NCBI GenBank assembly: GCA_964343875.1
Contig: CAYFJW010000002.1
Location: 6,797 to 70,796 of the forward strand
DNA from: Candidatus Woesearchaeota archaeon
Lineage (GTDB): Archaea; Nanobdellota; Nanobdellia; SCGC-AAA011-G17; UBA489
Length of the DNA stretch: 64,000 nt
Reading direction: 5' to 3'
In this document: piece by piece, positions 1-64,000 of the stretch
Position numbering within the stretch: position 1 is the first letter of the stretch
Layout of the letters: every line of letters starts with the position of its first letter
The notes under the pieces: model-generated
What the model was told of the DNA's origin: nothing
Databases searched by the model: none
What the model saw: the letters and a program-made list of their open reading frames with translations, nothing else
Position numbers and translations under genes: made by a program

Positions 1-340
1 CCAAATAGGCATATCAAATGTTTTAGGGCTCTCCATTACAACCATATGCAATGCCCCTAATTTGAAGGGTAGGTCGCTCCAGGCTAACTCAAATTGATAA
101 GTTTTAGTTCCACTACTACTAGTTCTATGACTAATGCCAATGTATTCTGTAAGGCCCCCCTCTCCGTGATTGACCACTAAATCTGGTAGAGCATCACCAT
201 TTAACTCTGTACGATGGACTGAATGAATTTCAGCAACTCTCACTAAATTAGAGGTTTCATCATCAGAACACCCAGAACTGAATAAACTAACGGCACCCAA
301 CGTGGCGCCCGCGATAAGATTTCTGAAATTTGTTTTCATT
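1..340 (-). CDS. putative lipoprotein, N-terminal part only (runs off window start)
   Basis: Reverse-strand ATG at 338-340 translates to MKTNFRNLIAGATLGAVSLFSSGCSDDE... (signal peptide plus lipobox-like Cys); frame open to position 1; absent from ORF track because truncated. Confidence 0.4.
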
Positions 341-487
341 ATGTGCCTCAAACCACTAATCCTCGCAACCAAACAAAAGTATATAAACCTTTCCTTAGTC
401 ACTACTGAAAAGAAATTACATATTCCACAACATAAAAACAAACAGAAAGAAAAGCTTAAAAACAAAATTCGATCAAAAATACCCACA

Positions 488-745
488 ATGGACGCTCTAA
501 TATCTAATTTTAGGCTAGGAAGGCATACAAAGTCCAATAACCACATGGTTCTAATAGTGCCTAGCATACAAACTAGAGCAAAAGCAGAGGCATTAATAGA
601 TAAAAAAGTCACCTGGAAATCACCTTCAGGCAAGGAAATCCATGGAAAAATAGCCTCCCCACATGGGAATAAGGGCGCTCTAAGGGCAATATTCGATAAA
701 GGAATGCCTGGCCAAGCTATAGGCCAAAAGGTATCCATACAATAA
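488..745 (+). CDS. rpl35ae: 50S ribosomal protein L35Ae
   Basis: 86-aa product MDALISNFRLGRHTKSNNHMVLIVP...WKSPSGKEIHGKI matches the L35Ae family; upstream part of ORF 302-745 overlaps the reverse lipoprotein and is judged an extension. Confidence 0.8.
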   Translation: MDALISNFRLGRHTKSNNHMVLIVPSIQTRAKAEALIDKKVTWKSPSGKEIHGKIASPHGNKGALRAIFDKGMPGQAIGQKVSIQ

Positions 746-746
746 A

Positions 747-1268
747 ATGGCAACGCTAAGAAGAGGACATTGTAGCTCACCAGTGAAGAGATCCTACACT
801 AGAAAGAGCAAGTATAGAAGGAAAAACTACATCCGAGCAGTCCCTACAAACAAAGTTATTAGGTATGACATGGGCGAAAAAACTAAGAAATTCCCTTACA
901 AGGTAGAGTTACAGGTAAAAGAACCCATCCAAATAAGGCATAATGCCCTTGAATCATGCAGACAAATAATCAATAGAAACCTAATAAGGTCAATTGGACA
1001 AGATTATTATCTTAAATTAAACGTCTATCCGCACCAAGTAATCAGAGAAAATAAAATGCTTACAGGTGCCGGAGCAGATAGAATGCAGACAGGAATGCAG
1101 CGTGCATTCGGAACTCCTACAGGAGTAGCTGCAAGACTAAAAAAGAAACAAACCGTATTCTCAGTTAAAGTTGAAAAAGATAACATCGACAATGCAAAGG
1201 CAGCTTTAAAGAAAGCAACTCCAAGAATGCCTGGAACATTCTCAATTAACATTGTCGAAATTAAATAA
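747..1268 (+). CDS. rpl10e: 50S ribosomal protein L10e (uL16)
   Basis: 173 aa, RRGHC...RYDMGEK N-terminus typical of archaeal/eukaryotic L10e; directly follows L35Ae. Confidence 0.85.
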   Translation: MATLRRGHCSSPVKRSYTRKSKYRRKNYIRAVPTNKVIRYDMGEKTKKFPYKVELQVKEPIQIRHNALESCRQIINRNLIRSIGQDYYLKLNVYPHQVIRENKMLTGAGADRMQTGMQRAFGTPTGVAARLKKKQTVFSVKVEKDNIDNAKAALKKATPRMPGTFSINIVEIK

Positions 1269-1507
1269 ATGAAGTATATACAATACTTTTCACTAAAAAA
1301 TTAAACAATAAATTTAAATACACAGTTCACATTAATATTAACAATGGAATTTCACAGTAAAGTAAAACTATGTATCAAAACAATTACTGTGAAGCCTACA
1401 ACTTCTACAAGATTCAACTAACAAGGCTCAGGTCCTAAGTTGAAAAAACTAACTAAGATTTGAGCCCAAAGTTCTAATAGATTAAATTATATTAAGGAGG
1501 AAAAAAT

Positions 1508-1744
1508 ATGAGAAACAAATTAGAATTGGTCCCTGACCAAGTTATGAGATCTTGCCGAGAGTGCGGATCTAAAACAAGACATTACCGGATGAGTGATGTC
1601 ATAATAGAAGAAGGACAGCACCCCGTAGCCGATTTCCAGTGTATGGGTTGTATGGGAGTGAGAACTATCTTACTCAGAAGAACAGACTTTTTCGAGGAAG
1701 ATATTTATGAAACGCCCAAAAAGAAAAATACAACGACCAACTAA
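1508..1744 (+). CDS. small zinc-ribbon protein (CxxC...CxxC), function unknown
   Basis: CRECG ... CMGCMG cysteine pairs; strong RBS-like aaggagg upstream. Confidence 0.4.
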   Translation: MRNKLELVPDQVMRSCRECGSKTRHYRMSDVIIEEGQHPVADFQCMGCMGVRTILLRRTDFFEEDIYETPKKKNTTTN

Positions 1745-2022
1745 ATTAGCTTTTTTATCTCATCAGGATACTCAGGAAAGTACTTAGCGATTAGCATAAT
1801 CTCAAATTTCTCTAAAATAGATTCTTTAGGTTCCTTAGTTAACAAAAATTCAATTGATTTTTCAACCAATAACTCTTTGCTACACATCTTATCAGTTAAC
1901 TTCTCATAAGATTCATCCTCAACAATTACAACATGTTCAGTAAAAGAATCATCTTCACTAATTGTAACTAAGAATTCATTCTCATTTAATTTCTCAAGAC
2001 TTATTTCCATATCTACAAACAA
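1741..2022 (-). CDS. hypothetical acidic protein
   Basis: ORF only; no recognisable family. Confidence 0.3.
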   Translation of the reverse strand: MFVDMEISLEKLNENEFLVTISEDDSFTEHVVIVEDESYEKLTDKMCSKELLVEKSIEFLLTKEPKESILEKFEIMLIAKYFPEYPDEIKKLI

Positions 2023-3035
2023 ACCTTCGGAGGATTCTTTAAAACTTCATATATAATCTTAATTGCATCCTTAATATCTTGTTTACTAGCAACACTAGTT
2101 GTACTATGGATATTTCTAACCGGCACACCCACAGCAGTGCAAGGAATTCCGCCCTTTGAAACAGATACACTCAAGGCGTCAGTTGTACCAAAGTTACCTA
2201 CATCTGGCTGAATATCAATTTTATGTTTTTTAGCAGTCTTAGCCAACCAATCGTTAATACACTTGGTAGTAATCATCTCTGCGTCCTTATACACCACAAC
2301 AGGACCATGACCAACACACTTACCATGTCCTTCATGCATCTTACCATCATCTGCTTCAGTTACATCCACAACAATAGCATATTCTGGATCAATTGAATAC
2401 AAAGAAGTCTTAGCGCCGTACAATCCAATCTCTTCTTGAACAGTAAAGACGTAATATATCTCTGCTTTAGAATTCTTTAACTTCTTAGCCAACTCCAAAA
2501 CAATATAACATCCAATTCTATCATCCAATGCCTTGCCTGATACTAACTTCCCATTAGCCATTTCCATATAACCCTTCATTAAATAAACATAATTTCCTGC
2601 AGATATGCCAAACTCTTTACAATCCTTCGCGCACATTCCAACATCAACATAAACATCGTCCATCGCAGGCAACGAAGTTAATTCAGCACCATCTTGGATC
2701 TCTTTAGTTGTTAAAACTCCATGGGCCACCTTCCCATTATTAGTAACAATTTTTACTTTCTCTCCCAATAAAATAACAGGTTCAATTCCACCAATTGGAG
2801 AAACAAACACCTTTCCATCAATATCAATTGACTTAACCATCACACCAATCTCATCCATATGTGCAGCAAGCATTACAGAATTTCCTTTTCCCTTTTTACG
2901 AGCAATCAAATTGCCAAACTTATCCCTATAAAGTTCATCCACATAGGGTTTTATCTCTTTCTTAATAATCTCCCTAATTCTACCTTCATCACCGCTTGGT
3001 CCATGTTCCTCTGTTAATTTCTTTAGAAGTTCCAT
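2013..3035 (-). CDS. M42 family metallo-aminopeptidase (TET/FrvX-like)
   Basis: 340 aa; motifs GVMVKSIDIDG, AHMDEIG, DDRIGCY typical of the M42 glutamyl aminopeptidase family. Confidence 0.8.
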   Translation of the reverse strand: MELLKKLTEEHGPSGDEGRIREIIKKEIKPYVDELYRDKFGNLIARKKGKGNSVMLAAHMDEIGVMVKSIDIDGKVFVSPIGGIEPVILLGEKVKIVTNNGKVAHGVLTTKEIQDGAELTSLPAMDDVYVDVGMCAKDCKEFGISAGNYVYLMKGYMEMANGKLVSGKALDDRIGCYIVLELAKKLKNSKAEIYYVFTVQEEIGLYGAKTSLYSIDPEYAIVVDVTEADDGKMHEGHGKCVGHGPVVVYKDAEMITTKCINDWLAKTAKKHKIDIQPDVGNFGTTDALSVSVSKGGIPCTAVGVPVRNIHSTTSVASKQDIKDAIKIIYEVLKNPPKVCL

Positions 3036-3149
3036 TTAGAATCAAGAGCACATAATCTACATTTAAACTTGCAGTGTAACTGACCTGTACTCAAAATAAT
3101 CACCTCTAAATTAACAAAATCGGGTATTTATATAAATCTTTTTGTTGGA

Positions 3150-3452
3150 TTATCTCCAGTAATATCCATGGAAATACGGGTGCTGGGCTCCATAAGCATT
3201 TCCAGAGAAGTGTCCATTTCCATAGCTTCCTGAAACAAATTTATTGCCCACTGTACCACTAAAATATCCATTGTGATAATTTCCAACAATTAATCTGCCA
3301 GAGTTAGTCCAGCCCCAAACTTCTCCGTCAGAATAATGCCCATGTCCTCTGGTGCCATAATGGTTGTGTCCTCTAAAGTTCCCAGCAGAAACAACCGCAG
3401 ACAATCCTAATATTATCAGAAAGATAACTCCAAAAATAATGTATTTTTTCAT
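3150..3452 (-). CDS. small secreted Gly/His/Tyr-rich repeat protein
   Basis: N-terminal signal peptide MKKYIIFGVIFLIILGLSAVVSA, then low-complexity GxYHNGYFSG / GSYGNGHFSG repeats. Confidence 0.5.
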   Translation of the reverse strand: MKKYIIFGVIFLIILGLSAVVSAGNFRGHNHYGTRGHGHYSDGEVWGWTNSGRLIVGNYHNGYFSGTVGNKFVSGSYGNGHFSGNAYGAQHPYFHGYYWR

Positions 3453-3489
3453 ACTATTTCTAATACTTCAAAAAATAAATACTTTTCCC

Positions 3490-3768
3490 TTAGTCGAAGG
3501 ATATAAACTGAAAACCGTACTCTTCCACCTCTTCATCCGACCAGTACTTCAGATCCTTGGTCCTAACCACATATTTCACCTTTTTTTCAATAACTCTCCC
3601 AGTATAACTCTTAGTCCTAGGATCCCACTCCCTCAACACCAAGGTATCCCCTGGATTACATTCAAAATCAGCAAGCCTAGCCTCAAAATTCTTAGTTCCT
3701 TCAAGAACTTTCTCAAAATAACCAGGCCAAGTTTTCTTTTCAATTCTCATAAGAATCAGGATTCTCAC
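3490..3768 (-). CDS. DUF3850 / ASCH-like (PUA-fold) domain protein
   Basis: WPGYFEKVLEGTKNFEAR motif characteristic of DUF3850. Confidence 0.55.
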   Translation of the reverse strand: MRILILMRIEKKTWPGYFEKVLEGTKNFEARLADFECNPGDTLVLREWDPRTKSYTGRVIEKKVKYVVRTKDLKYWSDEEVEEYGFQFISFD

Positions 3769-3780
3769 AGAGTTATAAGT

Positions 3781-4401
3781 TTATTGAGCTCTCCCAGAAT
3801 ATGCCTCAACGCGTCCTTTTGGATTAAGAACTTCCAATAAATTCTCCCCGTATACGTTAGTAGATCTATCAACTAACAACAAAGGACTAACTCCCGCATT
3901 CTTCAAGAACAATGTCTCAGCTAACCTTTCTGAACCAATCAATCCTTCTACCATATGTGCCCACGTTGATCCTCCCAAATGATCTCTAACTATTTCTCCA
4001 AACCTTTCTCTTATTGCTAAAGGCGGACTACATAATCTCAAATCTGAATTTGTATCCCCTACAATATGAACCCTTGGTCCAAACTCATCACCAACTTCAT
4101 TCCTATCATTCAATGGATAGGTCATGCATCTTAACCCTTTCTCCGCAGCAAGAAGCGGCAAAACAGTCAAATACGCACCCAGTAATCCCTTGTCAAAAAT
4201 CCATCCCTTCTCTTTAAGCGCTTTCTTCGCATCAGGATCGACCTTCGATGTCATAAAAACATAGTTCCTTTGGGAATCCACGGGAAGACCTTCTCTAATA
4301 AGAGACCTATTCACAGCACTTCCAATACCAAAATCTATTAATTGGTCTAGGGTTAATTCCAAAGAACTTTGTACAGCAGGTCTCTGCTCATCGTCAGTCA
4401 T
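3781..4401 (-). CDS. hypothetical protein (GC-richer than neighbours)
   Basis: 206-aa ORF, coherent codon usage, no family recognised. Confidence 0.45.
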   Translation of the reverse strand: MTDDEQRPAVQSSLELTLDQLIDFGIGSAVNRSLIREGLPVDSQRNYVFMTSKVDPDAKKALKEKGWIFDKGLLGAYLTVLPLLAAEKGLRCMTYPLNDRNEVGDEFGPRVHIVGDTNSDLRLCSPPLAIRERFGEIVRDHLGGSTWAHMVEGLIGSERLAETLFLKNAGVSPLLLVDRSTNVYGENLLEVLNPKGRVEAYSGRAQ

Positions 4402-4498
4402 TGCTTGAAACCAAATTTTCCTCTAATTAATAAGCATTTACATTCTCCAATAACATCTTTTAAAAAACTTTAAAAACCCATTAAAACTCAACAAAAAA

Positions 4499-4816
4499 AT
4501 GGAAGAAATTTCAAAAAACAACTTTGAAGAAAAAGTACACAATAACAAAAAAACTGTAGTTGTAGATTTCTACAGCGAAACTTGTCCACCCTGCAAACTC
4601 CTAGCACCAGTCTTTGAAAAAGTTGCAGAAAAACTAAAGGACAAAGCAGACTTCTTCAAAATCAAACTAGAAGAAAACCAAGAAATATTCGCAGAATACA
4701 CAATTAGATCCGTACCAACAGTCATAATCATGAAAGAATCTGCACCAATAGCAGAAAGTATTGGATTCAAAGACGAAGAAACACTAACTTCTTGGATTGA
4801 AGAAAACTTAAACTAA
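4499..4816 (+). CDS. trxA: thioredoxin
   Basis: CPPC active-site motif in thioredoxin-fold context (DFYSETCPPCKLLAP). Confidence 0.85.
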   Translation: MEEISKNNFEEKVHNNKKTVVVDFYSETCPPCKLLAPVFEKVAEKLKDKADFFKIKLEENQEIFAEYTIRSVPTVIIMKESAPIAESIGFKDEETLTSWIEENLN

Positions 4817-5020
4817 ATTTCTTTGAGCACTTCCAGCAGAAGCTCTCCCCAAAACACTTATTCTTCCACTAGGAATTTCGGGTTCCTGAGACTCTTCTCT
4901 TCCATTAAATCACGAACAGTCACTTTTAATTCCCCAGTCATTTTGAGAAATATCCCAAATTACTCCATTTAAACCTTACTAGAAAGACTTTTAAACAGCA
5001 TAAATCCCAAAAATTTCGCA

Positions 5021-5401
5021 ATGACAACCCCGACAGAAACAACAGCAAAGGCTACAGAAGGACCCAACTTCTGGGAAACAGCTCGTGCCAGAGTAGGAAG
5101 GAGAAGGGGAGAGAAATTCTTAGAATCCATATTAAGTGGCGACAAAAAGGGAATCGATAGAATTTGGGCAGATCACCTACGCAATGGTCCAAAAAGAAAC
5201 TATGGAGCAATCGAAAAAGCATTTAATGAAACTGTTGGCGATGTCCTAGCAAGAGATTACGCAGGAATGTTTGACGAGATGAACATGGGAAATACATTAT
5301 ACTTTATGGAAACAAGATTGCAAGGCCTAAAAAGCGACAAACTACCGCAAGGAGTAAGAAAAGTTATTGGCAGAACATTGGGTCGACTTTATCAATCTTA
5401 A
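5021..5401 (+). CDS. hypothetical protein
   Basis: 126-aa ORF, GC-richer, no family recognised. Confidence 0.4.
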   Translation: MTTPTETTAKATEGPNFWETARARVGRRRGEKFLESILSGDKKGIDRIWADHLRNGPKRNYGAIEKAFNETVGDVLARDYAGMFDEMNMGNTLYFMETRLQGLKSDKLPQGVRKVIGRTLGRLYQS

Positions 5402-5811
5402 ATAAAATAAGGTCCTTTTTCTAAAATCCCTGCATAGAAATCTTCAAAACAAGTTTTAACACTTAACTCAGGGTTTTCAGCAAGTCCAGCCTTAAGCATA
5501 TCTACAAAAGTCATTAGCGCACCTTCGACATAAGCACCAACTTCTTCTTGCTTGTAACCAACATTACCTCTGACTCCCAATCCAGCCTGAAGCAACTCAG
5601 GAACTTTTGGATTAAAGGCCTTAAGAACTTCTAATGTCTTTGCTCTTCCTAAAACAGAAACAGCATCCATTACAACTGCACCATCATGTATTCCTGTAGC
5701 AGTAGAACGAACTGGGCGTGCAAAAGTCTTTTCCCTCGAAATTCCAGGAGAAACAAGAGGAAATACACTTTCCTCAACCAAATCTGTTAAATCAACTCTG
5801 CCTACAATCAT
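5398..5811 (-). CDS. hypothetical protein
   Basis: 137-aa ORF convergent with previous gene; no family recognised. Confidence 0.4.
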   Translation of the reverse strand: MIVGRVDLTDLVEESVFPLVSPGISREKTFARPVRSTATGIHDGAVVMDAVSVLGRAKTLEVLKAFNPKVPELLQAGLGVRGNVGYKQEEVGAYVEGALMTFVDMLKAGLAENPELSVKTCFEDFYAGILEKGPYFI

Positions 5812-5887
5812 TTTAACAAAAACTCAATTTTGCGCTATTTAAACCTTACTAAGAACCTATTTAAACCATCATTTAAACTATAAAGAA

Positions 5888-7687
5888 ATGGCAAGAAGAA
5901 TAGCAATCATAGAACAGGATAAATGTCACCCAGATAAATGTGGCAATTACTTATGTGCTAGACTATGTCCCATCAACAGAGAAGGAGAAGATTGCATTTC
6001 AAAAAACCCAATAACAAAGAAAGCAGTCATTGATGAAAAACTCTGCACGGGCTGTGGAATCTGTCCTAAAAGATGTCCCTTCGAAGCAATCCATATTATT
6101 AACTTACCCGAAAAACTAAACGAAGAACCAATCCATAGGTTTGGTAAAAACTCCTTTGAACTATTTAACTTACCAACAATAAAAAAAGGTTCAGTTGTAG
6201 GAATCATTGGTAGAAACGGAATAGGTAAATCAACTGCGTTTAAGATTCTAGCAGGAGAATTCATTCCAAACCTAGGCAATTTTAACTTAGAAGAAAAAGA
6301 TAATGATTTGTTAATCCAAAGTGCCACAACACGTTACTCAAATACAATCATGGGAGAATACCTAAAAGACTTATTTGATAAAAAAGTAAAGATCTCTTAC
6401 AAACCACAAAGAATCGAATTACTTCCTAAACTATTCAAAGGAACAGCCCTAGAGCTACTAAAAAAAGTTGATGAAAAAAACAAATTAGAAGAATATATTA
6501 AATTACTTGAATTAACAAACGCAATTAATAATAAAATATCCGACCTATCTGGAGGAGAACTACAAAAAGTAGCAATCATCGCAGCCTGTCTAAAGAAAGC
6601 AGACGTTTATTACTTTGACGAACCGTCCTCATTCCTGGACATCACTTCTAGAATTAATGTTGCAAGACTAATACAATCACTAAAAGAAGAGAACGCAGCA
6701 GTAATGGTTATTGAACATGACATCGCAACACTAGATTACATTTCAGATGAAATCCAAATCATCTACGGCGAACGAGCATGCTACGGCGTATTATCTATTT
6801 CAAAAGGAGTCAGAAATGGAATTAATGATTACCTAGAAGGATATCTGCCAGAAGACAATGTTCGTTTCAGATCCTATCCAATTAAATTCTCAAGATCAAT
6901 CTGGACTCCAGATCCAAATGCAGAAACACTTGTCACTTACAAAGACCTAAGAAAATCATTTGAAAACTTTTCCCTACACGTAAAAGAAGGTGAAATAAAA
7001 CGCGGAGAAGTCCTAGCCATAATGGGTTCAAATGGTTTGGGTAAAACAACTTTTGTAAATCTCATAGCAAACAAACTAAAGGCCGATTCAGGAGAAATAA
7101 GCCTAGATAAAAAAATTAAGGTTTCATACAAGCCCCAGTACCCCGAACCAGAAGACATTACTGTTGAAAACTATTTAAACAAACATGCAAAAAAAGAACT
7201 AGAATCCGGATGGTACCAACAAAACATCATGGAAAAATTAAATCTCAAATCGCTACTACAATCAAACCTAAAAAACCTCTCAGGAGGAGAACTACAAAAA
7301 GTGTTCGTTGCAGGTTGTCTATCAGGTGAATCCGACTTAATTGTCCTAGACGAACCCTCCGCGTTCATAGACATAGAAGACAGAATCAACTTAGCAGAAG
7401 TAATTAAAGAATTCACACAGAAAAAAGACATTGCCTGCGTAGTTGTAGACCACGATGTACAATTCATAGAGTACCTAGGAGATAAAATGTTAGTCTTTGA
7501 AGGAACCCCTGGAAAAGAAGGAACCGTTATTGGTCCTTGCGAAAAGGAAGAAGGAATGAATTTAATCCTAAAGGCCTTAGAAATTACATACAGAAAAGAC
7601 AAAGACACAAACAGAGCAAGAATCAACAAACCAAATAGTCAATTAGACAAAGAACAACGTTCTAAAGGAAGATATTATTACATCTAA
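5888..7687 (+). CDS. abcE1: ABCE1 / RNase L inhibitor-like ribosome recycling ATPase
   Basis: N-terminal 2x[4Fe-4S] ferredoxin-like domain (CxxCxxxC...CTGCGICPKRCP) followed by two ABC ATPase cassettes (GRNGIGKST, LSGGELQ x2). Confidence 0.9.
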   Translation: MARRIAIIEQDKCHPDKCGNYLCARLCPINREGEDCISKNPITKKAVIDEKLCTGCGICPKRCPFEAIHIINLPEKLNEEPIHRFGKNSFELFNLPTIKKGSVVGIIGRNGIGKSTAFKILAGEFIPNLGNFNLEEKDNDLLIQSATTRYSNTIMGEYLKDLFDKKVKISYKPQRIELLPKLFKGTALELLKKVDEKNKLEEYIKLLELTNAINNKISDLSGGELQKVAIIAACLKKADVYYFDEPSSFLDITSRINVARLIQSLKEENAAVMVIEHDIATLDYISDEIQIIYGERACYGVLSISKGVRNGINDYLEGYLPEDNVRFRSYPIKFSRSIWTPDPNAETLVTYKDLRKSFENFSLHVKEGEIKRGEVLAIMGSNGLGKTTFVNLIANKLKADSGEISLDKKIKVSYKPQYPEPEDITVENYLNKHAKKELESGWYQQNIMEKLNLKSLLQSNLKNLSGGELQKVFVAGCLSGESDLIVLDEPSAFIDIEDRINLAEVIKEFTQKKDIACVVVDHDVQFIEYLGDKMLVFEGTPGKEGTVIGPCEKEEGMNLILKALEITYRKDKDTNRARINKPNSQLDKEQRSKGRYYYI

Positions 7688-7688
7688 A

Positions 7689-8402
7689 TTACGCAGCCCT
7701 ATAAAGGAGCCCATTGCTACTTGCTTGGGGATCATGTTTCGCAAAACTTCTAACTAAAAGTCCTGTATCAAAGGCAGCACCGTGTCCATGTCTCCTAGTT
7801 AAGTCCCACAAACCATTGTACAGACTTGCAATCCTCTCTAATTCAGGATGCCTATTTGAACCAGTCATTCCATCAAAAAGCCAGGGTTCATCAATACCAA
7901 CAACCAAATCAGAAAACCAATGTGCAAAGGCTTCACTATGAGAAACTAAATCCCTATGCAAGCCTCCGCTTGGAACACTAAAACCCACTCGTTTGAGTAA
8001 AGACCTAGAAAGAATTTCATTAAAAACAACATGTCCATACTCATGACCCAAAACATGATCAAAGAAGTCTTCTGCCTCCCCCCAACCAAGAGCCATAACA
8101 AAAACTGAGTATGCTCTCCCAGTTTCAGTTAAAGGCAAACGAGCAGCCATCATTCCATCCCTATTAAGGTCAACAAAACTTAGTCGCGCCAAACTTTCAC
8201 GTAATTGAACATGCCATTTGCCGTCAATACCAAGAGAGGTTTCCCCCATACTAGTTCCAAGTTCTAAACCTGGAACAATATAAACCGGTCTTGCAATATC
8301 GCCTTCATAAACGGACCAAGCTTTTTCAAGAACTCTAGCACAATCCTTCTGCCTCGGAGTTAACACTTCTCTTAAAACCACTATAGAAAAATAAACACAC
8401 AA
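7689..8402 (-). CDS. putative zinc metallopeptidase (HExxH motif)
   Basis: GHEYGHVVF HExxH motif; GC-richer than neighbours. Confidence 0.45.
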   Translation of the reverse strand: MCVYFSIVVLREVLTPRQKDCARVLEKAWSVYEGDIARPVYIVPGLELGTSMGETSLGIDGKWHVQLRESLARLSFVDLNRDGMMAARLPLTETGRAYSVFVMALGWGEAEDFFDHVLGHEYGHVVFNEILSRSLLKRVGFSVPSGGLHRDLVSHSEAFAHWFSDLVVGIDEPWLFDGMTGSNRHPELERIASLYNGLWDLTRRHGHGAAFDTGLLVRSFAKHDPQASSNGLLYRAA

Positions 8403-8485
8403 GCAATCTAAAAACCTTTTGATAATCTTTCGTGCCCAAAGAATAACAAACTAACCTTAAATAGAGCAACCCTTTCCAAAAATTA

Positions 8486-8761
8486 ATGACGACTTATAAC
8501 ATAGAAGTAAACAACAGTGATGGAGATCCTTCAGTTCTTTTAACCGGGATTTTGGCAGATCGAATGGGGATCAATTATGAGGCGCCTTTAATGGGCGATC
8601 TTGGGCCCAAGAAAGAACACCATTCAGGAAGAGTTTTAGCCTTTTCAAAAGATACACCAAGAACAAACACACAACAATTAGTTTTGTTTACATTCCCAAA
8701 AACAGAAATTTTAGATCCCACCTTGTATATCTTTTCAAGAAAAAAATTGATAAAGATCTAA
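8486..8761 (+). CDS. hypothetical protein
   Basis: ORF only. Confidence 0.25.
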   Translation: MTTYNIEVNNSDGDPSVLLTGILADRMGINYEAPLMGDLGPKKEHHSGRVLAFSKDTPRTNTQQLVLFTFPKTEILDPTLYIFSRKKLIKI

Positions 8762-8957
8762 GGGGAAATTATGATGGGCAATGGATACGTGCGCCCTCCC
8801 TAGCTCGGAGAGATATTAGCAGGATGTTAAGAGGAGGCAATATTGAGATTTTGGTTGGTAATACAATTGCCGAACAAACAGGTTCGGGTCCATCCGAGTT
8901 AAAGGTTGGAAGTTACACCCCTCCATTATCATAAAAAATAAATCCTGAAGAATCAGA

Positions 8958-9461
8958 TTAAACTGCTTCAGGAATGTCCAAACAATTACAAACGGCAATT
9001 CCGCCGCCACTACCCGTATACAGCGAAGCCCATTTTAAACAAACTCTCTCATAAACAGGCCTACTTCCCCCAGAGATATCGACAATATCTATAAGCTTAC
9101 CTCTCCCCCACTTAACACACTTCTTATCTGTCACTTCTGTGTCACATGTTGGGGACGGCCCCTGCCAATCAGGAAGACATTGATAATTCTCTTTTGTAGT
9201 GCAGTGTGAAACACAATCTGCAAAGGAAGCAGTAATCTCTCTATCTAAGGCACGTTCACAGTAATTTTTAGCTTTTGATTCACTTTTATACTCGCCTTTT
9301 GAAACAGAGATCTCCTCTTGTTTATTTAAAACACTACACGGCGCGGTTTCTGGGGAAACCCCTTCAAAAGAAGCATTTACTTCAGAAATTTGATCTGTTG
9401 CCATCATAAAGGCAAAAACAATCAACACCCCCATTCCAATCACTAAAACATTCTTCTTCAT
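8958..9461 (-). CDS. secreted cysteine-rich protein
   Basis: Signal peptide MKKNVLVIGMGVLIVFAFMMA; 12 Cys in mature part. Confidence 0.5.
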   Translation of the reverse strand: MKKNVLVIGMGVLIVFAFMMATDQISEVNASFEGVSPETAPCSVLNKQEEISVSKGEYKSESKAKNYCERALDREITASFADCVSHCTTKENYQCLPDWQGPSPTCDTEVTDKKCVKWGRGKLIDIVDISGGSRPVYERVCLKWASLYTGSGGGIAVCNCLDIPEAV

Positions 9462-9482
9462 TATAACTCCCTCCATCTAAAT

Positions 9483-10154
9483 TTATTTATCATTATAACC
9501 CTGCTCCATTATTTGATCATCCAGCATTTTTTGTAAGTCATTTTCAGTCAAAAGTGGTTCTTCATGCCCAAAGATTCTGCCCCTAAGCAAACTTTGTTCT
9601 TTCAAAAGCCTTTCAAGACCCTCCGGACCAAGTGTCCCTGGATTCTTTTTTGCTTGATCAATATTATAATCCAATATCCATAGTTGGCGCCTATCTTTCC
9701 CTCCATACCATTCCTTGAGGCCGGTATCAATATCCAAGTCACTTTCACCAAAAGCTGAACTTGGAAGACCATAAACACCCACTCCTTTCCAAAGCTGTTT
9801 GTTATCCGTGAGATATCCCGTAAGCCGATCTAATTGAGATGTTAATTCCGGAGCAGTCCTATAAAGTTGAGAAACAATGTCCAACCCAACATTAAGATTA
9901 GCAATGCCTTTAGAAGCAAGTCTATTTTCTACAGAACTTGGATGCGAAAGGCGTTCTGCTTCTGCACGTTGAACTGCCTCGTAAAATGGTTGGCCCTCTA
10001 AATTATTATGAGCCTGCTCTTGCGTATGCACCGGGTTCGCTCTTTGAGGTAATGCGTCAGAAGGACGATTTAAGTTCAGCCCCCCTAATAGTCCGAGAGT
10101 TGCGCCAGCAACAAGGCCTACTGCAACTTTTCCAATACCATAATTTTTTGTCAT
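9483..10154 (-). CDS. secreted or membrane-anchored hypothetical protein
   Basis: N-terminal hydrophobic segment GKVAVGLVAGATLGLLGG; no family recognised. Confidence 0.45.
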   Translation of the reverse strand: MTKNYGIGKVAVGLVAGATLGLLGGLNLNRPSDALPQRANPVHTQEQAHNNLEGQPFYEAVQRAEAERLSHPSSVENRLASKGIANLNVGLDIVSQLYRTAPELTSQLDRLTGYLTDNKQLWKGVGVYGLPSSAFGESDLDIDTGLKEWYGGKDRRQLWILDYNIDQAKKNPGTLGPEGLERLLKEQSLLRGRIFGHEEPLLTENDLQKMLDDQIMEQGYNDK

Positions 10155-10168
10155 TTTTATCCTTCAGG

Positions 10169-10675
10169 TTACACTAATACAGGTTTAACTTTAACATCAT
10201 TACAATCACATTCAAGACTCATAGAGCCAGTAGCCTTACAATCCCATGAAATTATTGTTGTTGATCCTCCGCCACCATTTCCTCCAATTTGAATTTGCCC
10301 ACCCTTTGTAATCGTAATTGGGTAACAAGAATCAATGGAACACTGATTATTATCACTCATTTTAATTTTCGGCCCACATAGGGCTCCAGCATCTTTACAT
10401 GTTTTTGAACAACTTGAAACATATTCTCTCATACAACGATTTATATCCATCCTACATTCCATTTTTGACCAAGATTCTGCAGCACTCCTAAACTTATCAT
10501 TATCAAATCCTTCGCCTTCACAAGTCTTTTTAGGTAACCCAAAATCCTTACAAGTTTTTGGTGCAGGAGGATCAACCGTAACTTGCGCCTCAACATTCTG
10601 AATTATTGAAAATGGGCTGAAGAGTAGAATAAATAATCCAATTCCTATCATCAAGCTCATTAATATTTTTTTCAT
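10169..10675 (-). CDS. secreted cysteine-rich protein with poly-Gly stretch
   Basis: Signal peptide MKKILMSLMIGIGLFILLFSPFSI; many Cys; GGNGGGGS stretch. Confidence 0.55.
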   Translation of the reverse strand: MKKILMSLMIGIGLFILLFSPFSIIQNVEAQVTVDPPAPKTCKDFGLPKKTCEGEGFDNDKFRSAAESWSKMECRMDINRCMREYVSSCSKTCKDAGALCGPKIKMSDNNQCSIDSCYPITITKGGQIQIGGNGGGGSTTIISWDCKATGSMSLECDCNDVKVKPVLV

Positions 10676-10787
10676 ACCTTTCTCCTAATTTGCTATCACT
10701 CAGAAGGGGTTATTTTATTTATATAGCTTCCTATTTATTTTATAAACAATGTATATATTTATAAATTCCATTTTTAAACAAACCAAA

Positions 10788-11477
10788 ATGCTTCAAAAAT
10801 TAACAAAAGAATTAACATCTCTAAAAAACGAAGAAAAGATTCCAATCTACCAAAACTTCTTCAAAACAGGAAAAGGACAGTATGGAGAGGGAGATATCTT
10901 CTACGGCCTAACCGTCCCACAACAAAGAAAATTAGCAAAAAAATACAAAGACATCCCACTAAATGACGTTAAAAAACTCCTTAACCATAAGGTTCACGAG
11001 TTCAGACTAACAGGCACATTAATCCTAGTCCATAAATATGAAACGTCAGATAATAAAGAAGAAATCTTTAACTTCTATCTAAACAATACTGACGGAATTA
11101 ATAACTGGGACCTAGTCGACATTTCAGCAGATAAAATACTGGGGGCCCATTTAATCAACAAAGATAAATCATTATTATACAACTTCACCAAATCCGATAA
11201 CCTCTGGGAAAGAAGAATGGCAATAATTGCCACGTTTTATTTCATTAAAAACAATAAATTTCAAGACACTTTAAAGATATCTAAACTCCTCTTGAACGAC
11301 AAACATGACCTAATCCACAAAGCAGTTGGGTGGATGTTAAGAGAGGTAGGGAAAAGAGACCAAAAAACAGAAGAAAAGTTCTTAAACAAACACTACAGAG
11401 AAATGCCTAGAACAATGCTAAGATACTCAATAGAAAGATTAGAAGAATCAAAAAGAAAACACTACATGAAGAAGTAA
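10788..11477 (+). CDS. DNA alkylation repair enzyme (AlkD/AlkC-like HEAT-repeat glycosylase family)
   Basis: FFKTGKGQYGEGDIFYGLTVP and WDLVD motifs typical of the PF08713 family; start placed at MLQKL. Confidence 0.6.
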   Translation: MLQKLTKELTSLKNEEKIPIYQNFFKTGKGQYGEGDIFYGLTVPQQRKLAKKYKDIPLNDVKKLLNHKVHEFRLTGTLILVHKYETSDNKEEIFNFYLNNTDGINNWDLVDISADKILGAHLINKDKSLLYNFTKSDNLWERRMAIIATFYFIKNNKFQDTLKISKLLLNDKHDLIHKAVGWMLREVGKRDQKTEEKFLNKHYREMPRTMLRYSIERLEESKRKHYMKK

Positions 11478-11564
11478 CCTATAGTTCCTAATAATCCATC
11501 TCAAAACTATACAAATTAACACACGATCATTTATATACTAGAATGAATTATCAATTCTCCGCTT

Positions 11565-11580
11565 ACACAATATCTTGTGT
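11565..11580. promoter_or_regulatory. NrdR box (ACACAATATCTTGTGT) upstream of nrdR-nrdJ
   Basis: 16-bp palindrome matching the bacterial NrdR-box consensus acaCwAtATaTwGtgt; ~50 bp upstream of nrdR start. Confidence 0.55.
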
Positions 11581-11629
11581 TTTAGCAAAAATCTACCACT
11601 ATAGGTAGTACCAACTGAAAAGTGATAAA

Positions 11630-12076
11630 ATGCTATGTCCATACTGTCAAAAAGAAGAAACAAAGGTTATAGACAGCAGAGAGACAGAAAATCTAGAAGC
11701 AACCCGTAGAAGAAGGGAATGTTTAAAGTGCAAAAAACGTTTCACAACCTATGAAAGAGTTGAAACAGATCTTAAGATAATAAAAAAAGATAATTCTGCA
11801 GAACCATATGATAGAAACAAACTAGTTAGGAGTATCTCCATACCATGTGAAAAAAGACCAATTGACGCAGATACAATTAACAAAATCGCAAACAAAATTG
11901 AAGCAGTTCTCAGAAACAAACCCAAATCAGAAGTTACCTCCAAAGCTGTCGGAGAACTAGCAATGAGGGCATTAAAAAAATTAGACAAAGTAGCCTATAT
12001 CAGATTCGCATCAGTTTATAGAGACTTCGAAGATATTGAATCATTCGAAGCAGAATTGATCAAACTAAAAAATTAA
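11630..12076 (+). CDS. nrdR: transcriptional repressor NrdR (zinc ribbon + ATP cone)
   Basis: MLCPYCQ...VIDSR...RRRRECLKCKKRFTTYE...KLDKVAYIRFASVYRDFEDI, near-diagnostic NrdR signature. Confidence 0.9.
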   Translation: MLCPYCQKEETKVIDSRETENLEATRRRRECLKCKKRFTTYERVETDLKIIKKDNSAEPYDRNKLVRSISIPCEKRPIDADTINKIANKIEAVLRNKPKSEVTSKAVGELAMRALKKLDKVAYIRFASVYRDFEDIESFEAELIKLKN

Positions 12077-12091
12077 GGAAGGTGTTAGTAT

Positions 12092-14236
12092 ATGGAAGCG
12101 AAAGTGACCAAGATAAGAAAAAGGGACGGAAGAATTGTAGACTTCGACCTAAATAAAATTACAGAGGCAATATTCAAGGCTGCACAGGCAGTTGGGGGAG
12201 AAGACAAAGAGCTAGCAGAGTCCATAGCTAAAAGAGTCACTTCCAAAATAGAAGAAAAGTTCGATAATAAAACACCGACAGTTGAAGAAATCCAAGATCA
12301 AGTTGAAAAAACCTTAATGGATGAAGGACATAATAAAACTGCAAAGACCTATATTTTATACAGATATAAAAGATCACAAGAAAGAGCAAAGAGAGCACTA
12401 ATTCTTGGTGAAGGTCATGAAGAAGATAACTTAAAGTTCTCAAATAATTCCTTACAAGTATTGGAAAGAAGATACCTCCTAAAAGACAAAGAGGGAACGC
12501 TAATTGAAACTCCAAAACAAATGGTTAGGAGAATTGCACACAACATCTCACAGGCAGAATACAATTATGGTGCAAACGAACAAGAAGCACACGAAATAGA
12601 AGAGTCGTTTTATAATCTGATAGCAAACCTAGACTTCCTACCAAATACACCCACCATTATGAATGCAGGAACAAGACTGCAACAACTAAGCGCTTGTTTT
12701 GTACTTCCAGTAGAAGATTCAATGGAAGGCATATTCAAGTCCGTAATGGACACAGCCTTAATTCACAAATCAGGAGGCGGAACAGGCTTCTCATTCGCAA
12801 GACTTAGACCAGCAAATGACTTAGTTAGATCTACTTCAGGCGTAGCTTCGGGCCCAGTTTCATTCATGAAGGTGTTTGATGCGGCTACAGAAGTAATCAA
12901 ACAAGGCGGAAAGAGGCGTGGAGCAAACATGGGCATACTGCGTGTAGATCACCCAGATATTATGGAATTTGTTGAATGCAAGGCAGACATGAAAACACTA
13001 CAAAATTTCAACATCTCAGTTGCAGCAACTGACAAATTTATGCAAGCTGTAAAGGACGATACAGACTATGAAATAATGAACCCCAAGGATAAAAAAGTAG
13101 TTGGAAAACTAAAAGCAAGGGACGTTTTCACAGTTATTATTAACAACGCTTGGAAAAACGGAGACCCCGGTTTTATTTTCATAGATAAAATTAACAGAGA
13201 ACATCCTGGGAAAAACGTAGGTGAAATAGAGAGCACAAATCCCTGTGGGGAACAACCACTACTCCCATATGAGTCATGTAACCTAGGTTCCATAAACTTA
13301 AACAACTTCATCAATGATGATAAAACAGACGTTGACTGGGATAAATTAAGAGAATGCATCAGACTATCAACAAGATTCCTTGATGATGTAATTGACATGA
13401 ACAAATATCCAATACCCGAACTAAAAGAGATGGCAAACAAAACAAGGAAGATAGGTTTAGGGATAATGGGCTTTGCAGATTTATTGTATGAGCTAGGTAT
13501 TAAATACAACTCAGAAGAAGGTTATGCAATTGCTGAAAAGATTATGAAATTCTTCCAAGAAGAGTCATACAAGATGTCAGGCGAACTTGCAGAAACAAGA
13601 GGAACATACCCCGCATGGGAGGGATCAGACCACCATAAAGTAGGCAGAAAGATGAGAAACACCTGTTGCATCACAATAGCTCCGACAGGGACCATAAGCA
13701 TGATTGCAGAGGCTTCTGGAGGGTGTGAACCAACATTCGCAATTTCATACATAAAGAATGTTATGGATGGAACTGAATTAATTTACACAAACAGAATCTT
13801 TGAGAGGGTTGCAAAAGAACGTGGATTTGATTCACCTGATTTAATGAGGAAAATTGCAAAGATTGGAACAATTCAAGATATTGGAGAAGTTCCAAAAGAT
13901 GTGAGAGATGTTTTTGTGACGGCACAAGATTTAACTCCGGAAGAACATGTTAAAATGCAAGCAGCATTCCAAAAATATGTTGATTCATCAATCTCTAAAA
14001 CAATTAATTTCCCAAACTCAGCAACAATAGAAGATGTAAAAAACTCCTACTTGACTGCATGGGAGCTAGGTTGCAAAGGAATAACAATCTACAGAGACGG
14101 AAGTAGAGACAATCAAGTATTAAACATTGGTGAAGTTAACAAAGAAAAATCTCCAGAACCAGAAGCCAAAGCTGAAGATGGATCCGCTTGTAAGATCACC
14201 ATTGAAGATGGAAGAATAGTTAAAACCTGTGAATAA
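12092..14236 (+). CDS. nrdJ: class II (adenosylcobalamin-dependent) ribonucleotide reductase with N-terminal ATP cone
   Basis: ATP-cone (KIRKRDGRIVDFDLNKI), LDFLPNTPTIMNAG, NPCGEQPL catalytic motif, 714 aa. Confidence 0.85.
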   Translation: MEAKVTKIRKRDGRIVDFDLNKITEAIFKAAQAVGGEDKELAESIAKRVTSKIEEKFDNKTPTVEEIQDQVEKTLMDEGHNKTAKTYILYRYKRSQERAKRALILGEGHEEDNLKFSNNSLQVLERRYLLKDKEGTLIETPKQMVRRIAHNISQAEYNYGANEQEAHEIEESFYNLIANLDFLPNTPTIMNAGTRLQQLSACFVLPVEDSMEGIFKSVMDTALIHKSGGGTGFSFARLRPANDLVRSTSGVASGPVSFMKVFDAATEVIKQGGKRRGANMGILRVDHPDIMEFVECKADMKTLQNFNISVAATDKFMQAVKDDTDYEIMNPKDKKVVGKLKARDVFTVIINNAWKNGDPGFIFIDKINREHPGKNVGEIESTNPCGEQPLLPYESCNLGSINLNNFINDDKTDVDWDKLRECIRLSTRFLDDVIDMNKYPIPELKEMANKTRKIGLGIMGFADLLYELGIKYNSEEGYAIAEKIMKFFQEESYKMSGELAETRGTYPAWEGSDHHKVGRKMRNTCCITIAPTGTISMIAEASGGCEPTFAISYIKNVMDGTELIYTNRIFERVAKERGFDSPDLMRKIAKIGTIQDIGEVPKDVRDVFVTAQDLTPEEHVKMQAAFQKYVDSSISKTINFPNSATIEDVKNSYLTAWELGCKGITIYRDGSRDNQVLNIGEVNKEKSPEPEAKAEDGSACKITIEDGRIVKTCE

Positions 14237-14245
14237 TTAAACCCA

Positions 14246-14683
14246 ATGGATACTTATTCTTTCCAAGGGCAATATGCCCTAAAAGATAAAAAAACCAACA
14301 GAATTGTTGTTCAAACAAACTTTGAAGGAGTACTTTTAAGAGATTCCAAGGGAAATATCCTTGGAGATCTTGATTTTGGGGACAATGGCCATAGATATAA
14401 CTTGCGCGGGACACTTGCACCCCGCACCACATTCCTATTACTAAGCTCCATCGCAGTAAAAGAAGACGCAGAAGTCACGAGGGAGCCGCCCCTGGAGCTT
14501 CAGTTTTTAAAGCACGGGTGTTTGACAGACATGGTGGGCAGCTATGGCGGAGGGATTAAAATAGCCTCAGAAGAAGCCATAGCAAGATTAAGTGCTGGCA
14601 AAGAACCCCTCCAAAAGGGCTTAAGAATATGGGCGACCAATAGAAATCAAAGGAATGCATCTCTTCAGCTATTCTATTCGTAA
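14246..14683 (+). CDS. hypothetical protein inserted between the two nrdJ paralogs
   Basis: 145-aa ORF; 3' half markedly GC-richer than surroundings; no family recognised. Confidence 0.35.
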   Translation: MDTYSFQGQYALKDKKTNRIVVQTNFEGVLLRDSKGNILGDLDFGDNGHRYNLRGTLAPRTTFLLLSSIAVKEDAEVTREPPLELQFLKHGCLTDMVGSYGGGIKIASEEAIARLSAGKEPLQKGLRIWATNRNQRNASLQLFYS

Positions 14684-14717
14684 CTAATTATTTAAACCCA
14701 AAACCATTCTCAAACAC

Positions 14718-16757
14718 ATGGACACGATACCTAATTTCAATAGAATAAAAAAAAGAGATGGAACTATTGTAGATTATGATTTTAAAAAGCTACCCAAGGC
14801 AATTCTAAAAGCAGCAAGAGCTGTTGGAAAAAGAAAGAAAGAATTAGCAAATGAATTAGCCGAAAAAGTAATCCAAGAGTTAAATAAAACTTTCAATAAA
14901 AAGGACATTCCTGGAGTTGAAGACTTCCAAGATGCAATCGAAAAGATATTAATTGAAGAAGGACATGCAAAGATTGCAAAAGCGTTTATCCTTTATAGGA
15001 ATTCAAAAACAAAACTAAGAGAAGAAAAGGCATCCCTCGTCGGAAGCAAAGAAAAAAACAAACTCTCAATTAATGCAATAAGACTACTAAAGGCAAGATA
15101 CTTACTAAAGGATTCAGATGGAAGCATAATAGAAACACCTAATGAAATGTTCAGACGTGTTGCAAAAAACATTGCATCTGCAGATAAAAACTATAAGGGT
15201 GGAAACCAAAAGAAATCAGAGGAAGAATTTTATAAAATTATGTTCAACTTAGACTTCCTACCAAACACACCCGCTTTGATGAATGCAGGAACAAAAATAC
15301 AACAATTAGTATCATGCTACGTACTCCCTGTAGATGATAGTCTAGATGGCATATTTAAAACACTAAATTTAGCAATGAATATACAAAAAACAGGAGCTGG
15401 AACAGGGTTCTCCTTCTCAAATCTAAGACAAAGAAGAGCAAAGATAAGTAAAAATGGTTGTTCTTCAAGTGGACCAGTACCGTTTATCAAAGTTTTTAAC
15501 GAAGCAACAGGAGCACTAAAGAAAGGCGGTACTAGGCGTGGCGCCAACATGGGAATACTAAGAGTTGACCATCCAGACATTCTAAAGTTCATCAGTCTAA
15601 AGGCATCAGAAGTTAACATGACTAATTTTAACATTTCAATTGGCGTAACAAATGAATTCATGGAAGCTGTGCAAAAACATGAAGACTGGGAATTAAAAGA
15701 TCCAAGAACAAAAGAAAAAGTTTCAACTTTAGATGCAAGATTCATATGGGATTCATTAATCGCATCAGCATGGACAAATGGAGAACCAGGAATTATCTTC
15801 CTAGACAGAATAAACAAAGATAACAAGTCAAGACAGGAAAACATAACAGCAACAAGTCCTTGTGCAGAAGTTCCAATGTTAAGCAATGAATCATGTATGA
15901 TTGGAAGTATTAACGTAGGCAACTTCGTAATTGAATCAGAAGATAAAAAAGTAGACTGGAAATTATTAAGAGAAACAATTCACACGGCAGTCCACTTCTT
16001 AGATAATGCAATAGAACTAAACAACTACCCATCAAAAGATATCAAAGAGAAGTCTCTAGCATATAGAAAGATAGGCTTAGGAGTAATGGGATTTGCAAAC
16101 ATGCTAGCAAAACTAAGGATTCCTTACGACTCAGAAAAAGGAGTTGAGATGGGTAAAAAACTAGCTAAATTCCTTAGAAAAGAAGCAGATAACGCCTCAC
16201 ACGAACTAGCAAAGAAACGGGGTTCGTACCCCCAATGGAAATTAGCAAAGAACGCATCTAAAAGAAAGATGAGAAATGCAACTAGGCTAAGCGTCGCTCC
16301 AACAGGCTCAATTAGCATGATCGCAGACTGTTCTGCCGGTATTGAACCATTATTCGCAATAAGTTATGTAAAAAGAGTAATGGGCGGCAAACAATTCTTT
16401 TACATTGATGGCAATCTTAAAGATGCTTTAAAGGAGAATAAAATCTATAAAGAAGAAATCATAGATAGGATTGTAAATAGAAATTCAATTAGAAGGATAA
16501 AGGATATTCCTCTTAAAATAAGAAAAGTATTCACAGTTGCACATGATATTGCACCGGAATGGCACATAAATATGCAAGCAGCATTCCAAGAATCAATTGA
16601 TAACGCAATATCAAAGACAGTTAACTTTCCAAATCACACAACAATGAAAGACATCGAAAAGGTTTACCTCCACGCATGGAAGAGTAATTGCAAGGGAATA
16701 ACAATATACAGGGATGGAAGCAGAAGTAATCAAGTTGTACAATCAAATTCTATGTAA
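14718..16757 (+). CDS. nrdJ: class II ribonucleotide reductase paralog with ATP cone
   Basis: ATP cone (KKRDGTIVDYDFKKL), LDFLPNTPALMNAG, SPCAEVPM variant of the catalytic motif; ~50% identity to upstream copy. Confidence 0.85.
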   Translation: MDTIPNFNRIKKRDGTIVDYDFKKLPKAILKAARAVGKRKKELANELAEKVIQELNKTFNKKDIPGVEDFQDAIEKILIEEGHAKIAKAFILYRNSKTKLREEKASLVGSKEKNKLSINAIRLLKARYLLKDSDGSIIETPNEMFRRVAKNIASADKNYKGGNQKKSEEEFYKIMFNLDFLPNTPALMNAGTKIQQLVSCYVLPVDDSLDGIFKTLNLAMNIQKTGAGTGFSFSNLRQRRAKISKNGCSSSGPVPFIKVFNEATGALKKGGTRRGANMGILRVDHPDILKFISLKASEVNMTNFNISIGVTNEFMEAVQKHEDWELKDPRTKEKVSTLDARFIWDSLIASAWTNGEPGIIFLDRINKDNKSRQENITATSPCAEVPMLSNESCMIGSINVGNFVIESEDKKVDWKLLRETIHTAVHFLDNAIELNNYPSKDIKEKSLAYRKIGLGVMGFANMLAKLRIPYDSEKGVEMGKKLAKFLRKEADNASHELAKKRGSYPQWKLAKNASKRKMRNATRLSVAPTGSISMIADCSAGIEPLFAISYVKRVMGGKQFFYIDGNLKDALKENKIYKEEIIDRIVNRNSIRRIKDIPLKIRKVFTVAHDIAPEWHINMQAAFQESIDNAISKTVNFPNHTTMKDIEKVYLHAWKSNCKGITIYRDGSRSNQVVQSNSM

Positions 16758-16758
16758 A

Positions 16759-17361
16759 ATGGATGAAGAAAGGAAGGGGTTAGTCCAGATATATACTGGC
16801 GACGGAAAAGGGAAAACTACGGCTTCATTAGGCCTAGCTCTAAGATCACTAGGACATAACATGTCTGTCTACATGGTTCAATTCATGAAGGGTGGCGACA
16901 CAGGAGAAATGTTTGCAATCCAAAAATACTTACCTAATTTTCACTTAGTTCAATTCGGCAAGGACGCCTTACAAGAAAAACAAATGAAAATTGTTTCATT
17001 TGACGCAGAAGAAAAAAAACAAAACTTTCTAACAGACGAAGAAAGATATGTATTTTTCTCAGACAAAGTTGAAACAGATCCCTCTAAAATGGGCTTTGAA
17101 CATGCAGAAAGAATAGTTAACTCTGGCAAATACGACGTAGTAATCCTAGATGAACTTAACTGTGTTTTGGGAAGAGACATGATTCCTATTGAAGACGCAC
17201 TTAAATTAATAAAAAACAAACCAAAACACGTGGAACTAATTATTACTGGCAGAGACGCCCCAGATAAAGTAAAGGATGCAGCAGACTTAGTAAGCGAAGT
17301 CAAGGGCCTAAAACATCCTTACGATAAGGGAATTCTTGCAAGAAAGGGCATTGAATACTAA
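16759..17361 (+). CDS. cobO: cob(I)alamin adenosyltransferase (CobA/CobO/BtuR family)
   Basis: QIYTGDGKGKTTASLGLALR P-loop signature; start placed at MDEERK just after the nrdJ stop. Confidence 0.8.
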   Translation: MDEERKGLVQIYTGDGKGKTTASLGLALRSLGHNMSVYMVQFMKGGDTGEMFAIQKYLPNFHLVQFGKDALQEKQMKIVSFDAEEKKQNFLTDEERYVFFSDKVETDPSKMGFEHAERIVNSGKYDVVILDELNCVLGRDMIPIEDALKLIKNKPKHVELIITGRDAPDKVKDAADLVSEVKGLKHPYDKGILARKGIEY

Positions 17362-18191
17362 TTCTTAGCAGCCTTCAATGCAGCAATAGAAACTTCTAAC
17401 TGTTTATCATCCGGTTCCTGCGTAGTTATTTTCTGCAACCATAACCCTGGCTTAGTTAGAAAATTAGATATTTTATTTGGATATTTTGCATTAAACCTTA
17501 ATATTTCATAACTAATTGCAGCAATCACAGGTATCAATAATATCCTATACAAAAACTTTAGTATCCAACTCTCACTCCAAACCAAAGAAAATAAGATTAT
17601 ACTAATTATCAAAACAATAAAGATAAATGAAGTCCCACATCTAGGGTGTATCCTTGAGAACTTTTTTACATTCTTAACAGTTAAACTCTTTCCAGCTTCA
17701 TAACAATTAACTGCCTTGTGTTCAGCCCCATGATATTCAAATACCCTCTTAACATCCTTAAATCTAGATATAAAATATAAATAACCTACAAATAATGCAA
17801 CCCTCCAAAGTCCATCAACAATATTAAACCAAATTCTTTCCTCTGCAACAAAATTACTCAACCACAAAGGCAATGCAATAAACAAACCAATTGCAATTGC
17901 AAAACTAAATAACAACATAAAGAATATTCCCCAGCCCCCAATCTTCTCCTCTTCTTCCAAAGACTCATTACTGCTCCAAGTTAATGCTTTGGTTCCAATA
18001 TACAACATCTCAAATAAAGAGATTAATCCTCTCAAAAAAATAGTCTTCCTAAATTTCTCAGATATACCACTTCTCTTCTCAACCTTAGTCTTTATCCTAC
18101 CATTCTCCTTTCTAACAGACATAGCTACCTTCTTCCTGCTAGCCATCATTACACCTTCCATAATGGCCTGTCCCCCAATATAATCAGTCAT
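17358..18191 (-). CDS. DUF1385 family membrane-associated protein
   Basis: IGGQAIMEGVMM and YHGAEHKAVNCYE motifs; start trimmed to MTDYIGG. Confidence 0.55.
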   Translation of the reverse strand: MTDYIGGQAIMEGVMMASRKKVAMSVRKENGRIKTKVEKRSGISEKFRKTIFLRGLISLFEMLYIGTKALTWSSNESLEEEEKIGGWGIFFMLLFSFAIAIGLFIALPLWLSNFVAEERIWFNIVDGLWRVALFVGYLYFISRFKDVKRVFEYHGAEHKAVNCYEAGKSLTVKNVKKFSRIHPRCGTSFIFIVLIISIILFSLVWSESWILKFLYRILLIPVIAAISYEILRFNAKYPNKISNFLTKPGLWLQKITTQEPDDKQLEVSIAALKAAKN

Positions 18192-18403
18192 ACCACTACC
18201 TCCAAAACAAGATTTAAAAAGCTTTAGAGTACTAAAATCCCATGAAATGTGACATTTGCAAGGGGAAAGTAGAATATACCTTCCTAAAGAAGCCCCTAGG
18301 TACTTACGTGGGCTCAGGAAAGCAAAGAAAGTTCGCTTGTACAAATTGTCAAAAAACGAATTCTCAAGAAGAGATTACGACGAAGTTAACGAAGTAATCT
18401 TTT

Positions 18404-18477
18404 GCCACCGTGGCTCAGTCCGGTAGAGCAATTGCCTCGTAAGCAATAGGCCGAGGGTTCAAATCCCTCCGGTGGCT
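18404..18477 (+). tRNA. tRNA-Thr (anticodon CGT)
   Basis: Cloverleaf: acceptor gccaccg/cggtggc, anticodon loop ctCGTaa, T-loop ttcaaatcc; no encoded CCA. Confidence 0.8.
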
Positions 18478-18920
18478 TAACCAAAATAACCGTTCCTTTT
18501 CTCTAAATCTTTAACATCTTTATATCTTCCAGTCAACCCGCTTATTGAATACAAACTTTCATTATCCAAATACACAGAATAAACTCCCTCAAGTCTCCGA
18601 CCATAAGAATCCTTTCTGTATCCATCACAAAACTTAATCATTTGCCCATTATCCAAGCCTTCTGGAATATCCAACCACCTAATATTCACTCCCGTAAGTA
18701 AAACTCTAAAAGCCGTCAAAAAATCATAACCTGGTCTTTCATCGAACAACTTACAAGGCCCAAAAAGAATAACTTCTTTTACTTCTTCAGGATTATTTCT
18801 TATTCCTGTAGCAACAATCCTAACACTATCCATAAAACATTCATCCAACATTTCTTCCAAGTCTAAAATAGCCGCACCAAGAATTAACCTTGCTTTTCTG
18901 ATGCAGTCCATCAAAAACAA
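18477..18920 (-). CDS. hypothetical protein
   Basis: 147-aa ORF; no family recognised. Confidence 0.35.
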   Translation of the reverse strand: MFLMDCIRKARLILGAAILDLEEMLDECFMDSVRIVATGIRNNPEEVKEVILFGPCKLFDERPGYDFLTAFRVLLTGVNIRWLDIPEGLDNGQMIKFCDGYRKDSYGRRLEGVYSVYLDNESLYSISGLTGRYKDVKDLEKRNGYFG

Positions 18921-19475
18921 AGAGTATGTCTCATTCCTTATATCAATTCATACAAAAGAACAATTATTCTAAATAACCTAAAAGTACTTATTGCAATGAT
19001 GACTTACCTTTTTAGCTATTTTCCAAAAATGTTCAAAGAACTTTAAATTACTTTCAGTAACCTCTTTATTCTTTATCAATATGACATAAGAAGGGTTAGT
19101 CATAATAAACTGTGCAGTTTTATCTCCATAAGTACAAGTAGCAATATAAGATATTGGTTCTTTGGGCAAATATCTCAACTCTTCTGTTTTAGCAATATTA
19201 TATTTTTCATCTTTGGGACAAATTAATCTTCCCCTTATTCCAAGCTTAGCAACCCTTGCATATGCCCTTCTAAGTGAAAATGCCCCAACTTATGCTTTAA
19301 CCTTAGCAGCAACAAACATTCTATCCTTAGGTTATGAACTAGGCAAAAGAGGAACTTGGAAACAAGAATCACTAGAACAAACTATTGAAAAACCAGGCGA
19401 AGCCGAAATCAACTAAAGATTTCCGAATAATCAACCAAAAAACATATAAATCTCTCTTATATACACTTATATAAC

Positions 19476-19733
19476 ATGCAAATACTCCATAGTCCAACTT
19501 TAGACTCTGTAATAATGGTAGAAAAAACCATAAAGAAATACAGTCAAGAGTATGGAAAATACCAACTTTGGAAAAAACTACCTAAAAAGATGATGTATCA
19601 AACATTTCAAGTAATACTAAAATACTTAGAGAATTCAAATAAAATATTAATTGACAAGGATGGTTGCGTAATCTGGATACATAATCCAAAGAGAATTAAA
19701 CAACTAATCTCTCAAAAATTAATAGCAAGATGA
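19476..19733 (+). CDS. putative antitoxin partner of the RelE-like gene
   Basis: 85-aa ORF whose TGA stop overlaps the ATG of the downstream RelE-like gene (ATGA overlap), as in type II TA operons. Confidence 0.35.
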   Translation: MQILHSPTLDSVIMVEKTIKKYSQEYGKYQLWKKLPKKMMYQTFQVILKYLENSNKILIDKDGCVIWIHNPKRIKQLISQKLIAR

Positions 19734-20062
19734 AGGAAGTAGCAATAGCATTCATCAACAACAAAACAAAGAAAAGCTTTGAAGTTCTAAAAGAAGGAAG
19801 ATCTGAAGATAAACAACTCCATCAATTAATCAATAAAGCCTTTGACAACTTAAAGCAAAACCCTCTTTCTGGAACCAAAATAAAAAAGAAACTCTGGCCA
19901 AAAGAATATATAAAAAAATACAAAATAAATAATCTCTGGAAATACAACCTTCCTAATGCCTGAAGAATTGTTTACACAATAGGGGCCAACGAAATAATGA
20001 TTGTTAATATAATCTTAGATTGGTTTCATCATAAAGATTACGAACGAAAGTTCAATTTTTAA
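19730..20062 (+). pseudogene. RelE/ParE-family toxin interrupted by in-frame TGA
   Basis: MKEVAIAF...LKQNPLSGTKIKKKLWPKEY...NLWKYNLPNA-TGA-RIVYTIGANEIMIVNIILDWFHHKDYERKF: the conserved RelE C-terminal core continues in the same frame after a TGA at the position usually held by an aromatic residue. Confidence 0.55.
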
Positions 20063-21167
20063 CATCCACACCAATAGCTTCACTTATATTGTTAAACCCA
20101 TCTCTTTCCAACAACTTAACCAGTCCAATATTAATATCGCTAATTAATTGAGGTCCTTCAAAGATCATACCAGTTATCAACTGAACTAAAGAAGCACCTA
20201 ATCTAATCTTAACATATGCATCTTCTGCACTACTAACACCGCCACACCCAATTATAACAAATTCACCCTTAGTCTTAGAATAGATATACTTAATCAACTC
20301 ATTACTTAAATCCTTCATAACACTCCCACTTATTCCACCTTTCTCGGGAACATCCCTATCAATTATATCCTTATTACCTCTTTTCTTAGTCAAATTAGTA
20401 CAAACAAAGCCATCAATTCTATACTTCCTAGCAACTTTAATTATCCCATCAACTTCCTTTTTACTCAAATCAGGAGATATCTTCAAAAAAACAGGCTTAC
20501 TCCTAGGAACACTATCCAACTTCTTAAACAATTTATCCAACTTCTTAGAATCAGTAAAGGGCTCACCGCCATAAGCATTTGGACAACTAATGTTAATCGT
20601 ATAATAATCTCCAATATTTCCAAAAGCCTTGTACGCCTTAAAGTAATCATTAATCCCTTCGATAGTTTTGACAGTCTCCTTACAATTAGTCTTTGCAATA
20701 CTAATCCCAACCGGGAACTTAAACTTCCTACCCCTTAACTTCTTAGACAACACCTCGCACCCATCATTCTTCAACCCATAATGAACAACCAAGCCCCTAG
20801 ACTTCTTCAATCTCCACAATCTTGGTTTGGGATTTCCTTCACAAGGTTCTCCAGTTATTGAACCAATTTCTTCAAAACCAAAACCAACTGAAGGCAAAAT
20901 ATTAAACAATTCAGCATTCTTATCGAATCCAGCAGCCAAACCAATTGGATTCTTAAATTCTATACCTAAAACCTTTTGATTCAACATCCTATTAGAATAA
21001 TTCAACTTCAAACTAGTCAATCCCCTTGTAATAAAACTACTTCCTAAGAACTTCCCCATCTTAACAGTTCTATCATGAACCTTTTCAGGATCCATTAGAA
21101 AGAAAATCTTCTTCAAAAAATTCCTATAACAAAATCCAATAATCTTATTCCTTATCTTAAACACCAT
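20052..21167 (-). CDS. pyrD: dihydroorotate dehydrogenase (type 2, quinone-dependent-like)
   Basis: NPIGLAAGFDKN, VGFGFEEIGSITGEP, GGVSSAEDAYVKIRLGASLVQL motifs. Confidence 0.85.
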   Translation of the reverse strand: MVFKIRNKIIGFCYRNFLKKIFFLMDPEKVHDRTVKMGKFLGSSFITRGLTSLKLNYSNRMLNQKVLGIEFKNPIGLAAGFDKNAELFNILPSVGFGFEEIGSITGEPCEGNPKPRLWRLKKSRGLVVHYGLKNDGCEVLSKKLRGRKFKFPVGISIAKTNCKETVKTIEGINDYFKAYKAFGNIGDYYTINISCPNAYGGEPFTDSKKLDKLFKKLDSVPRSKPVFLKISPDLSKKEVDGIIKVARKYRIDGFVCTNLTKKRGNKDIIDRDVPEKGGISGSVMKDLSNELIKYIYSKTKGEFVIIGCGGVSSAEDAYVKIRLGASLVQLITGMIFEGPQLISDINIGLVKLLERDGFNNISEAIGVDVKN

Positions 21168-21242
21168 ATCCTTTCATTTAAAACCCTAAGTTAAAAAGCT
21201 TACTCAAGAAAATTTATATATCTCAAAACCCCTACCAACACC

Positions 21243-21629
21243 ATGCAAAAACCCTACATCCCCAAGGAACACAGATTCCATTATTACTGCAATGAAGCAT
21301 TTCACTTCGTAAGAGACAGATTTATACCATTTGAAAGACTAAAAAACTCATTCAGATTCAATAAAACCCTTGCTTTTGGGCTAGGGGCGCTAGCAACTTT
21401 TGCAACACTTTCTGGAGTAGATGGAGTACTTGAATTACTAAACAGTCCGGTAACATTAGAGACAGTTGCATCTGAAGCAGCAACACTCGCAATAGGTGCA
21501 CCAATAGCGGCAGAAGTAGTAATGCATCAACAAATGAATGAAATGAGAGGAATATCTCCAAGGTATGCCATGGGCCTCTATGGTTTAGCCACGGGAATTG
21601 CAGCAAGATCTTTAGCAGAATTTATCTAA
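21243..21629 (+). CDS. hypothetical protein
   Basis: ORF only. Confidence 0.3.
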   Translation: MQKPYIPKEHRFHYYCNEAFHFVRDRFIPFERLKNSFRFNKTLAFGLGALATFATLSGVDGVLELLNSPVTLETVASEAATLAIGAPIAAEVVMHQQMNEMRGISPRYAMGLYGLATGIAARSLAEFI

Positions 21630-22192
21630 GGTAAGTACTCATATCTTAAAACAGCCTTATTTGTTCTAAGTTTATACCAAGCCAGCAAGGAAAGAACAGC
21701 CCCCACAGCCCCCACGAAGAAGGATAGCAAGGCAAGATTAAATATCTCTCCAATTACACTCACAGCTAAACTAGAAGATAGAATTAAACCAGTAGAAAAA
21801 GGTATGCTCGCAGCACTAAAGCCTGTACCAAGGATAATATCTAACTGCACACTTCTGATTTTCAACTTAAAAATAACAAAAACTAACTCAAAAACAATTC
21901 CTGCAATCAACAGCATCCATATTTTATTTATTTGTGTAATGCCTAGATCATTTACCCCAAACATCAAAAAACCACCAATCACATAAAACAATGTAGCGGA
22001 ACCAGCCTTTCTAACCAGGTGAACTGTAAAAGACACCAAAAAAGTAGCAATCAATAAAGAAACAATATAGGCTGATTGAGGAGTAAAAACAACATTAAGA
22101 ATATATCCAATAATGGCCCAGATTGCAGCGATAAATATTATTATTCCTATATCCAACATCCTAAACTTCTTAAAACTCTCAATTGCAATCAT
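21626..22192 (-). CDS. polytopic membrane protein, unknown function
   Basis: 5-6 predicted TM helices; no family motif. Confidence 0.45.
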   Translation of the reverse strand: MIAIESFKKFRMLDIGIIIFIAAIWAIIGYILNVVFTPQSAYIVSLLIATFLVSFTVHLVRKAGSATLFYVIGGFLMFGVNDLGITQINKIWMLLIAGIVFELVFVIFKLKIRSVQLDIILGTGFSAASIPFSTGLILSSSLAVSVIGEIFNLALLSFFVGAVGAVLSLLAWYKLRTNKAVLRYEYLP

Positions 22193-23235
22193 CTCTTAAA
22201 CTCCAATATCTTTCTTTTCTCAACTTTATCTTTTATCTCTTCACCATTAACAATTGCCTTAAGAACCGGCAACTTATGTTTAATTTCATTAATCCTTCGC
22301 CTATATCTCTTTTCCTTAATCTTGTAAGTAGACTCACTTATTTTTTTATCTTTAAAACAATCTGATTGAGCCTTCTTCATTAATTTATTCAGAGTTTCTA
22401 GCTCAAGGTTCATTTTATTTATTTGGTTCTTAGAACTTTCAATTCTCCACATTTTAGCCAAAGGTCTATAAAGTAGACTCAAAATAAGAATAACAAGTAA
22501 TATCTTCCACCAATGTTTTTCTAAGAAACTCTTACTTAAATTCGCTAATCCACCTACACGCCTAACCTCTGCCCTAATTGAACCTAACTCAATTTCGGCT
22601 AATTCTATTTCACTAACAGCTTCAGAATATCTTTCCTCTTCTACCGCAAGCCTAACCATCTCTATTGCATCATCCACGCTACTAACGTCCACATCCTTTA
22701 ACAGGGCTTTTTCTTCCTCTAAAATAACCACATAGTCTAGAATATCATAAGCCTGCCCACGTATGAATGAGATTTCCTGGGTTAACCTAATAGTTTCTGA
22801 TAGATTCATTCTTTCAATTTCATAAGGAGGAGTATTCCTTGCAACATCCAAAAGACCTTCCAAATATTCTTTATCTCTCTGACCTTTAGCCCTTTCAACA
22901 AAATCATTAAACAACGTCATGTTATGTCCAATAAAATATCTCTTGGCAATTAATAATTTATCATTAACCAAATTGATAGACAAGCCAGAACTTTTCATAT
23001 CTTCAATTTCTTTTTCAGAATTTATTAGGGCAGATAAAACAACCTCTTCATCTAAAAAATCCGGCTCAATATAGGTAAAGTTATCTGACAAAGACCCATA
23101 CTGTTTAAAAGACCCACTATGAGCTGAAGATTTATCTCCTAAAAAAGAACCACCACTATTAAAGAAAAGAGCAACAACTAAAATAAAGATTAATATGCCG
23201 GCGGAATAAATAAACTTTTTATTTTTCATCTTCAT
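22189..23235 (-). CDS. membrane-anchored coiled-coil protein
   Basis: N-terminal TM FIYSAGILIFILVVALFF, second TM near C-terminus, coiled-coil rich. Confidence 0.45.
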   Translation of the reverse strand: MKMKNKKFIYSAGILIFILVVALFFNSGGSFLGDKSSAHSGSFKQYGSLSDNFTYIEPDFLDEEVVLSALINSEKEIEDMKSSGLSINLVNDKLLIAKRYFIGHNMTLFNDFVERAKGQRDKEYLEGLLDVARNTPPYEIERMNLSETIRLTQEISFIRGQAYDILDYVVILEEEKALLKDVDVSSVDDAIEMVRLAVEEERYSEAVSEIELAEIELGSIRAEVRRVGGLANLSKSFLEKHWWKILLVILILSLLYRPLAKMWRIESSKNQINKMNLELETLNKLMKKAQSDCFKDKKISESTYKIKEKRYRRRINEIKHKLPVLKAIVNGEEIKDKVEKRKILEFKR

Positions 23236-23956
23236 TATCCAAATCTAATCCATGCTCCTCCTTCAACATTTTATAAACATCTTCCCTCTTTTTCTTAATC
23301 TTTTCATCCTGGAGTAAATATTTTTCCTTTCCTCTCCTTCCCACAGGTTTGTTTTTTATGGGCGTCTTTTGATCTTCCTTTTTCTTAGGTATTATGGCTT
23401 TTGCCCGCCCAGCACCATCTTTCTTAATTCCTGTTGGAGTTTTCTTTATTGGTTCCCTTACAACAGAGCTCTCCCTCCTCCAAGGTCTCTCAAATGGTTT
23501 GTCCTTTGTTTTCCCCTTATACTCATCATTCCTCTTTTCTTCCTTTCCTTTTTTAACAACCAGTTCTTTTTTAGATTCCTTCCATTTCTCTTTATCAAGA
23601 TCTTTTATTTTGAACCTCTCTATCAGCCTTCTGAAGATGTTTCCAATAATTATTGAAACTTCATTGACCTTATTTAAGAATTTATACTTCTTACCAACTT
23701 TTTCAACCTCAAGTTTTTCAGTTAGAAGTTCAATTTGTTCTTCTATTTCAGATATATGTTCTTTATCTTTTTCATATTTGTCAGTAAACTGTGCCTTAGT
23801 TATAACTCCCTTTTCTAAATATTCAGTTTGCAGACCCTTCATCATATCCACAACTTCCTCCTCCTCCTTTTTTAAATTATCAATCTCCTGTTCAGTCTTA
23901 ATCAATCCAACTTTTTTATTTCTTAGTTTGGATTTAATCTGCTGTATTTTGTTCAA
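23219..23956 (-). CDS. Lys/Glu-rich coiled-coil protein
   Basis: Highly charged low-complexity; the ORF-track start is TTG, true start possibly at an internal ATG. Confidence 0.35.
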   Translation of the reverse strand: MNKIQQIKSKLRNKKVGLIKTEQEIDNLKKEEEEVVDMMKGLQTEYLEKGVITKAQFTDKYEKDKEHISEIEEQIELLTEKLEVEKVGKKYKFLNKVNEVSIIIGNIFRRLIERFKIKDLDKEKWKESKKELVVKKGKEEKRNDEYKGKTKDKPFERPWRRESSVVREPIKKTPTGIKKDGAGRAKAIIPKKKEDQKTPIKNKPVGRRGKEKYLLQDEKIKKKREDVYKMLKEEHGLDLDNEDEK

Positions 23957-23989
23957 CCTTGATTCATATTGTCCTAAAGAACTGTGATA

Positions 23990-24529
23990 CTATGCAGAAG
24001 AGATTGTGCCTTCCTTCAGATGTTTATACTGTACATCTTTAATTAACGAGTTCAATGAAACCTCCTCTTTAGATAGATCCCTCATCCGCTGATTAATGAT
24101 TGCTACTATAAATTGCTTATACAACAAGAATGAAGCTATACTAAGTAAGATCAAACTAGTTATTATTGCCCACCAGTACTCACCGAGGAACCAAAGAATG
24201 TTTATTTTTCCCTTAGTTTCTAGAATGTAAATAAGTTGAGCTTCCTTTGCCCTTTCCAATGATTCCTTAAAATCTTCCCTCTCAAATGCCTTAACAGCCA
24301 GATTTAATGCAATTTCTGTATCTTCAACAAATAGCCGTTTTTCTTTTGCGCCAGATATCCAATTATTAGTCTCCTCAATTAAGCGATTAGCTTCAAAAGC
24401 CATCTCCCCCTCATCAATGACCTGCTCAGCAAGAGTCCACGCCACTCCGAAATCTTCTGATTCAAAGGCATTTTCTGCCTCGGATATCCAAGCCTGAAGC
24501 TTGGTAACAGGGAATTCAGCAACCTTCAT
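23990..24529 (-). CDS. C-terminal TM-anchor module, probably the C-terminus of the giant surface protein
   Basis: Single TM WWAIITSLILLSIASFLLY plus cytoplasmic tail; its frame is open upstream and joins segment 3 if the A7 run at 24562-24568 is read as A6. Confidence 0.45.
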   Translation of the reverse strand: MKVAEFPVTKLQAWISEAENAFESEDFGVAWTLAEQVIDEGEMAFEANRLIEETNNWISGAKEKRLFVEDTEIALNLAVKAFEREDFKESLERAKEAQLIYILETKGKINILWFLGEYWWAIITSLILLSIASFLLYKQFIVAIINQRMRDLSKEEVSLNSLIKDVQYKHLKEGTISSA

Positions 24530-24545
24530 TTCCCTAATAATCTCC

Positions 24546-26342
24546 TTAGCCTCGTCTATCTTTTTTTGTGCATCTTCCGGAGATAGATATTTTGATTACC
24601 TTAAATAGAAAAGTCCTAAACTCAGTTAATGGCCTATAATCAAATCCTGCCAACCTTGTATTAAATGGAATAATTTTTGCCTTAATTGCTACAGTTAGGT
24701 TATAGTCCTCTTCACTTATATAAGAAGGAGCAAAAATATTAAGCATATATTGCCTTTCTTCTCTGTACTGCACCTTGTCATGTGAGGGATTGCCTAATTT
24801 ATAAACATTAAAGTCTGCTTCACCATTATACACATCCTTGAACTCTACAGCAACATCATTCTTCCCATCCAAATCTAAATCAACCTCTTGTGTTTCACCA
24901 ATACCAACTGTAACCACAACCGGCTCAGAATAAAAGGTAAATGTTGCTTGATTTAAATTTACATCCACAACTTCAACAGTGTGAGCTCCCAAATTTTTCA
25001 AGGCCAAGGTTGTCTGTCCATCGGTAGGACCCTTCTTTAAATTAACAGAGTCAACATAAACTTTATCCTGATATGCCTTAACTTCTTGAACAGTTACATA
25101 TTGAGACATAAATCCCTGAACTTCTAATTCAATATCCGTAAAGTAAGAATGTTCATAGAAGTTGCTCACAACAACCGGAATTTCAGCATCACTTCCCCTA
25201 ACAACAGTATAAACTTCAGTAGTTCTTATTGTTTCTCCCGTTCCAACCCTATCTACAGTACCTCCGCCTCCGCCTGCGCCGCCCCCACTAGAAGGACTAC
25301 TACTCCCGCTTCCAGAACCACCCCCGCTCCCAGAGCCTAAATTAGCCTGCCCATTTACATCTATACTATAACTATTTGCGAAGAAGAGACCCAAATCCTG
25401 GAGATCATCTCCCGTGTTATTGACACCGGTACCATTTATCAAAACATCTTGGCTTCCCGTTGAAGCACTAGATGGAACATCTACCTGGATAACGTTCTCA
25501 ACCTCTTCCCCAGATAACAACTCAGAATATGTAATGTTTGAACTTCCAAAGGTTACAACCCAGTCGCTTGGAAGATCATAATAAAAAGTTCCATTATATG
25601 CATCACCTTCACCTATGTTTTCTAACTTAGCAACCATTTCAACGCCGCTAGCCCCAACAGTTATATTGGAAGGAATAGTAGTGATCGTAGCAACAAGAAC
25701 AGGCTGACCAGCTGCAACTACTAAGTTAACCGTAGTGTTTCTCTGATCTGGAGAGGTATCATTAGTACTATTGATCATAACCGTGAATGCAGTGGTACCT
25801 GCACTATCTGTTGAAGCATTCACATTCAAGGTATAATTCTCACCAGATGGAACATTTGCATTCAGTGTGTCATTATCAAAATATGTCGTACTAAGAGTTG
25901 AAGTTATTGTAAAATTAAGGTTATAGTCTCCAGTATTTTGAATTGTTATATTCCCCACAGAAACGTTTTCACTTAAATTTGCAAACACTGCAGAATAGGA
26001 ACTTGGTGTCCTTGTCCAAGTTTTGTCTGTAGCGATCACAAGAGTTGTATTTGCACTAAAATCTGAATTTCCAGAACTATCATTTGCCCAAAGCCTAAGT
26101 GTATAGGTTGTGTTCCCTACAGCAGTGAAGGAGGCATTATAAATTGCGCTAGAGTTAACCACCATAGTTGTATTTGTAAAATTAGAATCCGTTGTGTTCA
26201 TATATTGCAGTATAACTGTATCAACCCCAGTTAGACTATCTGTTACATTTGCAGTAACGTTAATCACAGTTCCAGGATCTAAATCATCCACAGTACTTGG
26301 ATCAGTATCAAGATATACAAACACAACATCTGTAAGATCCAC
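24546..26342 (-). CDS. surface protein segment 3 (N-glycosylation-sequon-rich, Gly/Ser linker)
   Basis: Dozens of N-x-S/T sequons, GSGSGGGSGSGSSSPSSGGGAGGGGG linker; same frame as segment 2, separated only by a TGA. Confidence 0.55.
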   Translation of the reverse strand: MDLTDVVFVYLDTDPSTVDDLDPGTVINVTANVTDSLTGVDTVILQYMNTTDSNFTNTTMVVNSSAIYNASFTAVGNTTYTLRLWANDSSGNSDFSANTTLVIATDKTWTRTPSSYSAVFANLSENVSVGNITIQNTGDYNLNFTITSTLSTTYFDNDTLNANVPSGENYTLNVNASTDSAGTTAFTVMINSTNDTSPDQRNTTVNLVVAAGQPVLVATITTIPSNITVGASGVEMVAKLENIGEGDAYNGTFYYDLPSDWVVTFGSSNITYSELLSGEEVENVIQVDVPSSASTGSQDVLINGTGVNNTGDDLQDLGLFFANSYSIDVNGQANLGSGSGGGSGSGSSSPSSGGGAGGGGGTVDRVGTGETIRTTEVYTVVRGSDAEIPVVVSNFYEHSYFTDIELEVQGFMSQYVTVQEVKAYQDKVYVDSVNLKKGPTDGQTTLALKNLGAHTVEVVDVNLNQATFTFYSEPVVVTVGIGETQEVDLDLDGKNDVAVEFKDVYNGEADFNVYKLGNPSHDKVQYREERQYMLNIFAPSYISEEDYNLTVAIKAKIIPFNTRLAGFDYRPLTEFRTFLFKVIKISISGRCTKKDRRG

Positions 26343-26498
26343 CTTAAAATTCTTATTAGAACTAGTATTTGTGTTAGGATTATCGTCATTACATTGTACT
26401 CCCCAAGTATGGGCACCTTCAGATATCCCAGCTTTTGTAAAAGTAGTGTAGGTTGCATTGCTAACTGCCCCATTGGTTTGATCTATGATATCATCTAT

Positions 26499-28655
26499 TC
26501 ATAAAGAACAATTAATACTTGTATCAAAATTATCCTCAACACTAAAGTTAAAATCTACAGATGCAGAACTGCTATTTAATTCATCAGCAGTATGTAAGAA
26601 CCATTTAGGAAATGTTACATCACTCACAGTAAAGTTAGTGCTATCGTTCTTTTCATTACTGCTTGTATCATTTGCTCCCCAACTAACGTTGTACAACCCT
26701 GTTTTTTGAGCAGTGTCAGTGAATGTAAATGAATAATTGGAACTCACATTAGTAACTGTTTGAATAAGAACTGTTCCATTAGGCATAGTTACATTTGCAG
26801 TAACAGTATGGACGCCAATATCATCGGCCACATTAGAACTACAAAGAATAGATTGGGTTAAATTAGCACTAGACGGGCTACATAGCATACTGGTGATGGT
26901 TAAAGTGTTGACCGTACTAACGGTGAAATTACTGACCCCTGTATTATTTACATTATTAGACGTATCATTAGCAAATATGGTAATATTATAACTCCCCGTA
27001 AGGGCTGGAGATATAAAGGATGCATTATACTTATCTCCCGAAGTAGAACCCAAAACTAGTTCATTTATTGTTCCATTAGGATAAGATAAATTAGCAATCA
27101 CCACATCCACACTTAAATCATCCGTAACATTTGCAGCTATTTCTATGGCGTCACTCACATTAAAGTCCGTGTTTATTACTGGAACTATATTGGTCACATT
27201 AGGGGTAACAACATCATTTATGGTAAAGTTACTTGTCTCTGAGTTGTTAACATTGTTCCCGGTGTCATTTGCAAAGAAAGTAATATTATAATTTCCTATC
27301 AAATAAGGCAATATAAAAGATGTATTATACTTATCTCCCGAAGTAGAACCCAAAACTAGTTCATTTATTGTTCCATTAGGATAAGATAAATTAGCAATCA
27401 CCACATCCACAGCACTATCGTCTGTAACATTTACAGTTACTTCTGTAGTATTACTAATATTGAATACTGTGTTTATGGATGGGGAAAAATTGCTCACTGC
27501 CGGGTTGTTTGAATCAACTACCGAAAACGTCGTAGTTTCAGAGCTGTTAATGTTTTTATGAGTGCTGGTATCATTTGCAATTATAGTAACCGTGTACAAT
27601 CCAAGTGATCCCGTTTGACTATAGGAGAGATTATAATTATCATCTCCATTTTCATCGGTCAAGACTATTTGTTCAATAGTGCTATTTGGCAATGTTATAT
27701 TGGCAAGAACAGAACCAACTGCAATATTATCAACAACGGTTGCGTTTATACTTATTATTTCAGATGTAGAGAATGAACTCCCATTTACACCAACAGATGT
27801 TACATTTGGAACAGGGTCATACCTAAACCAATCAAACATTACACCTTCTTGAGCTCCATTGGTAACTTCAGTAGTACTCTCAAGAAGAGAAACCGACGGA
27901 GTAATAATTTCTGTTCCATTCCAATAAATTGTTGTAACATCTTCAGCAATATCCATAGCAACAATCATAACTTCTTGTGTGGTCGGATGTTCAGTAAACC
28001 TCAAACTCTTAATATCGTTTGTAGCAAAATTGCTAGTTGTAGATGTACTTGTCAAATCAGAGGTACTCCATGTATTTGCCTTTGAGAACTCAACCCAATC
28101 CATGGATAATGCATCCCGATCCACAAAACCGAAGATAGCATTAGTTGAATTTACCCATGCACAATCTGAGTTTGCATTATTTGCTCCATTATTCTCGGTT
28201 CCACCATCTTGACTCGGTGCCCCAGCTAATATTGACGATCCATCCCATACCCTAACATTAATATCTCTACCAGAATCGTGCACAATTATTCCAATATAGT
28301 CCGAAGTTGGCTCAGAACACATTCTAACGGTATCTAGATTATGGGCCCCCATTGTAATAGTATTTTCTGTACTTCCAAAGCCACCAACAGGATCATATGT
28401 TCTATACACAAAGTCAGTCCCTTCACTATAGGCTACAAGCCCTTGTCCACTAGACTCCTCCCATGCAAACGCAAAATGCTCTTCTGTAATTGATGTAGTC
28501 CCAGCAGACAGTTCAATATCCAATGAAGGAAGAAAGTCAGTCCCATTCCAAGGAATTGCATACAAATCATTTAAATTATTATGAACAAGCAACATAATGT
28601 CATCCGATCCAATATTCTCAACTAATGAAATCCAATGAACCTCTCCACTAGCCAA
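26499..28655 (-). CDS. surface protein segment 2 with tandem duplicated domain
   Basis: Sequon-rich; internal ~105-aa tandem repeat (VDVVIANLSYPNGTINELVLGSTSGDKYN...); same frame as segments 1 and 3. Confidence 0.55.
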   Translation of the reverse strand: MASGEVHWISLVENIGSDDIMLLVHNNLNDLYAIPWNGTDFLPSLDIELSAGTTSITEEHFAFAWEESSGQGLVAYSEGTDFVYRTYDPVGGFGSTENTITMGAHNLDTVRMCSEPTSDYIGIIVHDSGRDINVRVWDGSSILAGAPSQDGGTENNGANNANSDCAWVNSTNAIFGFVDRDALSMDWVEFSKANTWSTSDLTSTSTTSNFATNDIKSLRFTEHPTTQEVMIVAMDIAEDVTTIYWNGTEIITPSVSLLESTTEVTNGAQEGVMFDWFRYDPVPNVTSVGVNGSSFSTSEIISINATVVDNIAVGSVLANITLPNSTIEQIVLTDENGDDNYNLSYSQTGSLGLYTVTIIANDTSTHKNINSSETTTFSVVDSNNPAVSNFSPSINTVFNISNTTEVTVNVTDDSAVDVVIANLSYPNGTINELVLGSTSGDKYNTSFILPYLIGNYNITFFANDTGNNVNNSETSNFTINDVVTPNVTNIVPVINTDFNVSDAIEIAANVTDDLSVDVVIANLSYPNGTINELVLGSTSGDKYNASFISPALTGSYNITIFANDTSNNVNNTGVSNFTVSTVNTLTITSMLCSPSSANLTQSILCSSNVADDIGVHTVTANVTMPNGTVLIQTVTNVSSNYSFTFTDTAQKTGLYNVSWGANDTSSNEKNDSTNFTVSDVTFPKWFLHTADELNSSSASVDFNFSVEDNFDTSINCSL
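27003..27420. repeat. near-identical ~100-bp direct repeat pair inside the surface protein gene (tandem domain duplication)
   Basis: 27003-27120 and 27303-27420 share ...ttatacttatctcccgaagtagaacccaaaactagttcatttattgttccattaggataagataaattagcaatcaccacatccaca... almost base for base. Confidence 0.7.
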
Positions 28656-28775
28656 TAAAGTTGTTAGATTAGTCTCAGCACTATAGCTAGTGCCATCCCA
28701 CGTTCTATAGCCAATTATACTATCAGCAGCATCACTATTTTCATAAACAATTAATGCATCTCCAGAAAGATCTTC

Positions 28776-30164
28776 TTAAGCTATGTCAAAGCCCCGGTAT
28801 GCAGAATTTTCAGCAGTAGCAGTAACTTCTTGTAAATTCCCCCATGTAGAAGAATCAAATACTTGGACATTAATATCATTCCCCTTATCATACGTACCCA
28901 ATATGATCTCATTCCTCTCATGATTACCCTTAACAACGGCCCAAGTTATATCGTTAACAGTATCCGTTCCCACTGATTGAGCACTTGATTCAGCTTCAAA
29001 ATCATTTGTGTCATTCCATTTCCTATACCTCGGCGTAGCAACATTGGCCTCCCCATAACTAATAATCCCGTCCGCATGTGTAGAATTAATTACATCATCA
29101 TGTATGAAGTCAAACTCTAAGAAAGCAGTTCTGTTGTGATGATATATCGGAGAGTCACAACTTTCTTCAACCCAACCATAACAACCCTCATAAGGATCCT
29201 CATCACATGATAAATAACCTTCATCCAAACATTGTGTGTACTCCTCTAAAGGAGAATTAACCCTCAATACCTTGAAATCAAACACATCTGTTGGCCCAGT
29301 TAATCCTGTAACAGGTATAAATTGCACCTCGGGATAATCTATTACCCCCGACTTTCCAACTAAATGCGTTGTTCCTTCTTCATAAATCTCAAAATAAGTT
29401 AAAGTACCATTACTTCTTGCAAGAATGTCAATCATCCTTCCATCAGTTAGATTTTCTACAAATGTAACACGGACATATTCATCAGTATAAATTGCTTCAG
29501 ACCAATTAGCATCAACAGCCTTGATTTCATCAAAAATATTATTAATAAATCCATAGGTCTCATTCAAATGAACAGCATCACTTACATTAATTTCTCCAAA
29601 TCCAGGATCGTGAGGAGTTAACTCAAATGAATACTCTTCTCCAGGAATAATATCCTGTAAGAACTTCCATTCCCCATAACAAGCTTGCTCCTCAAAATTC
29701 CAATCCTTACATTTGTATAGCGCAGTACCCTTCGCCGTGGCAGTTACAGTTGCATTAGTGAACGGAACTTCTTCGGGATCAATAGCATAAACTTCAACGA
29801 ATTCAACTTCTTCAATCTTCTCTTCAGGTACATCATCCACACCCAAAACAACAGTTTTTTCACTAACATTTAAATCTTCAAATATAATTGTCTCAACAGG
29901 ACCATCATCCATTTCAACAACTACCTTGTGTTCTCCTTCTTCAACAATTTCAATCGTAGGCAAATCAGAGTCTATAACAGCAATCACATCCTCTGTTTCA
30001 CCCTCTAAAATTTCTGCGACGAATTCCACATCTTCCCCATTACTGTCATTAATTTCAATATCAACAATAACTTCATCCGATATAGGAACTTCACCTTCAG
30101 CAAGAACAAAAATAGCTAGCAAAGAGATTACAATTGTCACAAGAAGCAATAATCTCTTATTCAT
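28776..30164 (-). CDS. surface protein segment 1 (signal peptide and N-terminal domain)
   Basis: Signal peptide MNKRLLLLVTIVISLLAIFVLAEG; ends at TAA but the frame continues coherently into segment 2. Confidence 0.6.
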   Translation of the reverse strand: MNKRLLLLVTIVISLLAIFVLAEGEVPISDEVIVDIEINDSNGEDVEFVAEILEGETEDVIAVIDSDLPTIEIVEEGEHKVVVEMDDGPVETIIFEDLNVSEKTVVLGVDDVPEEKIEEVEFVEVYAIDPEEVPFTNATVTATAKGTALYKCKDWNFEEQACYGEWKFLQDIIPGEEYSFELTPHDPGFGEINVSDAVHLNETYGFINNIFDEIKAVDANWSEAIYTDEYVRVTFVENLTDGRMIDILARSNGTLTYFEIYEEGTTHLVGKSGVIDYPEVQFIPVTGLTGPTDVFDFKVLRVNSPLEEYTQCLDEGYLSCDEDPYEGCYGWVEESCDSPIYHHNRTAFLEFDFIHDDVINSTHADGIISYGEANVATPRYRKWNDTNDFEAESSAQSVGTDTVNDITWAVVKGNHERNEIILGTYDKGNDINVQVFDSSTWGNLQEVTATAENSAYRGFDIA

Positions 30165-30304
30165 TTTTTCCCTTCCCCCACAATAAATTTGTCAATAGCA
30201 GTCTCAACAGCATGAGAGACATTCCTATATTTCTTAGAACTAAGGAGTTTTTTCAGATTCCTTACAGTAGACTCATCTAATGTAACAGAAATCCTCTCTT
30301 TCAT
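30161..30304 (-). CDS. ribbon-helix-helix (CopG/Arc-like) DNA-binding protein
   Basis: 47-aa ORF MKERISVTLDESTVRNLKKLLSSKKYRNVSHAVETAIDKFIVGEGKK (too short for the ORF track); its TGA overlaps the ATG of the surface protein gene. Confidence 0.45.
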   Translation of the reverse strand: MKERISVTLDESTVRNLKKLLSSKKYRNVSHAVETAIDKFIVGEGKK

Positions 30305-30406
30305 TAAAGAATACAACATAAATAATACTTTATAAGACTTTCTATTATTAAAGAATATTAAATAAAATCAAATCATATAAAGTATTACGTTAAAAACAAC
30401 AAAAAA

Positions 30407-30949
30407 TCACTCTGTTAGATCAATTACACTATCGCACAAAGGAGCCAGTTCCCCAATTAATCCCTTATCAGTTTTATCATCCAATAAAACAATAACACCC
30501 ACTAAATCATGCTCCCTCATTTTTTCTATAAGGAACCTAGCAAACCTAATTACGGTCTTCTCACTATGGTAAACCGACAATGCATTCAATGAGTCCAATA
30601 ACACAAATTCATGCTGCTTAATTTTATAAATTGGTTCTAAACAAATGCCTATGTGTGTTAAACTTTCTAAACTCCTTAAGAACACACAGTTGTCCGCTTT
30701 CTGTTCTTTCGCAGTAACACAATCAACGAATAATAGATTATCAGGATTTACTCCCTTTGTCTTCATTAATTTACTAACAACCTTATATGGGCTGTTCATA
30801 GAAAGATATGCCCCATCCATTTTATTTTTTTTGACAAGGATTTTAATTATATCCATCATTATTTCTTTATATCCCCTACTAGGAAGGATAACCAGAGAAA
30901 CATAATCCTCATCTACCCCTTCCAACGCATCCTTAAGCTCTTTTTTCAT
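30407..30949 (-). CDS. degenerate RecA/KaiC-fold protein (no Walker A), partner of the KaiC-like ATPase
   Basis: RecA-like beta-strand pattern (FVLLDSLNAL, GVIVLLDD) but no P-loop; start overlaps the stop of the upstream ATPase gene. Confidence 0.4.
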   Translation of the reverse strand: MKKELKDALEGVDEDYVSLVILPSRGYKEIMMDIIKILVKKNKMDGAYLSMNSPYKVVSKLMKTKGVNPDNLLFVDCVTAKEQKADNCVFLRSLESLTHIGICLEPIYKIKQHEFVLLDSLNALSVYHSEKTVIRFARFLIEKMREHDLVGVIVLLDDKTDKGLIGELAPLCDSVIDLTE

Positions 30950-32121
30950 TAGTCGATTCCTCCAAAGACTTCTTGATCGGGGTAAACTGTGATCCCGTCA
31001 TCTGTAATCTGCATAGCAACAATTTTCTTATCGTGTTTAGCACCTCTCAGCTTTAAAACTTCTATGGCGTTCTCTCTTATATTTCCGCGTTTAATATTAT
31101 ATAAAACAATAACACCATCTGCAAGAAACTCTTCAACACCACTAGTACTAAAAATCTTAGGTATTTGCTCAGTTTCAGTAATCATAAAGGCTGTAGTAGA
31201 TATCTTTTCAAAGAATCTAAAAAGTTGCTCAATATAAATTCTATAACTATCTTCCTTTCCAGTAAAAGCAGAAGCAATTGCAGTTAATGAATCAACAATT
31301 ACAATATCTGGCTGAAAGTCAGAAGGGAATATAATTGGTTCAATATCAATCAAAAGCTCACCCTTAGACTTCATCAATAAAGCATCAACGCTCCTAGTAA
31401 TGTCAAAGGGATTAAATCTTTTAATTGCTAAGTTATTTTTTTTAATCAACTCATGCGGATTCCATCCAAAATCCTCCATATGTTGAATTAATCTTTCTTC
31501 AGACTCCTCAAAACTCATATACAAGCATTTCTTGCCTTTTTTTGCATGATGATTCAACATTTGCAAGCTTAGAATTGTTTTACCACTTCCCGCACCGCCT
31601 GCAAGAAGTATTGTAGATCCCTTTGGAACACCATCAAAGAATAAAGCATCAAAACCAGGAACACCGGTCTCAATAAAACCCTCCTTTGTTTTTTTACCAC
31701 TAATCTCTCCGACAGTTCTAGAGATTTCTTTACTCTCTGTAATCACCTTCGCTTCATGTTTTTTGATATTACCTGCTTTGATATGGCTTTCAATATCTTT
31801 TTTTATTTTAGAAAGATCAATTTTCTTTAAGTCAGAAATTTTACCTTCGCCTTTCTTTATATCTTCCTTTTCAATTTTCCTAACTTCTACATGGGGTCTG
31901 GATTTTTCCTTTCTATCTTTCGTCCAGTAATGAACCTTTGCCATATTGATCTTCCTAACATTAACATCACCCTTTCCAACCAATGCATGCAGCCTCGCAA
32001 GAACAGTGTGCCTAGCAAGCTTAGTACGCTTCATAACCTCTGCTATGGTCAAACCTTCAGAATGACTTTTTAGGAGATTCTCAATTTTATACCGGTGTTT
32101 GTCCTTTTCTCGCTTTGTCAT
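30949..32121 (-). CDS. wHTH-KaiC-like (RecA superfamily) ATPase
   Basis: N-terminal winged-helix (LTIAEVMKRTKLARHTVLARLHALVGKGDV), K/E-rich linker, KaiC/RadA-like domain with Walker A GGAGSGKT and Walker B VIVDSL. Confidence 0.7.
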   Translation of the reverse strand: MTKREKDKHRYKIENLLKSHSEGLTIAEVMKRTKLARHTVLARLHALVGKGDVNVRKINMAKVHYWTKDRKEKSRPHVEVRKIEKEDIKKGEGKISDLKKIDLSKIKKDIESHIKAGNIKKHEAKVITESKEISRTVGEISGKKTKEGFIETGVPGFDALFFDGVPKGSTILLAGGAGSGKTILSLQMLNHHAKKGKKCLYMSFEESEERLIQHMEDFGWNPHELIKKNNLAIKRFNPFDITRSVDALLMKSKGELLIDIEPIIFPSDFQPDIVIVDSLTAIASAFTGKEDSYRIYIEQLFRFFEKISTTAFMITETEQIPKIFSTSGVEEFLADGVIVLYNIKRGNIRENAIEVLKLRGAKHDKKIVAMQITDDGITVYPDQEVFGGID

Positions 32122-32191
32122 AAATATCTAGCATAAACAATTATAACAGTTATTTATAAACATTGTGTTACCCCAACATATAGTATATATA

Positions 32192-32254
32192 ACTATCACA
32201 TTAAACTATCACATTAAACTATCACATTAAACTATCACATTAAACTATCACATA
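32192..32254. repeat. 13-bp tandem repeat (ACTATCACATTAA) x4.8
   Basis: Read directly: four perfect copies and a partial fifth, 70-130 bp upstream of the wHTH-KaiC gene start. Confidence 0.9.
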
Positions 32255-32574
32255 CATATATCACCACTATTAAAATAGAAATACAAGCCCCAAAAACTAA
32301 AAATTCAGATTTCTGGGATTTAAGCAAAGGTTTATAATGCCCCATGATAATCCAATAAAATGGCCGAATATAAAACAAACAAGCAAGAGAATTACGCCGA
32401 AACTTCTAATAGCTCGAGCCTCTACATCCTACAAGGACAAATTAAGAGGAAAGGGATTTGCACTTGTGAGAAAAAAGTACCATGTCGCGGAACCTGTATC
32501 CCTCGCTAAAAATCCGAAATTCTTCTGAGAGTTTATAAGAAAGTTTAATAAATAAGTAATCTCTAGGGATTACC

Positions 32575-32802
32575 ATGAAAACAATCACAATTAAGCTACC
32601 CAAGGAAGAAGCAAAAAAGCTAGATCTATTCATCAAGGAACAGTACTACCCCTCTAAATCAGAATTCATAAGAAATCTAATCAGGAATAAACTTGAACAA
32701 GCCACAAAAGAGAAACAGGGTTGGTTGGCTCTAGCAGAATTATCATTAAAGAAGGTCTGGGATAATAAAAAAGATGATGAAACGTGGAGCCAATATCTAT
32801 GA
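32575..32802 (+). CDS. ribbon-helix-helix antitoxin (CopG-like)
   Basis: MKTITIKLPKEEAKKLDLFIKEQYYPSKSEFIRNLI RHH signature; 3' end overlaps downstream toxin. Confidence 0.6.
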   Translation: MKTITIKLPKEEAKKLDLFIKEQYYPSKSEFIRNLIRNKLEQATKEKQGWLALAELSLKKVWDNKKDDETWSQYL

Positions 32803-33134
32803 TTTCTCAAAGGGACTTATTGCTAGTTCCATTTCCCTTTTCAGATCAACAAGGAACAAAAGTAAGACCTGTAATCGCACTAAGTAACAATAAGTTTAAT
32901 TGTAATTCTGAAGATGTCATCGTAACAGCCGTAACATCCAATTTAACAAAAGAGAAATACTCCATAGACTTGTCTTCTTGTGACATGGAAGAAGGAATTC
33001 TCAATCAAGACTGTTGCATAAAAGCAGAAAATATTCTCAAGCTAGATAAAAACCTTATATTAAAAAAAATAGGAAAAATAAAACAAGAAAAACACAACCA
33101 AGTAATTAAACTAATAGAAGGGATAATTAATTAA
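32784..33134 (+). CDS. MazF/PemK-family endoribonuclease toxin
   Basis: RDLLLVPFPFSDQQGTKVRPVIAL motif typical of PemK/MazF. Confidence 0.7.
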   Translation: MEPISMISQRDLLLVPFPFSDQQGTKVRPVIALSNNKFNCNSEDVIVTAVTSNLTKEKYSIDLSSCDMEEGILNQDCCIKAENILKLDKNLILKKIGKIKQEKHNQVIKLIEGIIN

Positions 33135-34354
33135 AATACGGTCTGTATTCCCATCAAATTCAAAACAACTAATACAAACATAGCCAGAGAACTCAAGAAT
33201 CCTAAGAACGCAATCACATTAAATCTGCCAATATTAACAGGACAAGTAAAGGCTCTCTTAACATTTTTCATCTTATATCTCAGAACAATCATTCCTAAAT
33301 TTACTACTGCAAATGTGGCAAATAAGAACAAATTAGTTAGATTAGCAACAAACTCTATATCATTAATAAAAACAAACAAAGCAGTAACAAAAGAGAACAA
33401 GAATATTGCCGCCCATGGAGTCTGAGTTTTTTTATGAACTTTAGCAAGAACCTTGGGCAGGGTTTTCTGTTTAGCCATACCATAGATCATTCTTGAATTA
33501 GTAACTAATGTAATCAAAACAGTATTTGCAGTTGAAAACAACGCAACTATACCAATTATAATAAATGCAATCGGCCCCATTGAGGCAGCAACTACAGTCG
33601 CTAGCGGTGCAGTAGACTCAGATAGCTCTCCCCAAGGAATAATGCTAACTGCAGAGATTGAAACCAATACATAAACAATGGAAGTTATAATCACTGAATA
33701 AATCAAAGCCAAAGGAATATTTTTCTCAGGATTAACAGTTTCTTCTCTTAACTTAATTATGCTCTCAAAGCCCATATAGGCAAAGAAAACTAATGCAGCG
33801 GTACTAAAAACCCCTGGCAACCCAGCAGGCATCTCCATCAAATCAACACTACCCCAATTCTTTATTCCAAGATAGATAACTAGAATCAAACCACCAAATT
33901 CAACAAAGGTTGAAATAGTATTAAACCACGCAGACTCCTTAATACCTGTAAAGTTTATTATAGTCATTAAAACAATCAGGCCTAATGCAGCAACAACCGT
34001 AGAAATCCCAATCAATTTTATGAAGTATCCAGCAAAGCCCAATGAAACAGTAGCAGCACTAACCACCCCCGCAAGAAGAATCAACATACTTACAAAAAAG
34101 GCTAGTTTAGAATTAAACGCTTTTTTAATATAATCATACTCTGCAGCATCCCCTTTAAAGATTGAAGTTAATTCAGCATAACTTAACCCTGTAAATGCAG
34201 CAACAATTGCAGAAATTAAAAATGCCAACCAAATTGCATTACCTGCTCCGGCAGCAGCAACACCAATTAAAGCATAAATGCCAGCACCAAGAATAATTCC
34301 AACACCTGCAACAGTTACTTGCCACAGCTTCAATTCTCTACTAAGTTTCACCAT
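33131..34354 (-). CDS. amino acid permease (APC superfamily)
   Basis: 12-TM protein with GAGIYALIG N-terminal signature. Confidence 0.8.
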   Translation of the reverse strand: MVKLSRELKLWQVTVAGVGIILGAGIYALIGVAAAGAGNAIWLAFLISAIVAAFTGLSYAELTSIFKGDAAEYDYIKKAFNSKLAFFVSMLILLAGVVSAATVSLGFAGYFIKLIGISTVVAALGLIVLMTIINFTGIKESAWFNTISTFVEFGGLILVIYLGIKNWGSVDLMEMPAGLPGVFSTAALVFFAYMGFESIIKLREETVNPEKNIPLALIYSVIITSIVYVLVSISAVSIIPWGELSESTAPLATVVAASMGPIAFIIIGIVALFSTANTVLITLVTNSRMIYGMAKQKTLPKVLAKVHKKTQTPWAAIFLFSFVTALFVFINDIEFVANLTNLFLFATFAVVNLGMIVLRYKMKNVKRAFTCPVNIGRFNVIAFLGFLSSLAMFVLVVLNLMGIQTVF

Positions 34355-34368
34355 CTTTAAAATTATTC

Positions 34369-34821
34369 CTAAAGTTTCTTAAATAAACTCTTAGCTTCTT
34401 CCTTATTTAAGCTTGACTTAAACGACAACATCTCTACTAAATGAGGTTCAAGTCTTATAATATCCTTAGAAGTAATAATCCCCTGTAATTTGCCCCCGTC
34501 TATAACAGGTAGATGTTTAATATCAGAATTCCCCATTAACACAATAGCCTCATAAATATCCCTCTCACTCTCAATAGAAATCAGTTCTTCGCCAGCAACA
34601 TCTCCAACTTTTGCGCTTTTAGGATCTTTTCCCTGAGCAACAACCTTCCTTGCAATATCTTGTTCGGTTAGTATCTTTGTTGGAGCGTCATCGGTTGTAA
34701 TTATTACACTCCCCACCTTATTCTCACTCATTATTTTTGCTACTTCAGAGACAGTAACTTCAGAATCAGCAGTATGAACCTTTCTCCGCATAACATCATA
34801 TATTTTATATCCCGTGTTCAT
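34369..34821 (-). CDS. tandem CBS-domain protein
   Basis: Two CBS motifs (VGSVIITTDD..., HLPVIDGGKLQGIITSKDII). Confidence 0.75.
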   Translation of the reverse strand: MNTGYKIYDVMRRKVHTADSEVTVSEVAKIMSENKVGSVIITTDDAPTKILTEQDIARKVVAQGKDPKSAKVGDVAGEELISIESERDIYEAIVLMGNSDIKHLPVIDGGKLQGIITSKDIIRLEPHLVEMLSFKSSLNKEEAKSLFKKL

Positions 34822-34950
34822 AAAAACAACAAGTGTTTTGAGTATTTAACATTTGTTGATTTAGAAAATATGTTCAAATTACAACTTGTAACCATTATTT
34901 GATAGTTAATTTAGAAAGACTTATAAAAGATTGACCTTGGAAAAAACCAG

Positions 34951-36093
34951 ATGGCACTTGATCATGATATAGACAGAGTATTATTCTTAGGAATACCTCT
35001 GGGAAGAAAGTGTGGCGTCTCAAAAGCCAATCTAGAGCTAGCAAAAGCCCTTTCAGGCGAAGGTGTAGCTGTTGATCATATTTCCACATGGCCCCACACA
35101 GATCACTTTGAATTCACTCCATCCGCAGGCGAAGAAAGAAATTTCAAAAGCATAGACGACTTCTTGGCTTTCATGGACGAGGCGGGAAAAGAACCTGACT
35201 TAATACACTGCCATAGTTGGGCATGGGCACCACAATCCCAAGTCGATGGCGAAGGAATAAAGAAGATAAAAAACCATTTTGATGTTGGTGTTGTTCATAC
35301 CTTTCACAGCTATCTTCCAATCGAACAAGCAGCACAAGAAGAATTACTACCTTACGCAGAGAGGGTGGTCCATCTTACCGAACAAGGAGAAGCTGCATTT
35401 TGTGAAATATTTAGACATATGCCACAAAAGTTCCCTAACCTAAGAGTTGTACCCAATATAGTTCAAACTCCAAAATGCTCCAATGCAGATGTTCAAGAAG
35501 TGAGGAAAAGAATAAGTCCAAATGGGGAAGACGTTATTCTTTACGTGGGAAGATTCTCTCATGAAAAAGGAACAACTGAGTTAACAGATGCCTTTGATAC
35601 AATCTCAAAAAAATATGGCGGAGATGTTAGACTAGTTCTAATCGGAGAAGAAACTAAACCTCACGGTGAAGAAGAACGTATGATTGGGAACCTTGCAGGG
35701 TGCATGGGCCAAGTAACATTCACAGGTTGGTTAGACGAAAGAGATGTTGCATTACATCAAAGAGCTACTGGAATGGGTGGTCTTGAAATAGCTCCAAGTT
35801 ACTACGAAGCTTTTTCTTTAGCAATATTCAAAGCACTAGCAACAGGATGTCCAGTTGCAGCATCAAGAATCCCAACTCTCAGAAATTTATTACATCTAGA
35901 TACTGATAAGCCATATGCAATACCAATCAGAGAAGTAAGTCCCGGCGATATAGTTACAGCTTTTGATTTCTTTAGAGCAAATAGAAGCGAATGTCTAGAA
36001 CTTACAAGATTAGCTCAACAAAAAGTAACCAAAGATTATTCCCCTCAAAACGTAGCTAGGCAATGCTTAGGCGTTTACAGGGAAGTCCGATAA
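34951..36093 (+). CDS. glycosyltransferase, GT4-like (GT-B fold)
   Basis: C-terminal EAFSLAIFKALATGCPVAAS E-x7-E-type motif; GC-richer than surroundings. Confidence 0.65.
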   Translation: MALDHDIDRVLFLGIPLGRKCGVSKANLELAKALSGEGVAVDHISTWPHTDHFEFTPSAGEERNFKSIDDFLAFMDEAGKEPDLIHCHSWAWAPQSQVDGEGIKKIKNHFDVGVVHTFHSYLPIEQAAQEELLPYAERVVHLTEQGEAAFCEIFRHMPQKFPNLRVVPNIVQTPKCSNADVQEVRKRISPNGEDVILYVGRFSHEKGTTELTDAFDTISKKYGGDVRLVLIGEETKPHGEEERMIGNLAGCMGQVTFTGWLDERDVALHQRATGMGGLEIAPSYYEAFSLAIFKALATGCPVAASRIPTLRNLLHLDTDKPYAIPIREVSPGDIVTAFDFFRANRSECLELTRLAQQKVTKDYSPQNVARQCLGVYREVR

Positions 36094-36137
36094 AACTAAT
36101 AACTTTTATAAGGACATTAAAGACCCTTCTACCAGAT

Positions 36138-36223
36138 GCGGGAGTCCCATAGTCTGGTCAATTGGGCAGGACTTAAGATCCTGTGGCTTAGTGCCTGCGA
36201 AGGTTCGAATCCTTCCTCCCGCA
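36138..36223 (+). tRNA. tRNA-Leu (anticodon TAA)
   Basis: Acceptor gcgggag/ctcccgc, anticodon loop ctTAAga, long variable arm, T-loop ttcgaatcc; no CCA. Confidence 0.8.
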
Positions 36224-36295
36224 GTTAATTCCATTAATCGCACATACCTTGTTCTGGGGAATACATCTTAAACAGGGGTACCCCCTCTTAACAAC

Positions 36296-37021
36296 ATGTA
36301 TTCTAGTAAAAGTGCTCTCAAAATTCCAACAAAATGGACGGCAGATTTAGCATATTTTTGTGGTTTGATTACCGGAGATGGATCAATGCCAGATGCACAT
36401 TCAAGGAGACCAAATGGAAAGAAACAAAAAAGGTACATGATACACTTCTTTGGTAATTCCCCCAAGTTCATGAATGAAGTTTACATGCCTCTTTTTCACA
36501 ATCTTTTCGGGATAAAACCCCGCCTAACATTATCACACGGCAGGGGAAATCTACCAGTGCACAACTGTCGTAAGGAATCAAAAACAATCTACTTATTCCT
36601 CAGAGACAAAATAGGTTTATCTACAGGAAAAAAGGCAAAAATAGCACACGTTCCAAAAATGCCTAAAAGTTTTCAAATAAACTTTCTCGCTGGACTATTA
36701 GACACTGATGGAGGCAAAAAGGGAAGTGGGTTTGGGTTGTCAACTGCTAGCAATAAGCTAGGCAAGTTTTGTTGTGAAATGTTTGAGAGGTTAGAGTTGT
36801 CACATCATTCTTGTCCATGGAAATACAAGGGCCACATCTACCACCAGGTATATGTGCATAAGAGAGATTGCATAAAAATATTAGAGACAATACCTTTAAA
36901 AAATAAAGAAAAAATCGAATTTTTGCGTAGCACTGCCTCGGTGGTTCAGTCGGTAGAATACGTGCTTGGTAAGCACGAGGTCGTGGGTTCGATTCCCACC
37001 CGAGGCTCTCATAAAATTTAG
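36296..37021 (+). CDS. LAGLIDADG homing endonuclease (double-motif), free-standing between two tRNA genes
   Basis: Two LAGLIDADG motifs (FCGLITGDGS and LAGLLDTDGG); last ~28 codons of the ORF are translation of the downstream tRNA-Thr gene. Confidence 0.7.
   Translation: MYSSKSALKIPTKWTADLAYFCGLITGDGSMPDAHSRRPNGKKQKRYMIHFFGNSPKFMNEVYMPLFHNLFGIKPRLTLSHGRGNLPVHNCRKESKTIYLFLRDKIGLSTGKKAKIAHVPKMPKSFQINFLAGLLDTDGGKKGSGFGLSTASNKLGKFCCEMFERLELSHHSCPWKYKGHIYHQVYVHKRDCIKILETIPLKNKEKIEFLRSTASVVQSVEYVLGKHEVVGSIPTRGSHKI
36935..37007 (+). tRNA. tRNA-Thr (anticodon GGT)
   Basis: Acceptor gcctcgg/ccgaggc, anticodon loop ttGGTaa, T-loop ttcgattcc; no CCA. Confidence 0.8.
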
Positions 37022-37048
37022 AGGTTAATCCCCTCGGTGGCTTCGATT

Positions 37049-37654
37049 TTAAAATAAACTAGAAATTTCTTTTCTCAATTCATTTGATTCCAACACATCT
37101 CCCCTATGTAAATTCCTTGTTGAAACAACACTTGTTCTATTTTTCTCAACAATATTATCTCTTCGAAATGGATAGCATATGTTGTCTGCCTCTCTTCTCA
37201 ATCCCAAAAAATCAACTCTTTTTATCTTGCATCCTGCATCACTGGGGGGCTGTGCAAGACCTACCAAAACATTTGTGTATCCTGCCCGTTCGAGCACATC
37301 CAAAATTGGTCCTACCGTCAACCCACTATGCATACACACATCGAACAACATAATTCCAGAACTTTTATTTGATGCTAACCTCCTATATGTCGCATCAAAT
37401 TCATCTACAATCTCATCTACGTTTCTATTATTAGTGTTATATCCCTCTGGATTAGTAAAGTAAATATTTGGAGGGGCAACTCCTGGAAACTTTTTTGCCC
37501 ATGCCCTTTTTAATGCAATATATCCCGGTCTTGCTGAACGGTCAAGAAACATAACATTTTCAATTCCTCTTCCAAAAAGAAAATTAGCCATACTCCTACC
37601 TATGTTTCTAACATCCAATACACTTCTTTGAGTTATAAAATTTTTAGAGGGCAT
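37049..37654 (-). CDS. hypothetical protein, possible phosphoribosyltransferase-like fold
   Basis: IMLFDVCMHSGLTVGPILDV resembles a PRTase type I nucleotide-binding loop; weak. Confidence 0.3.
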   Translation of the reverse strand: MPSKNFITQRSVLDVRNIGRSMANFLFGRGIENVMFLDRSARPGYIALKRAWAKKFPGVAPPNIYFTNPEGYNTNNRNVDEIVDEFDATYRRLASNKSSGIMLFDVCMHSGLTVGPILDVLERAGYTNVLVGLAQPPSDAGCKIKRVDFLGLRREADNICYPFRRDNIVEKNRTSVVSTRNLHRGDVLESNELRKEISSLF

Positions 37655-37995
37655 AGACCAATTTTTGCTGAACCCGTATTTAAAGGTTTTTATTTATTTA
37701 TTACTCTAAAGTGACTATTAATCAACCCCACATACCACACTTACCTTCTTCACCAAGAAACTATATTTATCCTTCTTACAAAACAAACAAGGAGGAGATA
37801 AAATGAACGAGCCGTATAAACTAAAAATGTCTCTTAGCCAGTACATCAGTAAAACACATGATAACTGGTCTATTTTAGAGGACTTCGGGGTATTCTTCTA
37901 GCCACTTCTTCTACCCCTTCCTCTTTTTTTAGCAGATAGGTTTAAATATATACATTATATGCCACCTTCATCAATTTTAGGGAAGTGACAAAAAA

Positions 37996-38355
37996 ATGGA
38001 GAGAACACCAATCCACCATTATGAGGATCTTAGAACAGACGGCCTCGTAGGCCAAGAAACTAGACCACAACAAGTAAACCGCTTCAAACAGACTTCTTTT
38101 ATAGTTCCAGGAGATTCTAGGACTATCTTTAGTTTGAGGGCGCACAACCTAGGCATATTAACACATGCTTTGTCTAAAATTTTAAGAGTGACTGAGAATA
38201 AAGGGCACTTAATAGACCCTAATAATGGCCCAGAAATGATGGATGCAATCGAGACAGGAAGACTAAGCAATGACTATGATGTAGTGGTTTTGGATGCTGA
38301 AAGTCCAGACCTAGTTGCTAAGTTCAGGGAAGCATATCGTCCAAATTCAGTATAG
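37996..38355 (+). CDS. hypothetical protein
   Basis: ORF only. Confidence 0.3.
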   Translation: MERTPIHHYEDLRTDGLVGQETRPQQVNRFKQTSFIVPGDSRTIFSLRAHNLGILTHALSKILRVTENKGHLIDPNNGPEMMDAIETGRLSNDYDVVVLDAESPDLVAKFREAYRPNSV

Positions 38356-38392
38356 GGTTAACCTTAAAAACAAGTCCTTTAGAGAGTTCTCT

Positions 38393-38872
38393 ATGAAAAA
38401 CCTAAAGGAAAACTACTCAAAACTAGCAAGCCAGTTTGGCTTACCTTCATTTGAAGAGCTAGACAAAGACTTCGAATTGCTATACGTAAGAGAACTATTT
38501 GAAATAAGTAGACCTTTAGTTTTCATTAGAAGAAGAATCTGTGATAAGATTGGATGGACTTGTGGAATGCTACAAGGATTGATCCAACCAAATCCAGGAT
38601 CAATGTTAAGTATAGAAGAATCCTCATTCTTTTCAAAAGAAGAAAAACAAGACAACTTCGTTAAACTTCTAAAAGGATTGATGTACTACACTAGAAAATC
38701 AATCTACTTAGACATGGAATCAACAAATGAGGAAGAAGCAGAATTCATTAAGGAAGCATACAATAAGTGGCTTGAAACAAAACCAAAAATAAAGAAAATA
38801 TCTCAACAGCTAAAAGAAGGCTGGAAGAAGGAAAAAGAATCAAATAAAGAAACTAATAGCCACTTAGGATAA
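38393..38872 (+). CDS. hypothetical protein upstream of pilus locus
   Basis: ORF only; start trimmed to MKNLKEN to remove overlap. Confidence 0.3.
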   Translation: MKNLKENYSKLASQFGLPSFEELDKDFELLYVRELFEISRPLVFIRRRICDKIGWTCGMLQGLIQPNPGSMLSIEESSFFSKEEKQDNFVKLLKGLMYYTRKSIYLDMESTNEEEAEFIKEAYNKWLETKPKIKKISQQLKEGWKKEKESNKETNSHLG

Positions 38873-38902
38873 TTTAATAAGTGATTTGTATTCTATAATC
38901 TC

Positions 38903-39514
38903 ATGAAAAAGGGGCAGGTGTACATTCTATCAGTCTTAATCATAGGGTTTTTATTATTTACAATAATAACCCCTGCAAACTTCATTCACCAAAGAGTCAT
39001 AGACGATGATTTTGAAGAACTATCAAAAAACTACCAATTAGAAAGTTCCAAGCTACTAAACGAATTATTAAATAAAGAAGGAACAGATGAAGCTGTAATT
39101 GACAACACCTTCCTTAACTTCACGGTATCTTTCACATCTTACTCCAAAACAAAGAACCCAAACTTCGGTTTAATCTACGCATTCCCTTATAATGAAAAAG
39201 TTTTCATTGGAAATTATGCCGATGTTCCAATTACATTTCAAACAAGAAGCACAACACAAACTTATTTGGATGGTTGTTTTAGCAAAGTGGACACCTCAGT
39301 TTCATTATACGGAATAAGTATTTCAGTCCCAGACATAAATCCCATCCTATACACTAGCTGCATATCAAGAATTAATTATCCGTCCGATGGAATCATCAAC
39401 TTCACAATTGAAGATATCAACTACAACTTCCAACTGCAAGAAAGAAGATCAGATATCATAATAGTCAGCAGAGAAGACCTAAAAGAAGATATTAAGGTGT
39501 TCATAAGCGAATAA
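38903..39514 (+). CDS. prepilin-like protein with class III signal peptide
   Basis: MKKGQ-VYILSVLIIGFLLFTII N-terminus (basic, Gly, then hydrophobic helix). Confidence 0.5.
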   Translation: MKKGQVYILSVLIIGFLLFTIITPANFIHQRVIDDDFEELSKNYQLESSKLLNELLNKEGTDEAVIDNTFLNFTVSFTSYSKTKNPNFGLIYAFPYNEKVFIGNYADVPITFQTRSTTQTYLDGCFSKVDTSVSLYGISISVPDINPILYTSCISRINYPSDGIINFTIEDINYNFQLQERRSDIIIVSREDLKEDIKVFISE

Positions 39515-39543
39515 TTAATAAACAAAAATACAATCAAATTAAA

Positions 39544-39993
39544 GTGCTATTAAACAAAAAAGCAATCACTCCAGCAATAAGCTTTATTCTACTAATTGGA
39601 TTAGCAGTAGCAATGGCCGGCATAGTAACAGTCTGGGTTAAATCCACTGCAGGAACTACTTCTGAAAAGTTAGTAAATAATGTAGACAAGGACATGAGAT
39701 GCACAGACACCTCATTCAATGCATACGAAACAGATGGCTTTACAAAATGTGCAGACGTAACCTTCCATAACCGAGGATTCTTCTCAATTTATGCAATAAA
39801 AGTCAGAACAGATAACAAAGTAGAAGATATTCAATTAACTACACCTTTAGTTCCCCAAGAAATCAGAGCAATAAGCTTAAATATTTCCAACATCCCTTCT
39901 GATAATAAGGTAGGACTTATTCCAATCATAGAAGTCAAGGAAGAGCTCCTCGCATGCATGGCAAAGGAAATATCCATTGAATGCACTCCATAA
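39544..39993 (+). CDS. archaeal type IV pilin-like protein
   Basis: KKAITPAISFILLIGLAVAMAGIV class III signal peptide. Confidence 0.55.
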   Translation: MLLNKKAITPAISFILLIGLAVAMAGIVTVWVKSTAGTTSEKLVNNVDKDMRCTDTSFNAYETDGFTKCADVTFHNRGFFSIYAIKVRTDNKVEDIQLTTPLVPQEIRAISLNISNIPSDNKVGLIPIIEVKEELLACMAKEISIECTP

Positions 39994-40457
39994 AAATGAG
40001 ATCAAAAAAAAGAAAAGGTGTTTCTCCGATTGTAGCAACTACAGTCCTAATTGGATTTACAATAGCAGTAACATCCATTGTTCTCTTATTCGGTGGAGAT
40101 ATTCTTGAAGATGTCCAAAAGAAACAGGGAATTAATTTAGAAAGAACGTTACAATGTGACGCAATGCACTTCAAGGTTACAGGGATGTCAGGAGGAAGAA
40201 TTCAAGTAACAAATGATGGAAATGAAGATATTCATGCATTCCTAATACGTTACATGGGATCAGACGCAGAAAGTATTGATTCACATCATAGAGTAAGTAT
40301 ACCTCAAGGAGGCATAGGGGAGATTATTCTTTCAGGTGGTCCTGGTATAGGAGTCTTAGAAAAAACAAAGATTTATGCTAAGTCTGCAGCAGGTCCAAAA
40401 GGCAATATCATCTGGGGAACCTGTGGAGACACAGAAACAACAGTGACAGTTGCATAA
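39981..40457 (+). CDS. archaeal type IV pilin (DUF361-type N-terminus)
   Basis: RKGVSPIVATTVLIGFTIAV matches the archaeal pilin/archaellin N-terminal consensus. Confidence 0.65.
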   Translation: MHSIKMRSKKRKGVSPIVATTVLIGFTIAVTSIVLLFGGDILEDVQKKQGINLERTLQCDAMHFKVTGMSGGRIQVTNDGNEDIHAFLIRYMGSDAESIDSHHRVSIPQGGIGEIILSGGPGIGVLEKTKIYAKSAAGPKGNIIWGTCGDTETTVTVA

Positions 40458-40496
40458 TAGTTAAGTTTAATAATAGAAAAGAGTGAATAAAAGAAG

Positions 40497-40985
40497 ATGA
40501 GAAGGAACAAAAAGGGGATTTCACCATTAATCGCAACAGTTCTATTAATTGGTTTTGCAGTTGCCCTAGCAGCAGTTGTTATGACTTGGGGCCTAGATTT
40601 TATTAAAAACACGGCAGATGCTACCGAAAGCCAAACAGAAAACACATTAATTTGTGCTTCAGATCTTTCTTTTGTAATTTCAGACGTAAATCCTTCAGCA
40701 GGCAGCGTAACTGTTGATAACCGTGGGCAAGTTGATATTAAATCCGTAATCTTTAGAATATATGGGGCTTCAGGGGTTGACACTATTGATTCGGCCAACG
40801 GAGAATTAAATCCGATGTCAATACCTAAATTCGGTGTAAAGAAATTTGTAGATGGCAATGGAACAGCATTATTTGACTTCCTACAAACGGCAACAAAGGT
40901 TGAAGCAGTTGCAACAGTCGGTGGAGATGCAGGCGAAGAAGACATAGTCTGCCCACAAAACATCCAAGAGTATAACATTCAATAA
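40497..40985 (+). CDS. archaeal type IV pilin (DUF361-type N-terminus)
   Basis: KKGISPLIATVLLIGFAVALAAVV. Confidence 0.65.
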   Translation: MRRNKKGISPLIATVLLIGFAVALAAVVMTWGLDFIKNTADATESQTENTLICASDLSFVISDVNPSAGSVTVDNRGQVDIKSVIFRIYGASGVDTIDSANGELNPMSIPKFGVKKFVDGNGTALFDFLQTATKVEAVATVGGDAGEEDIVCPQNIQEYNIQ

Positions 40986-41000
40986 TTTTCTTAAATATTC

Positions 41001-41537
41001 ATGACTTCAAAAAAGAGGAAAGGCCAGATTTGGATCTCTGCAGTTTTATTTATCTCACTAGGAGTAATTGTTATTTCATTAATCTTGGCAGCAGCAATTC
41101 CAATGGTCAACAGAATCTCAGACAAAAACACAGTAGTAAGAACAAAGGAAATATTGCTAAAAATGGATGATGCAATAAAAACCGTAGTTAACGAAGGTCC
41201 GGGTTCTCAAAGACAGCTAGATCCATTAATCATAGACCGTGGAGAACTACACATTACCAATAACACTTACAAAATCCTCTGGCAGATGGAAACAGAATCA
41301 GACCTAATGGAACCCAATATTGAAATCGTTGAAGGGAACATAAAACAAAGACTAAATACTACGATAGTAGAAGAAATATACGAAATTAATCTCTGGGTTG
41401 AATCAGAGAGAATCAATATCACCCTAAACACTCCTTTCACAAGCCCTTTCAAAGGAGAGTATATCATCACAGTAAAGCACACAGGAGACTTCACAGCAAC
41501 AGACGATAATCCAATCATAGAGCTTAAGGTTACATAA
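41001..41537 (+). CDS. prepilin-like protein
   Basis: KRKGQ-IWISAVLFISLGVIVISL class III signal peptide. Confidence 0.5.
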   Translation: MTSKKRKGQIWISAVLFISLGVIVISLILAAAIPMVNRISDKNTVVRTKEILLKMDDAIKTVVNEGPGSQRQLDPLIIDRGELHITNNTYKILWQMETESDLMEPNIEIVEGNIKQRLNTTIVEEIYEINLWVESERINITLNTPFTSPFKGEYIITVKHTGDFTATDDNPIIELKVT

Positions 41538-41617
41538 TTCAACACATTCTTCAATAAGAAACTATTAAAAATCCTAAACTTCTCATATCTATACTCGTAA
41601 TAGAGAGGGGTGTAAGT

Positions 41618-43204
41618 GTGAGTTTATTGAATAAAGAAGGTCCTTCTATTCCTGCTCCGGCTCCAGAAGTAGAGTTCAGGATAGAGAAGGCAAAAGACAT
41701 TCCAGTCCTACCTGATTTCTCAAACAAAAGAGAGATCGATGTAAAGTATCCTCTATTAAGTCCCTACTCTTATGTACATATTCACTGGGATGAAAATGAA
41801 AAAGAAGTTATGTACAAGATAATGGAACCTCCATTAAGCGAAGATGAAAAAAGAATTCTAGCGTCATTAGAAAAGGGAATTGAGGAATTAATCAATATAA
41901 GCTTCATTAATATTAAAGAAGAATCAGCAGTAATCTCCTACTTAGAAAAGAATGCAAAAGTTCTACTTTCAGAGTTAGGAATTAAACTTCCAAGGGATGT
42001 TTTCATGAAGTTAATGTATTACATCTACAGAGACTTTGTTGGACTAAACAAAATAGAATCCATGATGCACGATTACTACATCGAAGATATAGAGTGCAAT
42101 GGTTCAAACACCCCTTTATACATCGTGCACAGAAAATACAGAAACCTAAAGACAAATATATCTTTCCAATCAAATGATATTCTTACTAGCTTTGTAGAAA
42201 AACTAGCTCAAAAGTGTGGCAAATATATTTCATATGCAACACCAATACTAGATGGAAGACTCCCGGATAAAAGCAGAGTTAATGCAACATATACGCAAGA
42301 TATCTCTTCAAGGGGCCCAACATTCACAATACGTAAGTTCACAGCAGAACCATGGAGCCCAATCAAACTAATAGATGTAAAAACTGCAAGCCCCGAACTA
42401 TTAGCATACTTATGGATGTTAATAGAATACGAATCAAATATTGTAATAATTGGAGGTACAGGTTCGGGTAAAACCTCATTCCTAAACAGCATAGCATTCT
42501 TCATGCCACCTCAATCAAGAATTGTATCAATAGAGGACACACATGAACTTAATCTACTCCACTCCAACTGGCTACCTTCCGTATCACGTGAAGCAACAGG
42601 TGTAGGTGGTGAAAGTAAACTAGGAGAAGTATCTTTATTCACACTACTGAAGGCAAGTTTCAGACAGCGTCCAGACTACGTTATTGTTGGAGAAATTAGA
42701 GGCCAAGAAGCATTTATCCTATTTCAGGGAGCAGCGTCAGGACACCCCACAATGTGCACAATGCACGCAGAAGATGTTGAAACAATGATAAGAAGACTTG
42801 AAACACCACCAATTAGTCTACCTCCAGCATTAGTTGAAACCCTCGATGCAGTATGTGTAATGACTCAAACAAGAATAAGGGGCCAAGAAGTAAGGAGGCT
42901 AAGAAACATTACAGAAATCATGAAAGTTGGAACAAAGATTGGATCCTTAGATAAGAACACACCATTCATATGGGACCCACAAACAGATAAGTTCCTATTC
43001 AAGAAAGAAAGCTTTATTTTTAACAAACTAAAGAAAGAATACGGCATGAAAGAAGAACAAATAAAAAAAGAATTTGAAAGAAGAACATTACTTCTCTGGG
43101 AGATGTACAAAAGAAAGATCTTTGGATACCAAGAAGTCCACCAAATAATAAGTGCTTATTACAAAACCCCTGAAGAAGTTCTAAGAAGATTCAACATTAA
43201 ATAA
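41618..43204 (+). CDS. type IV pilus/archaellum assembly ATPase (PilB/GspE/FlaI-VirB11 family)
   Basis: Walker A IIGGTGSGKTSFLN, Walker B/Asp box, His box; GTG start with upstream gagagggg RBS. Confidence 0.85.
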   Translation: MSLLNKEGPSIPAPAPEVEFRIEKAKDIPVLPDFSNKREIDVKYPLLSPYSYVHIHWDENEKEVMYKIMEPPLSEDEKRILASLEKGIEELINISFINIKEESAVISYLEKNAKVLLSELGIKLPRDVFMKLMYYIYRDFVGLNKIESMMHDYYIEDIECNGSNTPLYIVHRKYRNLKTNISFQSNDILTSFVEKLAQKCGKYISYATPILDGRLPDKSRVNATYTQDISSRGPTFTIRKFTAEPWSPIKLIDVKTASPELLAYLWMLIEYESNIVIIGGTGSGKTSFLNSIAFFMPPQSRIVSIEDTHELNLLHSNWLPSVSREATGVGGESKLGEVSLFTLLKASFRQRPDYVIVGEIRGQEAFILFQGAASGHPTMCTMHAEDVETMIRRLETPPISLPPALVETLDAVCVMTQTRIRGQEVRRLRNITEIMKVGTKIGSLDKNTPFIWDPQTDKFLFKKESFIFNKLKKEYGMKEEQIKKEFERRTLLLWEMYKRKIFGYQEVHQIISAYYKTPEEVLRRFNIK

Positions 43205-43209
43205 TCAAG

Positions 43210-43392
43210 ATGCACATAAGTTCAATAAAACAAAATGCTCAAAGTATAATTGACGCATATGAAACTTACTCAAAAACAGCTCTAGCTCCAAACAAAGACA
43301 CTAAAAAACTAGCAAGGTTAAAAAAATACATTCTAAACCTAGCTGAAGATATCTCTAAAAAAGCAAAGGAGATGAGATTTGATGTCCATTAA
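43210..43392 (+). CDS. small hypothetical protein between ATPase and platform genes
   Basis: 60-aa ORF; weak. Confidence 0.25.
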   Translation: MHISSIKQNAQSIIDAYETYSKTALAPNKDTKKLARLKKYILNLAEDISKKAKEMRFDVH

Positions 43393-44653
43393 TGACAGTG
43401 CTAAAGAGATCATTACTTTGGTCTCCAGATTCGAAAATGAGTCTAACCCTGCTAAAAAGGCCAAAATCCTAGAGAGTATAGGGGATGTAAGTAACAAAAT
43501 AAAAGAAGAAATCTCCTCCGACAAATCACCAACATACTACGAAAATGTTATGCAAAACATTCCCCCTTCAAAAAAAGTAGATCTAACTAAAAAAACTGTA
43601 AAAAAAGCACCAAAAAAACAAGTTAAAAGAAAGAAACAAAAAGTCCTTACAGCAAATAAAAGGAAGGAACTTCTAAGAGATATCAACGTTGAGGAGGACG
43701 ATCTAAAAAGAGTTTACAAAACAAAGAAGAAAAAACATCAAGAAAACTATGATTTTACAGTTTACGTACCAAACACATACGGAACCTTATCGAACAAATT
43801 CTTTGGAGAACTTACAGATAGGCTACTCAAGAAAAAAAGTCCATTAGTAAAACATCTATCGGACTCAGTTAGAATTTCTGGCATGAACATCCTATCAAAA
43901 ACATATGTAAGCACGGCATTCTTCTCAACATTCTTCGGAGCAATAATCCTTGCCGTTCTTGCAGTGCTACTAACGGCTGCAGCAGGTTTACAAATTCCAA
44001 TTGTTATTCTTTCAGGATTATTCACATTACTAGCAGGAGCAGCATTAATCTTCGGGATTATGTATGCATATCCTGCATCAGAAGCTGCAAAGAAATCCAA
44101 AGCAATAAACAACGACCTACCATTCGCAATCATCCACATGGCCGCAGTCGCAGGTTCAGGTGCACAACCAATTGCAATCTTCAAATTACTACTAAAATCC
44201 GAGGAGTACAAGGGCTTAGAGAGCGAAATAAAGAAAATTGTAAACTTCGTTAATTTATTTGGTTATGACTTATCAACCGCATTAAAGAACGTATCACTTA
44301 GAACACCTTCAAAGAGATTAAAGGAATTATTAACGGGAATCGCAGCCACAATTGAATCTGGGGGAAGTTTGAAATCTTACTTAGGTAGTGTTGCAGATGA
44401 TTCAATGAACACTTACAGGTTAGAAAGAAAAAAATACGTAGAATCTTTATCAACATACTCAGATATCTACACAGGAGTCCTAATTGCAGCACCACTATTA
44501 CTAATGGTTACACTAGCAATAATAAACATGATGGGGGGAAAGATTGCAGGATTATCAGTTGCATCAATTGCATGGTTTGGAACGTTAGCAGCCTTACCGG
44601 TAATTAACATATTATTTTACTTATTCCTAAATATAACACAACCCGAAGATTAG
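43379..44653 (+). CDS. TadC/FlaJ-like pilus platform membrane protein (one T2SSF domain)
   Basis: Cytoplasmic N-domain then TM helices and a T2SSF-like segment (ESGGSLKSYLGSVADD). Confidence 0.7.
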   Translation: MMSINDSAKEIITLVSRFENESNPAKKAKILESIGDVSNKIKEEISSDKSPTYYENVMQNIPPSKKVDLTKKTVKKAPKKQVKRKKQKVLTANKRKELLRDINVEEDDLKRVYKTKKKKHQENYDFTVYVPNTYGTLSNKFFGELTDRLLKKKSPLVKHLSDSVRISGMNILSKTYVSTAFFSTFFGAIILAVLAVLLTAAAGLQIPIVILSGLFTLLAGAALIFGIMYAYPASEAAKKSKAINNDLPFAIIHMAAVAGSGAQPIAIFKLLLKSEEYKGLESEIKKIVNFVNLFGYDLSTALKNVSLRTPSKRLKELLTGIAATIESGGSLKSYLGSVADDSMNTYRLERKKYVESLSTYSDIYTGVLIAAPLLLMVTLAIINMMGGKIAGLSVASIAWFGTLAALPVINILFYLFLNITQPED

Positions 44654-44654
44654 A

Positions 44655-45503
44655 ATGGCAAGGATAAAATTCAAGACAGCGTATCTTTTAAGCATAATGC
44701 TAGGAATAGTCATCATCGCATTAGATGTTGTCTTCTTGTTAAAGACAAGACTATTCTTCCCAGTATTAATTGTTACACTACTATTTGCAAGCTTACATTT
44801 CTGGATAGACTTCTTCTCAGAACAAAAAAGACAAAAAATAATAGAATTTATGTTCTTAAACTTCACAAGAAGCTTGGTAGAGTCAGTTAAGTCAGGAGTA
44901 TCAATACCAAGATCAATCCAAAATGTCTCTAAAAAGAACTACGGACCTCTAACGCCCTATATTCAAAAACTTGCACACCAAATAGAATGGGGAATCCCAA
45001 CCAAAAAAGCACTTCAAACATTCTCAGAAGACACAGGAAACAAAGTGATTAAGAGATCAATTTCACTAATGATTGAGGCAGAACAGTCAGGAGGGGACAT
45101 AACAGACATTCTTTCTTCAGTTGTGGGGTCAGTTGTTAACATAAAGAAAATGAAAGAAGAAAGAAAGGCAATGGTCCACTCACAAGTTGTCCAAGGTTAC
45201 ATAATTTACTTTGTATTTATTGGAATAATGCTCGCCTTAGATCTATGGTTATTCCCTCAACTAGGTAAAACTTCTGCAGCATCAGCTGGAAGTATTGGAG
45301 GCTTGGGTGGAATCTCCCTTGGTGGTGCAGGTTCATTTGACTTGGGGCCAGTATTCTTTACACTAATAATAATTCAAGGGTTCTTTGCAGGAATAATGAT
45401 CGGTAAGTTCTCAGAGGGAACATTAAAAACAGGTTTATTACATTCATTAATCATGATGGTTTCTGCAGCGTTAATCATAACAACATTAAAGGGTGGAATC
45501 TAA
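44655..45503 (+). CDS. TadC/FlaJ-like pilus platform membrane protein (second paralog)
   Basis: T2SSF-like segment (EAEQSGGDITDILSSVVGSV) flanked by TM helices; 2 nt after the previous gene stop. Confidence 0.7.
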   Translation: MARIKFKTAYLLSIMLGIVIIALDVVFLLKTRLFFPVLIVTLLFASLHFWIDFFSEQKRQKIIEFMFLNFTRSLVESVKSGVSIPRSIQNVSKKNYGPLTPYIQKLAHQIEWGIPTKKALQTFSEDTGNKVIKRSISLMIEAEQSGGDITDILSSVVGSVVNIKKMKEERKAMVHSQVVQGYIIYFVFIGIMLALDLWLFPQLGKTSAASAGSIGGLGGISLGGAGSFDLGPVFFTLIIIQGFFAGIMIGKFSEGTLKTGLLHSLIMMVSAALIITTLKGGI

Positions 45504-46291
45504 TGAATAAAAAAGGTCTAGCGTATGTTGATTGGATAATTAGCCTAAGTTTGTTCATTGTTACAGTTTTAATGATATTTGCATTCCTCCGTCCAGGAGT
45601 TGAACCAACTTTTGAGTCAAAAGATTTAATCAACATTGTTGAAAAAAACTTCTTAGAAGAAAACTCTTGGGAAATGGTCAGCATTCCTGTAGCCATCCAA
45701 AACATAGAGAACAACTCCTATTCTGTTATTCTAGAGCACACAGGGCTCAGCGAATGGAACTTCATAGGTTACACCTCAGCACAAGACTTAGATAATTTAC
45801 ACCTCATCGCAACAAATACATCATCAGAAATATCAATAACGTGTAAGGTAGGTTACTACAACTGTAAAACAGAAATAAGTTCTGGTGGCCAATCTACTCC
45901 CGGAATCTACGCAATATCAATTGAAAAAGAATGGGTTGGACCAAATAAAGTTTTTGAAATGGAAGATCGATGTTCCCTACAAGGTCCGCCAGATTCATGT
46001 GTCTATGTACTAGGATCAAAAGAAATATTTAAAGGTTTAAGTGAAAAAAGAATATACAATCTTGTAACTGGATCAGCAAAATACTCTGACAAGAAGGAAG
46101 ATTGGAACTTCCCAGATTCAAGAGATTTCTCAATTTATTTAGATTACATGAATGGAACCTTAATTAAAGCAACATCTCCTGAGTTTGAACCATCTGACCA
46201 AACAAACGTCTTTGTAAAAGTAATCTCTATGTCAATCCTAAAATCAAACGGAGAGAGAATCCCCGCAAGGGTTAATATCAGAGTATGGTAA
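45503..46291 (+). CDS. prepilin-like protein
   Basis: MNKKGL-AYVDWIISLSLFIVTVLMIFA class III signal peptide. Confidence 0.5.
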   Translation: MNKKGLAYVDWIISLSLFIVTVLMIFAFLRPGVEPTFESKDLINIVEKNFLEENSWEMVSIPVAIQNIENNSYSVILEHTGLSEWNFIGYTSAQDLDNLHLIATNTSSEISITCKVGYYNCKTEISSGGQSTPGIYAISIEKEWVGPNKVFEMEDRCSLQGPPDSCVYVLGSKEIFKGLSEKRIYNLVTGSAKYSDKKEDWNFPDSRDFSIYLDYMNGTLIKATSPEFEPSDQTNVFVKVISMSILKSNGERIPARVNIRVW

Positions 46292-46737
46292 ATAAAAAAG
46301 GATTCATAAGGACATTGGAAGCAGTTCTGGCAATCATTTTATTATTAACAATAATTTACATGACAACACCAAATCAAGAAATAGATATTTCTAAGCCAAA
46401 TCCAATAAAACAAGCACACTCAGCTATCTTTTCAGAAATTTCAACGAACCAAGACTATAGAAACTGCCTACTCAATGAAATAGCAAACCATGGAGCCCTG
46501 AACAACGCAAAAGGCCAATATACAGGGTCTATAATCCCTCACAACTGCATACAAGAAATAAACAACTTTATAATCGCCCACACGCCACATGGATATGTTT
46601 ACTTAGCAGAAGCATGTGCACAATCAAAATCCTGCCTTGATCGAAACCTTCCAGCAGAAAAATCAATATTCTCAGAAAGCATTATGTTAGCATCAGATAA
46701 TCCAAAAGTATTCAGAGTTTACTTTTGGGAAGAATAG
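46285..46737 (+). CDS. prepilin-like protein
   Basis: KKGF-IRTLEAVLAIILLLTIIY, reminiscent of type IV pilin G-F...E N-termini. Confidence 0.5.
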   Translation: MVNKKGFIRTLEAVLAIILLLTIIYMTTPNQEIDISKPNPIKQAHSAIFSEISTNQDYRNCLLNEIANHGALNNAKGQYTGSIIPHNCIQEINNFIIAHTPHGYVYLAEACAQSKSCLDRNLPAEKSIFSESIMLASDNPKVFRVYFWEE

Positions 46738-47456
46738 TCTTTAACAACAGTTCTTATTGCTTTCACAAGAGAATTCCTAATATCTTCTTTAGCAGAAACC
46801 TTATCATTTATTTCAATAACGATTGCATAATCATTAAACTTAGTTACTTGTGCATCATGTGTAACTCGTATTACATCTCCCCTAAGAGTGTATGGATGAT
46901 TATAAGTTACATCATGTCCTTTTTCTTCAAGAACATTCCCTATTCCTTTAGCTAGTTTCTCACCTTTCTTATAAATAATCGCATAATCCATCTCTCTTTT
47001 TTCATCTTCAAAACAATTTTCCATGGTATGAATTGAAATGTACAAACACAAACCAAACTTTTTATGGCAGTCCTCTAACAAATCATGCAACTTGTTTCTA
47101 TAAGTTAGATAGTACTCCTCTACTCTTGCTCCTTTTTCTTCATCAGTTAACCCCTGATTACCCTTTAATGAAAAGCCATTACAATGTTCTCGAATTAATT
47201 CATCTTGATCAATATCCCTATTAACATCAATAACCAAGCGAGAAACCTTAGCTTTTATTCCAGTACAACCGAGCTTTTTAACAAGGTATTTAAAGACTTC
47301 ATCAGCCCCCTTATCGCATAAGAAGCTACAATTATTCAACTCTTCAACAGAAATCCCCAAATTATTTAGTTCTTCAGGAATGTGTTTAGAAGCATGCTCG
47401 CACGACAAAACAACAGGTATCTCCGCTCTTCCATTAAATACTTCAAAATTATCCAT
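46719..47456 (-). CDS. N-formylglutamate amidohydrolase family protein
   Basis: PVVLSCEHASKHIP motif of the FGase family (PF05013). Confidence 0.55.
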   Translation of the reverse strand: MDNFEVFNGRAEIPVVLSCEHASKHIPEELNNLGISVEELNNCSFLCDKGADEVFKYLVKKLGCTGIKAKVSRLVIDVNRDIDQDELIREHCNGFSLKGNQGLTDEEKGARVEEYYLTYRNKLHDLLEDCHKKFGLCLYISIHTMENCFEDEKREMDYAIIYKKGEKLAKGIGNVLEEKGHDVTYNHPYTLRGDVIRVTHDAQVTKFNDYAIVIEINDKVSAKEDIRNSLVKAIRTVVKDYSSQK

Positions 47457-47487
47457 AAACCTACCTCTACAAAAACACTTTATAAGA

Positions 47488-48390
47488 TTATTTCTTCTCA
47501 ATTACAGCAACAAAGAAACCATTAGTGTCATAATATTGTGGCCAAATCTTAATATAATCTTTCAAACTGCTCTTAACTCTGTAACCATTAACCCTGGGAG
47601 CCTTAATCAACTTTAACTCCTTATGCTCATCTAAGAAATCTTTAATCAACAATTCATCCTCTTCAGGCTCCATACTGCATGTTGAATAAACAATCCTTCC
47701 ATGTTTCCTTAAACACTTACTAGCAGATTCCAACATCCATCTTTGTTTCTTAGAATATCTATTTATTATCTTTGGATTCCATTCTCTCAACAACTTCTTG
47801 GTCCTGGCAATCTTACCTTTAATCAGCCCGCTCCCAGTACAAGGGGCATCAATTAAAACTGCATCAAACTTTTCATTGTTAACATAATCTTCACCTTTTT
47901 GAACATCCAAAACCACATTATTAACCCCGCATCTTTCTAAATTTATCTTCAATATTCTCCGTCTAAAACTATTTGGTTCATTTGCAACTAAATATCCCTT
48001 GTTATGCATTAAACAAGCTAAATGGTGGGTCTTTCCACCAGGAGCAGCACACAAATCCAAAACTTTAGCCTTTCCAGAAACCCCCATTAACAATGACGGG
48101 ATCATACTAGGGGCCCCCTGAGAAAAAAACATTCCATCCTTATGTTGCTTAGTGTTGCCAATATCTCTCCTACCTGTAGAATGTTCAATAAAGAATCCTT
48201 CTTTACACCAAGGGACTTGCCTTAAAATCCAACCATCTTTCTCTAAACTATTCTTAACCTCCTTAATAGAATAACCCAAGGTATTAACTCTAATACTTTT
48301 TCTAGCAAAAGTCCTAACAACAGATTCCTTATACTCTTCAAAGTCTATTAACTTCTTATATTTTTCAACAAACTTATCTTTAAACTTCAT
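47488..48390 (-). CDS. NOL1/NOP2/Sun-family RNA cytosine-C5 methyltransferase
   Basis: VLDLCAAPGGKT SAM motif and DAPCTGSG catalytic motif. Confidence 0.8.
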   Translation of the reverse strand: MKFKDKFVEKYKKLIDFEEYKESVVRTFARKSIRVNTLGYSIKEVKNSLEKDGWILRQVPWCKEGFFIEHSTGRRDIGNTKQHKDGMFFSQGAPSMIPSLLMGVSGKAKVLDLCAAPGGKTHHLACLMHNKGYLVANEPNSFRRRILKINLERCGVNNVVLDVQKGEDYVNNEKFDAVLIDAPCTGSGLIKGKIARTKKLLREWNPKIINRYSKKQRWMLESASKCLRKHGRIVYSTCSMEPEEDELLIKDFLDEHKELKLIKAPRVNGYRVKSSLKDYIKIWPQYYDTNGFFVAVIEKK

Positions 48391-49397
48391 CTTATAAAAT
48401 CAATTAATGGAACATGTTCCACCCCAATCTTACCAACGTATAACTTCTTTAAATTTCCACCGTTTTCTACAAAATCTTTAACCTTCAAGAAACCCTTCAA
48501 ATAAATGTGGTCTTTAGTAAACCCTCCCGGCTTAGAGGTATCTTTCAACCCCCTCTTAGACCTTAAGGCCAAAATCCAGGCATCATTCTTTGGGAAATAC
48601 TCTAACAAACAATTATACACTGTACAAAAGCTACCCTTCAAGCTCATACTATTTGCAATAACTCTCCCAGCATACCCCTTCAATATTCTAGGCGACAACA
48701 ATCCACATTTATACTCATTATACGCTGCTAACCCTTCTTCAGTCTCCAAATAACCTGGAAAGCCAAAGGAAAACATCTTATACTTCTGTTTTTTACCATT
48801 CTCAAACCTTCTTACATGTGTTCCAATCTCATGTACAATCAACCTGTTTACGTCACTTTCACTAAAATCCCTCTCTTCATTCAAAACCAATGTTCTCCTT
48901 TTAGTACTAATCGCAGCACTAGCAACCATTTCCTTATGTTTAACATCCCAGTTATAATTCTTCATCCTGAACTCATCTAAGAATTTCTTCTGCATTGACA
49001 ACTTAGAATATCTTTTCCACACTTCTTCCTCATCAATTTTTAATATTTTTTTAGCTTCCCTAACTAAATCCAAATTAGGCTTCCCATAAATCTTAACAGA
49101 ATAATCAGTAAACTCCTTTTTGCCAACATTCTTAACCATCATCAATACATTATAAAATTCAATAATCTTCTTTCTTAACAACTGTCCATAAATGGAATTA
49201 TCTGACTTTAAGGACAATAAAACTTTTTCAACACTATTCAAACCTTTCTTTGTAGGATTATACTTAAATTTTGGATTATAATTATTATCCTTAAAGACCT
49301 TCTTTCTTTCTTCACTCACATTTATTGGGCTAAAATAAGAATTTCCAATCTTACCAGAAATTACTGCCAAGTCCCTATCTACTTTTTTCAGAAGCAT
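48387..49397 (-). CDS. DUF1704 / QEGLA-motif putative metalloprotease
   Basis: HEIGTH HExxH motif plus TEEGLAAY (QEGLA-like) motif. Confidence 0.5.
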   Translation of the reverse strand: MLLKKVDRDLAVISGKIGNSYFSPINVSEERKKVFKDNNYNPKFKYNPTKKGLNSVEKVLLSLKSDNSIYGQLLRKKIIEFYNVLMMVKNVGKKEFTDYSVKIYGKPNLDLVREAKKILKIDEEEVWKRYSKLSMQKKFLDEFRMKNYNWDVKHKEMVASAAISTKRRTLVLNEERDFSESDVNRLIVHEIGTHVRRFENGKKQKYKMFSFGFPGYLETEEGLAAYNEYKCGLLSPRILKGYAGRVIANSMSLKGSFCTVYNCLLEYFPKNDAWILALRSKRGLKDTSKPGGFTKDHIYLKGFLKVKDFVENGGNLKKLYVGKIGVEHVPLIDFIR

Positions 49398-49428
49398 TAA
49401 ATTAATTTTTGTTAGTAACTTAAATATT

Positions 49429-49626
49429 TTATTGCTTTACTTCAACATCTTCCTCAGCAATAATTGGGCCCATATAACCGCAGTCCTTACAGTGATAAAC
49501 CCCAGTCAATCCCCCCGCATAGAAATCAATGCTTGTAGAACCACATTTAGGACATTTCTTGATTGTGACCATACTATATTTGAAACAATAATCTTTAAAT
49601 ATGCTCTCTAAGACTTTCAAGAACAA
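49429..49626 (-). CDS. small zinc-ribbon protein
   Basis: CPKCG ... CKDCG pairs. Confidence 0.4.
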   Translation of the reverse strand: MFLKVLESIFKDYCFKYSMVTIKKCPKCGSTSIDFYAGGLTGVYHCKDCGYMGPIIAEEDVEVKQ

Positions 49627-49699
49627 GAGCCAGTGGTCTAGTGGCTATGACAGCGGCCTTACAAGCCGTTGATCGGAGGTTCGAGTCCTCCCTGGCTCA
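49627..49699 (+). tRNA. tRNA-Val (anticodon TAC)
   Basis: Acceptor gagccag/ctggctc, anticodon loop ctTACaa, T-loop ttcgagtcc; no CCA. Confidence 0.8.
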
Positions 49700-49882
49700 C
49701 TCTTTTAACAAGATTTAAATAAAAAACAGCACAGTACGAAACGCATGTAAAAAGGGGTTTTGTTTGGTCTTACACTCCCATTTATTACCTCAGCATTTCT
49801 TGCATCAGAACATATTAATAAAGGAAATATATCGGGCATCGGACTCTACGCCACAGAAAAAGATTTAGGTCTTTGAAGAACA

Positions 49883-50956
49883 TTACTTAAACAAATAAAG
49901 ATATTCCCCATAACCTTCTTCTTCCATTTTGTCTTTAGGAACAAACCTTAATGCAGCAGAGTTTAAACAATACCTCACACCCGTCGGTTCTGGACCATCA
50001 TTAAAGATATGCCCTAAATGTGAATCCCCATGTTTACTTCTAACTTCCGTCCTAGGGATAAATAATTTATAATCTTTTAATTCAACCACGTTTTCAGGGG
50101 CTAGTGGCTTAGTAAAGCTTGGCCAACCAGTTCCACTCTTAAATTTATCTTTTGAGCTAAATAAAGGCTCACCTGAAACAAAATCCACATAGATTCCCTC
50201 CTCTTCATTGTCCCAATAATCATTTTCAAATGCCCCTTCGGTGCCATTTTCCACAATAACTTCATACTGTAACGGCGTTAATATTCTCTTAAGCTCTTCA
50301 TCACTTGGTTTAGAGTACTTCTCCTCATTAACAGAAAAGGATTTACCTTCCCATACATTTTCTAAGAATTGGTCCCTTCCAGAGTTATGCCTATAAAACT
50401 TATACCTTACAGGATTCCTCTTGTAATAGTCCTGATGGTAATCCTCCGCTACATAAAAGTTCTCAAACTTATTTATTCCCACAACAACGGGTTTGTCAAA
50501 CACACCTGAGGCATCTAGCTTTCTCTTCGAAGCCTCAGCTAATTCTTTCTGTTCTTCATCATGATAAAATATCTCAGGTCTATACTGCCTCCCTCTATCA
50601 ACAAACTGACCTTCAGCATCCGTAGGGTCAATATGTGTCCAAAAAACATCTAACAGATCACTATAAGACACAATCCTAGGATCAAATTTAACTTGTATTG
50701 ATTCAGTATGCTCCGTTGATCCAGAAGAAACCTCCTTGTAAGTTGGATTTTCCTCACTTCCACCGCTAAATCCAGAAACCACATCTAACACACCATCTAT
50801 CTTTTCAAAATCGGATTCAGTACACCAAAAACACCCACCTGCAAAAGTAGCTAGATGGTATTCTCCTTCCGGTATCTCATTTTTTTCAATTTCCATTTTT
50901 TGACAACCCGCCATAAAAATAACTAATACAAGCAAAAGTAGTATCTTTTTCACCAC
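49883..50956 (-). CDS. msrAB: fused peptide methionine sulfoxide reductase MsrA-MsrB, lipoprotein
   Basis: Lipobox LVIFMAGC; MsrA GGCFWC motif; C-terminal MsrB/Sel[10 protein letters not shown] motif. Confidence 0.85.
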
Positions 50957-50990
50957 ATTATCAAGGAGACTGCCTTTATTAATCTTAGTT

Positions 50991-51572
50991 TTAAGATTGC
51001 TTTAAGAATTCCTCAATTTCTTCCTTGGAAACAGCACCTTCTCTCAAAACTTTTCCGCTTCTCGCATCAACTAAAGTGCTAACCTTAACATTCTCGTTCA
51101 AATCCCCAGAATCAATAATTCCATCTACTTGATCCCCAAACTGTTCTCTAACGGATTTAATATCATACAGCGGCCCTTCCCCATGAATATTCACAGAAGT
51201 AGTAATAATCGCAGACCCAAAATCTTCAACAAGTTTATTCGCAATTTCATTATTTAAAACCCTAAAAGCAATACCTTCCTTACTCAAATAATCAAATCCT
51301 TCCTTTTTATCAACAATTAACGTCACCCCCCTTCCTTTAAAATTCTCAAGTAACTTAATTGCAATCTCATTCAAATCTCCAAAAGTTTTTGCTTGATTAA
51401 CATCAAAAACATTTAGAATAAAGGCCTTGCCTTTTTCCTCTTTCTTTATTTCATGAACCCTATTAACTGCTTCTTCATTCCTTGCATCACAACCAAAAGA
51501 GTAACAACTCTCAGAAGGATAAATTATTACTCCTCCATTCCTTAAACATTCCATAGCTTCTTGGATATCCAT
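50991..51572 (-). CDS. tsaC: L-threonylcarbamoyladenylate synthase (Sua5/YrdC family)
   Basis: YrdC-domain N-terminus [18 protein letters not shown]. Confidence 0.8.
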
Positions 51573-51607
51573 AAGAAGAACTGAAAAGAAGTTATATTAA
51601 AATCCTT

Positions 51608-52627
51608 CTAAACATCATATTTCAACCCCTGAACTCCCGTAAAGTCAAGGGGTGTCTGAGGATTAGGTCTTCTCTTATCCACTGGTTTTCCATCTTCTAC
51701 TAAAACAAATGTTCCACTGGCGTTTCCTAAACTAGCAGCCCTAACACAAAGCCCACTTGCAGCAGGAGACAAAGGACAGTAAGTTTTACAATGATACATG
51801 TCCTGCCTAACACAACCCTTTGAACCAATAATCCACATAGCGGCATCAATATCTTCTGGGGGAATACCAATCCGTCTAAACGCCATAGTATATCTACTCT
51901 GTAAAAATCTACCAATGGTATACATATGAACAAAATCTCCACTTGTAGTCACAGCCTCAGTGTTCAAAGGTATCGCAGCCTTATGTCTATCAATTTTATT
52001 TTCTAATTTTTCCGCATCCGTCGGAGAAACAATTCTTCTGCCATGCAACTCAGTTATTAACAATCTAGATAAACCGGGTCCAAACCCATCCAATCTCTCC
52101 AACCTTTTGATTACCCTTCTAACACTCGCCCCTTCAACAACATTCCTCACATCCCCACCATATTGATCCATCATAACTTGTGCATTATTCCAATAACCTT
52201 CTCCCGCACTCATTTCAGGAGTGACCGGTAATGCATGATTGAAACAATAGGCCAAAGCATCTTCAACAGTAGCGATAGAACCTCTAACAACTTCATGCGG
52301 ATCAAACAACCATCTTGTGCCTTCGTCTTCCCATGCCTTTCTAGCAAGTTCTCCAAGTCTAGTTGACAATGATAATCGATCTAAAGAAACCCTTGTAAAA
52401 ATCCACCTTGCAGCTTCTCTTGGATTAGCAACTTCCCTTCTTCTCGGATCATGCTCCATTACCTCCGGTAAATTCCACTCAGGCAAATATCTTCTTCTCC
52501 AATCTCCCCAGAAAAAACCTTTTTCTTCAACAACTGCCTTTTCAACAGCCTTTAAAACTCTCAAAAATCTGTCCTGGTCAAAAGATAGTTTCTTCCTAGC
52601 CATAACTGTCCCCCGAATAAATCCCAA
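51608..52627 (-). CDS. hypothetical protein (GC-rich, possibly helix-hairpin-helix)
   Basis: 339-aa ORF, ~45% GC vs ~33% background; LDGFGPGLSRLLITEL HhH-like segment; weak. Confidence 0.35.
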   Translation of the reverse strand: MGFIRGTVMARKKLSFDQDRFLRVLKAVEKAVVEEKGFFWGDWRRRYLPEWNLPEVMEHDPRRREVANPREAARWIFTRVSLDRLSLSTRLGELARKAWEDEGTRWLFDPHEVVRGSIATVEDALAYCFNHALPVTPEMSAGEGYWNNAQVMMDQYGGDVRNVVEGASVRRVIKRLERLDGFGPGLSRLLITELHGRRIVSPTDAEKLENKIDRHKAAIPLNTEAVTTSGDFVHMYTIGRFLQSRYTMAFRRIGIPPEDIDAAMWIIGSKGCVRQDMYHCKTYCPLSPAASGLCVRAASLGNASGTFVLVEDGKPVDKRRPNPQTPLDFTGVQGLKYDV

Positions 52628-52676
52628 AAGAAGAGATTAAAAGATTTTATGTATTTCAGTTAAATGGATTTATAAA

Positions 52677-54212
52677 TTACTCCATCTTCCAATCTTTCCA
52701 GGTTCTATCAACATCTAGAGAAAGATCTTCACCTTTTTCTTGTAATCCTCTCTGCATCCAACTAACTCCAGAATGAGAATACTTTCCTTCTTTAAAATAA
52801 TCAACTTTAGCTAACATTGAACCATCTACAGTCACGGAATTACTTCCATAAAAGACAGCAAGAGTATCATCCCTTCCATTCCTATCTGAATCCATAGCCA
52901 TAACATAGAACCTAAAGAACCCATCTCCAGGCTTACCTTCACTATCAGGCAAATAGATCACTTTGGTTCCATCTTCAATTCTTTGTGCAACCCTACTTCC
53001 GCTATAAAGCTCACCTTTAGCAAGAATATTACTTCCATCTCCTTCATTAGATTCATAATCAAAATCATCAAATCTCTCACCAGCAATTAACTCTTCCAAA
53101 CTCGGCAATCCTAAGACTGTTGGTTCTCTTCCATTCAAAAATCCTTTTCCGACATCATTTGTATTTCCTCTATCTCCAAAGTAGATACTTGCAGTTCTTT
53201 CGGTAGTTACACCAACATCAGCACCAGTTTCAACTCTAGCAACATCAGGTGCTAAATACTGCAATGCAGAAGCCGCACTTACAGGTACAATTGTACCCTT
53301 AAATTCCGGGTCATTAACTATTCCATACAATGTTTCAATTGCTTTTTCCCTTGGAAGAGACGTTGCCATATTCCCAAGTAAAGCAGCAGTATACAATTCA
53401 TACTCCAAACCATTCGGTTTTTCAAACCTGGTTGCATATTCCCTCAACTTCTCAGGAGAAATTCCAACATCAAGTAAATCTTTTGCTAGAATAACTGAAT
53501 TAGGATCTATATCTTTAAAATCAGAACCAAAACCAAGCAAAAACTCTCCAGTTTGTAATCTCTTCTGAGCACCATGGTAATGCCCTCTTAAAACCAAATC
53601 ATCATCACTTTCTAATTGCCTTTCCAATATTCCCATCTCTCTTCTATCAGATCTTACTTCCTTCTCCAAAGTAGACATATCTTTATCTTCATCAAATCCA
53701 TGTTGTGCTTCATGCCCCATAATTGAAGGAAATGTTTTAGGATTCTTTATTCCACCATTATCTGCAACAATATCAATTGCAACAATACCTTCTCCGAGAT
53801 GAAGACCATTTACATCCCTACCTTCCTTAGTAACGTCCGGAGAAAAGACAAACCATTCAGTATTATCTTTTACAAAACTTGCACTTTCAGCACTCATTAA
53901 ATCAAAGTAAGGGCTTAGTAAAGGAGAACTCCTATGGATTGCAGTCACACCATTGGAATTAATTCCTGTAGGAACATAAGTTTCCTTATCACCAACAAAT
54001 AATTCAGTAACTCCTCTTTCCCTCGCTTCATCTACAATATCATTCGCAACCCCAACTATCTCTGGCTGGTTATAATTACCCATAAGTTTATTGAAAAGCT
54101 TTTGAAGTCCATTAGTACTCGCCGCCAAAGTAAGCGCCGCTACGGATGCTCCTATTGCTACAGCCCTCAATTTCTTGTTGGACTTTACTCGGGTTTTATC
54201 GGATAACAACAT
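52677..54212 (-). CDS. secreted protein with HExxH motif (putative metalloprotease)
   Basis: Signal/anchor AVAIGASVAALTLAAS; IMGHEAQHG zinc-binding motif. Confidence 0.45.
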   Translation of the reverse strand: MLLSDKTRVKSNKKLRAVAIGASVAALTLAASTNGLQKLFNKLMGNYNQPEIVGVANDIVDEARERGVTELFVGDKETYVPTGINSNGVTAIHRSSPLLSPYFDLMSAESASFVKDNTEWFVFSPDVTKEGRDVNGLHLGEGIVAIDIVADNGGIKNPKTFPSIMGHEAQHGFDEDKDMSTLEKEVRSDRREMGILERQLESDDDLVLRGHYHGAQKRLQTGEFLLGFGSDFKDIDPNSVILAKDLLDVGISPEKLREYATRFEKPNGLEYELYTAALLGNMATSLPREKAIETLYGIVNDPEFKGTIVPVSAASALQYLAPDVARVETGADVGVTTERTASIYFGDRGNTNDVGKGFLNGREPTVLGLPSLEELIAGERFDDFDYESNEGDGSNILAKGELYSGSRVAQRIEDGTKVIYLPDSEGKPGDGFFRFYVMAMDSDRNGRDDTLAVFYGSNSVTVDGSMLAKVDYFKEGKYSHSGVSWMQRGLQEKGEDLSLDVDRTWKDWKME

Positions 54213-54291
54213 ATAATCTTCTCCTAGAGTTATATCTCTACTTTTCAGAAATTAGCATTTTTAAACCTTTCTCCCTTGGAAGTGGTAAAAA

Positions 54292-54720
54292 TCAGTGATC
54301 TTTCAACAAATCACTACTATTTTGTATCTTCTCTCCCAACCCATCAACAATATCAATATTTAGCTCCCTACAAATCTTAGTTTCAGGAATCTCATGCACA
54401 AATCTATCTCCTCCTTTAGCAAAACACTTAGTCCCTTCTAACTTCTTACCTAATTCTTTAATAGATTCACAAACACTCTCATCCTTATCAACACTCACAA
54501 AAACATTATCAACAGATTTTAACTCTTTAACAATCACACATCTCTCATCTATATCCATAAATGGCTTGGAACCCTTAATCTTAACTTGTTCATCATTATT
54601 CATTATAACCCACAATTCCTTGCCTAATTTCCTAGCTAATTGTAGATATTCAACATGCCCCTTATGCAAGGGATTAAAGTATCCAGAACAAATCACAAAG
54701 TCGTAAGTCACAAAATACAC
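54292..54720 (-). CDS. cytidylyl/adenylyltransferase (HxGH nucleotidyltransferase superfamily)
   Basis: CSGYFNPLHKGHVEYL HxGH motif. Confidence 0.65.
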   Translation of the reverse strand: MYFVTYDFVICSGYFNPLHKGHVEYLQLARKLGKELWVIMNNDEQVKIKGSKPFMDIDERCVIVKELKSVDNVFVSVDKDESVCESIKELGKKLEGTKCFAKGGDRFVHEIPETKICRELNIDIVDGLGEKIQNSSDLLKDH

Positions 54721-54790
54721 AAAAATTAACAGTATTTATTTCTTTCTAATTTAAGGCAAAATATTTAAGTAAAAAATACACAAAAACCAG

Positions 54791-55666
54791 ATGAAAAAGA
54801 GCTTCATATTAACTTTAATCATAATTCTAGCCCTTGGTATGCTATTAACCGGCTGCGCTAACAAATCAAAAAATAATCAAAAAATAATCGAAAACAAAGA
54901 AACAAATGTCCCTTTAGAAAGAACAGGAGATCTAGATTTCTTAGAAGACTTTGAGGATCAAAGTCCAGACTTCAGAAATTGTGAAGCCTGTGATCCAAAC
55001 AACCTTGAAAGAAATATACTAATTGTAGATGACGTAGTAAGAAGCGGTGACTATGCAATGAAACTCACAATACATCCGGATGATATTACACAGGTTGCAG
55101 GAAAAAATAAAAAAAACAGATTAGAGGTAGCCTATGATAACTTAGATGAAGAGGGCTCTGAAATTTACTACGGTTGGAGTTTCTTAGTTCCAAAAGATAA
55201 CAAATTCAAACCAGAGGGAGGTTCAGGTTTCAATATTATTGGTCAATGGCACGATCGCCCAGACAAAAACAAAGGCGAAACAAGAGAACAGACCGCTGGA
55301 AAAAACCCCCCAATTGCAGTTTACATGGGAACATTAAATAATCAACCTGGAATAAGAATTAATTACGGTTTAAGGGATGTTAACGCGGGTGCTGTTGGAG
55401 ACTCTCCAATTGAATTAGGTAAGTGGAATGACATAGTGTTCCATATTAAATGGTCTCAAAAAGAAGATGGTTTTGTTGAAGTATTCCATAACGGAGAATC
55501 AATAACAGGTAAGGTTTATGGGCCAAACATGCACAATTCAGTTCCACATTACTGGAAAACAGGCTTCTACAGGGGTCTTGTGGGGGATGATAGTACTCTA
55601 ACAACAAATAGTATTTACATAGACGAAATTAGAATTGGACATTCCTATGAGGCTGTTGCCCCATAA
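54791..55666 (+). CDS. lipoprotein, possible concanavalin-like polysaccharide lyase or lectin fold
   Basis: Lipobox LLTGC; size and motifs (GQWHDRPD) suggestive only. Confidence 0.45.
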   Translation: MKKSFILTLIIILALGMLLTGCANKSKNNQKIIENKETNVPLERTGDLDFLEDFEDQSPDFRNCEACDPNNLERNILIVDDVVRSGDYAMKLTIHPDDITQVAGKNKKNRLEVAYDNLDEEGSEIYYGWSFLVPKDNKFKPEGGSGFNIIGQWHDRPDKNKGETREQTAGKNPPIAVYMGTLNNQPGIRINYGLRDVNAGAVGDSPIELGKWNDIVFHIKWSQKEDGFVEVFHNGESITGKVYGPNMHNSVPHYWKTGFYRGLVGDDSTLTTNSIYIDEIRIGHSYEAVAP

Positions 55667-55697
55667 TAAATCTTAAAAAAATAAATGGTGTGCGTAA

Positions 55698-56027
55698 TTA
55701 AACGCAAGCACCATTCTGGCAAGTTAGGTTCAGAGTTGTACAATCTTGTTTCCAAACGACGCCATATGTCTTATTTGATGTACTGTTATAGTAACAAGAT
55801 CCTTCAAAGACCGAAACATTATTGCCTGAACACTTATCCGTAAAAGAATAAGGTGAACCTGTTAAATTCAATCCGGAAATGGTTCCAGTTGAATTCGCAC
55901 CGAGATAGTTTATACCACCATCGGTATCACTGCATGTTTGGACTTCTTCATAATGATAAAGACTTGCCGCCCAAACTAAAACCGCGCCTAAAAGAACCGC
56001 GATTAGAACTGTAAAGATTTTTTTCAT
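55698..56027 (-). CDS. small secreted Cys-containing protein
   Basis: Signal peptide MKKIFTVLIAVLLGAVLVWAAS; N-x-S/T sequons. Confidence 0.4.
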   Translation of the reverse strand: MKKIFTVLIAVLLGAVLVWAASLYHYEEVQTCSDTDGGINYLGANSTGTISGLNLTGSPYSFTDKCSGNNVSVFEGSCYYNSTSNKTYGVVWKQDCTTLNLTCQNGACV

Positions 56028-56125
56028 GTTATCCTTCCAATGAATGGGATCGCAAAAACTTGATCATATATAAGCTTTCCTGCCACAAAATATTTATATA
56101 CTATCCAGAAAATTATTGAACCACT

Positions 56126-56199
56126 GCGGTAGTAGTATAGCCTGGTTATTACGGAGCGTTGCCAACGCTCTAACGAGGGTTCGAATCCCTCCTACCGCA
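56126..56199 (+). tRNA. tRNA-Gly (anticodon GCC)
   Basis: Acceptor gcggtag/ctaccgc, anticodon loop ttGCCaa, T-loop ttcgaatcc; no CCA. Confidence 0.8.
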
Positions 56200-56256
56200 C
56201 TGAATATTCCTCTCGATCACCAACTCAAACATCCATCCAAAAAGCCACCTGATTAT

Positions 56257-56652
56257 TTAACTTTCTTCTGATTGCCAGTATTCTCTCAGAGATTTTATTT
56301 TGTTGTTTTCAATTTCAATTATTGCTACTTCTTTGAGATGTATTTTTGCATTTTTTATGTTGCTATTAAATGAGGCATCCCATTCCGCAATTATAATATT
56401 TTCAACAATATAGCAATTTAATAGTTTGAATTTTATGTTTGATTGTTCTTCACAAACCTTAGACTTCCAATACTTTCTTATTTCTTCATGTCCTTTCATG
56501 GGTTCCTTAAGAACCCTTTCATGGTATATTCCGTCTTCATGGAAAATACTAATAATTTTATCAATATCTTGTTCTACCCATGCCTCTTCGTATATTTTGA
56601 GGATATTTTCAGCCGTAGATTTATTAACCATGTTTCTAATCCAATCTAACAA
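56257..56652 (-). CDS. SnoaL/NTF2-like superfamily protein
   Basis: Size and hydrophobic-pattern similarity to ketosteroid-isomerase-like proteins; weak. Confidence 0.45.
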   Translation of the reverse strand: MLDWIRNMVNKSTAENILKIYEEAWVEQDIDKIISIFHEDGIYHERVLKEPMKGHEEIRKYWKSKVCEEQSNIKFKLLNCYIVENIIIAEWDASFNSNIKNAKIHLKEVAIIEIENNKIKSLREYWQSEES

Positions 56653-56759
56653 TATAAAAAATTATTTAAATCTAATCCACGGTCGCCGCAGACTTTCCTT
56701 TAGTCTCTTTTAAAAGCCATAATTAAATTTATAAATAGTTAAACCTTTAACTCACTAAA

Positions 56760-57074
56760 ATGACTTTAAGCCCAAGATTAAACCCTAGAACAGATCCACA
56801 ACAAGTTAGAAGAGACAGAGACCTCCGTAAAGTAAAAGATTTAATCACATTTATTGAAAGTCAACCAGAGTTGAATTTAAGAGGCATAGCCGATGCATTT
56901 GGTAGAACATTGCAACCTAAAGAAGAATCTAAACCTAGGTCTCCAATATATGCAGAATTAGAGACATATCACGGAAAAATAGTCGATGCACTTGACCGTG
57001 ACAATGCAAATGTTTTTGAAAACAGGCAAGGGGTTTTAACTCACTTATATCGCATAAGAGATCGCGCCGCATAA
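56760..57074 (+). CDS. hypothetical protein
   Basis: ORF only. Confidence 0.3.
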   Translation: MTLSPRLNPRTDPQQVRRDRDLRKVKDLITFIESQPELNLRGIADAFGRTLQPKEESKPRSPIYAELETYHGKIVDALDRDNANVFENRQGVLTHLYRIRDRAA

Positions 57075-57174
57075 ATAATTCTAAATCAACATATGAACGG
57101 AAATAGTAGGAGAATGGTTTATGGGTACTGTTTCCCCACCAGAAACCAAATAATATTTAAAAATCCAAAGTAAA

Positions 57175-57699
57175 ATGAAATCAAATAGTAACCAAATCTG
57201 GAAGGAAATCACTATTTTCTCAGTTTTCTTCTTCGCAGTCCTTTTTTTAATATCTTTAATGTTTCCACACAATCTTGCAACAAGTGGATCTCCCGACCCA
57301 CTGAATATATCCAAAGGAGACCTTCTCTTCTATAAGAAAGGTTTTAGTCAAGGAGACCTTGTAATATTCAATATTATTCACAATGATGCAGTCGAGGTTG
57401 TATACATAAACAACACCCCCTCAGAAACAAATTACATTAACACTACAAACGTAGATCATTTTGGAATTGTCGAAGAGTATTCAAAAGAAACAGGCTCTGT
57501 GAAAGTTTATTCATTAATATACAATGAATGGCAAACAGGGTTTGATAAGTTGCCCACAGATATCAAAGAAAGCGATGTGAGGGGGAGAGTGGTTCTTAAG
57601 GCGAATCCAGCAACATTTTACAGCCTTCTCTTGATAGCCTCGCTCTTAATTTACACGCCCATCAAGAGAAAGATTTTTAAAAAGAGATCCCGGAACTAA
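57175..57699 (+). CDS. membrane protein, possible signal peptidase I (S26)-like
   Basis: N-terminal TM then TSGSPDPLNISKGDLLFY resembling the SGSMEP...GD S26 pattern; weak. Confidence 0.3.
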   Translation: MKSNSNQIWKEITIFSVFFFAVLFLISLMFPHNLATSGSPDPLNISKGDLLFYKKGFSQGDLVIFNIIHNDAVEVVYINNTPSETNYINTTNVDHFGIVEEYSKETGSVKVYSLIYNEWQTGFDKLPTDIKESDVRGRVVLKANPATFYSLLLIASLLIYTPIKRKIFKKRSRN

Positions 57700-57840
57700 A
57701 AAAATGTGCGGATTACATGAAATGGGATCTCAAGTAGGGTTCCTGTCAAGAGTTATAAACATTGCATATATCCAACTTCTCACAACAAGCTTTTTCCTAT
57801 CTTTGTTAGTTTTTAAAGCAGATAAATTCCTGAAGATAAA

Positions 57841-58251
57841 ATGAAACAAAATATCACACCGATAGACAGTTCTATATCCTTCTTAAGAATTACTCTTGGA
57901 ATCTTGTTTATCTTGCCTGGAATAGAAAAAATATTGTACATGGACATGACAATCACAATGTTGGGACTTCTTGGCTTTCCATTTTCATCACAATTAGCAT
58001 GGCTACTTGCACTATCTGAAATTATATTGGGATTTCTACTCCTAATTGGTTACAAGCTGAGGCTGATTATCTGGCCTCTGATGGCAATACTACTAGTCGC
58101 AACAACTACTCTAATATTCCCTGCCATGGGGAAGACAAGGGCGCTATCAGAACTAATCTTTGATATTAACCTCCTACTCCATTTTGTTGGTATTGCTGCA
58201 CTCTTTCTAATTTATTTATCTGATCCAAGGAAATCACTCTCAAAAGATTGA
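57841..58251 (+). CDS. DoxX family membrane protein
   Basis: FLRITLGILFILPGIEKIL DoxX signature. Confidence 0.7.
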   Translation: MKQNITPIDSSISFLRITLGILFILPGIEKILYMDMTITMLGLLGFPFSSQLAWLLALSEIILGFLLLIGYKLRLIIWPLMAILLVATTTLIFPAMGKTRALSELIFDINLLLHFVGIAALFLIYLSDPRKSLSKD

Positions 58252-58397
58252 TATCATAGCCCCATTAACTTCAATAATCTTAGCAATTCTAATAATCAAA
58301 GAAGCAATTCATCCAAGAATAATCATCGGCGGTATCCTGTTAATTATTGCAGGTAAATACCTAGAAAAGCATAAATGTAAAGAAAAGAAACACAAGC

Positions 58398-59879
58398 CTA
58401 GTCTTCGTCATCAATAAGTACTTCTGCTTGAGGAATCAAGAAAGCAATCAACAGCGGTATAAGTACTGCCGCCCATCCAACCATCAAAGCCCAGAATGGA
58501 TATCCTTCATAAGGTGTTGTAAACTCAGTATACAATTGGAATATTAATAAACTTAACAGTATCAAAGGAGTTACATACTTAATACAAACATCCCACCATC
58601 TTCCAATTTGGAAATTTGAAACCCTATTAATATATCTCCTTAACCTTCCCGTACCATAGACCCATCCAACCATTATACATTGTAATATTCCCACAGTTAA
58701 TATGGCAATATTAGTAACAAAATGATCCACAATATCTAAGAAATACAAACCTGCCCCTGTTGTATAGATTATTCCCAATAAAAATCCAATGGTACAAACA
58801 TAAAACGTCAACCTTTCACGTCTAATTTTACCAAACTTATCCTTCAATGCAGCTGCAATTGCCTCCACAATTGAGAACGCACTATCAATTCCCAACGTCA
58901 ACAATGTCAAGAAAAACAAAACCGAAAATAACGGAGCCCACGGCATTAAAGCCAAAGCCTCAGGGAATACAACAAAAGCCAAGCTAGGCCCATTAGCCAC
59001 AACATCAGGCACACCAACATTCTTGGACATTGCCATAAATCCTAATGTAGCGAAAACTACAAACCCAGAAACAATACTAATCAATGAATTAATCACTGCA
59101 GTCCACAAAGCATTTCCTGCAACATCATGGTGTCTATCATTAAAGCTAGCATACGCAACCATCACACCAAATGCTAATGTCAACGTAAAGAATATCTGTG
59201 AAAATGCAGCAACCCACACTTGCGGATCAAATAATGCAGCGAAATTAGGAATTAAATAATAATAAATTCCTCCACCGGCACCATCCAAAGTCAAGGCCCT
59301 AACAAGTAAAACAAATATCAATATTATTGGTAGTGGCATTGTAACAAGTACAACCTTACCAACACTCTTAACTCCCTTGAACACAGAGAAATAAATCATT
59401 AACCAAACTAAAATCAAGGCAAAAAACAAAGGCCATTGTATTCCACCAATCACAGCCGCAGACTCACTCAGACCTAACACTTCCGTGAAGAAAAACCCTT
59501 CACTATTTCCGGCCCAAGCAACACTTAAAGAAGATAACAAATACTTCAGCGCCCAAGCCATAACAACTGCGTAATAAGTTATAACTAAAAACCCAGAAAA
59601 TAAAGCCCACCATGCAACACCTGCAAATCTTTTCTTAACACTTGCAAATGCATCAACAGCAGCTCTTTGAATCTTCTGACCCAAAGCAAACTCCAATATT
59701 AATAAAGGAAAACCAATAATAAAAAGTGCAATCAAATAAGGAATTAAGAAAGCACCGCCACCATATTTATAGGTTAAATATGGAAATCTCCATATATTCC
59801 CCAAACCAACTGCAGAACCAACAGCAGCTAAAATAAATACAAATCTAGAAGACCATCTTGCCCTATTTTCAACCTCCAT
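58398..59879 (-). CDS. sodium:neurotransmitter symporter family (NSS/SNF) transporter
   Basis: GLGNIWRFPYL signature near N-terminus, 12 TM. Confidence 0.85.
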   Translation of the reverse strand: MEVENRARWSSRFVFILAAVGSAVGLGNIWRFPYLTYKYGGGAFLIPYLIALFIIGFPLLILEFALGQKIQRAAVDAFASVKKRFAGVAWWALFSGFLVITYYAVVMAWALKYLLSSLSVAWAGNSEGFFFTEVLGLSESAAVIGGIQWPLFFALILVWLMIYFSVFKGVKSVGKVVLVTMPLPIILIFVLLVRALTLDGAGGGIYYYLIPNFAALFDPQVWVAAFSQIFFTLTLAFGVMVAYASFNDRHHDVAGNALWTAVINSLISIVSGFVVFATLGFMAMSKNVGVPDVVANGPSLAFVVFPEALALMPWAPLFSVLFFLTLLTLGIDSAFSIVEAIAAALKDKFGKIRRERLTFYVCTIGFLLGIIYTTGAGLYFLDIVDHFVTNIAILTVGILQCIMVGWVYGTGRLRRYINRVSNFQIGRWWDVCIKYVTPLILLSLLIFQLYTEFTTPYEGYPFWALMVGWAAVLIPLLIAFLIPQAEVLIDDED

Positions 59880-60011
59880 TAACTCATCTAACCAATAAAG
59901 ATATATAAATTTTATCCATTTATAAATAAATTACAAAACTATTATCAAGTTAAATATAACATTTTTAAAGAGGAATTACCAAATATACACATCAATTAAG
60001 GGGGGAGAACT

Positions 60012-60398
60012 ATGAGTAATGGTAAAGCTTATTCAATTACATTTATGAGGGTCTTACTAGGTCTATTATTCTTAATTCCGGGAATCTCAAAATTAATGAA
60101 TCCTGAAATGATTATAGGCATGTTAGGCAATCTTGGCTTCCCAAGTGCAGCACTCTTTGGTTGGATTTTGATCCTAGCAGAGATAGTTTTCGGACTTGCG
60201 CTTGTAGTAGGTTACAAGGTTAAATACGCAGTATGGCCATTGATCATCATTTTAGTGGTTGCTATTTTAACAGTTCACATTAAGGACGTTGAAAATCCAA
60301 TGATGATAATTGATGTCTTATTCAGACTTGGAGCTATTGCAGGTCTTAACTTGTTAAGATACACTGGCAATGGATGCTGCGCAATCAGTAAGGAATAA
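60012..60398 (+). CDS. DoxX family membrane protein (paralog)
   Basis: FMRVLLGLLFLIPGISKL signature. Confidence 0.7.
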   Translation: MSNGKAYSITFMRVLLGLLFLIPGISKLMNPEMIIGMLGNLGFPSAALFGWILILAEIVFGLALVVGYKVKYAVWPLIIILVVAILTVHIKDVENPMMIIDVLFRLGAIAGLNLLRYTGNGCCAISKE

Positions 60399-60492
60399 AC
60401 AGGCGGTTCAACCGCCAAATTCTTTTCTTCATAAAACTTATATATTAGTTACAACTACAAAATGGTCTCAGTAACTACATGAAGCGATTAAA

Positions 60493-60861
60493 ATGTCAAA
60501 AAAGGAAAGAGTTCACAGAGAACAACCTCCATCTCGGGCAATTGTTAGATTTAGATTGCGTCCTCGAGCTGGAGACTTGGGAGATAGGACCGATTTCTTT
60601 CTATTAAACCTTATACAATCTAATGGCGATGACCCGATGCCGGCTCCAACAGGAACCATTACTCCCGATTTAATTGAAACATTGGAGGCCAATAGACCGT
60701 ATGTTGCGATTGGAGATGCAGTATTCGCAAGAACGGCCGGTCCAAACGCCGAGCGGCGCCTCAAAGATGGAAGGGGGAGGTCTTACTTAGAAAGAACATA
60801 CCACCTAGACATGATGCGAACATCTAGTTACAGAAGGCAGCTTGACCGAAACAGAGACTAG
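60493..60861 (+). CDS. hypothetical protein (GC-rich)
   Basis: ORF only. Confidence 0.3.
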   Translation: MSKKERVHREQPPSRAIVRFRLRPRAGDLGDRTDFFLLNLIQSNGDDPMPAPTGTITPDLIETLEANRPYVAIGDAVFARTAGPNAERRLKDGRGRSYLERTYHLDMMRTSSYRRQLDRNRD

Positions 60862-62444
60862 TTCAAACAACTCTTTACAAAATTAAAAAACAAACCATCT
60901 GGCTTTTCCAATTTAGAAGTTAGTTCTGGATGCGCCTGTGTTGCCATAAAGAATTTATGCCCAGGTAATTCTAATATTTGCATTATTCTTTCATCAGGTG
61001 AATAACCAGAAAAAACAAGCCCTGCATTCTTTAACTTCTCAACATAATCAGGATTAACCTCCCACCTATGTCTAAATCTCAATCTTGCAATCTTACCATA
61101 AATCTCTTCAGCGAAACTTCCTTCCTTGACATTAATATCATGGCCACCAAGCCTCATTGTAGCTCCTTTATCAGAAACATCTTTCTGCTCAGGCAACAAA
61201 TCAATAACGGGATTAGAAGTATTAGGTTCAATTTCAGAACTATTTGCCCCATTCAAACCTGCAACATTTCTAGCATAATCGACAACAGCTAGCTGCATTC
61301 CATAACAAAGACCCAAAAACGGAAGATTATTTTCCCTACAATATCTAATCACATTTATTTTACCTTCAGAACCTCTTGATCCAAATCCCCCAGGAACAAT
61401 CACCCCATCAATTCCCATCATTTTATGATTTACTTCACCATTTTCAACATCAGTTGTTTCAACCCAAACAGGTTCAATTTTAGCACCCAAATTAGCACCG
61501 GCATGATCTAAAGCCTCAATAACAGATGCATAAGAATCACCTAAACTTGTATACTTCCCACAAATTGCAATCTTCAAGTTCTTATCACCTTTTTTCTCTA
61601 AAGTTTCTTTCCAAAAAGAATTATATGGCAAATCACCAATGCCAAAATGTTCACCAACTATCTTACCAACACCCTCCGAATGAAACACCTTAGGAATATC
61701 ATAAATATTGCTAACGTCCAACCCAGTTACAACTGCATTCTTATCAATATCACAAAACGTTGCAATCTTTTCTTTAATCTTAGGAGTTAAAAACTGACTA
61801 CACCTACCAATAACAATGTCCGGATTAATACCCCTACTCCTCAACTGGTTAACAGATTGTTGTGTAGGCTTAGACTTTTGTTCACCAACACCGGAAGGAA
61901 TAGGAACATATGTTAAATGAACATACAAGACATTCTCCCTCCCAACATCATTCTTCAACTGTCTACATGCTTCAATATAAAGTTCATTTTCAATATCTCC
62001 AATAGTACCCCCAACTTCAATTAACATAATATCTGCTTTCTCTTTCTCACTGATCTCATGGAATTTATCTTTGATACAACCAGTTACATGGGGTATATAT
62101 TGCACAGTTTTTCCCAAGTAGTCCCCCCTTCGTTCCTTCTTACGAATCTCATCAAACACCTTGCCCATAGTTAGATTCCATTCAGACTTACATTTAATAT
62201 TCAAGAATCTCTCGTAATGGCCAAAATCCATATCAACCTCAGCACCATCATCTAAAACAAACACTTCTCCGTGTTCAATGGGATTCATCGTTCCAGGGTC
62301 GACATTCAAATAACCATCTAACTTAATTGGAACAATCCTTCTACCGTCGGCCAATAAATGACCAATAGCGGCAGCGGCAACGCCCTTACCTAACCCAGAT
62401 AAAACTCCCCCAGTAACAATAATAAATCTGCAACCAGGATTCAT
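60858..62444 (-). CDS. pyrG: CTP synthase
   Basis: FIIVTGGVLSGLGKG N-terminus and GATase domain (GLCYGMQLA). Confidence 0.9.
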   Translation of the reverse strand: MNPGCRFIIVTGGVLSGLGKGVAAAAIGHLLADGRRIVPIKLDGYLNVDPGTMNPIEHGEVFVLDDGAEVDMDFGHYERFLNIKCKSEWNLTMGKVFDEIRKKERRGDYLGKTVQYIPHVTGCIKDKFHEISEKEKADIMLIEVGGTIGDIENELYIEACRQLKNDVGRENVLYVHLTYVPIPSGVGEQKSKPTQQSVNQLRSRGINPDIVIGRCSQFLTPKIKEKIATFCDIDKNAVVTGLDVSNIYDIPKVFHSEGVGKIVGEHFGIGDLPYNSFWKETLEKKGDKNLKIAICGKYTSLGDSYASVIEALDHAGANLGAKIEPVWVETTDVENGEVNHKMMGIDGVIVPGGFGSRGSEGKINVIRYCRENNLPFLGLCYGMQLAVVDYARNVAGLNGANSSEIEPNTSNPVIDLLPEQKDVSDKGATMRLGGHDINVKEGSFAEEIYGKIARLRFRHRWEVNPDYVEKLKNAGLVFSGYSPDERIMQILELPGHKFFMATQAHPELTSKLEKPDGLFFNFVKSCLN

Positions 62445-62497
62445 ACAATCCAAAAACAAAAGAAACTATTAAATGTTTATTCAGTTGAAAATATATT

Positions 62498-62926
62498 TTA
62501 CTCTGCACTTGGCCTTGGAAAGACTTCATGAGACTCAGCATACTCTTTAGTTCTTTCAAGAATCTCTGGAAACTGATCAACCAATTGACCTATTGCTCTT
62601 CTAAAACAAACACGATTTTGATCATCTTCACTTAAACCAAAAAACAAACGGGCCCTAAGACCCTGAGGAACAGACGCCCTTCTAAGGTCGCCACTATCTA
62701 AGGGAAATAAAAAAGCAGAATCACTACGGAGGCTAACCCAATCACCTGCAACCCTCGAGTCGGTTGACCTTACGGAAGCAGAAGAATGAGGTGCTCTACG
62801 GGCTGAAGTAAAAATCCCGGAAAAGAACACATTAACGGGATTCCCAGAATCAGGATCCCTCAAAGAATGACAATAAACAACTGGTGTTCCAGGATCAGTT
62901 CTATCTAAGATGTAATCAGGTATCAT
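62498..62926 (-). CDS. hypothetical protein (GC-rich)
   Basis: ORF only. Confidence 0.3.
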   Translation of the reverse strand: MIPDYILDRTDPGTPVVYCHSLRDPDSGNPVNVFFSGIFTSARRAPHSSASVRSTDSRVAGDWVSLRSDSAFLFPLDSGDLRRASVPQGLRARLFFGLSEDDQNRVCFRRAIGQLVDQFPEILERTKEYAESHEVFPRPSAE

Positions 62927-62980
62927 TATGTTTATCGTTTTATTTCTTAAACTAAAAGTATATAACTCTTTCCAGCGATC

Positions 62981-63742
62981 TTACTTTGTCCCGTAAGTGT
63001 CACAAAAAACTTGTCTAAATCTCTGACATCTCCTAAAAACTCCTTTAAACTCATTAGGAGTTATTGCCTGAGCAGCATCACTAACAGACCTAGGCGGATC
63101 GTTATGAACTTCAATTTCTAATCCATCTGCACCAGCCATAACCGCGGCAGCAGACATTCTCTCTATCAAACCTCTTCTGCCAGTTCCATGACTCGGATCA
63201 ACAAGAACATTATACCCTCTTGCCTTAAGAACAGGAATAACACCTAAATCCAAGACATTTCTACTATGGCCTGCGCTTGTAGCAGATCTAATCCCTCTTT
63301 CACACATCCAAACATCTTTTTGTTCCATGTCCAAATAACCAAATGCCCCTTCCCACTCAGCAAGTGTATTGTGCATTCCTCTTTTCAGAATAACTTTCTT
63401 GCCTTCAGCTTTTGCAACTTCGCCAACTTCTCCTAAAAGTGCAAAGTTTTGAGAACTCCTACTTCCTACTTGGAAGACATCAACATATGGCACAAGACCT
63501 CCAACATCTCTTGGATCTAAAACCTCCGTAACAAGGGGCAATTCAACCTCCCTTCTAACTTCTTCAACCCATTTGAGACCTTCATCACCCACACCCTTAA
63601 AGGTTGTAGGATCCGTCCTAGGCTTATCAATCATATATCTAAGATGGGTAGCACCGGACTCCCTAACAGCCATACCTATTTCACAAATCTGATCCAAGCT
63701 CTCAACAGCACAAGGTCCAGCAACAAAAACAAGGTCTTTCAT
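62981..63742 (-). CDS. DAHP synthase / KDO8P synthase family (AroA type I-beta-like)
   Basis: VFVAGPCAVES N-terminal motif and (b/a)8 pattern of the 3-deoxy-D-arabino-heptulosonate-7-phosphate synthase family. Confidence 0.75.
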   Translation of the reverse strand: MKDLVFVAGPCAVESLDQICEIGMAVRESGATHLRYMIDKPRTDPTTFKGVGDEGLKWVEEVRREVELPLVTEVLDPRDVGGLVPYVDVFQVGSRSSQNFALLGEVGEVAKAEGKKVILKRGMHNTLAEWEGAFGYLDMEQKDVWMCERGIRSATSAGHSRNVLDLGVIPVLKARGYNVLVDPSHGTGRRGLIERMSAAAVMAGADGLEIEVHNDPPRSVSDAAQAITPNEFKGVFRRCQRFRQVFCDTYGTK

Positions 63743-63825
63743 CTCTAGAAGACACCTAAGACATATATAAATTTTAACTTGATCTGTTATAACAATTTAT
63801 AAACTCCCAAATTTTACTTTAAAAA

Positions 63826-64000
63826 ATGAAAATAAAGCAAATTCCGGAGGACTTTGAAGTAGAGGAAATCCCCTCAATCCATCTAAAGAAGACTGGGCCA
63901 CACACAATATTTGAACTAAAAAAGAAAGATATGGACTTAGTCCAAGCTAAAAAAACAATAGCTAAAAGGCTAAAAGTATCTTACAAAGAAATTTCACACG
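63826..64000 (+). CDS. tRNA pseudouridine synthase TruD-like, N-terminal fragment (runs off window end)
   Basis: MKIKQIPEDFEVEEI resembles the TruD/Pus7 N-terminus. Confidence 0.4.
   Translation, partial: MKIKQIPEDFEVEEIPSIHLKKTGPHTIFELKKKDMDLVQAKKTIAKRLKVSYKEISH

Follow-up and report, generated by a model that had tools for sequence, protein, structure and literature searches.

The analysed window is a stretch of 64,000 nucleotides, in which nrdR, nrdJ1, orf145, nrdJ2 and cobA follow one another on one strand, separated by gaps of 15, 9, 34 and 1 nt. That the host is archaeal is shown by ABCE1/RLI, encoded in the window, and by ribosomal protein L35Ae in syntenic relatives. All sequence features listed in a preliminary description of this DNA were confirmed at the positions given there. 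Absent from that description were NrdR box 2, the 145-aa ORF (14246-14683) and the predicted internal promoter ahead of nrdJ2. The features of the locus are as follows.

11530-11537, plus strand: archaeal TATA box of the nrdR promoter, TTTATATA, read from the sequence
11565-11580, no strand assigned: NrdR box 1, ACACAATATCTTGTGT, with 6/6 critical positions and 13/16 matches to ACACTATATATAGTGT
11581-11595, no strand assigned: linker between boxes 1 and 2, measured as 15 bp
11596-11611, no strand assigned: NrdR box 2, CCACTATAGGTAGTAC, with 5/6 critical positions
11622-11626, plus strand: Shine-Dalgarno-like GTGAT, 3 nt before the nrdR ATG, read from the sequence
11630-12076, plus strand: nrdR, Zn-ribbon and ATP-cone repressor, 148 aa
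12092-14236, plus strand: nrdJ1, canonical dimeric-type class II (AdoCbl) ribonucleotide reductase with ATP-cone
14246-14683, plus strand: orf145, orphan 145-aa gene, 9 nt after nrdJ1
14688-14695, plus strand: internal TATA-like element TTATTTAA, 22 nt before the nrdJ2 ATG
14718-16757, plus strand: nrdJ2, atypical class II reductase paralogue with ATP-cone
16759-17361, plus strand: cobA (cobA/cobO/btuR-type ATP:corrinoid adenosyltransferase), 200 aa from M16, P-loop GDGKGKTT

NrdR was described beforehand as a near-textbook member of its family, and it aligns over both domains. Specifically, it gives a full-length equivalog match to TIGR00244 (188.2 bits, cut-off 124.65, residues 1-146 of 148), a Zn ribbon with two CxxC pairs (C3, C6, C31 and C34; PF22811, Zn_ribbon_NrdR, 70.5 bits, cut-off 27.2, residues 1-42) and an ATP-cone (PF03477, 76 bits, cut-off 25.8, residues 49-135). 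The Zn-ribbon Cys positions are invariant or nearly so across 30 relatives. The best matches of NrdR and of the NrdJ proteins carry the names Woesearchaeota or Nanoarchaeota, and in a rough NJ tree, which is weak, the DPANN NrdR sequences cluster with those of Patescibacteria/CPR. The preliminary description overstated the surprise of an archaeal NrdR: the protein has been reported in 22% of archaeal genomes (PMC13584703), haloarchaeal nrdR-nrdAB operons have been described since 2010 (PMC3019208) and NCBI already labels these DPANN proteins NrdR. The locus is an ordinary example of a system that about a fifth of archaeal genomes are known to possess; mild novelty is confined to the NrdJ2 clade.

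Both reductases score above the TIGR02504 equivalog cut-off of 399.95 (NrdJ1 762 bits, NrdJ2 676 bits), and each has ATP-cone, lgN (PF00317) and lgC (PF02867) domains. The nrdJ1 start lies 15 bp past the nrdR stop and is preceded by the Shine-Dalgarno sequence GGAAGGTG. NrdJ1 has an NPCGE active site (NPCGEQPL), redox Cys in SACFV and ESCNLGS, and a C-x12-C tail at its C-terminal end. Downstream, the CobA/CobO-type adenosyltransferase of the preliminary description was recovered over its full length with PF02572 (187 bits, cut-off 25.7). It falls just under the NCBIfam equivalog cut-offs for TIGR00708 (157.7 bits against 167.75) and NF004637 (168 bits against 185); the protein is approximately 25 aa longer than the profile. 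The true start of cobA is probably M16 at 16759, one base past the nrdJ2 stop, and cobA directly follows the adjacent nrdJ in all related loci.

No match to orf145 was found in Pfam, NCBIfam, PHROG or PDB, and among 1.84 billion representatives its family is limited to 3 clusters. Wherever a copy has sufficient flanking sequence, it is located between nrdJ1 and nrdJ2; the neighbours of the copy in locus L168 are unannotated, and the gene is not present in locus L084. A GxxGGGI motif is invariant in the copies, dN between the window and its relative L081 is 0.54, and the AF2 model was unusable (pLDDT 45).

NrdJ2 and its clade

The preliminary description listed two nrdJ paralogs of about 50% identity, each with its own catalytic motif and ATP-cone. 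This holds (48% identity, both motifs and both cones), but the two proteins are not equivalent. The NrdJ2 active site reads SPCAE (SPCAEVPM); its Ser occupies a position at which 101/101 canonical NrdJ sequences have Asn. Further changes are G386A, N397 to a hydrophobic residue and four substitutions in loop 2. In addition, NrdJ2 and its whole clade stop right past the core and lack the C-terminal Cys tail that shuttles reducing equivalents in most NrdJ. NrdJ2 is under strong purifying selection: its dN is 0.080 versus 0.067 for NrdJ1.

Among 8,000 word-sharing candidates, drawn from 5.8 billion proteins and scored, the NrdJ2 clade accounts for 12 clusters, all from DPANN, and is marked by Ser at the catalytic Asn position, further active-site and loop-2 changes and the missing tail. 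Its genes always lie between a canonical nrdJ and cobA. An NJ tree recovers the clade as monophyletic, with P0133-P0135, relatives encoded in nrdR-nrdJ-cobA operons, as its sister group. We propose that NrdJ2 derives from the original nrdJ of such an operon, which would have adjoined cobA as it does in the simpler operons, and that a second nrdJ (NrdJ1) was inserted later, after nrdR. NrdJ2 would afterwards have lost its C-terminal redox tail and exchanged its catalytic Asn for Ser.

The activity of NrdJ2 can be read in two ways. Our slight preference is for an AdoCbl radical enzyme whose properties have changed, over a dead subunit. Several conserved features speak against a non-working reductase: the three Cys (the thiyl Cys and both redox Cys) and the Glu are all invariant in the clade, NrdJ2 keeps the phosphate-binding motif APTGSIS, and one clade member, P0131, retains the Asn (NPCAE). 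The missing tail is not an absolute criterion, since some otherwise canonical NrdJ sequences, such as P0143, also lack it. On the second reading, which we consider somewhat unlikely, NrdJ2 is not a working reductase but a non-catalytic or single-turnover paralogue that forms an alpha/alpha' heterodimer with NrdJ1 and gives ATP-cone and specificity-site control, or that aids CobA in cofactor loading or exchange. The active-site, loop 2 and tail changes described above all fit this reading. In E. coli class Ia ribonucleotide reductase, substitution of the same Asn abolishes catalysis, which argues against an active NrdJ2. A dedicated partnership would also fit the neighbourhood of the gene: nrdJ2 directly follows a canonical nrdJ in 7/7 loci, the canonical partner lacks an ATP-cone in L169, L170 and L171 while NrdJ2 keeps one, and the partner is the more variable of the two (43% identity for NrdJ1 and 56% for NrdJ2 between the window and L170). 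The heterodimer itself is putative, and we know of no class II heterodimer of paralogues.

Only tentatively do we suggest that the clade may represent a previously undescribed RNR-like subclass, a dedicated partner of canonical NrdJ rather than an independent reductase. As an alpha' subunit it could provide ATP-cone allostery, since in three lineages the partner no longer has its cone; alternatively, it could work alongside CobA in cofactor loading or repair. The fast-evolving orf145 would be a possible further accessory.

The nrdR promoter and its paired boxes

The perfect 6-4-6 inverted repeat that had been placed about 50 bp upstream of nrdR lies at 11565-11580, with 49 bp between its end and the nrdR ATG at 11630. 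It has a single mismatch to the consensus ACACWATATATWGTGT and matches all of the critical NrdR-box positions, C4, A6, A8, T9, T11 and G13 (PMC13584703). None of 100 dinucleotide-preserving shuffles of the window equalled its match quality. What did not stand was the picture of a single box. The preliminary description had advised a check for tandem spacing (approximately 31 bp); box 2 lies at 11596-11611, beyond a 15-bp linker, and the canonical linker is 15-16 bp (PMC13584703). Box 2 departs from the consensus at T9 (G instead) and in its flanks, and its central AG is also found in E. coli nrdAB box 2 (PMC13584703). When scored with a PWM derived solely from other archaeal loci, box 1 was the top match in the window (20.5 bits) and box 2 ranked third among 64,000 positions (12.7 bits). 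The pair (6/6 and 5/6, 15-bp linker) is the sole one of its kind in the 64 kb, and no pair of equal quality arose in any of the shuffles or in 300 Markov simulations. Two 16-bp boxes at the canonical distance lie in an RNR promoter, and the predicted operator is a canonical tandem pair of NrdR boxes, not a single box.

Orthologous promoters also carry the boxes. In the three closest loci, L081, L084 and L086 (NrdR identity 87, 84 and 70%), which are not independent observations, nrdR is preceded by tandem boxes with 15-16 bp linkers. Box 1 is kept in all of these, and the C4/A6/T11/G13 core of box 2 is retained in L081 and L084. Tandem boxes with linkers of 15-16 bp likewise precede nrdR in L002, L008, L010, L012, L018, L169, L170, L171 and L175, as well as in about a dozen low-GC metagenome loci. 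The nrdR TATA box is kept as TTTATATA or TTTAAATA in L081 and L084, and AGTGAT(A/T)AA before nrdR is invariant in the window, L081, L084 and L086. Comparison of the window with L081/L084 shows saturation at synonymous sites, so the conserved promoter is under constraint.

Transcription of nrdR is predicted to start at approximately 11558-11560, about 21-23 nt past the TATA box; this estimate uses the TATA position only and is calibrated on the leaderless genes of the window, in which TATA and ATG are 22-23 nt apart. In DPANN relatives, close and distant alike, the tandem boxes recur and always directly follow an archaeal TATA box, which places them at the predicted transcription start. Among 21 archaeal-type loci, several of them picked by eye for low GC and TATA-like motifs, the gap between TATA and box 1 was 25-28 nt in 10 and 14-17 nt in 7 (17/21 together). 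Archaeal NrdR operators appear to be phased approximately one helical turn apart (~16 or 26 nt) from TATA, which, if true, would be a rule for wiring a bacterial-type repressor into archaeal promoters. The linker also holds a weaker AT-rich stretch, TTTTAGCAAAAAT, that could be an alternative TATA box, in which case the boxes would flank TATA rather than follow it.

Transcription units and proposed regulation

The core of the preliminary description, an autoregulated nrdR-nrdJ operon in an archaeon, is retained here as the predicted arrangement, with 15 bp between nrdR and nrdJ1. The description had presented the whole cluster as one NrdR regulon, which probably extends too far. On sequence grounds, only nrdR-nrdJ1 (and orf145) would clearly lie under the boxes; nrdJ2-cobA has its own conserved TATA element and no box, and is therefore probably a separate, leaderless unit. 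As had been noted before, no NrdR box precedes nrdJ2, where the best PWM score is -3.8 bits. Read-through from nrdJ1 into nrdJ2-cobA is possible.

The alternative is a single NrdR-repressed operon of nrdR, nrdJ1, orf145, nrdJ2 and cobA, driven only by the promoter at approximately 11530-11560. The five genes are co-directional with short gaps, no terminator-like feature was noted between them and their order is conserved. We nonetheless think this arrangement unlikely for three reasons. First, a TATA element lies approximately 22 nt ahead of the nrdJ2 ATG in six diverged loci (the equivalent position is occupied in L081, L084, L169 and L171, and in L170 by both TATA and a Shine-Dalgarno sequence), and the TTATTTAA-to-ATG geometry is the same as that of ABCE1 and of the genes at 34951 and 54791 in the window. 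Second, no Shine-Dalgarno sequence precedes nrdJ2, unlike nrdR and nrdJ1. Third, the 48-nt nrdJ1-nrdJ2 spacer of L084 is built around TATTTAAATA.

Taken together, the locus is likely a DPANN (Woesearchaeota-type) ribonucleotide-reduction locus under a conventional NrdR, with nrdJ2-cobA as a second unit and with the history of NrdJ2 proposed above. The NrdR mechanism and box requirements are those described previously (PMC9110341, PMC13584703). NrdR, a Zn-ribbon and ATP-cone protein, would sense the ATP/dATP balance, and an oligomer loaded with dATP and ATP would bind the boxes at 11565-11580 and 11596-11611. Since the boxes start approximately 5-8 nt past the predicted start site, bound NrdR would cover about +6 to +52, and it would stop recruitment of the archaeal RNA polymerase or promoter clearance. 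The repressed targets would be nrdR itself, nrdJ1 (the canonical AdoCbl reductase) and probably orf145. From its own TATA element, nrdJ2 would be transcribed together with cobA as a leaderless mRNA that NrdR could reach only through read-through, and CobA would adenosylate salvaged corrinoid to supply AdoCbl.

It is very improbable that the palindromes are functionless baggage of a horizontally acquired bacterial operon, with NrdR inert or otherwise used: the grouping of DPANN NrdR beside Patescibacteria/CPR is compatible with inter-domain transfer and, to our knowledge, no archaeal NrdR has been studied experimentally, but the boxes, linker length and post-TATA position are kept across DPANN lineages in which NrdR identity is only 50-70% and the flanking DNA cannot be aligned, NrdR itself is conserved (window versus L081 dN 0.073, synonymous sites saturated), and the boxes are associated with an archaeal TATA box rather than with the -35/-10 elements seen at bacterial loci of the same scan.

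Comparison with known systems

The closest described parallel is the nrdRJ operon of Streptomyces coelicolor (PMC9110341, PMC13584703), in which nrdR likewise comes first and shares a transcript with a class II nrdJ, as is predicted here. In both, two 16-bp partial palindromes lie 15 bp apart at the transcription start and a Zn-ribbon and ATP-cone repressor regulates its own gene, the start and the autoregulation being predicted here. The present host being archaeal, its boxes come after a TBP/TFB TATA box rather than overlapping sigma-70 -35/-10 elements, and the genes downstream include an orphan, an atypical second nrdJ and cobA. Haloarchaeal nrdR-nrdA/B operons, which came from bacteria (Lundin et al. 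2010, PMC3019208), also place an archaeal NrdR directly upstream of its presumed target RNR genes. Those operons are class I (nrdAB), belong to Halobacteria and are in some cases plasmid-borne, whereas the present locus is class II, in DPANN, with an NrdR that groups with CPR in a weak tree.

Simpler DPANN nrdR-nrdJ-cobA operons (L174 and L175; P0133 and P0135) share the same NrdR, tandem boxes before nrdR and cobA right after nrdJ. Instead of NrdJ1 and NrdJ2, they encode a single canonical NrdJ (NPCGE, Zn-finger Cys tail), and the NrdJ2 clade is sister to the NrdJ of L174 and L175. The tight coupling of nrdJ and cobA suggests how genome-reduced, B12-scavenging DPANN cells may secure AdoCbl for DNA precursor synthesis.

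Archaeal repressors such as Phr of Pyrococcus and MDR1 of Archaeoglobus bind just downstream of TATA and block RNA polymerase recruitment. The operator described here similarly lies between TATA and about +50, over the predicted start site, although Phr and MDR1 belong to unrelated protein families (wHTH, DtxR), and NrdR acts as a DNA-bending oligomer of Zn-ribbon/ATP-cone type. The clean, conserved layout (TATA, approximately 26 or 16 nt, box 1, a 15/16-nt linker, box 2) leads to the prediction that NrdR interferes with the recruitment of RNA polymerase and not with TBP binding.

For both paralogues, the best solved relative is the dimeric NrdJ of Thermotoga maritima (PDB 1xje and related; E = 1e-106 for NrdJ2), which lacks the N-terminal ATP-cone found on NrdJ1 and NrdJ2. 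NrdJ1 shares its N-P-C-G-E, Cys pair and loop-2 pattern, while in the alignment NrdJ2 has S-P-C-A-E opposite N320-P-C322-G-E324 and an altered loop 2. The NrdJ2 clade is a natural experiment on a supposedly essential active-site Asn of ribonucleotide reductases. In yeast, the small-subunit heterodimer Rnr2/Rnr4 retains a degenerate paralogue under selection beside a catalytic one. This is a functional analogy only, as it concerns another subunit (the radical-generating beta) and another class and as the NrdJ1-NrdJ2 heterodimer is putative. The NrdJ2 clade may be the first instance of paralogue partnering among class II enzymes.

Organization of the nrdR cluster and its host

The cluster and its upstream control elements are arranged as follows, in window coordinates:

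11530-11537: nrdR TATA box, TTTATATA, 27 nt before box 1
11565-11580: NrdR box 1, ACACAATATCTTGTGT
11596-11611: NrdR box 2, CCACTATAGGTAGTAC
11630-12076: nrdR, 148 aa
12092-14236: nrdJ1, canonical class II reductase
14246-14683: orf145, 145 aa, absent from the preliminary description
14718-16757: nrdJ2, atypical paralogue
16759: likely start (M16) of cobA, one base past the nrdJ2 stop

The gene assignments of the preliminary description hold. The proposed NrdR ORF matches the TIGR00244 equivalog over its full length (188.2 bits, cut-off 124.65) and contains both the Zn_ribbon_NrdR and ATP-cone domains of Pfam, and its stop lies 15 bp from the nrdJ1 start, as had been claimed. The two reductases, described as ATP-cone paralogues of about 50% identity, are 48% identical; each carries an ATP-cone, an all-alpha domain and a barrel domain and scores above the NrdJ_Z cut-off. 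The final gene is indeed an adenosyltransferase of the CobA/CobO/BtuR type (PF02572, 187 bits). An Rfam search of 11400-17500, covering the 5' UTR and the nrdJ1-nrdJ2 spacer, gave no riboswitch or RNA of another kind at E ≤ 1.

The host is a DPANN archaeon. ABCE1/RLI with a Fer4_RLI domain is encoded 4 kb upstream of the cluster, syntenic relatives carry ribosomal protein L35Ae, and window genes have archaeal TTTAWATA boxes approximately 22 nt before the ATG, a leaderless architecture. The named best matches of NrdR and NrdJ are from Candidatus Woesearchaeota, Nanoarchaeota and Aenigmarchaeota, and an identical copy of NrdJ2 was found on a 163-kb metagenome contig, which samples of ENA project PRJEB17505 contain.

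A DUF1385 gene (17358-18344, minus strand) is convergent with cobA, the two overlapping by 4 nt, and in nearly all related DPANN loci it flanks the RNR cluster on the downstream side, irrespective of the RNR type present. At 7001-9990 of L086, a related locus whose NrdR is 70% identical, the same slot (ABCE1 upstream, DUF1385 downstream, the same NrdR with tandem boxes) holds a monomeric RTPR-type class II reductase (RNR_Alpha, RNR-II_ins_dom); a dUTPase/dCTP-deaminase gene comes next, and cobA is missing. Related lineages have swapped the RNR cassette that follows nrdR. Upstream of an alkD-like gene, three small ORFs in a row (172, 223 and 168 aa), secreted or Cys-rich, occupy 8958-10675 (minus strand), a slot that in L081 and one JGI contig contains unannotated genes of approximately 168, 207-223 and 159-171 aa.

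Tandem NrdR boxes and the nrdR promoter

An NrdR site consists of two 16-bp boxes 15-16 bp apart, in which C4, A6, A8, T9, T11 and G13 are critical; lone boxes fail to bind (PMC13584703). Box 1 is, as first described, a perfect 6-4-6 inverted repeat, and it ends 49 bp before the nrdR ATG. It is the sole window match to ACACWATATATWGTGT at ≤1 mismatch, while none of 100 dinucleotide-preserving shuffles gave any, and its match to the consensus is not due to chance. The preliminary description had suggested looking for a tandem partner with relaxed matching. A scan for the core positions identified box 2 exactly 15 bp past box 1, with 5/6 core positions matched and a central AG shared with box 2 of E. 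coli nrdAB. No comparable pair occurs elsewhere in the 64 kb, and a tandem pair of such quality appeared in none of 300 Markov simulations. When all window positions were scored with a weight matrix (PWM) built only from the boxes of other archaeal loci, box 1 came top with 20.5 bits and box 2 third with 12.7 bits. Because box 2 was found, was unmatched in the simulations and ranks this high, the search for a tandem partner is positive.

Core-position and PWM scans of the window revealed no additional NrdR sites before orf145, nrdJ2 or cobA; the best score before nrdJ2 was -3.8 bits, in agreement with the earlier observation that this gene has no box. The only further PWM hit in the window, at 32171 (CCCCAACATATAGTAT, 14.8 bits), lacks a partner box and was taken as chance. 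Adjoining this 16-mer is a perfect tandem array (32191-32253), in which the 13-bp unit AACTATCACATTA occurs 4.8 times. The array is intergenic and lies just ahead of a minus-strand gene that starts at 32121; the 390-aa product combines a winged-helix-like segment at its N terminus with a KaiC/RecA-type ATPase domain. The array could represent iterated sites for this regulator, or an origin-like element.

Both boxes are kept in the close relatives L081, L084 and L086 (NrdR identity 87%, 84% and 70%), with linkers of 15, 15 and 16 bp, together with the upstream TATA box and an AGTGAT ribosome-binding motif. As synonymous sites among these genomes are saturated (pS 0.55-0.9), such conservation of non-coding promoter sequence reflects constraint. 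Tandem boxes also directly precede nrdR in nine distant DPANN loci whose flanks cannot be aligned (L002, L008, L010, L012, L018, L169, L170, L171 and L175) and in at least about a dozen low-GC metagenome loci. The matches listed by the genome and metagenome scans were mostly bacterial, archaeal loci being selected from their titles or from features such as GC content and TATA sequences. Absence of the box from orthologous promoters, named at the outset as an observation that would count against the regulon, is therefore not what was found.

The distance from the best TATA match to box 1 was tallied for 21 archaeal-type loci among the matches listed. It is 25-28 nt in 10 loci and 14-17 nt in 7, two classes approximately one helical turn apart. 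Bacterial loci in the same scans have TTGACA-type -35 elements abutting box 1. Leaderless window genes have their ATG 22-23 nt past the TATA element; from this spacing, the nrdR start is predicted at approximately 11558-11560, with the boxes spanning roughly +6 to +52. Several unrelated archaeal repressors exclude RNA polymerase by binding at or just past the start site. Nucleotide-loaded NrdR would likewise occupy the start site and the region just downstream, excluding RNA polymerase. Nucleotide sensing by NrdR is known from work on S. coelicolor and E. coli (PMC9110341, PMC12176259), and by analogy we infer it for the window protein.

NrdJ2, orf145 and their transcription

SD-like motifs precede nrdR (GTGAT) and nrdJ1 (GGAAGGTG), and orf145 starts 9 nt after nrdJ1. 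No such motif precedes nrdJ2; instead, the TATA-like TTATTTAA ends 22 nt upstream of the nrdJ2 ATG. L081, L084, L169 and L171 have a TATA sequence in the equivalent position before nrdJ2, as does L170, where an SD motif accompanies it. Because nrdJ2 has its own conserved TATA element, no SD motif and no NrdR box, we think that nrdJ2-cobA is a separate, probably leaderless, transcription unit and that direct NrdR control would be limited to nrdR-nrdJ1(-orf145). Read-through from the upstream genes into nrdJ2-cobA may also occur.

Searches of Pfam, NCBIfam, PHROGs and PDB profiles found no match to the orf145 product, and a profile comparison with NrdJ was likewise negative. An exhaustive HMMER search of 1.84 billion representatives recovered only 3 clusters of homologues. 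In every copy with enough flanking DNA the gene lies between nrdJ1 and nrdJ2 (on the short L168 contig the neighbouring genes are unannotated); L084 lacks it. Its length and a GxxGGGI motif are kept, its dN is approximately 7 times that of neighbouring genes, and its AlphaFold model has a pLDDT of 45. It is a real, lineage-specific gene. An insertion flanked by duplicated TAATTAAACCCA..ATGGAYAC was considered and rejected, the duplication being present in the window only and not in L081. The sequence before orf145 (14237-14262, ATAATTAAACCCAATGGATAC) resembles that before nrdJ2 (14684-14725, TAATTATTTAAACCCAAAACC...ATGGACAC), and both ORFs begin MDT; this resemblance, which L081 does not share, may record a junction that was duplicated when orf145 was inserted.

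NrdJ2 differs from canonical NrdJ at the active site. Its SPCAE aligns to N320-P-C322-G-E324 of T. maritima NrdJ. Among the best 120 hits, NPCGE was found in 98, SPCAE in 10, SPCGE in 2 and NPCAE and SACAE in 1 each, and this deviating group is also without any C-terminal Cys tail. A profile of the NrdJ2 group recovers the same 12 clusters at 1149-1367 bits, all canonical NrdJ scoring ≤1029 bits. The clade departs from canonical NrdJ at positions that are the same in 93-100% of the 101 canonical sequences compared: in the finger loop N383S and G386A, with N397 replaced by a hydrophobic residue; in loop 2 P240Q, T248N, G250C and S257P; and G229A. The thiyl Cys, the two redox Cys and the Glu are retained without exception. 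Relative to L081, dN is 0.080 for NrdJ2 and 0.067 for NrdJ1 (only dN values were compared, dN/dS being unusable with dS saturated); the two values are close, and NrdJ2 is constrained rather than decaying. NrdJ2 is slightly more likely than not to be an active reductase still, with changed properties. A role as partner subunit can be proposed more tentatively.

NrdJ2 directly follows a canonical nrdJ and directly precedes cobA in 7/7 loci examined. In L169, L170 and L171, NrdJ2 keeps its ATP-cone while the canonical nrdJ adjacent to nrdR lacks one. (The L171 canonical nrdJ additionally carries a LAGLIDADG intein, and an "ATP-cone only" gene call in L170 is nrdR with a mis-called start, the Zn-ribbon coding sequence lying just upstream.) In an NJ tree from a precomputed matrix, the NrdJ2 clade is monophyletic and sister to P0133-P0135, which are canonical NrdJ in simple nrdR-nrdJ-cobA operons; the window NrdJ1 groups apart and is 43% identical to L170 NrdJ1. 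Under the most economical history, the operon began with NrdJ2 as its nrdJ, a second nrdJ was later inserted behind nrdR, and tail loss and active-site change in NrdJ2 came after this insertion.

A 754-aa protein, P0175 (NCBI, 6.9-kb contig, outside the window), has an NrdR-type Zn ribbon (MKCPSCGS...) fused directly to an NrdJ ATP-cone, its NrdJ part being canonical, with NPCGE and a Zn-finger tail. This may be a repressor-enzyme fusion of natural origin. It could also stem from an assembly artefact, or from a deletion running from one ATP-cone coding sequence to the other within an nrdR-nrdJ operon.

Comparison with known NrdR systems

The observation made in the preliminary description is confirmed and extended; the core of its interpretation is correct, but it was neither surprising nor complete. 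[quoted passage not shown] Proteins of DPANN relatives are already labelled NrdR by NCBI. DPANN NrdR groups with that of Patescibacteria/CPR in a rough NJ tree with no support values and loci pre-selected by similarity. A limited literature search returned nothing on where archaeal NrdR operators lie with respect to TATA boxes, on DPANN NrdJ, on Asn-to-Ser NrdJ or on Asn437 mutants, and nothing relevant on nrdJ-adenosyltransferase coupling. What a specialist might find new is limited to three inferred elements: the NrdJ2 clade, the constant company it keeps with a canonical NrdJ and cobA, and the phasing of the boxes relative to the TATA box. The regulon itself belongs to an already known type: S. 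coelicolor nrdRJ has the same nrdR-nrdJ arrangement, with autoregulation.

Follow-up and report, generated by a model that had tools for sequence, protein, structure and literature searches.

A gene for a giant, membrane-anchored, and heavily N-glycosylatable surface protein has very probably been inactivated in the recent past in a tiny, uncultured Woesearchaeota-type (DPANN) archaeon, and the locus is most likely an ordinary recent pseudogene rather than a case of stop-codon readthrough. Translation of the minus strand between 23990 and 30164 of the window (the whole 64,000-nt stretch analyzed) revealed a single frame of 1,873 codons with exactly two internal stops, which closes at TAA 24546-24548; the ORFs at 28776-30164, 26499-28655, and 24546-26342 share this frame, with only TAA 28776-28778 and TGA 26499-26501 between them. 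These three large ORFs, which had been attributed to one gene in an earlier note on this DNA, are indeed pieces of a single surface-protein gene, because full-length orthologs align straight over both junctions and the bridging codons pair with ortholog residues. In the intact and syntenic ortholog P0001 (67% identical, 99% query coverage), one ORF encodes all 2,283 aa. The junction peptides quoted in the note match the translation, and the 92 bridging codons without a stop are as improbable by chance as had been argued (P about 0.001, considering base composition alone), with homology being decisive above codon statistics.

The gene proved to be longer than the previously estimated product of ~1,870 aa. 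A tblastn search with P0001 aligned 30143 to 24585 in frame -3 and 24586 to 23225 in frame -1; past 24546, the gene runs via a frameshift, a 179-aa ORF (23990-24529), a TAG codon, and a 245-aa ORF to its true stop at 23219-23221 on the minus strand. The repaired gene carries four lesions, three in-frame stops (TAA, TGA, and TAG) and one frameshift, and hence the earlier description of a nonsense-only disruption free of indels has to be abandoned:

23219-30164, minus strand: whole disrupted gene for the giant membrane-anchored surface protein, 2,313 codons after repair
28776-28778, minus strand: lesion 1, in-frame TAA at codon 463 (translation), polymorphic TAA/TAC in the population
26499-26501, minus strand: lesion 2, in-frame TGA at codon 1222 (translation), found in all assemblies covering the site
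24581-24588, minus strand: lesion 3, frameshift by a 4-bp tandem duplication of ATCT (ATCTATCT; ortholog alignment)
23990-23992, minus strand: lesion 4, TAG in frame at codon 2057 of the repaired gene, within the cytoplasmic tail (ortholog alignment)

Gene callers annotate 462-, 718-, 598-, 179-, and 245-aa products here, as three to five truly separate genes would require, but the chance of such an organization is negligible, considering that P0001 is one ORF to whose residues the bridging codons align, and that the fragments start mid-domain without signal peptides or Shine-Dalgarno-like start signals. ORF2 and ORF3 have TTG or GTG starts only, with no Shine-Dalgarno-like motif upstream, whereas orthologs divided into three genes with their own starts were what the earlier note had named as evidence against a single functional gene.

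From its N-terminus, the ancestral product of ~2,313 aa would have had a Sec signal peptide followed by beta-sandwich domains and a beta-propeller head of lectin-like type. An Ig-like stalk and a Gly/Ser hinge would have led to a conserved beta domain close to the membrane and, beyond it, to a helical region, a single transmembrane helix, and a cytoplasmic tail of coiled-coil type. The corresponding features are as follows:

30096-30164, minus strand: N-terminal signal peptide (MNKRLLLLVTIVISLLAIFVLAEG), hydrophobic residues 1-19, assigned by inspection
29076-30095, minus strand: N-terminal beta-sandwich domains (AF2 model, mean pLDDT 87)
27813-29075, minus strand: beta-propeller head (residues ~364-784) whose blades carry repeated W-D/N-G motifs (AF2 pLDDT mostly >90)
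25344-27812, minus strand: stalk of Ig-like, CARDB-like, and NEW3-like beta-sandwich domains (weak Pfam matches to Big_7, Ig-like_KY, and NPCBM_assoc)
25260-25343, minus strand: Gly/Ser-rich flexible linker, read from the sequence, with its lower boundary at the start of the next domain (residue 1636) and its upper boundary set by eye
24585-25259, minus strand: conserved membrane-proximal all-beta domain, residues 1636-1860 (AF2 pLDDT 89)
24119-24199, minus strand: C-terminal transmembrane helix (…WFLGEYWWAIITSLILLSIASFLLY), from a hydropathy scan and ortholog alignment
23222-24118, minus strand: Lys/Glu-rich predicted cytoplasmic tail, coiled-coil-like by composition, aligned to the C-termini of P0001 and P0002

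The signal peptide, Gly/Ser linker, abundant N-glycosylation sequons, and tandem domain duplication reported previously were all present: the repaired protein has 84 N-x-S/T sequons, none of them in the cytoplasmic tail, and the duplication lies in the stalk as two ~276-nt copies at 300-nt spacing (26922-27497, 77% identical). The YKCKDW domain of the N-terminal region is common to many Woesearchaeota giant proteins, and residues about 70-300 recur in dozens of loci. The stalk is 50-60% identical to orthologs, and the most conserved part of the protein is the membrane-proximal beta domain (80-88% identical to P0001 and P0002), for which no convincing fold match was found in the PDB.

Sense codons occupy the stop sites in related loci. 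Tyr is encoded at codon 463 in P0001, P0002, P0003, and P0112 and is also the consensus residue of the family, and a C/A difference at 28776 was seen in L001 and L108. Residue 1222 is Arg in P0001 and Met in P0002, and P0003 and P0112 both terminate at residue 1221. At lesion 3, the ortholog reads KVIKISPENAQKK and the window reads KVIKIS-ISGRC..., resuming (L)SPEDAQKK in the other frame; deletion of 4 nt restores the frame with zero residues gained or lost. At lesion 4, orthologs have Glu (SSTEYH) versus SSA*YH in the window. The first two stops do not lie at domain boundaries: the TAA falls within a strand of a propeller blade, and the TGA sits in an Ig-like domain, after Cys1219 and before its partner Cys1258. 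Translation would thus end at codon 463 or 1222, at best setting free an unanchored N-terminal fragment; stalk, anchor, and tail would not be produced, so that the original surface display and attachment would be lost.

It is possible that a secreted fragment of 462 or 1,221 aa retains some residual function. A truncated secreted isoform, in which the N-terminal product is exported as a soluble, unanchored lectin-like protein (1,221 aa from the TAC allele or 462 aa from the TAA allele), would be compatible with the intact signal peptide and promoter-proximal part of the gene and with the undecayed coding signature, and the longer product would hold the whole propeller head together with several Ig domains. 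Such an isoform is nevertheless unlikely, since the TAA allele cuts within a propeller blade, with a misfolded product predicted from the model, and the TGA cuts within a disulfide-paired domain. In addition, neither position marks the end of any ortholog or family member, nearly all of ~95 surveyed loci being uninterrupted, and an upstream segregating nonsense allele is the pattern expected under neutral decay.

Programmed recoding (readthrough, Sec/Pyl insertion, or an alternative genetic code) could give a full-length protein from a frame that is kept across codons 463 and 1222. For this, however, all of TAA, TGA, and TAG would have to be decoded and the 4-nt insertion bypassed by a frameshift, and the orthologs carry Tyr, Arg/Met, and Glu at the lesion sites instead of conserved stops. 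Normal ORFs of the window end in TAA (45/63), TGA (6/63), and TAG (12/63), and its other genes have no in-frame stops. In the 64 kb, Rfam and ARAGORN detected five ordinary tRNAs only, and neither a SECIS element nor a suppressor tRNA. Recoding is therefore very unlikely, as is the locus-specific readthrough considered earlier, one conspecific allele being TAC (Tyr).

The recurrence of the lesions was assessed in assemblies and contigs, i.e., at consensus level, from three assembly sources (MEGAHIT/ENA, Logan, and an NCBI MAG), most of them from one project (PRJEB17505) that offers independent read sets of the same population. The locus is base-for-base identical in ERR2281802, ERR2281804, and ERR2281805 contigs, Logan contigs, and NCBI GCA_973416385.1. 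Direct reading of the sequence showed the TGA in two sequencing runs, and both the 4-bp duplication and the TAG in three runs and an NCBI MAG; judged by the lengths of the gene calls, these three lesions are present in four runs. In the cluster table, the 598-, 179-, and 245-aa fragments were recorded from 5, 6, and 6 contigs, respectively, and 14 contigs were read for the 179-aa fragment. Although misassembly is common in giant repetitive genes and several contigs break within the 300-nt duplication, sequencing or assembly error is scarcely credible: the same lesions occur in independent read sets and all three sources, the TAA allele is also present in a run of a different project, none of the four lesions lies in the 300-nt repeat or a homopolymer, and the flanking 9 kb are free of errors relative to other assemblies. 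The base-call errors once suspected can be set aside on the same grounds.

Just two SNPs were found across 15.7 kb, both within the giant gene and both non-synonymous. The first is the TAA/TAC site, seen in five runs and one run of another project, with the Tyr allele in ERR2281800 and ERR2281801 and the stop allele in ERR2281802, ERR2281804, ERR2281805, SRR22722179, and the NCBI MAG. The second is as follows:

29584, minus strand: population SNP at codon 194, GTA (Val) or GCA (Ala)

The two SNPs are found in all four combinations, and these haplotypes could be chimeras from assembler consensus building. Besides, a sister lineage (P0002 with P0117) is split by what seems to be one additional A (+1) in an A-run. 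A heterogeneous population or an on/off switch, with a rare intact allele or reverting lesions and assemblies that show the majority "off" state, might draw on this polymorphic site, its haplotypes, and the split sister lineage. It is distinctly unlikely, because the other three lesions are identical across all covering assemblies, a return to "on" needs three independent reversions, and there is no contingency-type repeat (the 4-bp unit has two copies only, and the stops are point substitutions). Furthermore, a search of 5.8 billion clusters turned up no intact conspecific protein, and no intact conspecific allele by which the lesions could be dated came to light. Under the pseudogene reading, the TGA, the duplication, and the TAG, shared by all covering assemblies, are accompanied by a TAA that is still segregating against the ancestral TAC (Tyr).

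The genes surrounding the giant gene are intact:

30161-30319, minus strand: 52-aa ribbon-helix-helix-like (RHH-like) ORF with a weak match to the NikR RHH region, overlapping the start of the giant gene (ATGA)
30407-30949, minus strand: DUF7504 protein (Pfam), upstream, conserved neighbour
30949-32121, minus strand: KaiC-like ATPase (Pfam), upstream, conserved neighbour
21626-23235, minus strand: p348 and p188, intact downstream genes, with syntenic 358- and 188-aa genes in orthologous contigs

The 52-aa ORF, at whose position orthologous contigs have a 47-aa ORF, is likely the first gene of the operon, which ancestrally would have combined the giant gene with an RHH regulator, the KaiC-like ATPase, the DUF7504 protein, and two membrane proteins. 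Of the last two, p188 is a membrane protein with six TM segments, and p348 combines a helical ectodomain with a signal or anchor segment, a TM helix, and a coiled coil. The p348 gene and the end of the giant gene share 17 nt, and the TM/coiled-coil module of p348 matches the C-terminus of the giant protein (E 6e-7). The P0001 locus has the same order (KaiC, DUF7504, small ORF, giant gene, 358 aa, 188 aa, 128 aa, and DHO_dh), and the KaiC-like/DUF7504 association recurs in seven further loci (L002, L003, L007, L031, L033, L035, and L079). Neighbouring genes equal those of orthologous contigs in length, other large window genes span their Pfam models fully, and decay is restricted to the giant gene. 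Three stop types with an indel, stops within folded domains, and intact neighbours therefore argue strongly against recoding, an alternative code, base-call error, and a multi-gene layout. In Tajima relative-rate tests with five outgroups, no acceleration was detected on the window lineage (e.g., 123 vs 152 lineage-specific changes), and the domain-by-domain conservation pattern is kept. The lack of acceleration suggests that inactivation was recent. Among the four explanations that the earlier note had left side by side, a very recent pseudogene is the one favoured.

Prokaryotic pseudogenes include surface and adhesin genes lost through nonsense and frameshift mutations in host-associated, reduced genomes. 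The window gene resembles such ordinary pseudogenes in having several independent disabling mutations against intact orthologs, intact neighbours, a visible coding signature, and a further segregating lesion. It differs in belonging to an uncultured DPANN archaeon, in its early stage with a polymorphic fourth lesion, and in that a sister lineage may be hit independently. For general background, a review is available (PMC11078800).

By architecture alone, the protein is reminiscent of the nanohaloarchaeal SPEARE proteins SVXNc_0300 and BNXNv_0298, giant membrane-anchored DPANN surface proteins of 8,900-9,400 aa (PMC10266531), with which it shares a Sec signal peptide, a huge Ig-like-rich ectodomain, a membrane anchor, a proposed role in host or surface contact, and adjoining ATPase genes. 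However, it is 4-fold smaller (~2,300 aa), its head is a propeller of lectin-like type, a VirB4/TraG-like ATPase domain was not detected in it, and the neighbouring ATPases are KaiC-like/DUF7504 rather than VirB4-like. The best structural matches of the propeller head, i.e., its top Foldseek matches in the PDB, are propeller fucose lectins with repeated Trp-containing blade motifs, namely Photorhabdus asymbiotica PHL (6fhx; TM 0.64 normalised to target, probability 1.0) and the AAL/AFL family (AFL, 4agi). Unlike these free lectins, the propeller is one domain of an anchored multi-domain protein and only 8-14% identical in sequence, and the modelled likeness may represent a generic propeller resemblance only.

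Similarly, the protein resembles archaeal S-layer glycoproteins in its signal peptide, its abundance of N-glycosylation sequons, its acidic ectodomain, and its TM anchor at the C-terminus, and an S-layer or adhesin-type protein had been proposed earlier. The adhesin half of that proposal fares better: the intact protein looks like an anchored adhesin more than an S-layer component because of its lectin-like head and long (~300-aa) cytoplasmic coiled-coil tail, and because the organism is maintained in several samples despite its broken gene; the gene is dispensable in the population. Also in contrast to S-layer glycoproteins, many genes of each genome carry paralogous N-terminal domains, a pattern more typical for families of adhesins.

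The three large minus-strand ORFs (28776-30164, 26499-28655, and 24546-26342) were found at exactly these positions in the ORF list, and translation of the minus strand across 23990-30164 reproduced the junction peptides quoted in the earlier note. From the ATG at 30164, one frame extends for 1,873 codons to TAA at 24546-24548, interrupted only by TAA at codon 463 (28776-28778; stop 1) and TGA at codon 1222 (26499-26501; stop 2). The base composition of the minus strand gives each random codon a probability of 0.072 of being a stop, and 92 stop-free bridging codons have a probability of ~0.001, which bears out their supposed improbability; this value is suggestive and is superseded by homology evidence. 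A protein-database search with the concatenated product returned two near-full-length relatives, P0001 (2,283 aa, 67% identity, 99% coverage), which is intact, and P0002 (2,158 aa, 70% identity). In tblastn, P0001 aligned across the junctions, from 30143 to 24585 in one frame and from 24586 to 23225 in another, so the central intuition of one gene rather than three was right. The frame change is an exact 4-bp tandem duplication (ATCT followed by ATCT) at 24581-24588, where the ortholog reads KVIKISPENAQKK and the window reads KVIKIS and then an out-of-frame ISGRC… running to a stop; a four-base deletion at this site brings back KVIKISPEDAQKK without adding or dropping any residue. In the shifted frame, a TAG at 23990-23992 joins ORFs of 179 and 245 aa, and the orthologs have Glu there (SSTEYH vs. 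SSA-stop-YH in the window). On the basis of these two further lesions and the P0001 alignment, the true unit is 23219-30164, which has 2,313 codons once repaired and carries four lesions. The proposal of a ~1,870-aa gene with two stops was therefore correct for both stops, but not for the end of the gene or the number of lesions, and the frameshift also contradicts its description as a nonsense-only pseudogene free of indels.

Comparison with orthologs, which the earlier note had recommended, revealed sense codons at every lesion site: none of the in-frame stops is conserved, their positions being occupied by Tyr (TAA), Arg or Met (TGA), and Glu (TAG), and a conspecific allele has TAC at the first. 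Tyr463 is also the consensus of the wider family. P0003 (1,221 aa) matches the window product except at two positions, reads Tyr through stop 1, and ends exactly at stop 2. Among ~95 homologous loci from JGI metagenomes and GTDB genomes, almost all have one uninterrupted frame, and interruption is the exception within this giant-protein family. No conspecific genome was found in a scan of GTDB species representatives, the best matches being 49-54% identical, and the taxonomic placement follows the names given to homologs (Woesearchaeota, Nanoarchaeota, and Pacearchaeota). An organisation into several separate genes was rejected, as the second and third ORFs have only TTG or GTG starts, without a Shine-Dalgarno-like motif or signal peptide, and the ortholog covers both junctions. 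Two other pairs of in-frame adjacent ORFs in the window were checked and proved to be separate intact neighbouring genes.

The lesions were then followed across public assemblies by exact-sequence look-ups, which placed fragments of the giant gene on many contigs: in the cluster table, the 598-aa piece on 5 contigs and the 179-aa and 245-aa pieces on 6 each, while 14 contigs were read in a separate look-up of the 179-aa piece. These contigs came from MEGAHIT assemblies of several runs of PRJEB17505 (ENA), Logan assemblies, and the NCBI MAG GCA_973416385.1. Over lengths of up to 16.5 kb, stretches from ERR2281802, ERR2281804, ERR2281805, Logan, and the NCBI MAG matched the window with 100% identity. 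The stretch retrieved from ERR2281800, of 15,755 bp, differed from the window at two bases only, both inside the giant gene: position 28776, with TAC (Tyr) instead of TAA, and position 29584 (codon 194), with Ala instead of Val. These are the only two SNPs detected in the population, and both are non-synonymous.

Alleles at the two polymorphic codons of the giant gene
ERR2281800: codon 194 Ala, codon 463 Tyr
ERR2281801: codon 194 Val, codon 463 Tyr
ERR2281802 (same as the window): codon 194 Val, codon 463 stop
ERR2281804: codon 194 Ala, codon 463 stop
ERR2281805: codon 194 Ala, codon 463 stop
SRR22722179 (different project): codon 194 Val, codon 463 stop
NCBI MAG GCA_973416385.1: codon 194 Val, codon 463 stop

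The TGA was present in every retrieved stretch covering the site (ERR2281800, ERR2281801, ERR2281802, and ERR2281804), and the duplication and the TAG were covered by DNA from ERR2281800, ERR2281802, ERR2281804, ERR2281805, and the NCBI MAG. Thus, the TGA, the duplication, and the TAG occur in every assembly that covers them, and the TAA is an additional, polymorphic lesion. The two SNPs are found in all four combinations, which must reflect either recombination or chimeric consensus sequences over 808 bp. Base-call or assembly error, one of the explanations offered previously, was set aside because the same lesions recur in several runs and three assembly sources, the TAA allele is also found in a second project, and no lesion lies within a homopolymer or within the 300-nt repeat. 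A phase-variable contingency locus was likewise rejected: the 4-bp unit occurs only twice in a row and does not vary between assemblies, and the stops are base substitutions. Hypervariation of the DGR type was set aside on the SNP pattern alone, neither of the two population SNPs being adenine-specific.

The tandem domain duplication reported from the sequence is real, consisting of two ~276-nt copies at 26922-27497 that are spaced 300 nt apart; their overall identity is 77%, rising to 91% in a core of 135 nt. It was detected only by another repeat search and blastn, Tandem Repeats Finder having reported nothing within the giant gene. Several public assemblies break inside this Ig-domain duplication (the contigs L103, L105, and L106 begin at 27104, 27053, and 27111, respectively), so that in the NCBI MAG and other assemblies parts of the gene lie on different contigs.

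Stop-codon readthrough, including Sec or Pyl recoding, would require the interruptions to be decoded, and is not supported. Three types of stop and a frameshift are involved, the orthologs have sense codons, and the 64-kb window contains neither a SECIS element nor a suppressor, Sec, or Pyl tRNA (Rfam gathering thresholds, ARAGORN), its five tRNAs all being ordinary. An alternative genetic code is not supported either: the 63 window ORFs are terminated by TAA (45), TAG (12), and TGA (6), so that each codon found inside the giant gene also ends ordinary ORFs, and the conserved genes (among them two ribonucleotide reductases, ABCE1, CTP synthase, SNF transporter, T2SSE/F, and DHO dehydrogenase) are full length compared with Pfam models and free of internal stops. 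The flanking genes also match their counterparts in the orthologous contigs in length. With these more exotic options unsupported, an ordinary recent pseudogene with four lesions is preferred.

The age of inactivation was assessed by Tajima relative-rate tests, in which the window was compared with P0001 and P0002 using five different outgroups. The window branch showed no surplus of lineage-specific amino-acid changes (all chi-squared values <3.1; e.g., 123 vs. 152 and 140 vs. 151 changes). Identity to the orthologs drops from 75-84% in the head to 50-60% in the Ig stalk and rises to 80-88% in the membrane-proximal domain, a domain-wise profile that resembles what purifying selection would leave. 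Together, the absence of excess change and the conserved profile suggest that inactivation was recent relative to the ~33% divergence from the nearest orthologs; we read the missing signal of relaxed constraint in this way and not as evidence of function. Considering the intact P0001, the recurrent lesions, and the lack of rate excess, the very recent pseudogene listed among the earlier options is favoured, and the locus is very probably a genuine recent pseudogene.

We infer for the intact protein as a whole the following architecture, from the N-terminus to the C-terminus, and the way in which it would work.

N-terminus, minus strand: signal peptide
After the signal peptide, minus strand: beta-sandwich domains, including the YKCKDW domain with which many Woesearchaeota giant proteins start
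After the beta-sandwich domains, minus strand: beta-propeller with repeated W-(D/N)-G motifs
After the propeller, minus strand: stalk of Ig-like, CARDB-like, and NEW3-like domains
Between stalk and membrane-proximal domain, minus strand: Gly/Ser hinge
24585-25259, minus strand: membrane-proximal all-beta domain, the most conserved part
C-terminal, minus strand: helical segment, one TM helix, and a Lys/Glu-rich coiled-coil tail

In Pfam and NCBIfam scans, the first ORF had no match and the other two had only sub-threshold matches of Ig, CARDB, or NEW3 type. The AlphaFold2 model of residues 25-884 had a mean pLDDT of 87, with values >90 in the propeller, whose top Foldseek matches (6fhx, 7c38, and 4agi) agree with a beta-propeller fold. 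Its best PDB matches are the fucose lectins PHL (6fhx; TM 0.64 normalised to the target) and AFL (4agi); the window propeller shares the fold of PHL/AAL-type lectins, but its sequence identity to them is only 8-14%. The membrane-proximal domain (pLDDT 89) had no convincing PDB match in Foldseek (TM at most 0.39). The dozens of N-glycosylation sequons noticed previously amount to 84 N-x-S/T sites in the repaired protein, all within the predicted ectodomain. Such a layout would be that of a membrane-anchored adhesin with a putative glycan-binding head.

In the broken gene, translation would end at codon 463 in the TAA allele and at codon 1222 in the TAC allele; with no anchor made, display on the cell surface would be lost. 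A truncated secreted fragment may keep residual function, as the isoform suggested previously would; stop 1 is placed by the model inside a strand of a propeller blade, stop 2 falls between the paired Cys 1219 and 1258 of an Ig-like domain, and neither is at the domain boundary expected of a designed isoform. A minor intact allele may also be present in the population, in which the gene is broken in every assembly. As at least six read sets or samples contain the organism with the gene broken, the organism can do without the giant protein, in the sampled habitat at least, which argues indirectly against the earlier suggestion of an S-layer, in the sense of an essential one.

The giant gene belongs to a cluster with a conserved order: KaiC-like ATPase, DUF7504 protein, RHH-like ORF, giant gene, p348 (a 348-aa protein), and a 6-TM protein. 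Its closest neighbours in the window are as follows.

30407-32121, minus strand: KaiC-like ATPase (390 aa) and DUF7504 protein (180 aa), immediately upstream
30161-30319, minus strand: RHH-like ORF of 52 aa, weakly matching the NikR RHH region, with an ATGA overlap with the giant-gene start
22189-23235, minus strand: p348 gene, encoding an N-terminal anchor, helical ectodomain, TM helix, and coiled coil

A 47-aa ORF occupies the position of the RHH-like ORF in both orthologous contigs, and the 52-aa product is probably a small regulator whose ORF shares a transcript with the giant gene. A KaiC homolog (56-72% identity) adjoins propeller-headed giants in seven loci from Woesearchaeota or Nanoarchaeia (L002, L003, L007, L031, L033, L035, and L079), three of which (L002, L031, and L033) also have DUF7504, which suggests that KaiC, DUF7504, and the giant gene form a conserved uncharacterised functional module. 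The TM and coiled-coil part of p348 is homologous to the C-terminus of the giant protein (BLASTP E 6e-7). Since the p348 gene shares the final 17 nt of the giant gene, premature upstream termination might affect its expression. A promoter and terminator scan gave matches at chance level; its models are bacterial and not applicable to an archaeon. Elsewhere in the window, two complete ribonucleotide reductase large-subunit genes lie almost in tandem on the plus strand (12092-14236 and 14718-16757; 714 and 679 aa), both with ATP-cone, Ribonuc_red_lgN, and lgC domains and with a 145-aa ORF between them that has no Pfam match. The plus-strand region 38000-44653 probably represents a type IV pilus or archaellum-like locus: a run of small ORFs (119-203 aa) precedes the genes for a T2SSE-type ATPase (41618-43204) and a membrane protein of T2SSF type (43379-44653).

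Two further family members may be disrupted. In the sister lineage of P0002 (29,489-bp contig, JGI sample 3300072015), the gene is split near its N-terminus into ORFs of 130 aa (P0117) and 2,158 aa. The C-terminus of P0117 (…PEEKNRRS, then a stop) is what would be read if a single additional base preceded the IEEV codons, and the split point apparently sits in an A-run; the split may be a real independent disruption or, equally, a homopolymer sequencing error. In L033 (Woesearchaeota RIFCSPHIGHO2_01_FULL_49_8), at ~11590, the ectodomain reads in frame 3 and the helical, TM-bearing C-terminal portion in frame 1, which may represent another frameshifted member or a natural split. It is conceivable, though we think it unlikely, that loss is adaptive and recurrent rather than neutral, a KaiC/DUF7504-linked giant with a lectin-like head, conserved across Woesearchaeota, having been knocked out independently in co-existing lineages. 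This reading counts the window lesions (three shared by all assemblies and the segregating nonsense allele), the N-terminal frameshift of the P0002 lineage, and the possibly shifted anchor of L033. What would drive the loss is a cost that the protein imposes, such as serving as a virus receptor or, following a host switch, as a determinant of host specificity; if so, the locus would be a natural experiment on the role of DPANN attachment proteins.

Under the preferred reading of a recent pseudogene, the main value of these results is a correction, as apparent readthrough in a giant archaeal gene becomes ordinary recent decay, and the public "hypothetical proteins" of 462, 718, 598, 179, and 245 aa become fragments of a single gene. 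Decay of the gene can be watched as it happens within a DPANN population: three lesions are common to all assemblies, and one nonsense allele is still segregating. In addition, an architecture and a conserved operon (RHH, KaiC-like, and DUF7504) are defined for an uncharacterised family of Woesearchaeota surface proteins, which is open to study through its intact orthologs.

A search of the literature on Woesearchaeota pseudogenes and PRJEB17505 yielded nothing usable. Among known systems, the nanohaloarchaeal SPEARE proteins are defined by an ectodomain of >8,000 aa with a VirB4/TraG-like ATPase domain and by a neighbouring gene for a VirB4-like ATPase (PMC10266531). The window protein resembles them in general design only, that is, in the Sec signal peptide, Ig-rich ectodomain, membrane anchor, and neighbouring ATPase genes (PMC10266531). 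Pfam and NCBIfam scans detected no ATPase domain in the fragments of the giant gene; the window protein has 2,313 aa, and its neighbours are KaiC-like and DUF7504 proteins, not VirB4-like ones. The finding is an ordinary pseudogene of the prokaryotic kind; the family of giant surface proteins to which it belongs, from DPANN archaea, is uncharacterised.

Follow-up and report, generated by a model that had tools for sequence, protein, structure and literature searches.

A 13-bp-spaced array of sites precedes the gene for a winged-helix KaiC-like ATPase in a woesearchaeote and in many of its relatives

KaiC-like ATPases of archaea are proposed to be major hubs of signalling, and, to our knowledge, almost none of them has a known output or target. 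Inactivated KaiC-like (iKaiC) domains, including MEDS and DUF835, have been tabulated, and KaiC-like ATPases paired with such an inactivated homologue are a described theme in archaea (Galperin et al. 2018, PMC5847659, citing Makarova et al. 2017 mBio). As portrayed there, the hubs consist of a single-domain ATPase with a variable N-terminal domain and an adjacent P-loop-less KaiC fold. The locus described here has the same organisation, with a winged helix (wHTH) as the N-terminal domain; unlike the other hubs, the wHTH-KaiC subfamily appears to be DPANN-specific and unusually conserved and is linked to giant surface-protein genes. The literature consulted on the theme, with the 2017 mBio survey as cited in it, mentions no cis element, phased operator or autoregulation for KaiC/iKaiC pairs. 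A reading of the locus from its sequence alone (the sequence-only reading) had not recognised the gene pair and its upstream repeat as a described system. The pairing belongs to the theme just outlined, so this portion of the claim does not hold, nor is the partner a fixed part of the system; what stands is the array, a conserved putative operator.

Other members of the family differ in other ways. GvpD and CirA are haloarchaeal KaiC-family P-loop proteins that alter the transcription of their targets; CirA lowers arl gene expression (PMC10983859), and both are thought to act via other regulators, e.g. CsmR (PMC13286277). They have no DNA-binding domain, whereas here the ATPase itself carries a wHTH and has a recognisable predicted operator. 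ArlH/FlaH and Pyrococcus PH0284/PH0186, single-domain KaiC-like proteins from archaea, are the closest solved folds to the iKaiC partner, but they keep the P-loop and bind ATP, whereas the partner lacks both the P-loop and the catalytic glutamates; no archaellum genes were found near the locus. Cyanobacterial KaiC, the best PDB fold match of the ATPase, shares with it the fold, Walker A and B and the Glu-Glu pair, but the ATPase has one domain in place of the CI-CII tandem, has a DNA-binding domain and has no KaiA or KaiB nearby. A bona fide circadian KaiC identity was rejected, since the ATPase has a single domain and misses the NCBIfam KaiC equivalog cut-offs by a wide margin (137 against 408 bits and 107 against 546 bits).

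Similarities to DNA-binding regulators lie outside the family. EarA is an archaeal wHTH regulator with repeated sites upstream of the BRE at the archaellum promoter (summarised in PMC13286277). It likewise combines a winged helix with several short sites repeated immediately ahead of BRE/TATA, but it has no ATPase domain, and strict 13-bp phasing over 60–150 bp is not described for it. Bacterial enhancer-binding proteins of the NtrC type and Orc1/Cdc6 are ring ATPases that join an oligomeric ATPase to an HTH or winged helix and read arrays of phased sites, which lie upstream of a promoter or beside their own gene. By analogy, the present ATPase may work like them, having phased sites beside its own gene and promoter and a binding that would be expected to depend on nucleotide-controlled assembly; they are, however, AAA+ and not RecA/KaiC proteins, sigma-54-dependent or replicative, and their spacing and sequences are unrelated.

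The features of the locus are listed in Table 1. We refer to the whole stretch of DNA that was analysed, 64 kb in length, as the window.

Table 1. Features of the wHTH-KaiC locus, with positions counted from the first letter of the window
Feature	Position	Strand	Basis or remark
Secreted or giant surface-protein ORFs, 462, 718 and 598 aa	24546–30164	(-)	ORF calls
52-aa RHH protein	30161–30319	(-)	Weak RHH_1/NikR matches; conserved in relatives
Oligo-T run TTTTTTGTTGTTTTT directly 3' of the partner stop	30390–30406	(-)	Sequence
180-aa inactivated KaiC-like (iKaiC, DUF7504/DUF835-type) partner	30407–30949	(-)	ORF, Pfam, AF2, alignments
390-aa wHTH-linker-KaiC-like ATPase gene	30949–32121	(-)	ORF call, Pfam, alignment, AF2, Foldseek
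KaiC-like ATPase domain, residues 150–383	30973–31674	(-)	Pfam PF06745, motifs, Foldseek
Walker B IVIVDSLT, residues 273–280	31282–31305	(-)	Alignment
Walker A GGAGSGKT, residues 175–182	31576–31599	(-)	Alignment
Lys/Glu-rich linker, residues 69–149 (~80 residues)	31675–31917	(-)	Alignment and AF2
Winged-helix domain, residues 10–68	31918–32094	(-)	AF2, alignment, weak wHTH Pfam matches
TATA-like box TTTATAAATA	32151–32160	(-)	-39 to -30 from the ATG
Perfect 13-bp x 4.8 tandem array	32191–32253	(-)	TRF and sequence
Degenerate sixth, distal unit TGGTGATATATGT	32254–32266	(-)	In 13-bp register; GTGATA core kept, 7/13 identical
RHH antitoxin and MazF/PemK toxin	32575–33134	(+)	Pfam; overlapping genes, RHH first

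The 390-aa protein had been described as a winged helix joined by a Lys/Glu-rich linker to a KaiC-type ATPase, and the Pfam match, the AF2 model and the invariant motifs all agree with this. The ATPase domain matched the Pfam KaiC profile over model positions 1–230 of 231 (E = 6.5e-52; 176.6 bits against a cut-off of 26.6), and Walker A, Walker B and the FEE motif (residues 204–206), with the catalytic pair E205/E206, were invariant across 35 orthologues. With Foldseek, the top 50 PDB matches of this domain were all KaiC (E ~2e-10), at a model confidence that is only moderate here; a weak GvpD_P-loop Pfam match was also obtained. Residues 10–68 were modelled with a pLDDT of 80–91 and the H-H-H-beta-beta topology of a winged helix (helices 13–19, 26–33 and 37–50, strands 53–58 and 61–66). 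No curated wHTH family scored above its gathering threshold, with HTH_IclR, HTH_24, HTH_20, MarR_2 and TrmB all below; these sub-threshold matches were consistent among 15 orthologues (HTH_IclR in 14, HTH_24 in 13 and HTH_20 in 10), and matches to PDB profiles were weak. As modelled, the N-terminal domain is a wHTH by fold and a member of no named family. Its recognition-helix region, LARHTVLARLH, is nearly invariant in the orthologues, matching what a conserved core site would lead one to expect. The linker was modelled at low confidence, with two predicted helices (103–115 and 121–136). Within the wHTH-KaiC subfamily the ATPase domain is 60–75% identical, and no relative above 65% identity was found in the metagenome scan. 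The wHTH-KaiC protein is among the most conserved predicted regulators in Woese-/Pacearchaeota-type DPANN genomes.

The stop codon of the ATPase gene and the start codon of the 180-aa partner share one base (TAATG), an overlap already pointed out by the sequence-only reading, and the partner is predicted to be translationally coupled to the ATPase gene through it; overlaps of 1–4 bases between the two genes occur in the window, in L141, in L060 and in JGI relatives. The partner matched DUF7504 at 36 bits (cut-off 27) over its C-terminal third only (residues 116–178) and DUF835 at 19 bits, below the cut-off of 33, and its KaiC match was also weak. At the level of the family, 46 of 47 members matched Pfam KaiC PF06745 and all 47 matched DUF7504, and the partner profile retrieved KaiC (3.5e-5) and also FlaH from the PDB. 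Its AF2 model (pLDDT 84.8, pTM 0.85) had as best PDB folds FlaH 4yds (E = 6.5e-8), PH0284 2dr3 (TM 0.77), KaiC and RAD51 paralogues, with TM scores of 0.69–0.77 to FlaH, PH0284 and KaiC. At the Walker A position the partner has PSRGYKE and no P-loop, and N52-S53 replaces the catalytic Glu-Glu, while a Walker-B-like FVLLDS is retained, in which D119 is invariant; the direct hhalign comparison of the partner and ATPase families was weak (E = 0.036) and served for motif correspondence only. An active/inactive pair of RecA folds, as had been suggested, is what these data describe.

The partner cannot, however, be regarded as a constant part of the module. It lay within 400 bp of the ATPase gene in only 2 of 21 HTH-bearing orthologues from two collection scans; further cases of adjacency are the clade of the window itself, L141 (71% identical) and L060 (64%). 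By comparison, 29 of 93 HTH-less KaiC paralogues in related genomes had an iKaiC-type partner within 400 bp. Judged by gene order, the wHTH-KaiC/array module does not regularly include the iKaiC partner, which is adjacent in a subclade only. The oligo-T run behind its stop codon resembles an archaeal terminator, which suggests that KaiC and iKaiC form their own transcription unit.

The 13-bp array that the sequence-only reading had placed upstream of the ATPase gene was recovered by TRF with period 13, 4.8 copies, 100% matches and a score of 126. Read in the orientation of the gene, it consists of four copies of ATGTGATAGTTTA plus ATGTGATAGTT, extends from -132 to -70 relative to the ATPase ATG and contains five TGTGATAG cores; the chance of a run like this in 64 kb is ~1e-22. 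Neither a further occurrence of the 13-mer nor a second cluster of array sites was found in the 64-kb window, and 13-bp periodicity stood out at the array only, ~10 SD above the mean, with all of the top 12 windows located there. The complete identity of the units points to recent expansion or homogenisation. Between the end of the array and the TATA-like box TTTATAAATA there is a gap of 28 bp, and the position of this box suggests a very short leader. At the place of the TATA box the orthologues have AACATTTATAAA, and ACATTTA/TAAATGT k-mers are conserved upstream of them. Rfam and tRNA scans detected no RNA gene in the spacer (32122–32575).

The k-mers of the window unit were sought in 250-bp upstream regions, 20 from HTH-bearing orthologues and 80 from KaiC paralogues that lack an HTH. 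TGATAG was present upstream of 12 of the 20 orthologues and 8 of the 80 paralogues (p = 7e-6), TGTGATA upstream of 7 and 3, respectively (p = 4e-4), and TRF detected period-13 arrays in 8 of 21 orthologue upstream regions and 1 of 80 controls (p = 8e-6). De novo EM on the orthologue upstream regions, with the window left out of training, converged on ATGTGTGATAGACGT. Rows in 13-bp phase are visible upstream of the gene in L003, L004, L064 and L066, and the autocorrelation of the orthologue regions showed an excess of +0.064, +0.058 and +0.049 at lags 13, 26 and 39, with troughs at 12, 14, 25 and 27 (Mann-Whitney against controls: 1e-8, 2e-9 and 7e-4). All of these p-values overstate independence because the orthologues share phylogeny. 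One of these three lags was among the top three in all 18 non-window wHTH orthologues sampled, compared with 18 of 80 control regions (22%), which is the chance level. When whole loci of 4–7 kb were compared, the maximum of 13-bp periodicity was situated 0–330 bp upstream of the KaiC ATG in 15 of the 17 orthologue loci. A 13-bp-periodic match downstream of the gene in L065 was rejected as an unrelated CT-rich simple repeat. Since the upstream neighbours vary by genome (hemerythrin/coiled-coil proteins, aRF1, HAMP sensors, PIN, Lrp, REC), the array appears to travel with the wHTH-KaiC gene.

The orthologue arrays range from 1 to ~12 phased units; they keep the period, although the units themselves have diverged in sequence. 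The units reach BRE/TATA or lie between TATA and the ATG; several loci have the site upstream of the BRE, whereas L145, L146 and L061 have it between TATA and ATG. Given this variable position, and the 28-bp gap in the window, the array could serve activation or repression. A 14-bp PWM learned from the orthologues without the window or L003 ranked the L003 array top (18.9 bits), but gave the window units only ~10 bits, equal to random matches in the window; these units carry the TGTGATAG core without the ACGT part of the orthologue consensus. The claim of a shared element is therefore limited to the TGTGATAG core and the period and does not extend to the full site. Individual arrays deviate further: that of L066 retains the period and has lost the core, that of L126 is apparently inverted, and L141, at 71% identity the closest orthologue whose DNA was compared, has one palindromic site in place of an array. 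Upstream DNA was compared for orthologues at up to 71% identity, the closest relatives (80–85% identical) being those of JGI sample 3300072015; L056, with a 98%-identical truncated KaiC, was set aside as a chimeric contig. Core and spacing are conserved upstream of orthologues and not of paralogues, and the array adjoins or overlaps the core promoter. The TGTGATAG-type core is enriched upstream of the orthologues and the 13-bp-spaced array is not a one-off; the five identical 13-bp sites of the window are the sharpest example of an array that precedes this gene in many related genomes. From the conservation of period and core, we infer that the array of the window was homogenised recently and is a version of a phased operator conserved among the orthologues. 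The idea of an iterated operator was thereby strengthened by the TGATAG-type arrays in 13-bp phase upstream of orthologues. Two observations had been named beforehand as speaking against a system, absence of the array from orthologous loci and an unrelated fold of the partner, and neither was made.

A further proposal, that the array varies in copy number, fared less clearly. In sample ERZ930066, contigs L050 and L143 meet at the array, each holding the whole 63-bp array and ending at its far edge, and in ERZ930065 the gene-side contig L049 begins at the same array edge. Such breaks suggest the outcome of a k=127 assembly graph when a 5-copy and a longer allele coexist. Two other samples were assembled through the array with 5 copies. 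The L003 contig likewise ends inside its own array. In the population with the contig breaks at the window's array, the surface-protein gene downstream has a segregating stop/sense SNP. From the assembly breaks, which are indirect, the unit number appears to vary in the natural population, whereas all complete assemblies have 5 copies.

Downstream, the RHH gene and the giant surface-protein gene are more constant neighbours of wHTH-KaiC than the iKaiC partner is. The stop codon of the 52-aa RHH gene overlaps the start of the secreted-protein gene. Where the window has three surface-protein ORFs, relatives have a single gene of 2,100–2,600 aa, and such a giant gene is the recurrent downstream neighbour of the subfamily; on this neighbourhood, the surface-protein genes are a possible output of wHTH-KaiC. 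The RHH promoter has its own conserved inverted repeat, GTAATACTTTAT...ATAAAGTATTAC, and neither the TGATAG motif nor 13-bp phasing was found upstream of the RHH/giant-protein gene, where this different repeat is conserved. On the other side of the array, the MazF/RHH pair noted before was confirmed by matches to PemK (9.5e-14; 52 bits, cut-off 23.1) and RHH_1 (3.6e-7; 30.4 bits, cut-off 20.5). It is missing at the locus of an 85%-identical relative and present in another relative, and this variation among close relatives marks it as an accessory insertion outside the module.

The array is most likely bound by the winged helix of the gene it precedes, and wHTH-KaiC most likely controls its own promoter. 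We put the probability that the locus is an autoregulated unit of a DNA-binding KaiC-like ATPase with the array as its own operator at about 60%. In this model, the operator would consist of TGTGATAG-type sites 13 bp apart, ahead of BRE/TATA. The ATPase would oligomerise, a ring of six being expected for the family, and bind cooperatively with one winged helix per 13-bp unit, so that its nucleotide-dependent oligomeric state would set the occupancy of the array and the occupancy beside the promoter would set transcription of the wHTH-KaiC/iKaiC bicistron. Negative feedback, with occupancy spreading to BRE, TATA and the transcription start, is the more likely direction. The dead-fold partner would probably modulate the ATPase by co-assembly or capping, as proposed for other KaiC/iKaiC pairs, and variation in unit number could tune the strength of the operator. 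An interpretation of the array as six sites for one hexamer was dropped, as arrays span 1 to ~12 units. Because 13 bp is not the helical repeat, simple cooperative binding on the same face fails to explain the spacing.

A more elaborate model, rather unlikely when all its parts are taken jointly, has a KaiC-type ring or filament assemble on the 13-bp-phased DNA as a nucleoprotein switch. Assembly, again with one winged helix per unit, would be controlled by ATP and phosphorylation state and would cover ~78 bp per hexamer, perhaps wrapping the ring. Promoter occupancy would then follow directly from the slow nucleotide cycle typical of KaiC, and the locus would work as a timer or a bistable switch, with iKaiC setting the state and unit number acting as a population-level rheostat. 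The output would be the RHH/giant surface-protein genes further downstream, whose products are candidates for host contact in these episymbionts.

Other accounts of the array differ from autoregulation in what reads it or what it is for. That it is cis-regulatory but read by another protein, such as a global regulator or a chromatin protein, with wHTH-KaiC having other targets, we consider rather unlikely. The poor fit of the window units to the orthologue PWM and the core-less array of L066 would agree with it, and small RHH/wHTH proteins are numerous in these genomes, some of them encoded next to the locus. Yet array and core follow the HTH-bearing orthologues despite differing neighbours and were not found upstream of the 80 paralogues that lack an HTH and come from similar genomes, while the window has no second site cluster and the adjacent RHH has a conserved inverted repeat of its own. 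Another account, unlikely though compatible with autoregulation, makes the array a slippage-prone copy-number switch for population heterogeneity, in which a change in unit number would change how strongly the KaiC pair is expressed and would also, by an indirect route, affect the RHH/giant surface-protein genes downstream. The identical units, the contig breaks (both edges of the array in ERZ930066, one edge in ERZ930065), the L003 contig end within an array and the segregating SNP would all suit slippage; the constant 5 copies of complete assemblies, the degenerate state of most orthologue arrays, which makes them unable to slip, and the surface-protein gene's own conserved promoter would not.

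Winged-helix ATPases and repeat-binding proteins encoded beside their sites are also familiar from replication and segregation, as in Orc1/Cdc6 beside ORB/mini-ORB repeats and ParR with parC repeats upstream of its own operon. An origin-, centromere- or iteron-like array, with wHTH-KaiC as a DNA-organising, segregation or replication ATPase, would fit the position of the gene next to its presumed sites, arrays of up to 10–12 phased units, the very strong conservation across DPANN and the non-helical spacing, which suggests a wrapped or helical nucleoprotein assembly. It is nevertheless quite improbable: cumulative GC skew falls almost monotonically over the window, with brief rises at 12–16 kb and 40–42 kb and no inflection at the locus at ~32 kb; plasmids give only ~30% matches to the ATPase domain and phages none; the array sequence is absent from viral contigs; no partition-type or initiator gene is adjacent; and the arrays adjoin or overlap the gene's own BRE/TATA as operators do. 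A functionless minisatellite, arisen by chance duplication in an AT-rich spacer, would account for perfectly identical copies and for the absence of an array in L141. It is highly improbable, since period and core recur upstream of orthologues with diverged units and not in controls, and a degenerate sixth unit stands in register.

Under the autoregulatory model, wHTH-KaiC and its conserved putative operator with strict 13-bp phasing are a defined protein–DNA pair that can be made recombinantly, and with which one can study how the nucleotide cycle of a KaiC-type ATPase, together with an inactive paralogue, becomes a regulatory decision. If the apparent polymorphism in unit number is real, it would provide a rare case in which operator dosage varies within a population of uncultured archaea. 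As wHTH-KaiC is found repeatedly upstream of giant surface-protein genes, it may bear on the control of the symbiont cell surface and of host contact.

The gene organization given by the sequence-only reading proved accurate: both ORFs, the single base shared by the stop of the 390-aa ORF and the start of the 180-aa ORF (TAATG) and the 13-bp array of 4.8 copies were all found. The 390-aa protein is a single-domain KaiC-like ATPase. Residues 150-383 match Pfam KaiC (PF06745, E 6.5e-52), and the top PDB matches of its model in Foldseek are all KaiC; clock KaiC was ruled out because the NCBIfam KaiC, ArlH and RadA models match far under their equivalog cut-offs. About 2,000 database proteins match it, the best 120 being 53-100% identical and encoded by Woesearchaeota, Pacearchaeota and 'Nanoarchaeia'. 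Across a 35-orthologue alignment, Walker A (GGAGSGKT), Walker B (IVIVDS), the catalytic FEE pair and the R-G sensor motif are invariant, and the N-terminal block GLTIxDIMKKTxLARHTVLARLH is nearly so. Residues 10-68 are predicted to be a winged helix, given their H-H-H-hairpin topology in the AlphaFold2 model (pLDDT 80-91), in which the linker (70-150) shows little order and the ATPase core is modelled with moderate confidence. No curated wHTH family matched the N-terminus at its cut-off; IclR, HTH_24, HTH_20 and MarR-type models matched weakly in most orthologues. Contig L056 (1-340), where a KaiC fragment of 98% identity runs at the P-loop into unrelated high-GC sequence, is an assembly chimera and was rejected as a natural truncation.

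The partner had been described as a degenerate RecA-fold protein, and this was borne out. It matches DUF7504 above the cut-off; its matches to DUF835, DUF7090 and KaiC fall short of their thresholds. An exhaustive HMMER search (E <= 1e-3) recovered 1,576 cluster representatives, mostly stand-alone proteins of ~180 aa, with some C-terminal domains of larger proteins. In a 47-member family alignment, strong conservation is confined to a Walker-B-like hhhhDS (D119 invariant), F74-x-D76, Y48/N52, L97-T98 and D173, and no P-loop was found; 46 of the 47 members match Pfam KaiC, and the family profile retrieves KaiC (3.5e-5) and FlaH from the PDB. The AF2 model (pLDDT 84.8, pTM 0.85) resembles FlaH/ArlH, PH0284, KaiC domains and RAD51 paralogues (TM 0.64-0.77). 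Given this homology and fold, the missing P-loop, and PSRGYKE and N52-S53 at the Walker A and Glu-Glu positions of the profile alignment, the partner is an inactivated KaiC-like protein of the iKaiC class, in which DUF835 and MEDS are listed by Galperin et al. 2018 (PMC5847659), crediting Makarova et al. 2017.

The proposal that the two genes form a system held only in part. Gene order is kept in close relatives with 58-85% identical partners (CBS, amino-acid permease, MazF/RHH present or absent, KaiC, partner, a 45-52-aa RHH gene, giant protein), and at two further loci, L141 and L060 (71% and 64% identical ATPases), the partner follows with a 4-base overlap. However, metagenome and GTDB scans placed a partner within 400 bp of only 2 of 21 HTH-bearing orthologues, and at another locus (L146, 66%) the ATPase gene is followed directly by RHH and a 2,614-aa protein. 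A partner within 400 bp, variously ordered and oriented, was seen for 29 of 93 HTH-less paralogues from this ATPase subfamily, so the KaiC/iKaiC association is general and loose, and not a fixed two-gene system peculiar to this locus. At two loci (L004, 3538-4722; L069, 4339-5796), a second, HTH-less KaiC paralogue directly follows the wHTH-KaiC gene instead of iKaiC. Hemerythrin-like domains are fused N-terminally to some KaiC paralogues (P0069, P0085, P0116 and the same L069 gene) or head long coiled-coil proteins encoded just 5' of wHTH-KaiC (L066, L069, L070), which suggests O2, iron or redox input to the ATPase subfamily in some genomes.

Features of the wHTH-KaiC locus, in window coordinates
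Feature	Position	Strand	Basis or remark
Secreted/giant surface-protein ORFs	24546-30164	-	homologues in related loci
Secreted ORF, 462 aa	28776-30164	-	A/C SNP at 28776
52-aa RHH gene	next after partner	-	stop overlaps secreted 462-aa ORF
RHH promoter region	30320-30406	-	conserved in relatives
Partner (iKaiC) ORF, 180 aa	30407..30949	-	ORF listing and sequence
wHTH-KaiC ATPase ORF, 390 aa	30949..32121	-	ORF listing and sequence
13-bp tandem array, 4.8 copies, 100% identity	32191-32253	-	Tandem Repeats Finder, score 126
Small ORF, 63 aa	32337-32528	+	overlaps 49-aa ORF
Small ORF, 49 aa	32360-32509	+	overlaps 63-aa ORF
MazF/PemK toxin and overlapping RHH antitoxin	32575-33134	+	family matches

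The array is by far the strongest tandem repeat in the 64 kb, and a scan of the window placed the top 12 positions for 13-bp periodicity at it, ~10 SD over the mean; a run of this kind has a chance probability of ~1e-22. Read in the orientation of the wHTH-KaiC gene, it consists of ATGTGATAGTTTA x4 plus ATGTGATAGTT, from -132 to -70 relative to the ATG, with a degenerate sixth unit, TGGTGATATATGT, in the same register at its distal end and a TATA-like box, TTTATAAATA, at -39..-30. The 13-mer has no further occurrence within the window, and tRNA and Rfam scans of the spacer found neither a tRNA nor an Rfam family. The two small ORFs between the array and the toxin-antitoxin pair are without family matches; a TTTATAAT box ~28 bp 5' of the ATG of the 49-aa ORF would suit leaderless transcription that diverges from the array, and in relatives a 51-aa ORF is called at this place in either orientation. 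The MazF/RHH pair, shared with one 83%-related contig and absent from the locus of an 85%-identical relative, is a variable insertion beside the array.

Recurrent (A/G)TGTGATAG(A)CGT-type sites, often palindromic (TGATAGACGTCTATCA), lie 5' of HTH-bearing orthologues and adjoin a conserved AACATTTATAAA promoter, and a de novo EM motif from random seeds, trained without the window and L003 (a locus with a 65% identical protein), converged on ATGTGTGATAGACGT. Counting k-mers of the window's own unit upstream of 20 orthologues and 80 HTH-less paralogues (controls), we found TGATAG in 12/20 versus 8/80 (p = 7e-6) and TGTGATA in 7/20 versus 3/80 (p = 4e-4); the TTTA spacer part was not enriched in this comparison. 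Period-13 arrays were detected by TRF in 8/21 orthologue regions (the window, L066 with 9.7 copies, L003 with 5.9, L004 with 5.2, L006 with 4.6, L064, L126 and L069) and 1/80 controls (p = 8e-6). Written in rows of 13, L064, L004 and L066 show 8-12 phased units reaching down to the TATA box, and L003 carries at least 6-7 units of TGATAGACGTATA with the window's period. The autocorrelation of 17 orthologue regions, window and L003 left out, peaked sharply at lags 13, 26 and 39 (Mann-Whitney versus controls 1e-8, 2e-9 and 7e-4), with troughs at 12, 14, 25 and 27. One of these three lags was among the three best in 18/18 non-window regions versus 18/80 controls, the latter rate being the chance expectation of 23%. 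Scanned over its whole 4-7 kb, the locus has its strongest 13-bp periodicity 0-330 bp 5' of the wHTH-KaiC gene in 15 of 17 cases; one of the exceptions, L065, reflects an unrelated CT-rich repeat. The genes further upstream vary between genomes, and the element therefore belongs to the wHTH-KaiC gene.

The individual sites are less uniform. Their position varies by locus, being either 5' of the BRE or between TATA and ATG; L066 keeps the period and lacks the core, and the L126 array looks inverted. The window's units score just ~10 bits with the orthologue-trained PWM because they are without the ACGT half of the consensus. The sequence-only reading had staked its system on an array at orthologous loci and on a related fold in the partner: phased arrays or periodicity do recur upstream of orthologues and the partner is KaiC-like, but the array is missing from L141, the nearest orthologue for which DNA was available, where a single palindromic site is present.

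Thirteen contigs of a single project carry the same wHTH-KaiC protein. Two MEGAHIT (k127) assemblies cross the whole array with 5 copies, whereas in the samples ERZ930065 and ERZ930066 gene-side contigs begin exactly at its distal edge, and an opposite-side contig of ERZ930066 (L143) contains the entire 63-bp array and ends exactly at its proximal edge. A contig pair overlapping by exactly the array is the de Bruijn graph outcome for a 5-copy and a longer allele together. Coverage gaps would not stop at both array boundaries, and we thus infer from the contig ends that 5-copy and longer alleles coexist, an apparent unit-number polymorphism. Breaks inside the array in k=31 Logan contigs are uninformative on copy number. 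The L003 contig (1-90) begins within its own array, so that this array, too, interrupts assembly and must extend beyond the visible part.

The most economical reading of these comparisons is that the array would be bound by the gene's own wHTH, since the element accompanies those versions of the gene that encode the HTH, the recognition helix hardly varies and no second regulator is a constant neighbour; that a different protein reads it is unlikely. We give a probability of about 60% to a fuller mechanism in which wHTH-KaiC would oligomerize via its ATPase domain and engage the phased array, each 13-bp unit taking one winged helix; nucleotide state would set the occupancy, which would feed back on its own promoter, and iKaiC would modulate the ATPase. 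Negative autoregulation, through spread into the core promoter, appears somewhat more likely than activation, because several orthologues have sites that overlap the TSS region; the geometry in the window, with the array 28 bp 5' of the TATA box, would also suit an activator.

Diverged unit sequences with a kept period argue for selection on spacing, and a neutral minisatellite is scarcely credible; the window's perfect copies thus reflect recent homogenization of an old array. The apparent polymorphism in unit number could point to a copy-number switch, which is compatible with autoregulation and quite unlikely to be the array's main function. A centromere- or origin-like element is improbable, as the GC skew shows no inflection at the locus and searches of plasmids, phages and viral contigs yielded no mobile-element relative.

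Both proteins belong to known kinds, KaiC-like ATPase and iKaiC. We found no literature description of a wHTH-KaiC whose operator array is conserved and strictly phased at 13 bp, of unit-number polymorphism in such an array or of this KaiC subfamily being linked to giant surface-protein genes, a provisional statement in that Makarova et al. 2017 is known to us second-hand.

A terminator-like sequence, TTTTTTGTTGTTTTT, directly follows the partner's stop. Upstream of the 45-52-aa RHH gene, the promoter region is strongly conserved in relatives (L138, L139, L001, L056, L146) and contains an inverted repeat, GTAATACTTTAT...ATAAAGTATTAC, that is unrelated to the 13-bp array; its second arm overlaps a TATA-like box, and it is probably the RHH's own operator. 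Homologues of the secreted/giant ORFs occur near a KaiC-like gene in 33 related loci (L015, L033, L034, L063, L065, L068, L073, L086, L104, L105, L108, L126, L146 and others, 7 with HTH orthologues), nearly always 3' of it on the same strand, at gaps of 1-2,600 bp, the smallest being 1-14 bp. The start of the giant gene is often overlapped by a small RHH or wHTH gene. In close relatives, the giant gene is one ORF of 2,100-2,600 aa. Among assemblies of the same population, the stop codon that closes the 462-aa ORF is polymorphic at its third base: A ends the ORF, and C (L049, L052, L053) gives read-through to at least 1,221 aa (L049), a nonsense polymorphism in the surface-protein gene. A KaiC-like ATPase, with or without iKaiC, followed by a small DNA-binding protein and a giant surface protein is a recurrent DPANN neighbourhood. 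With the subfamily recurrently in front of them, as the 33 loci and the single long ORF indicate, the giant surface-protein genes are a plausible candidate for its output.
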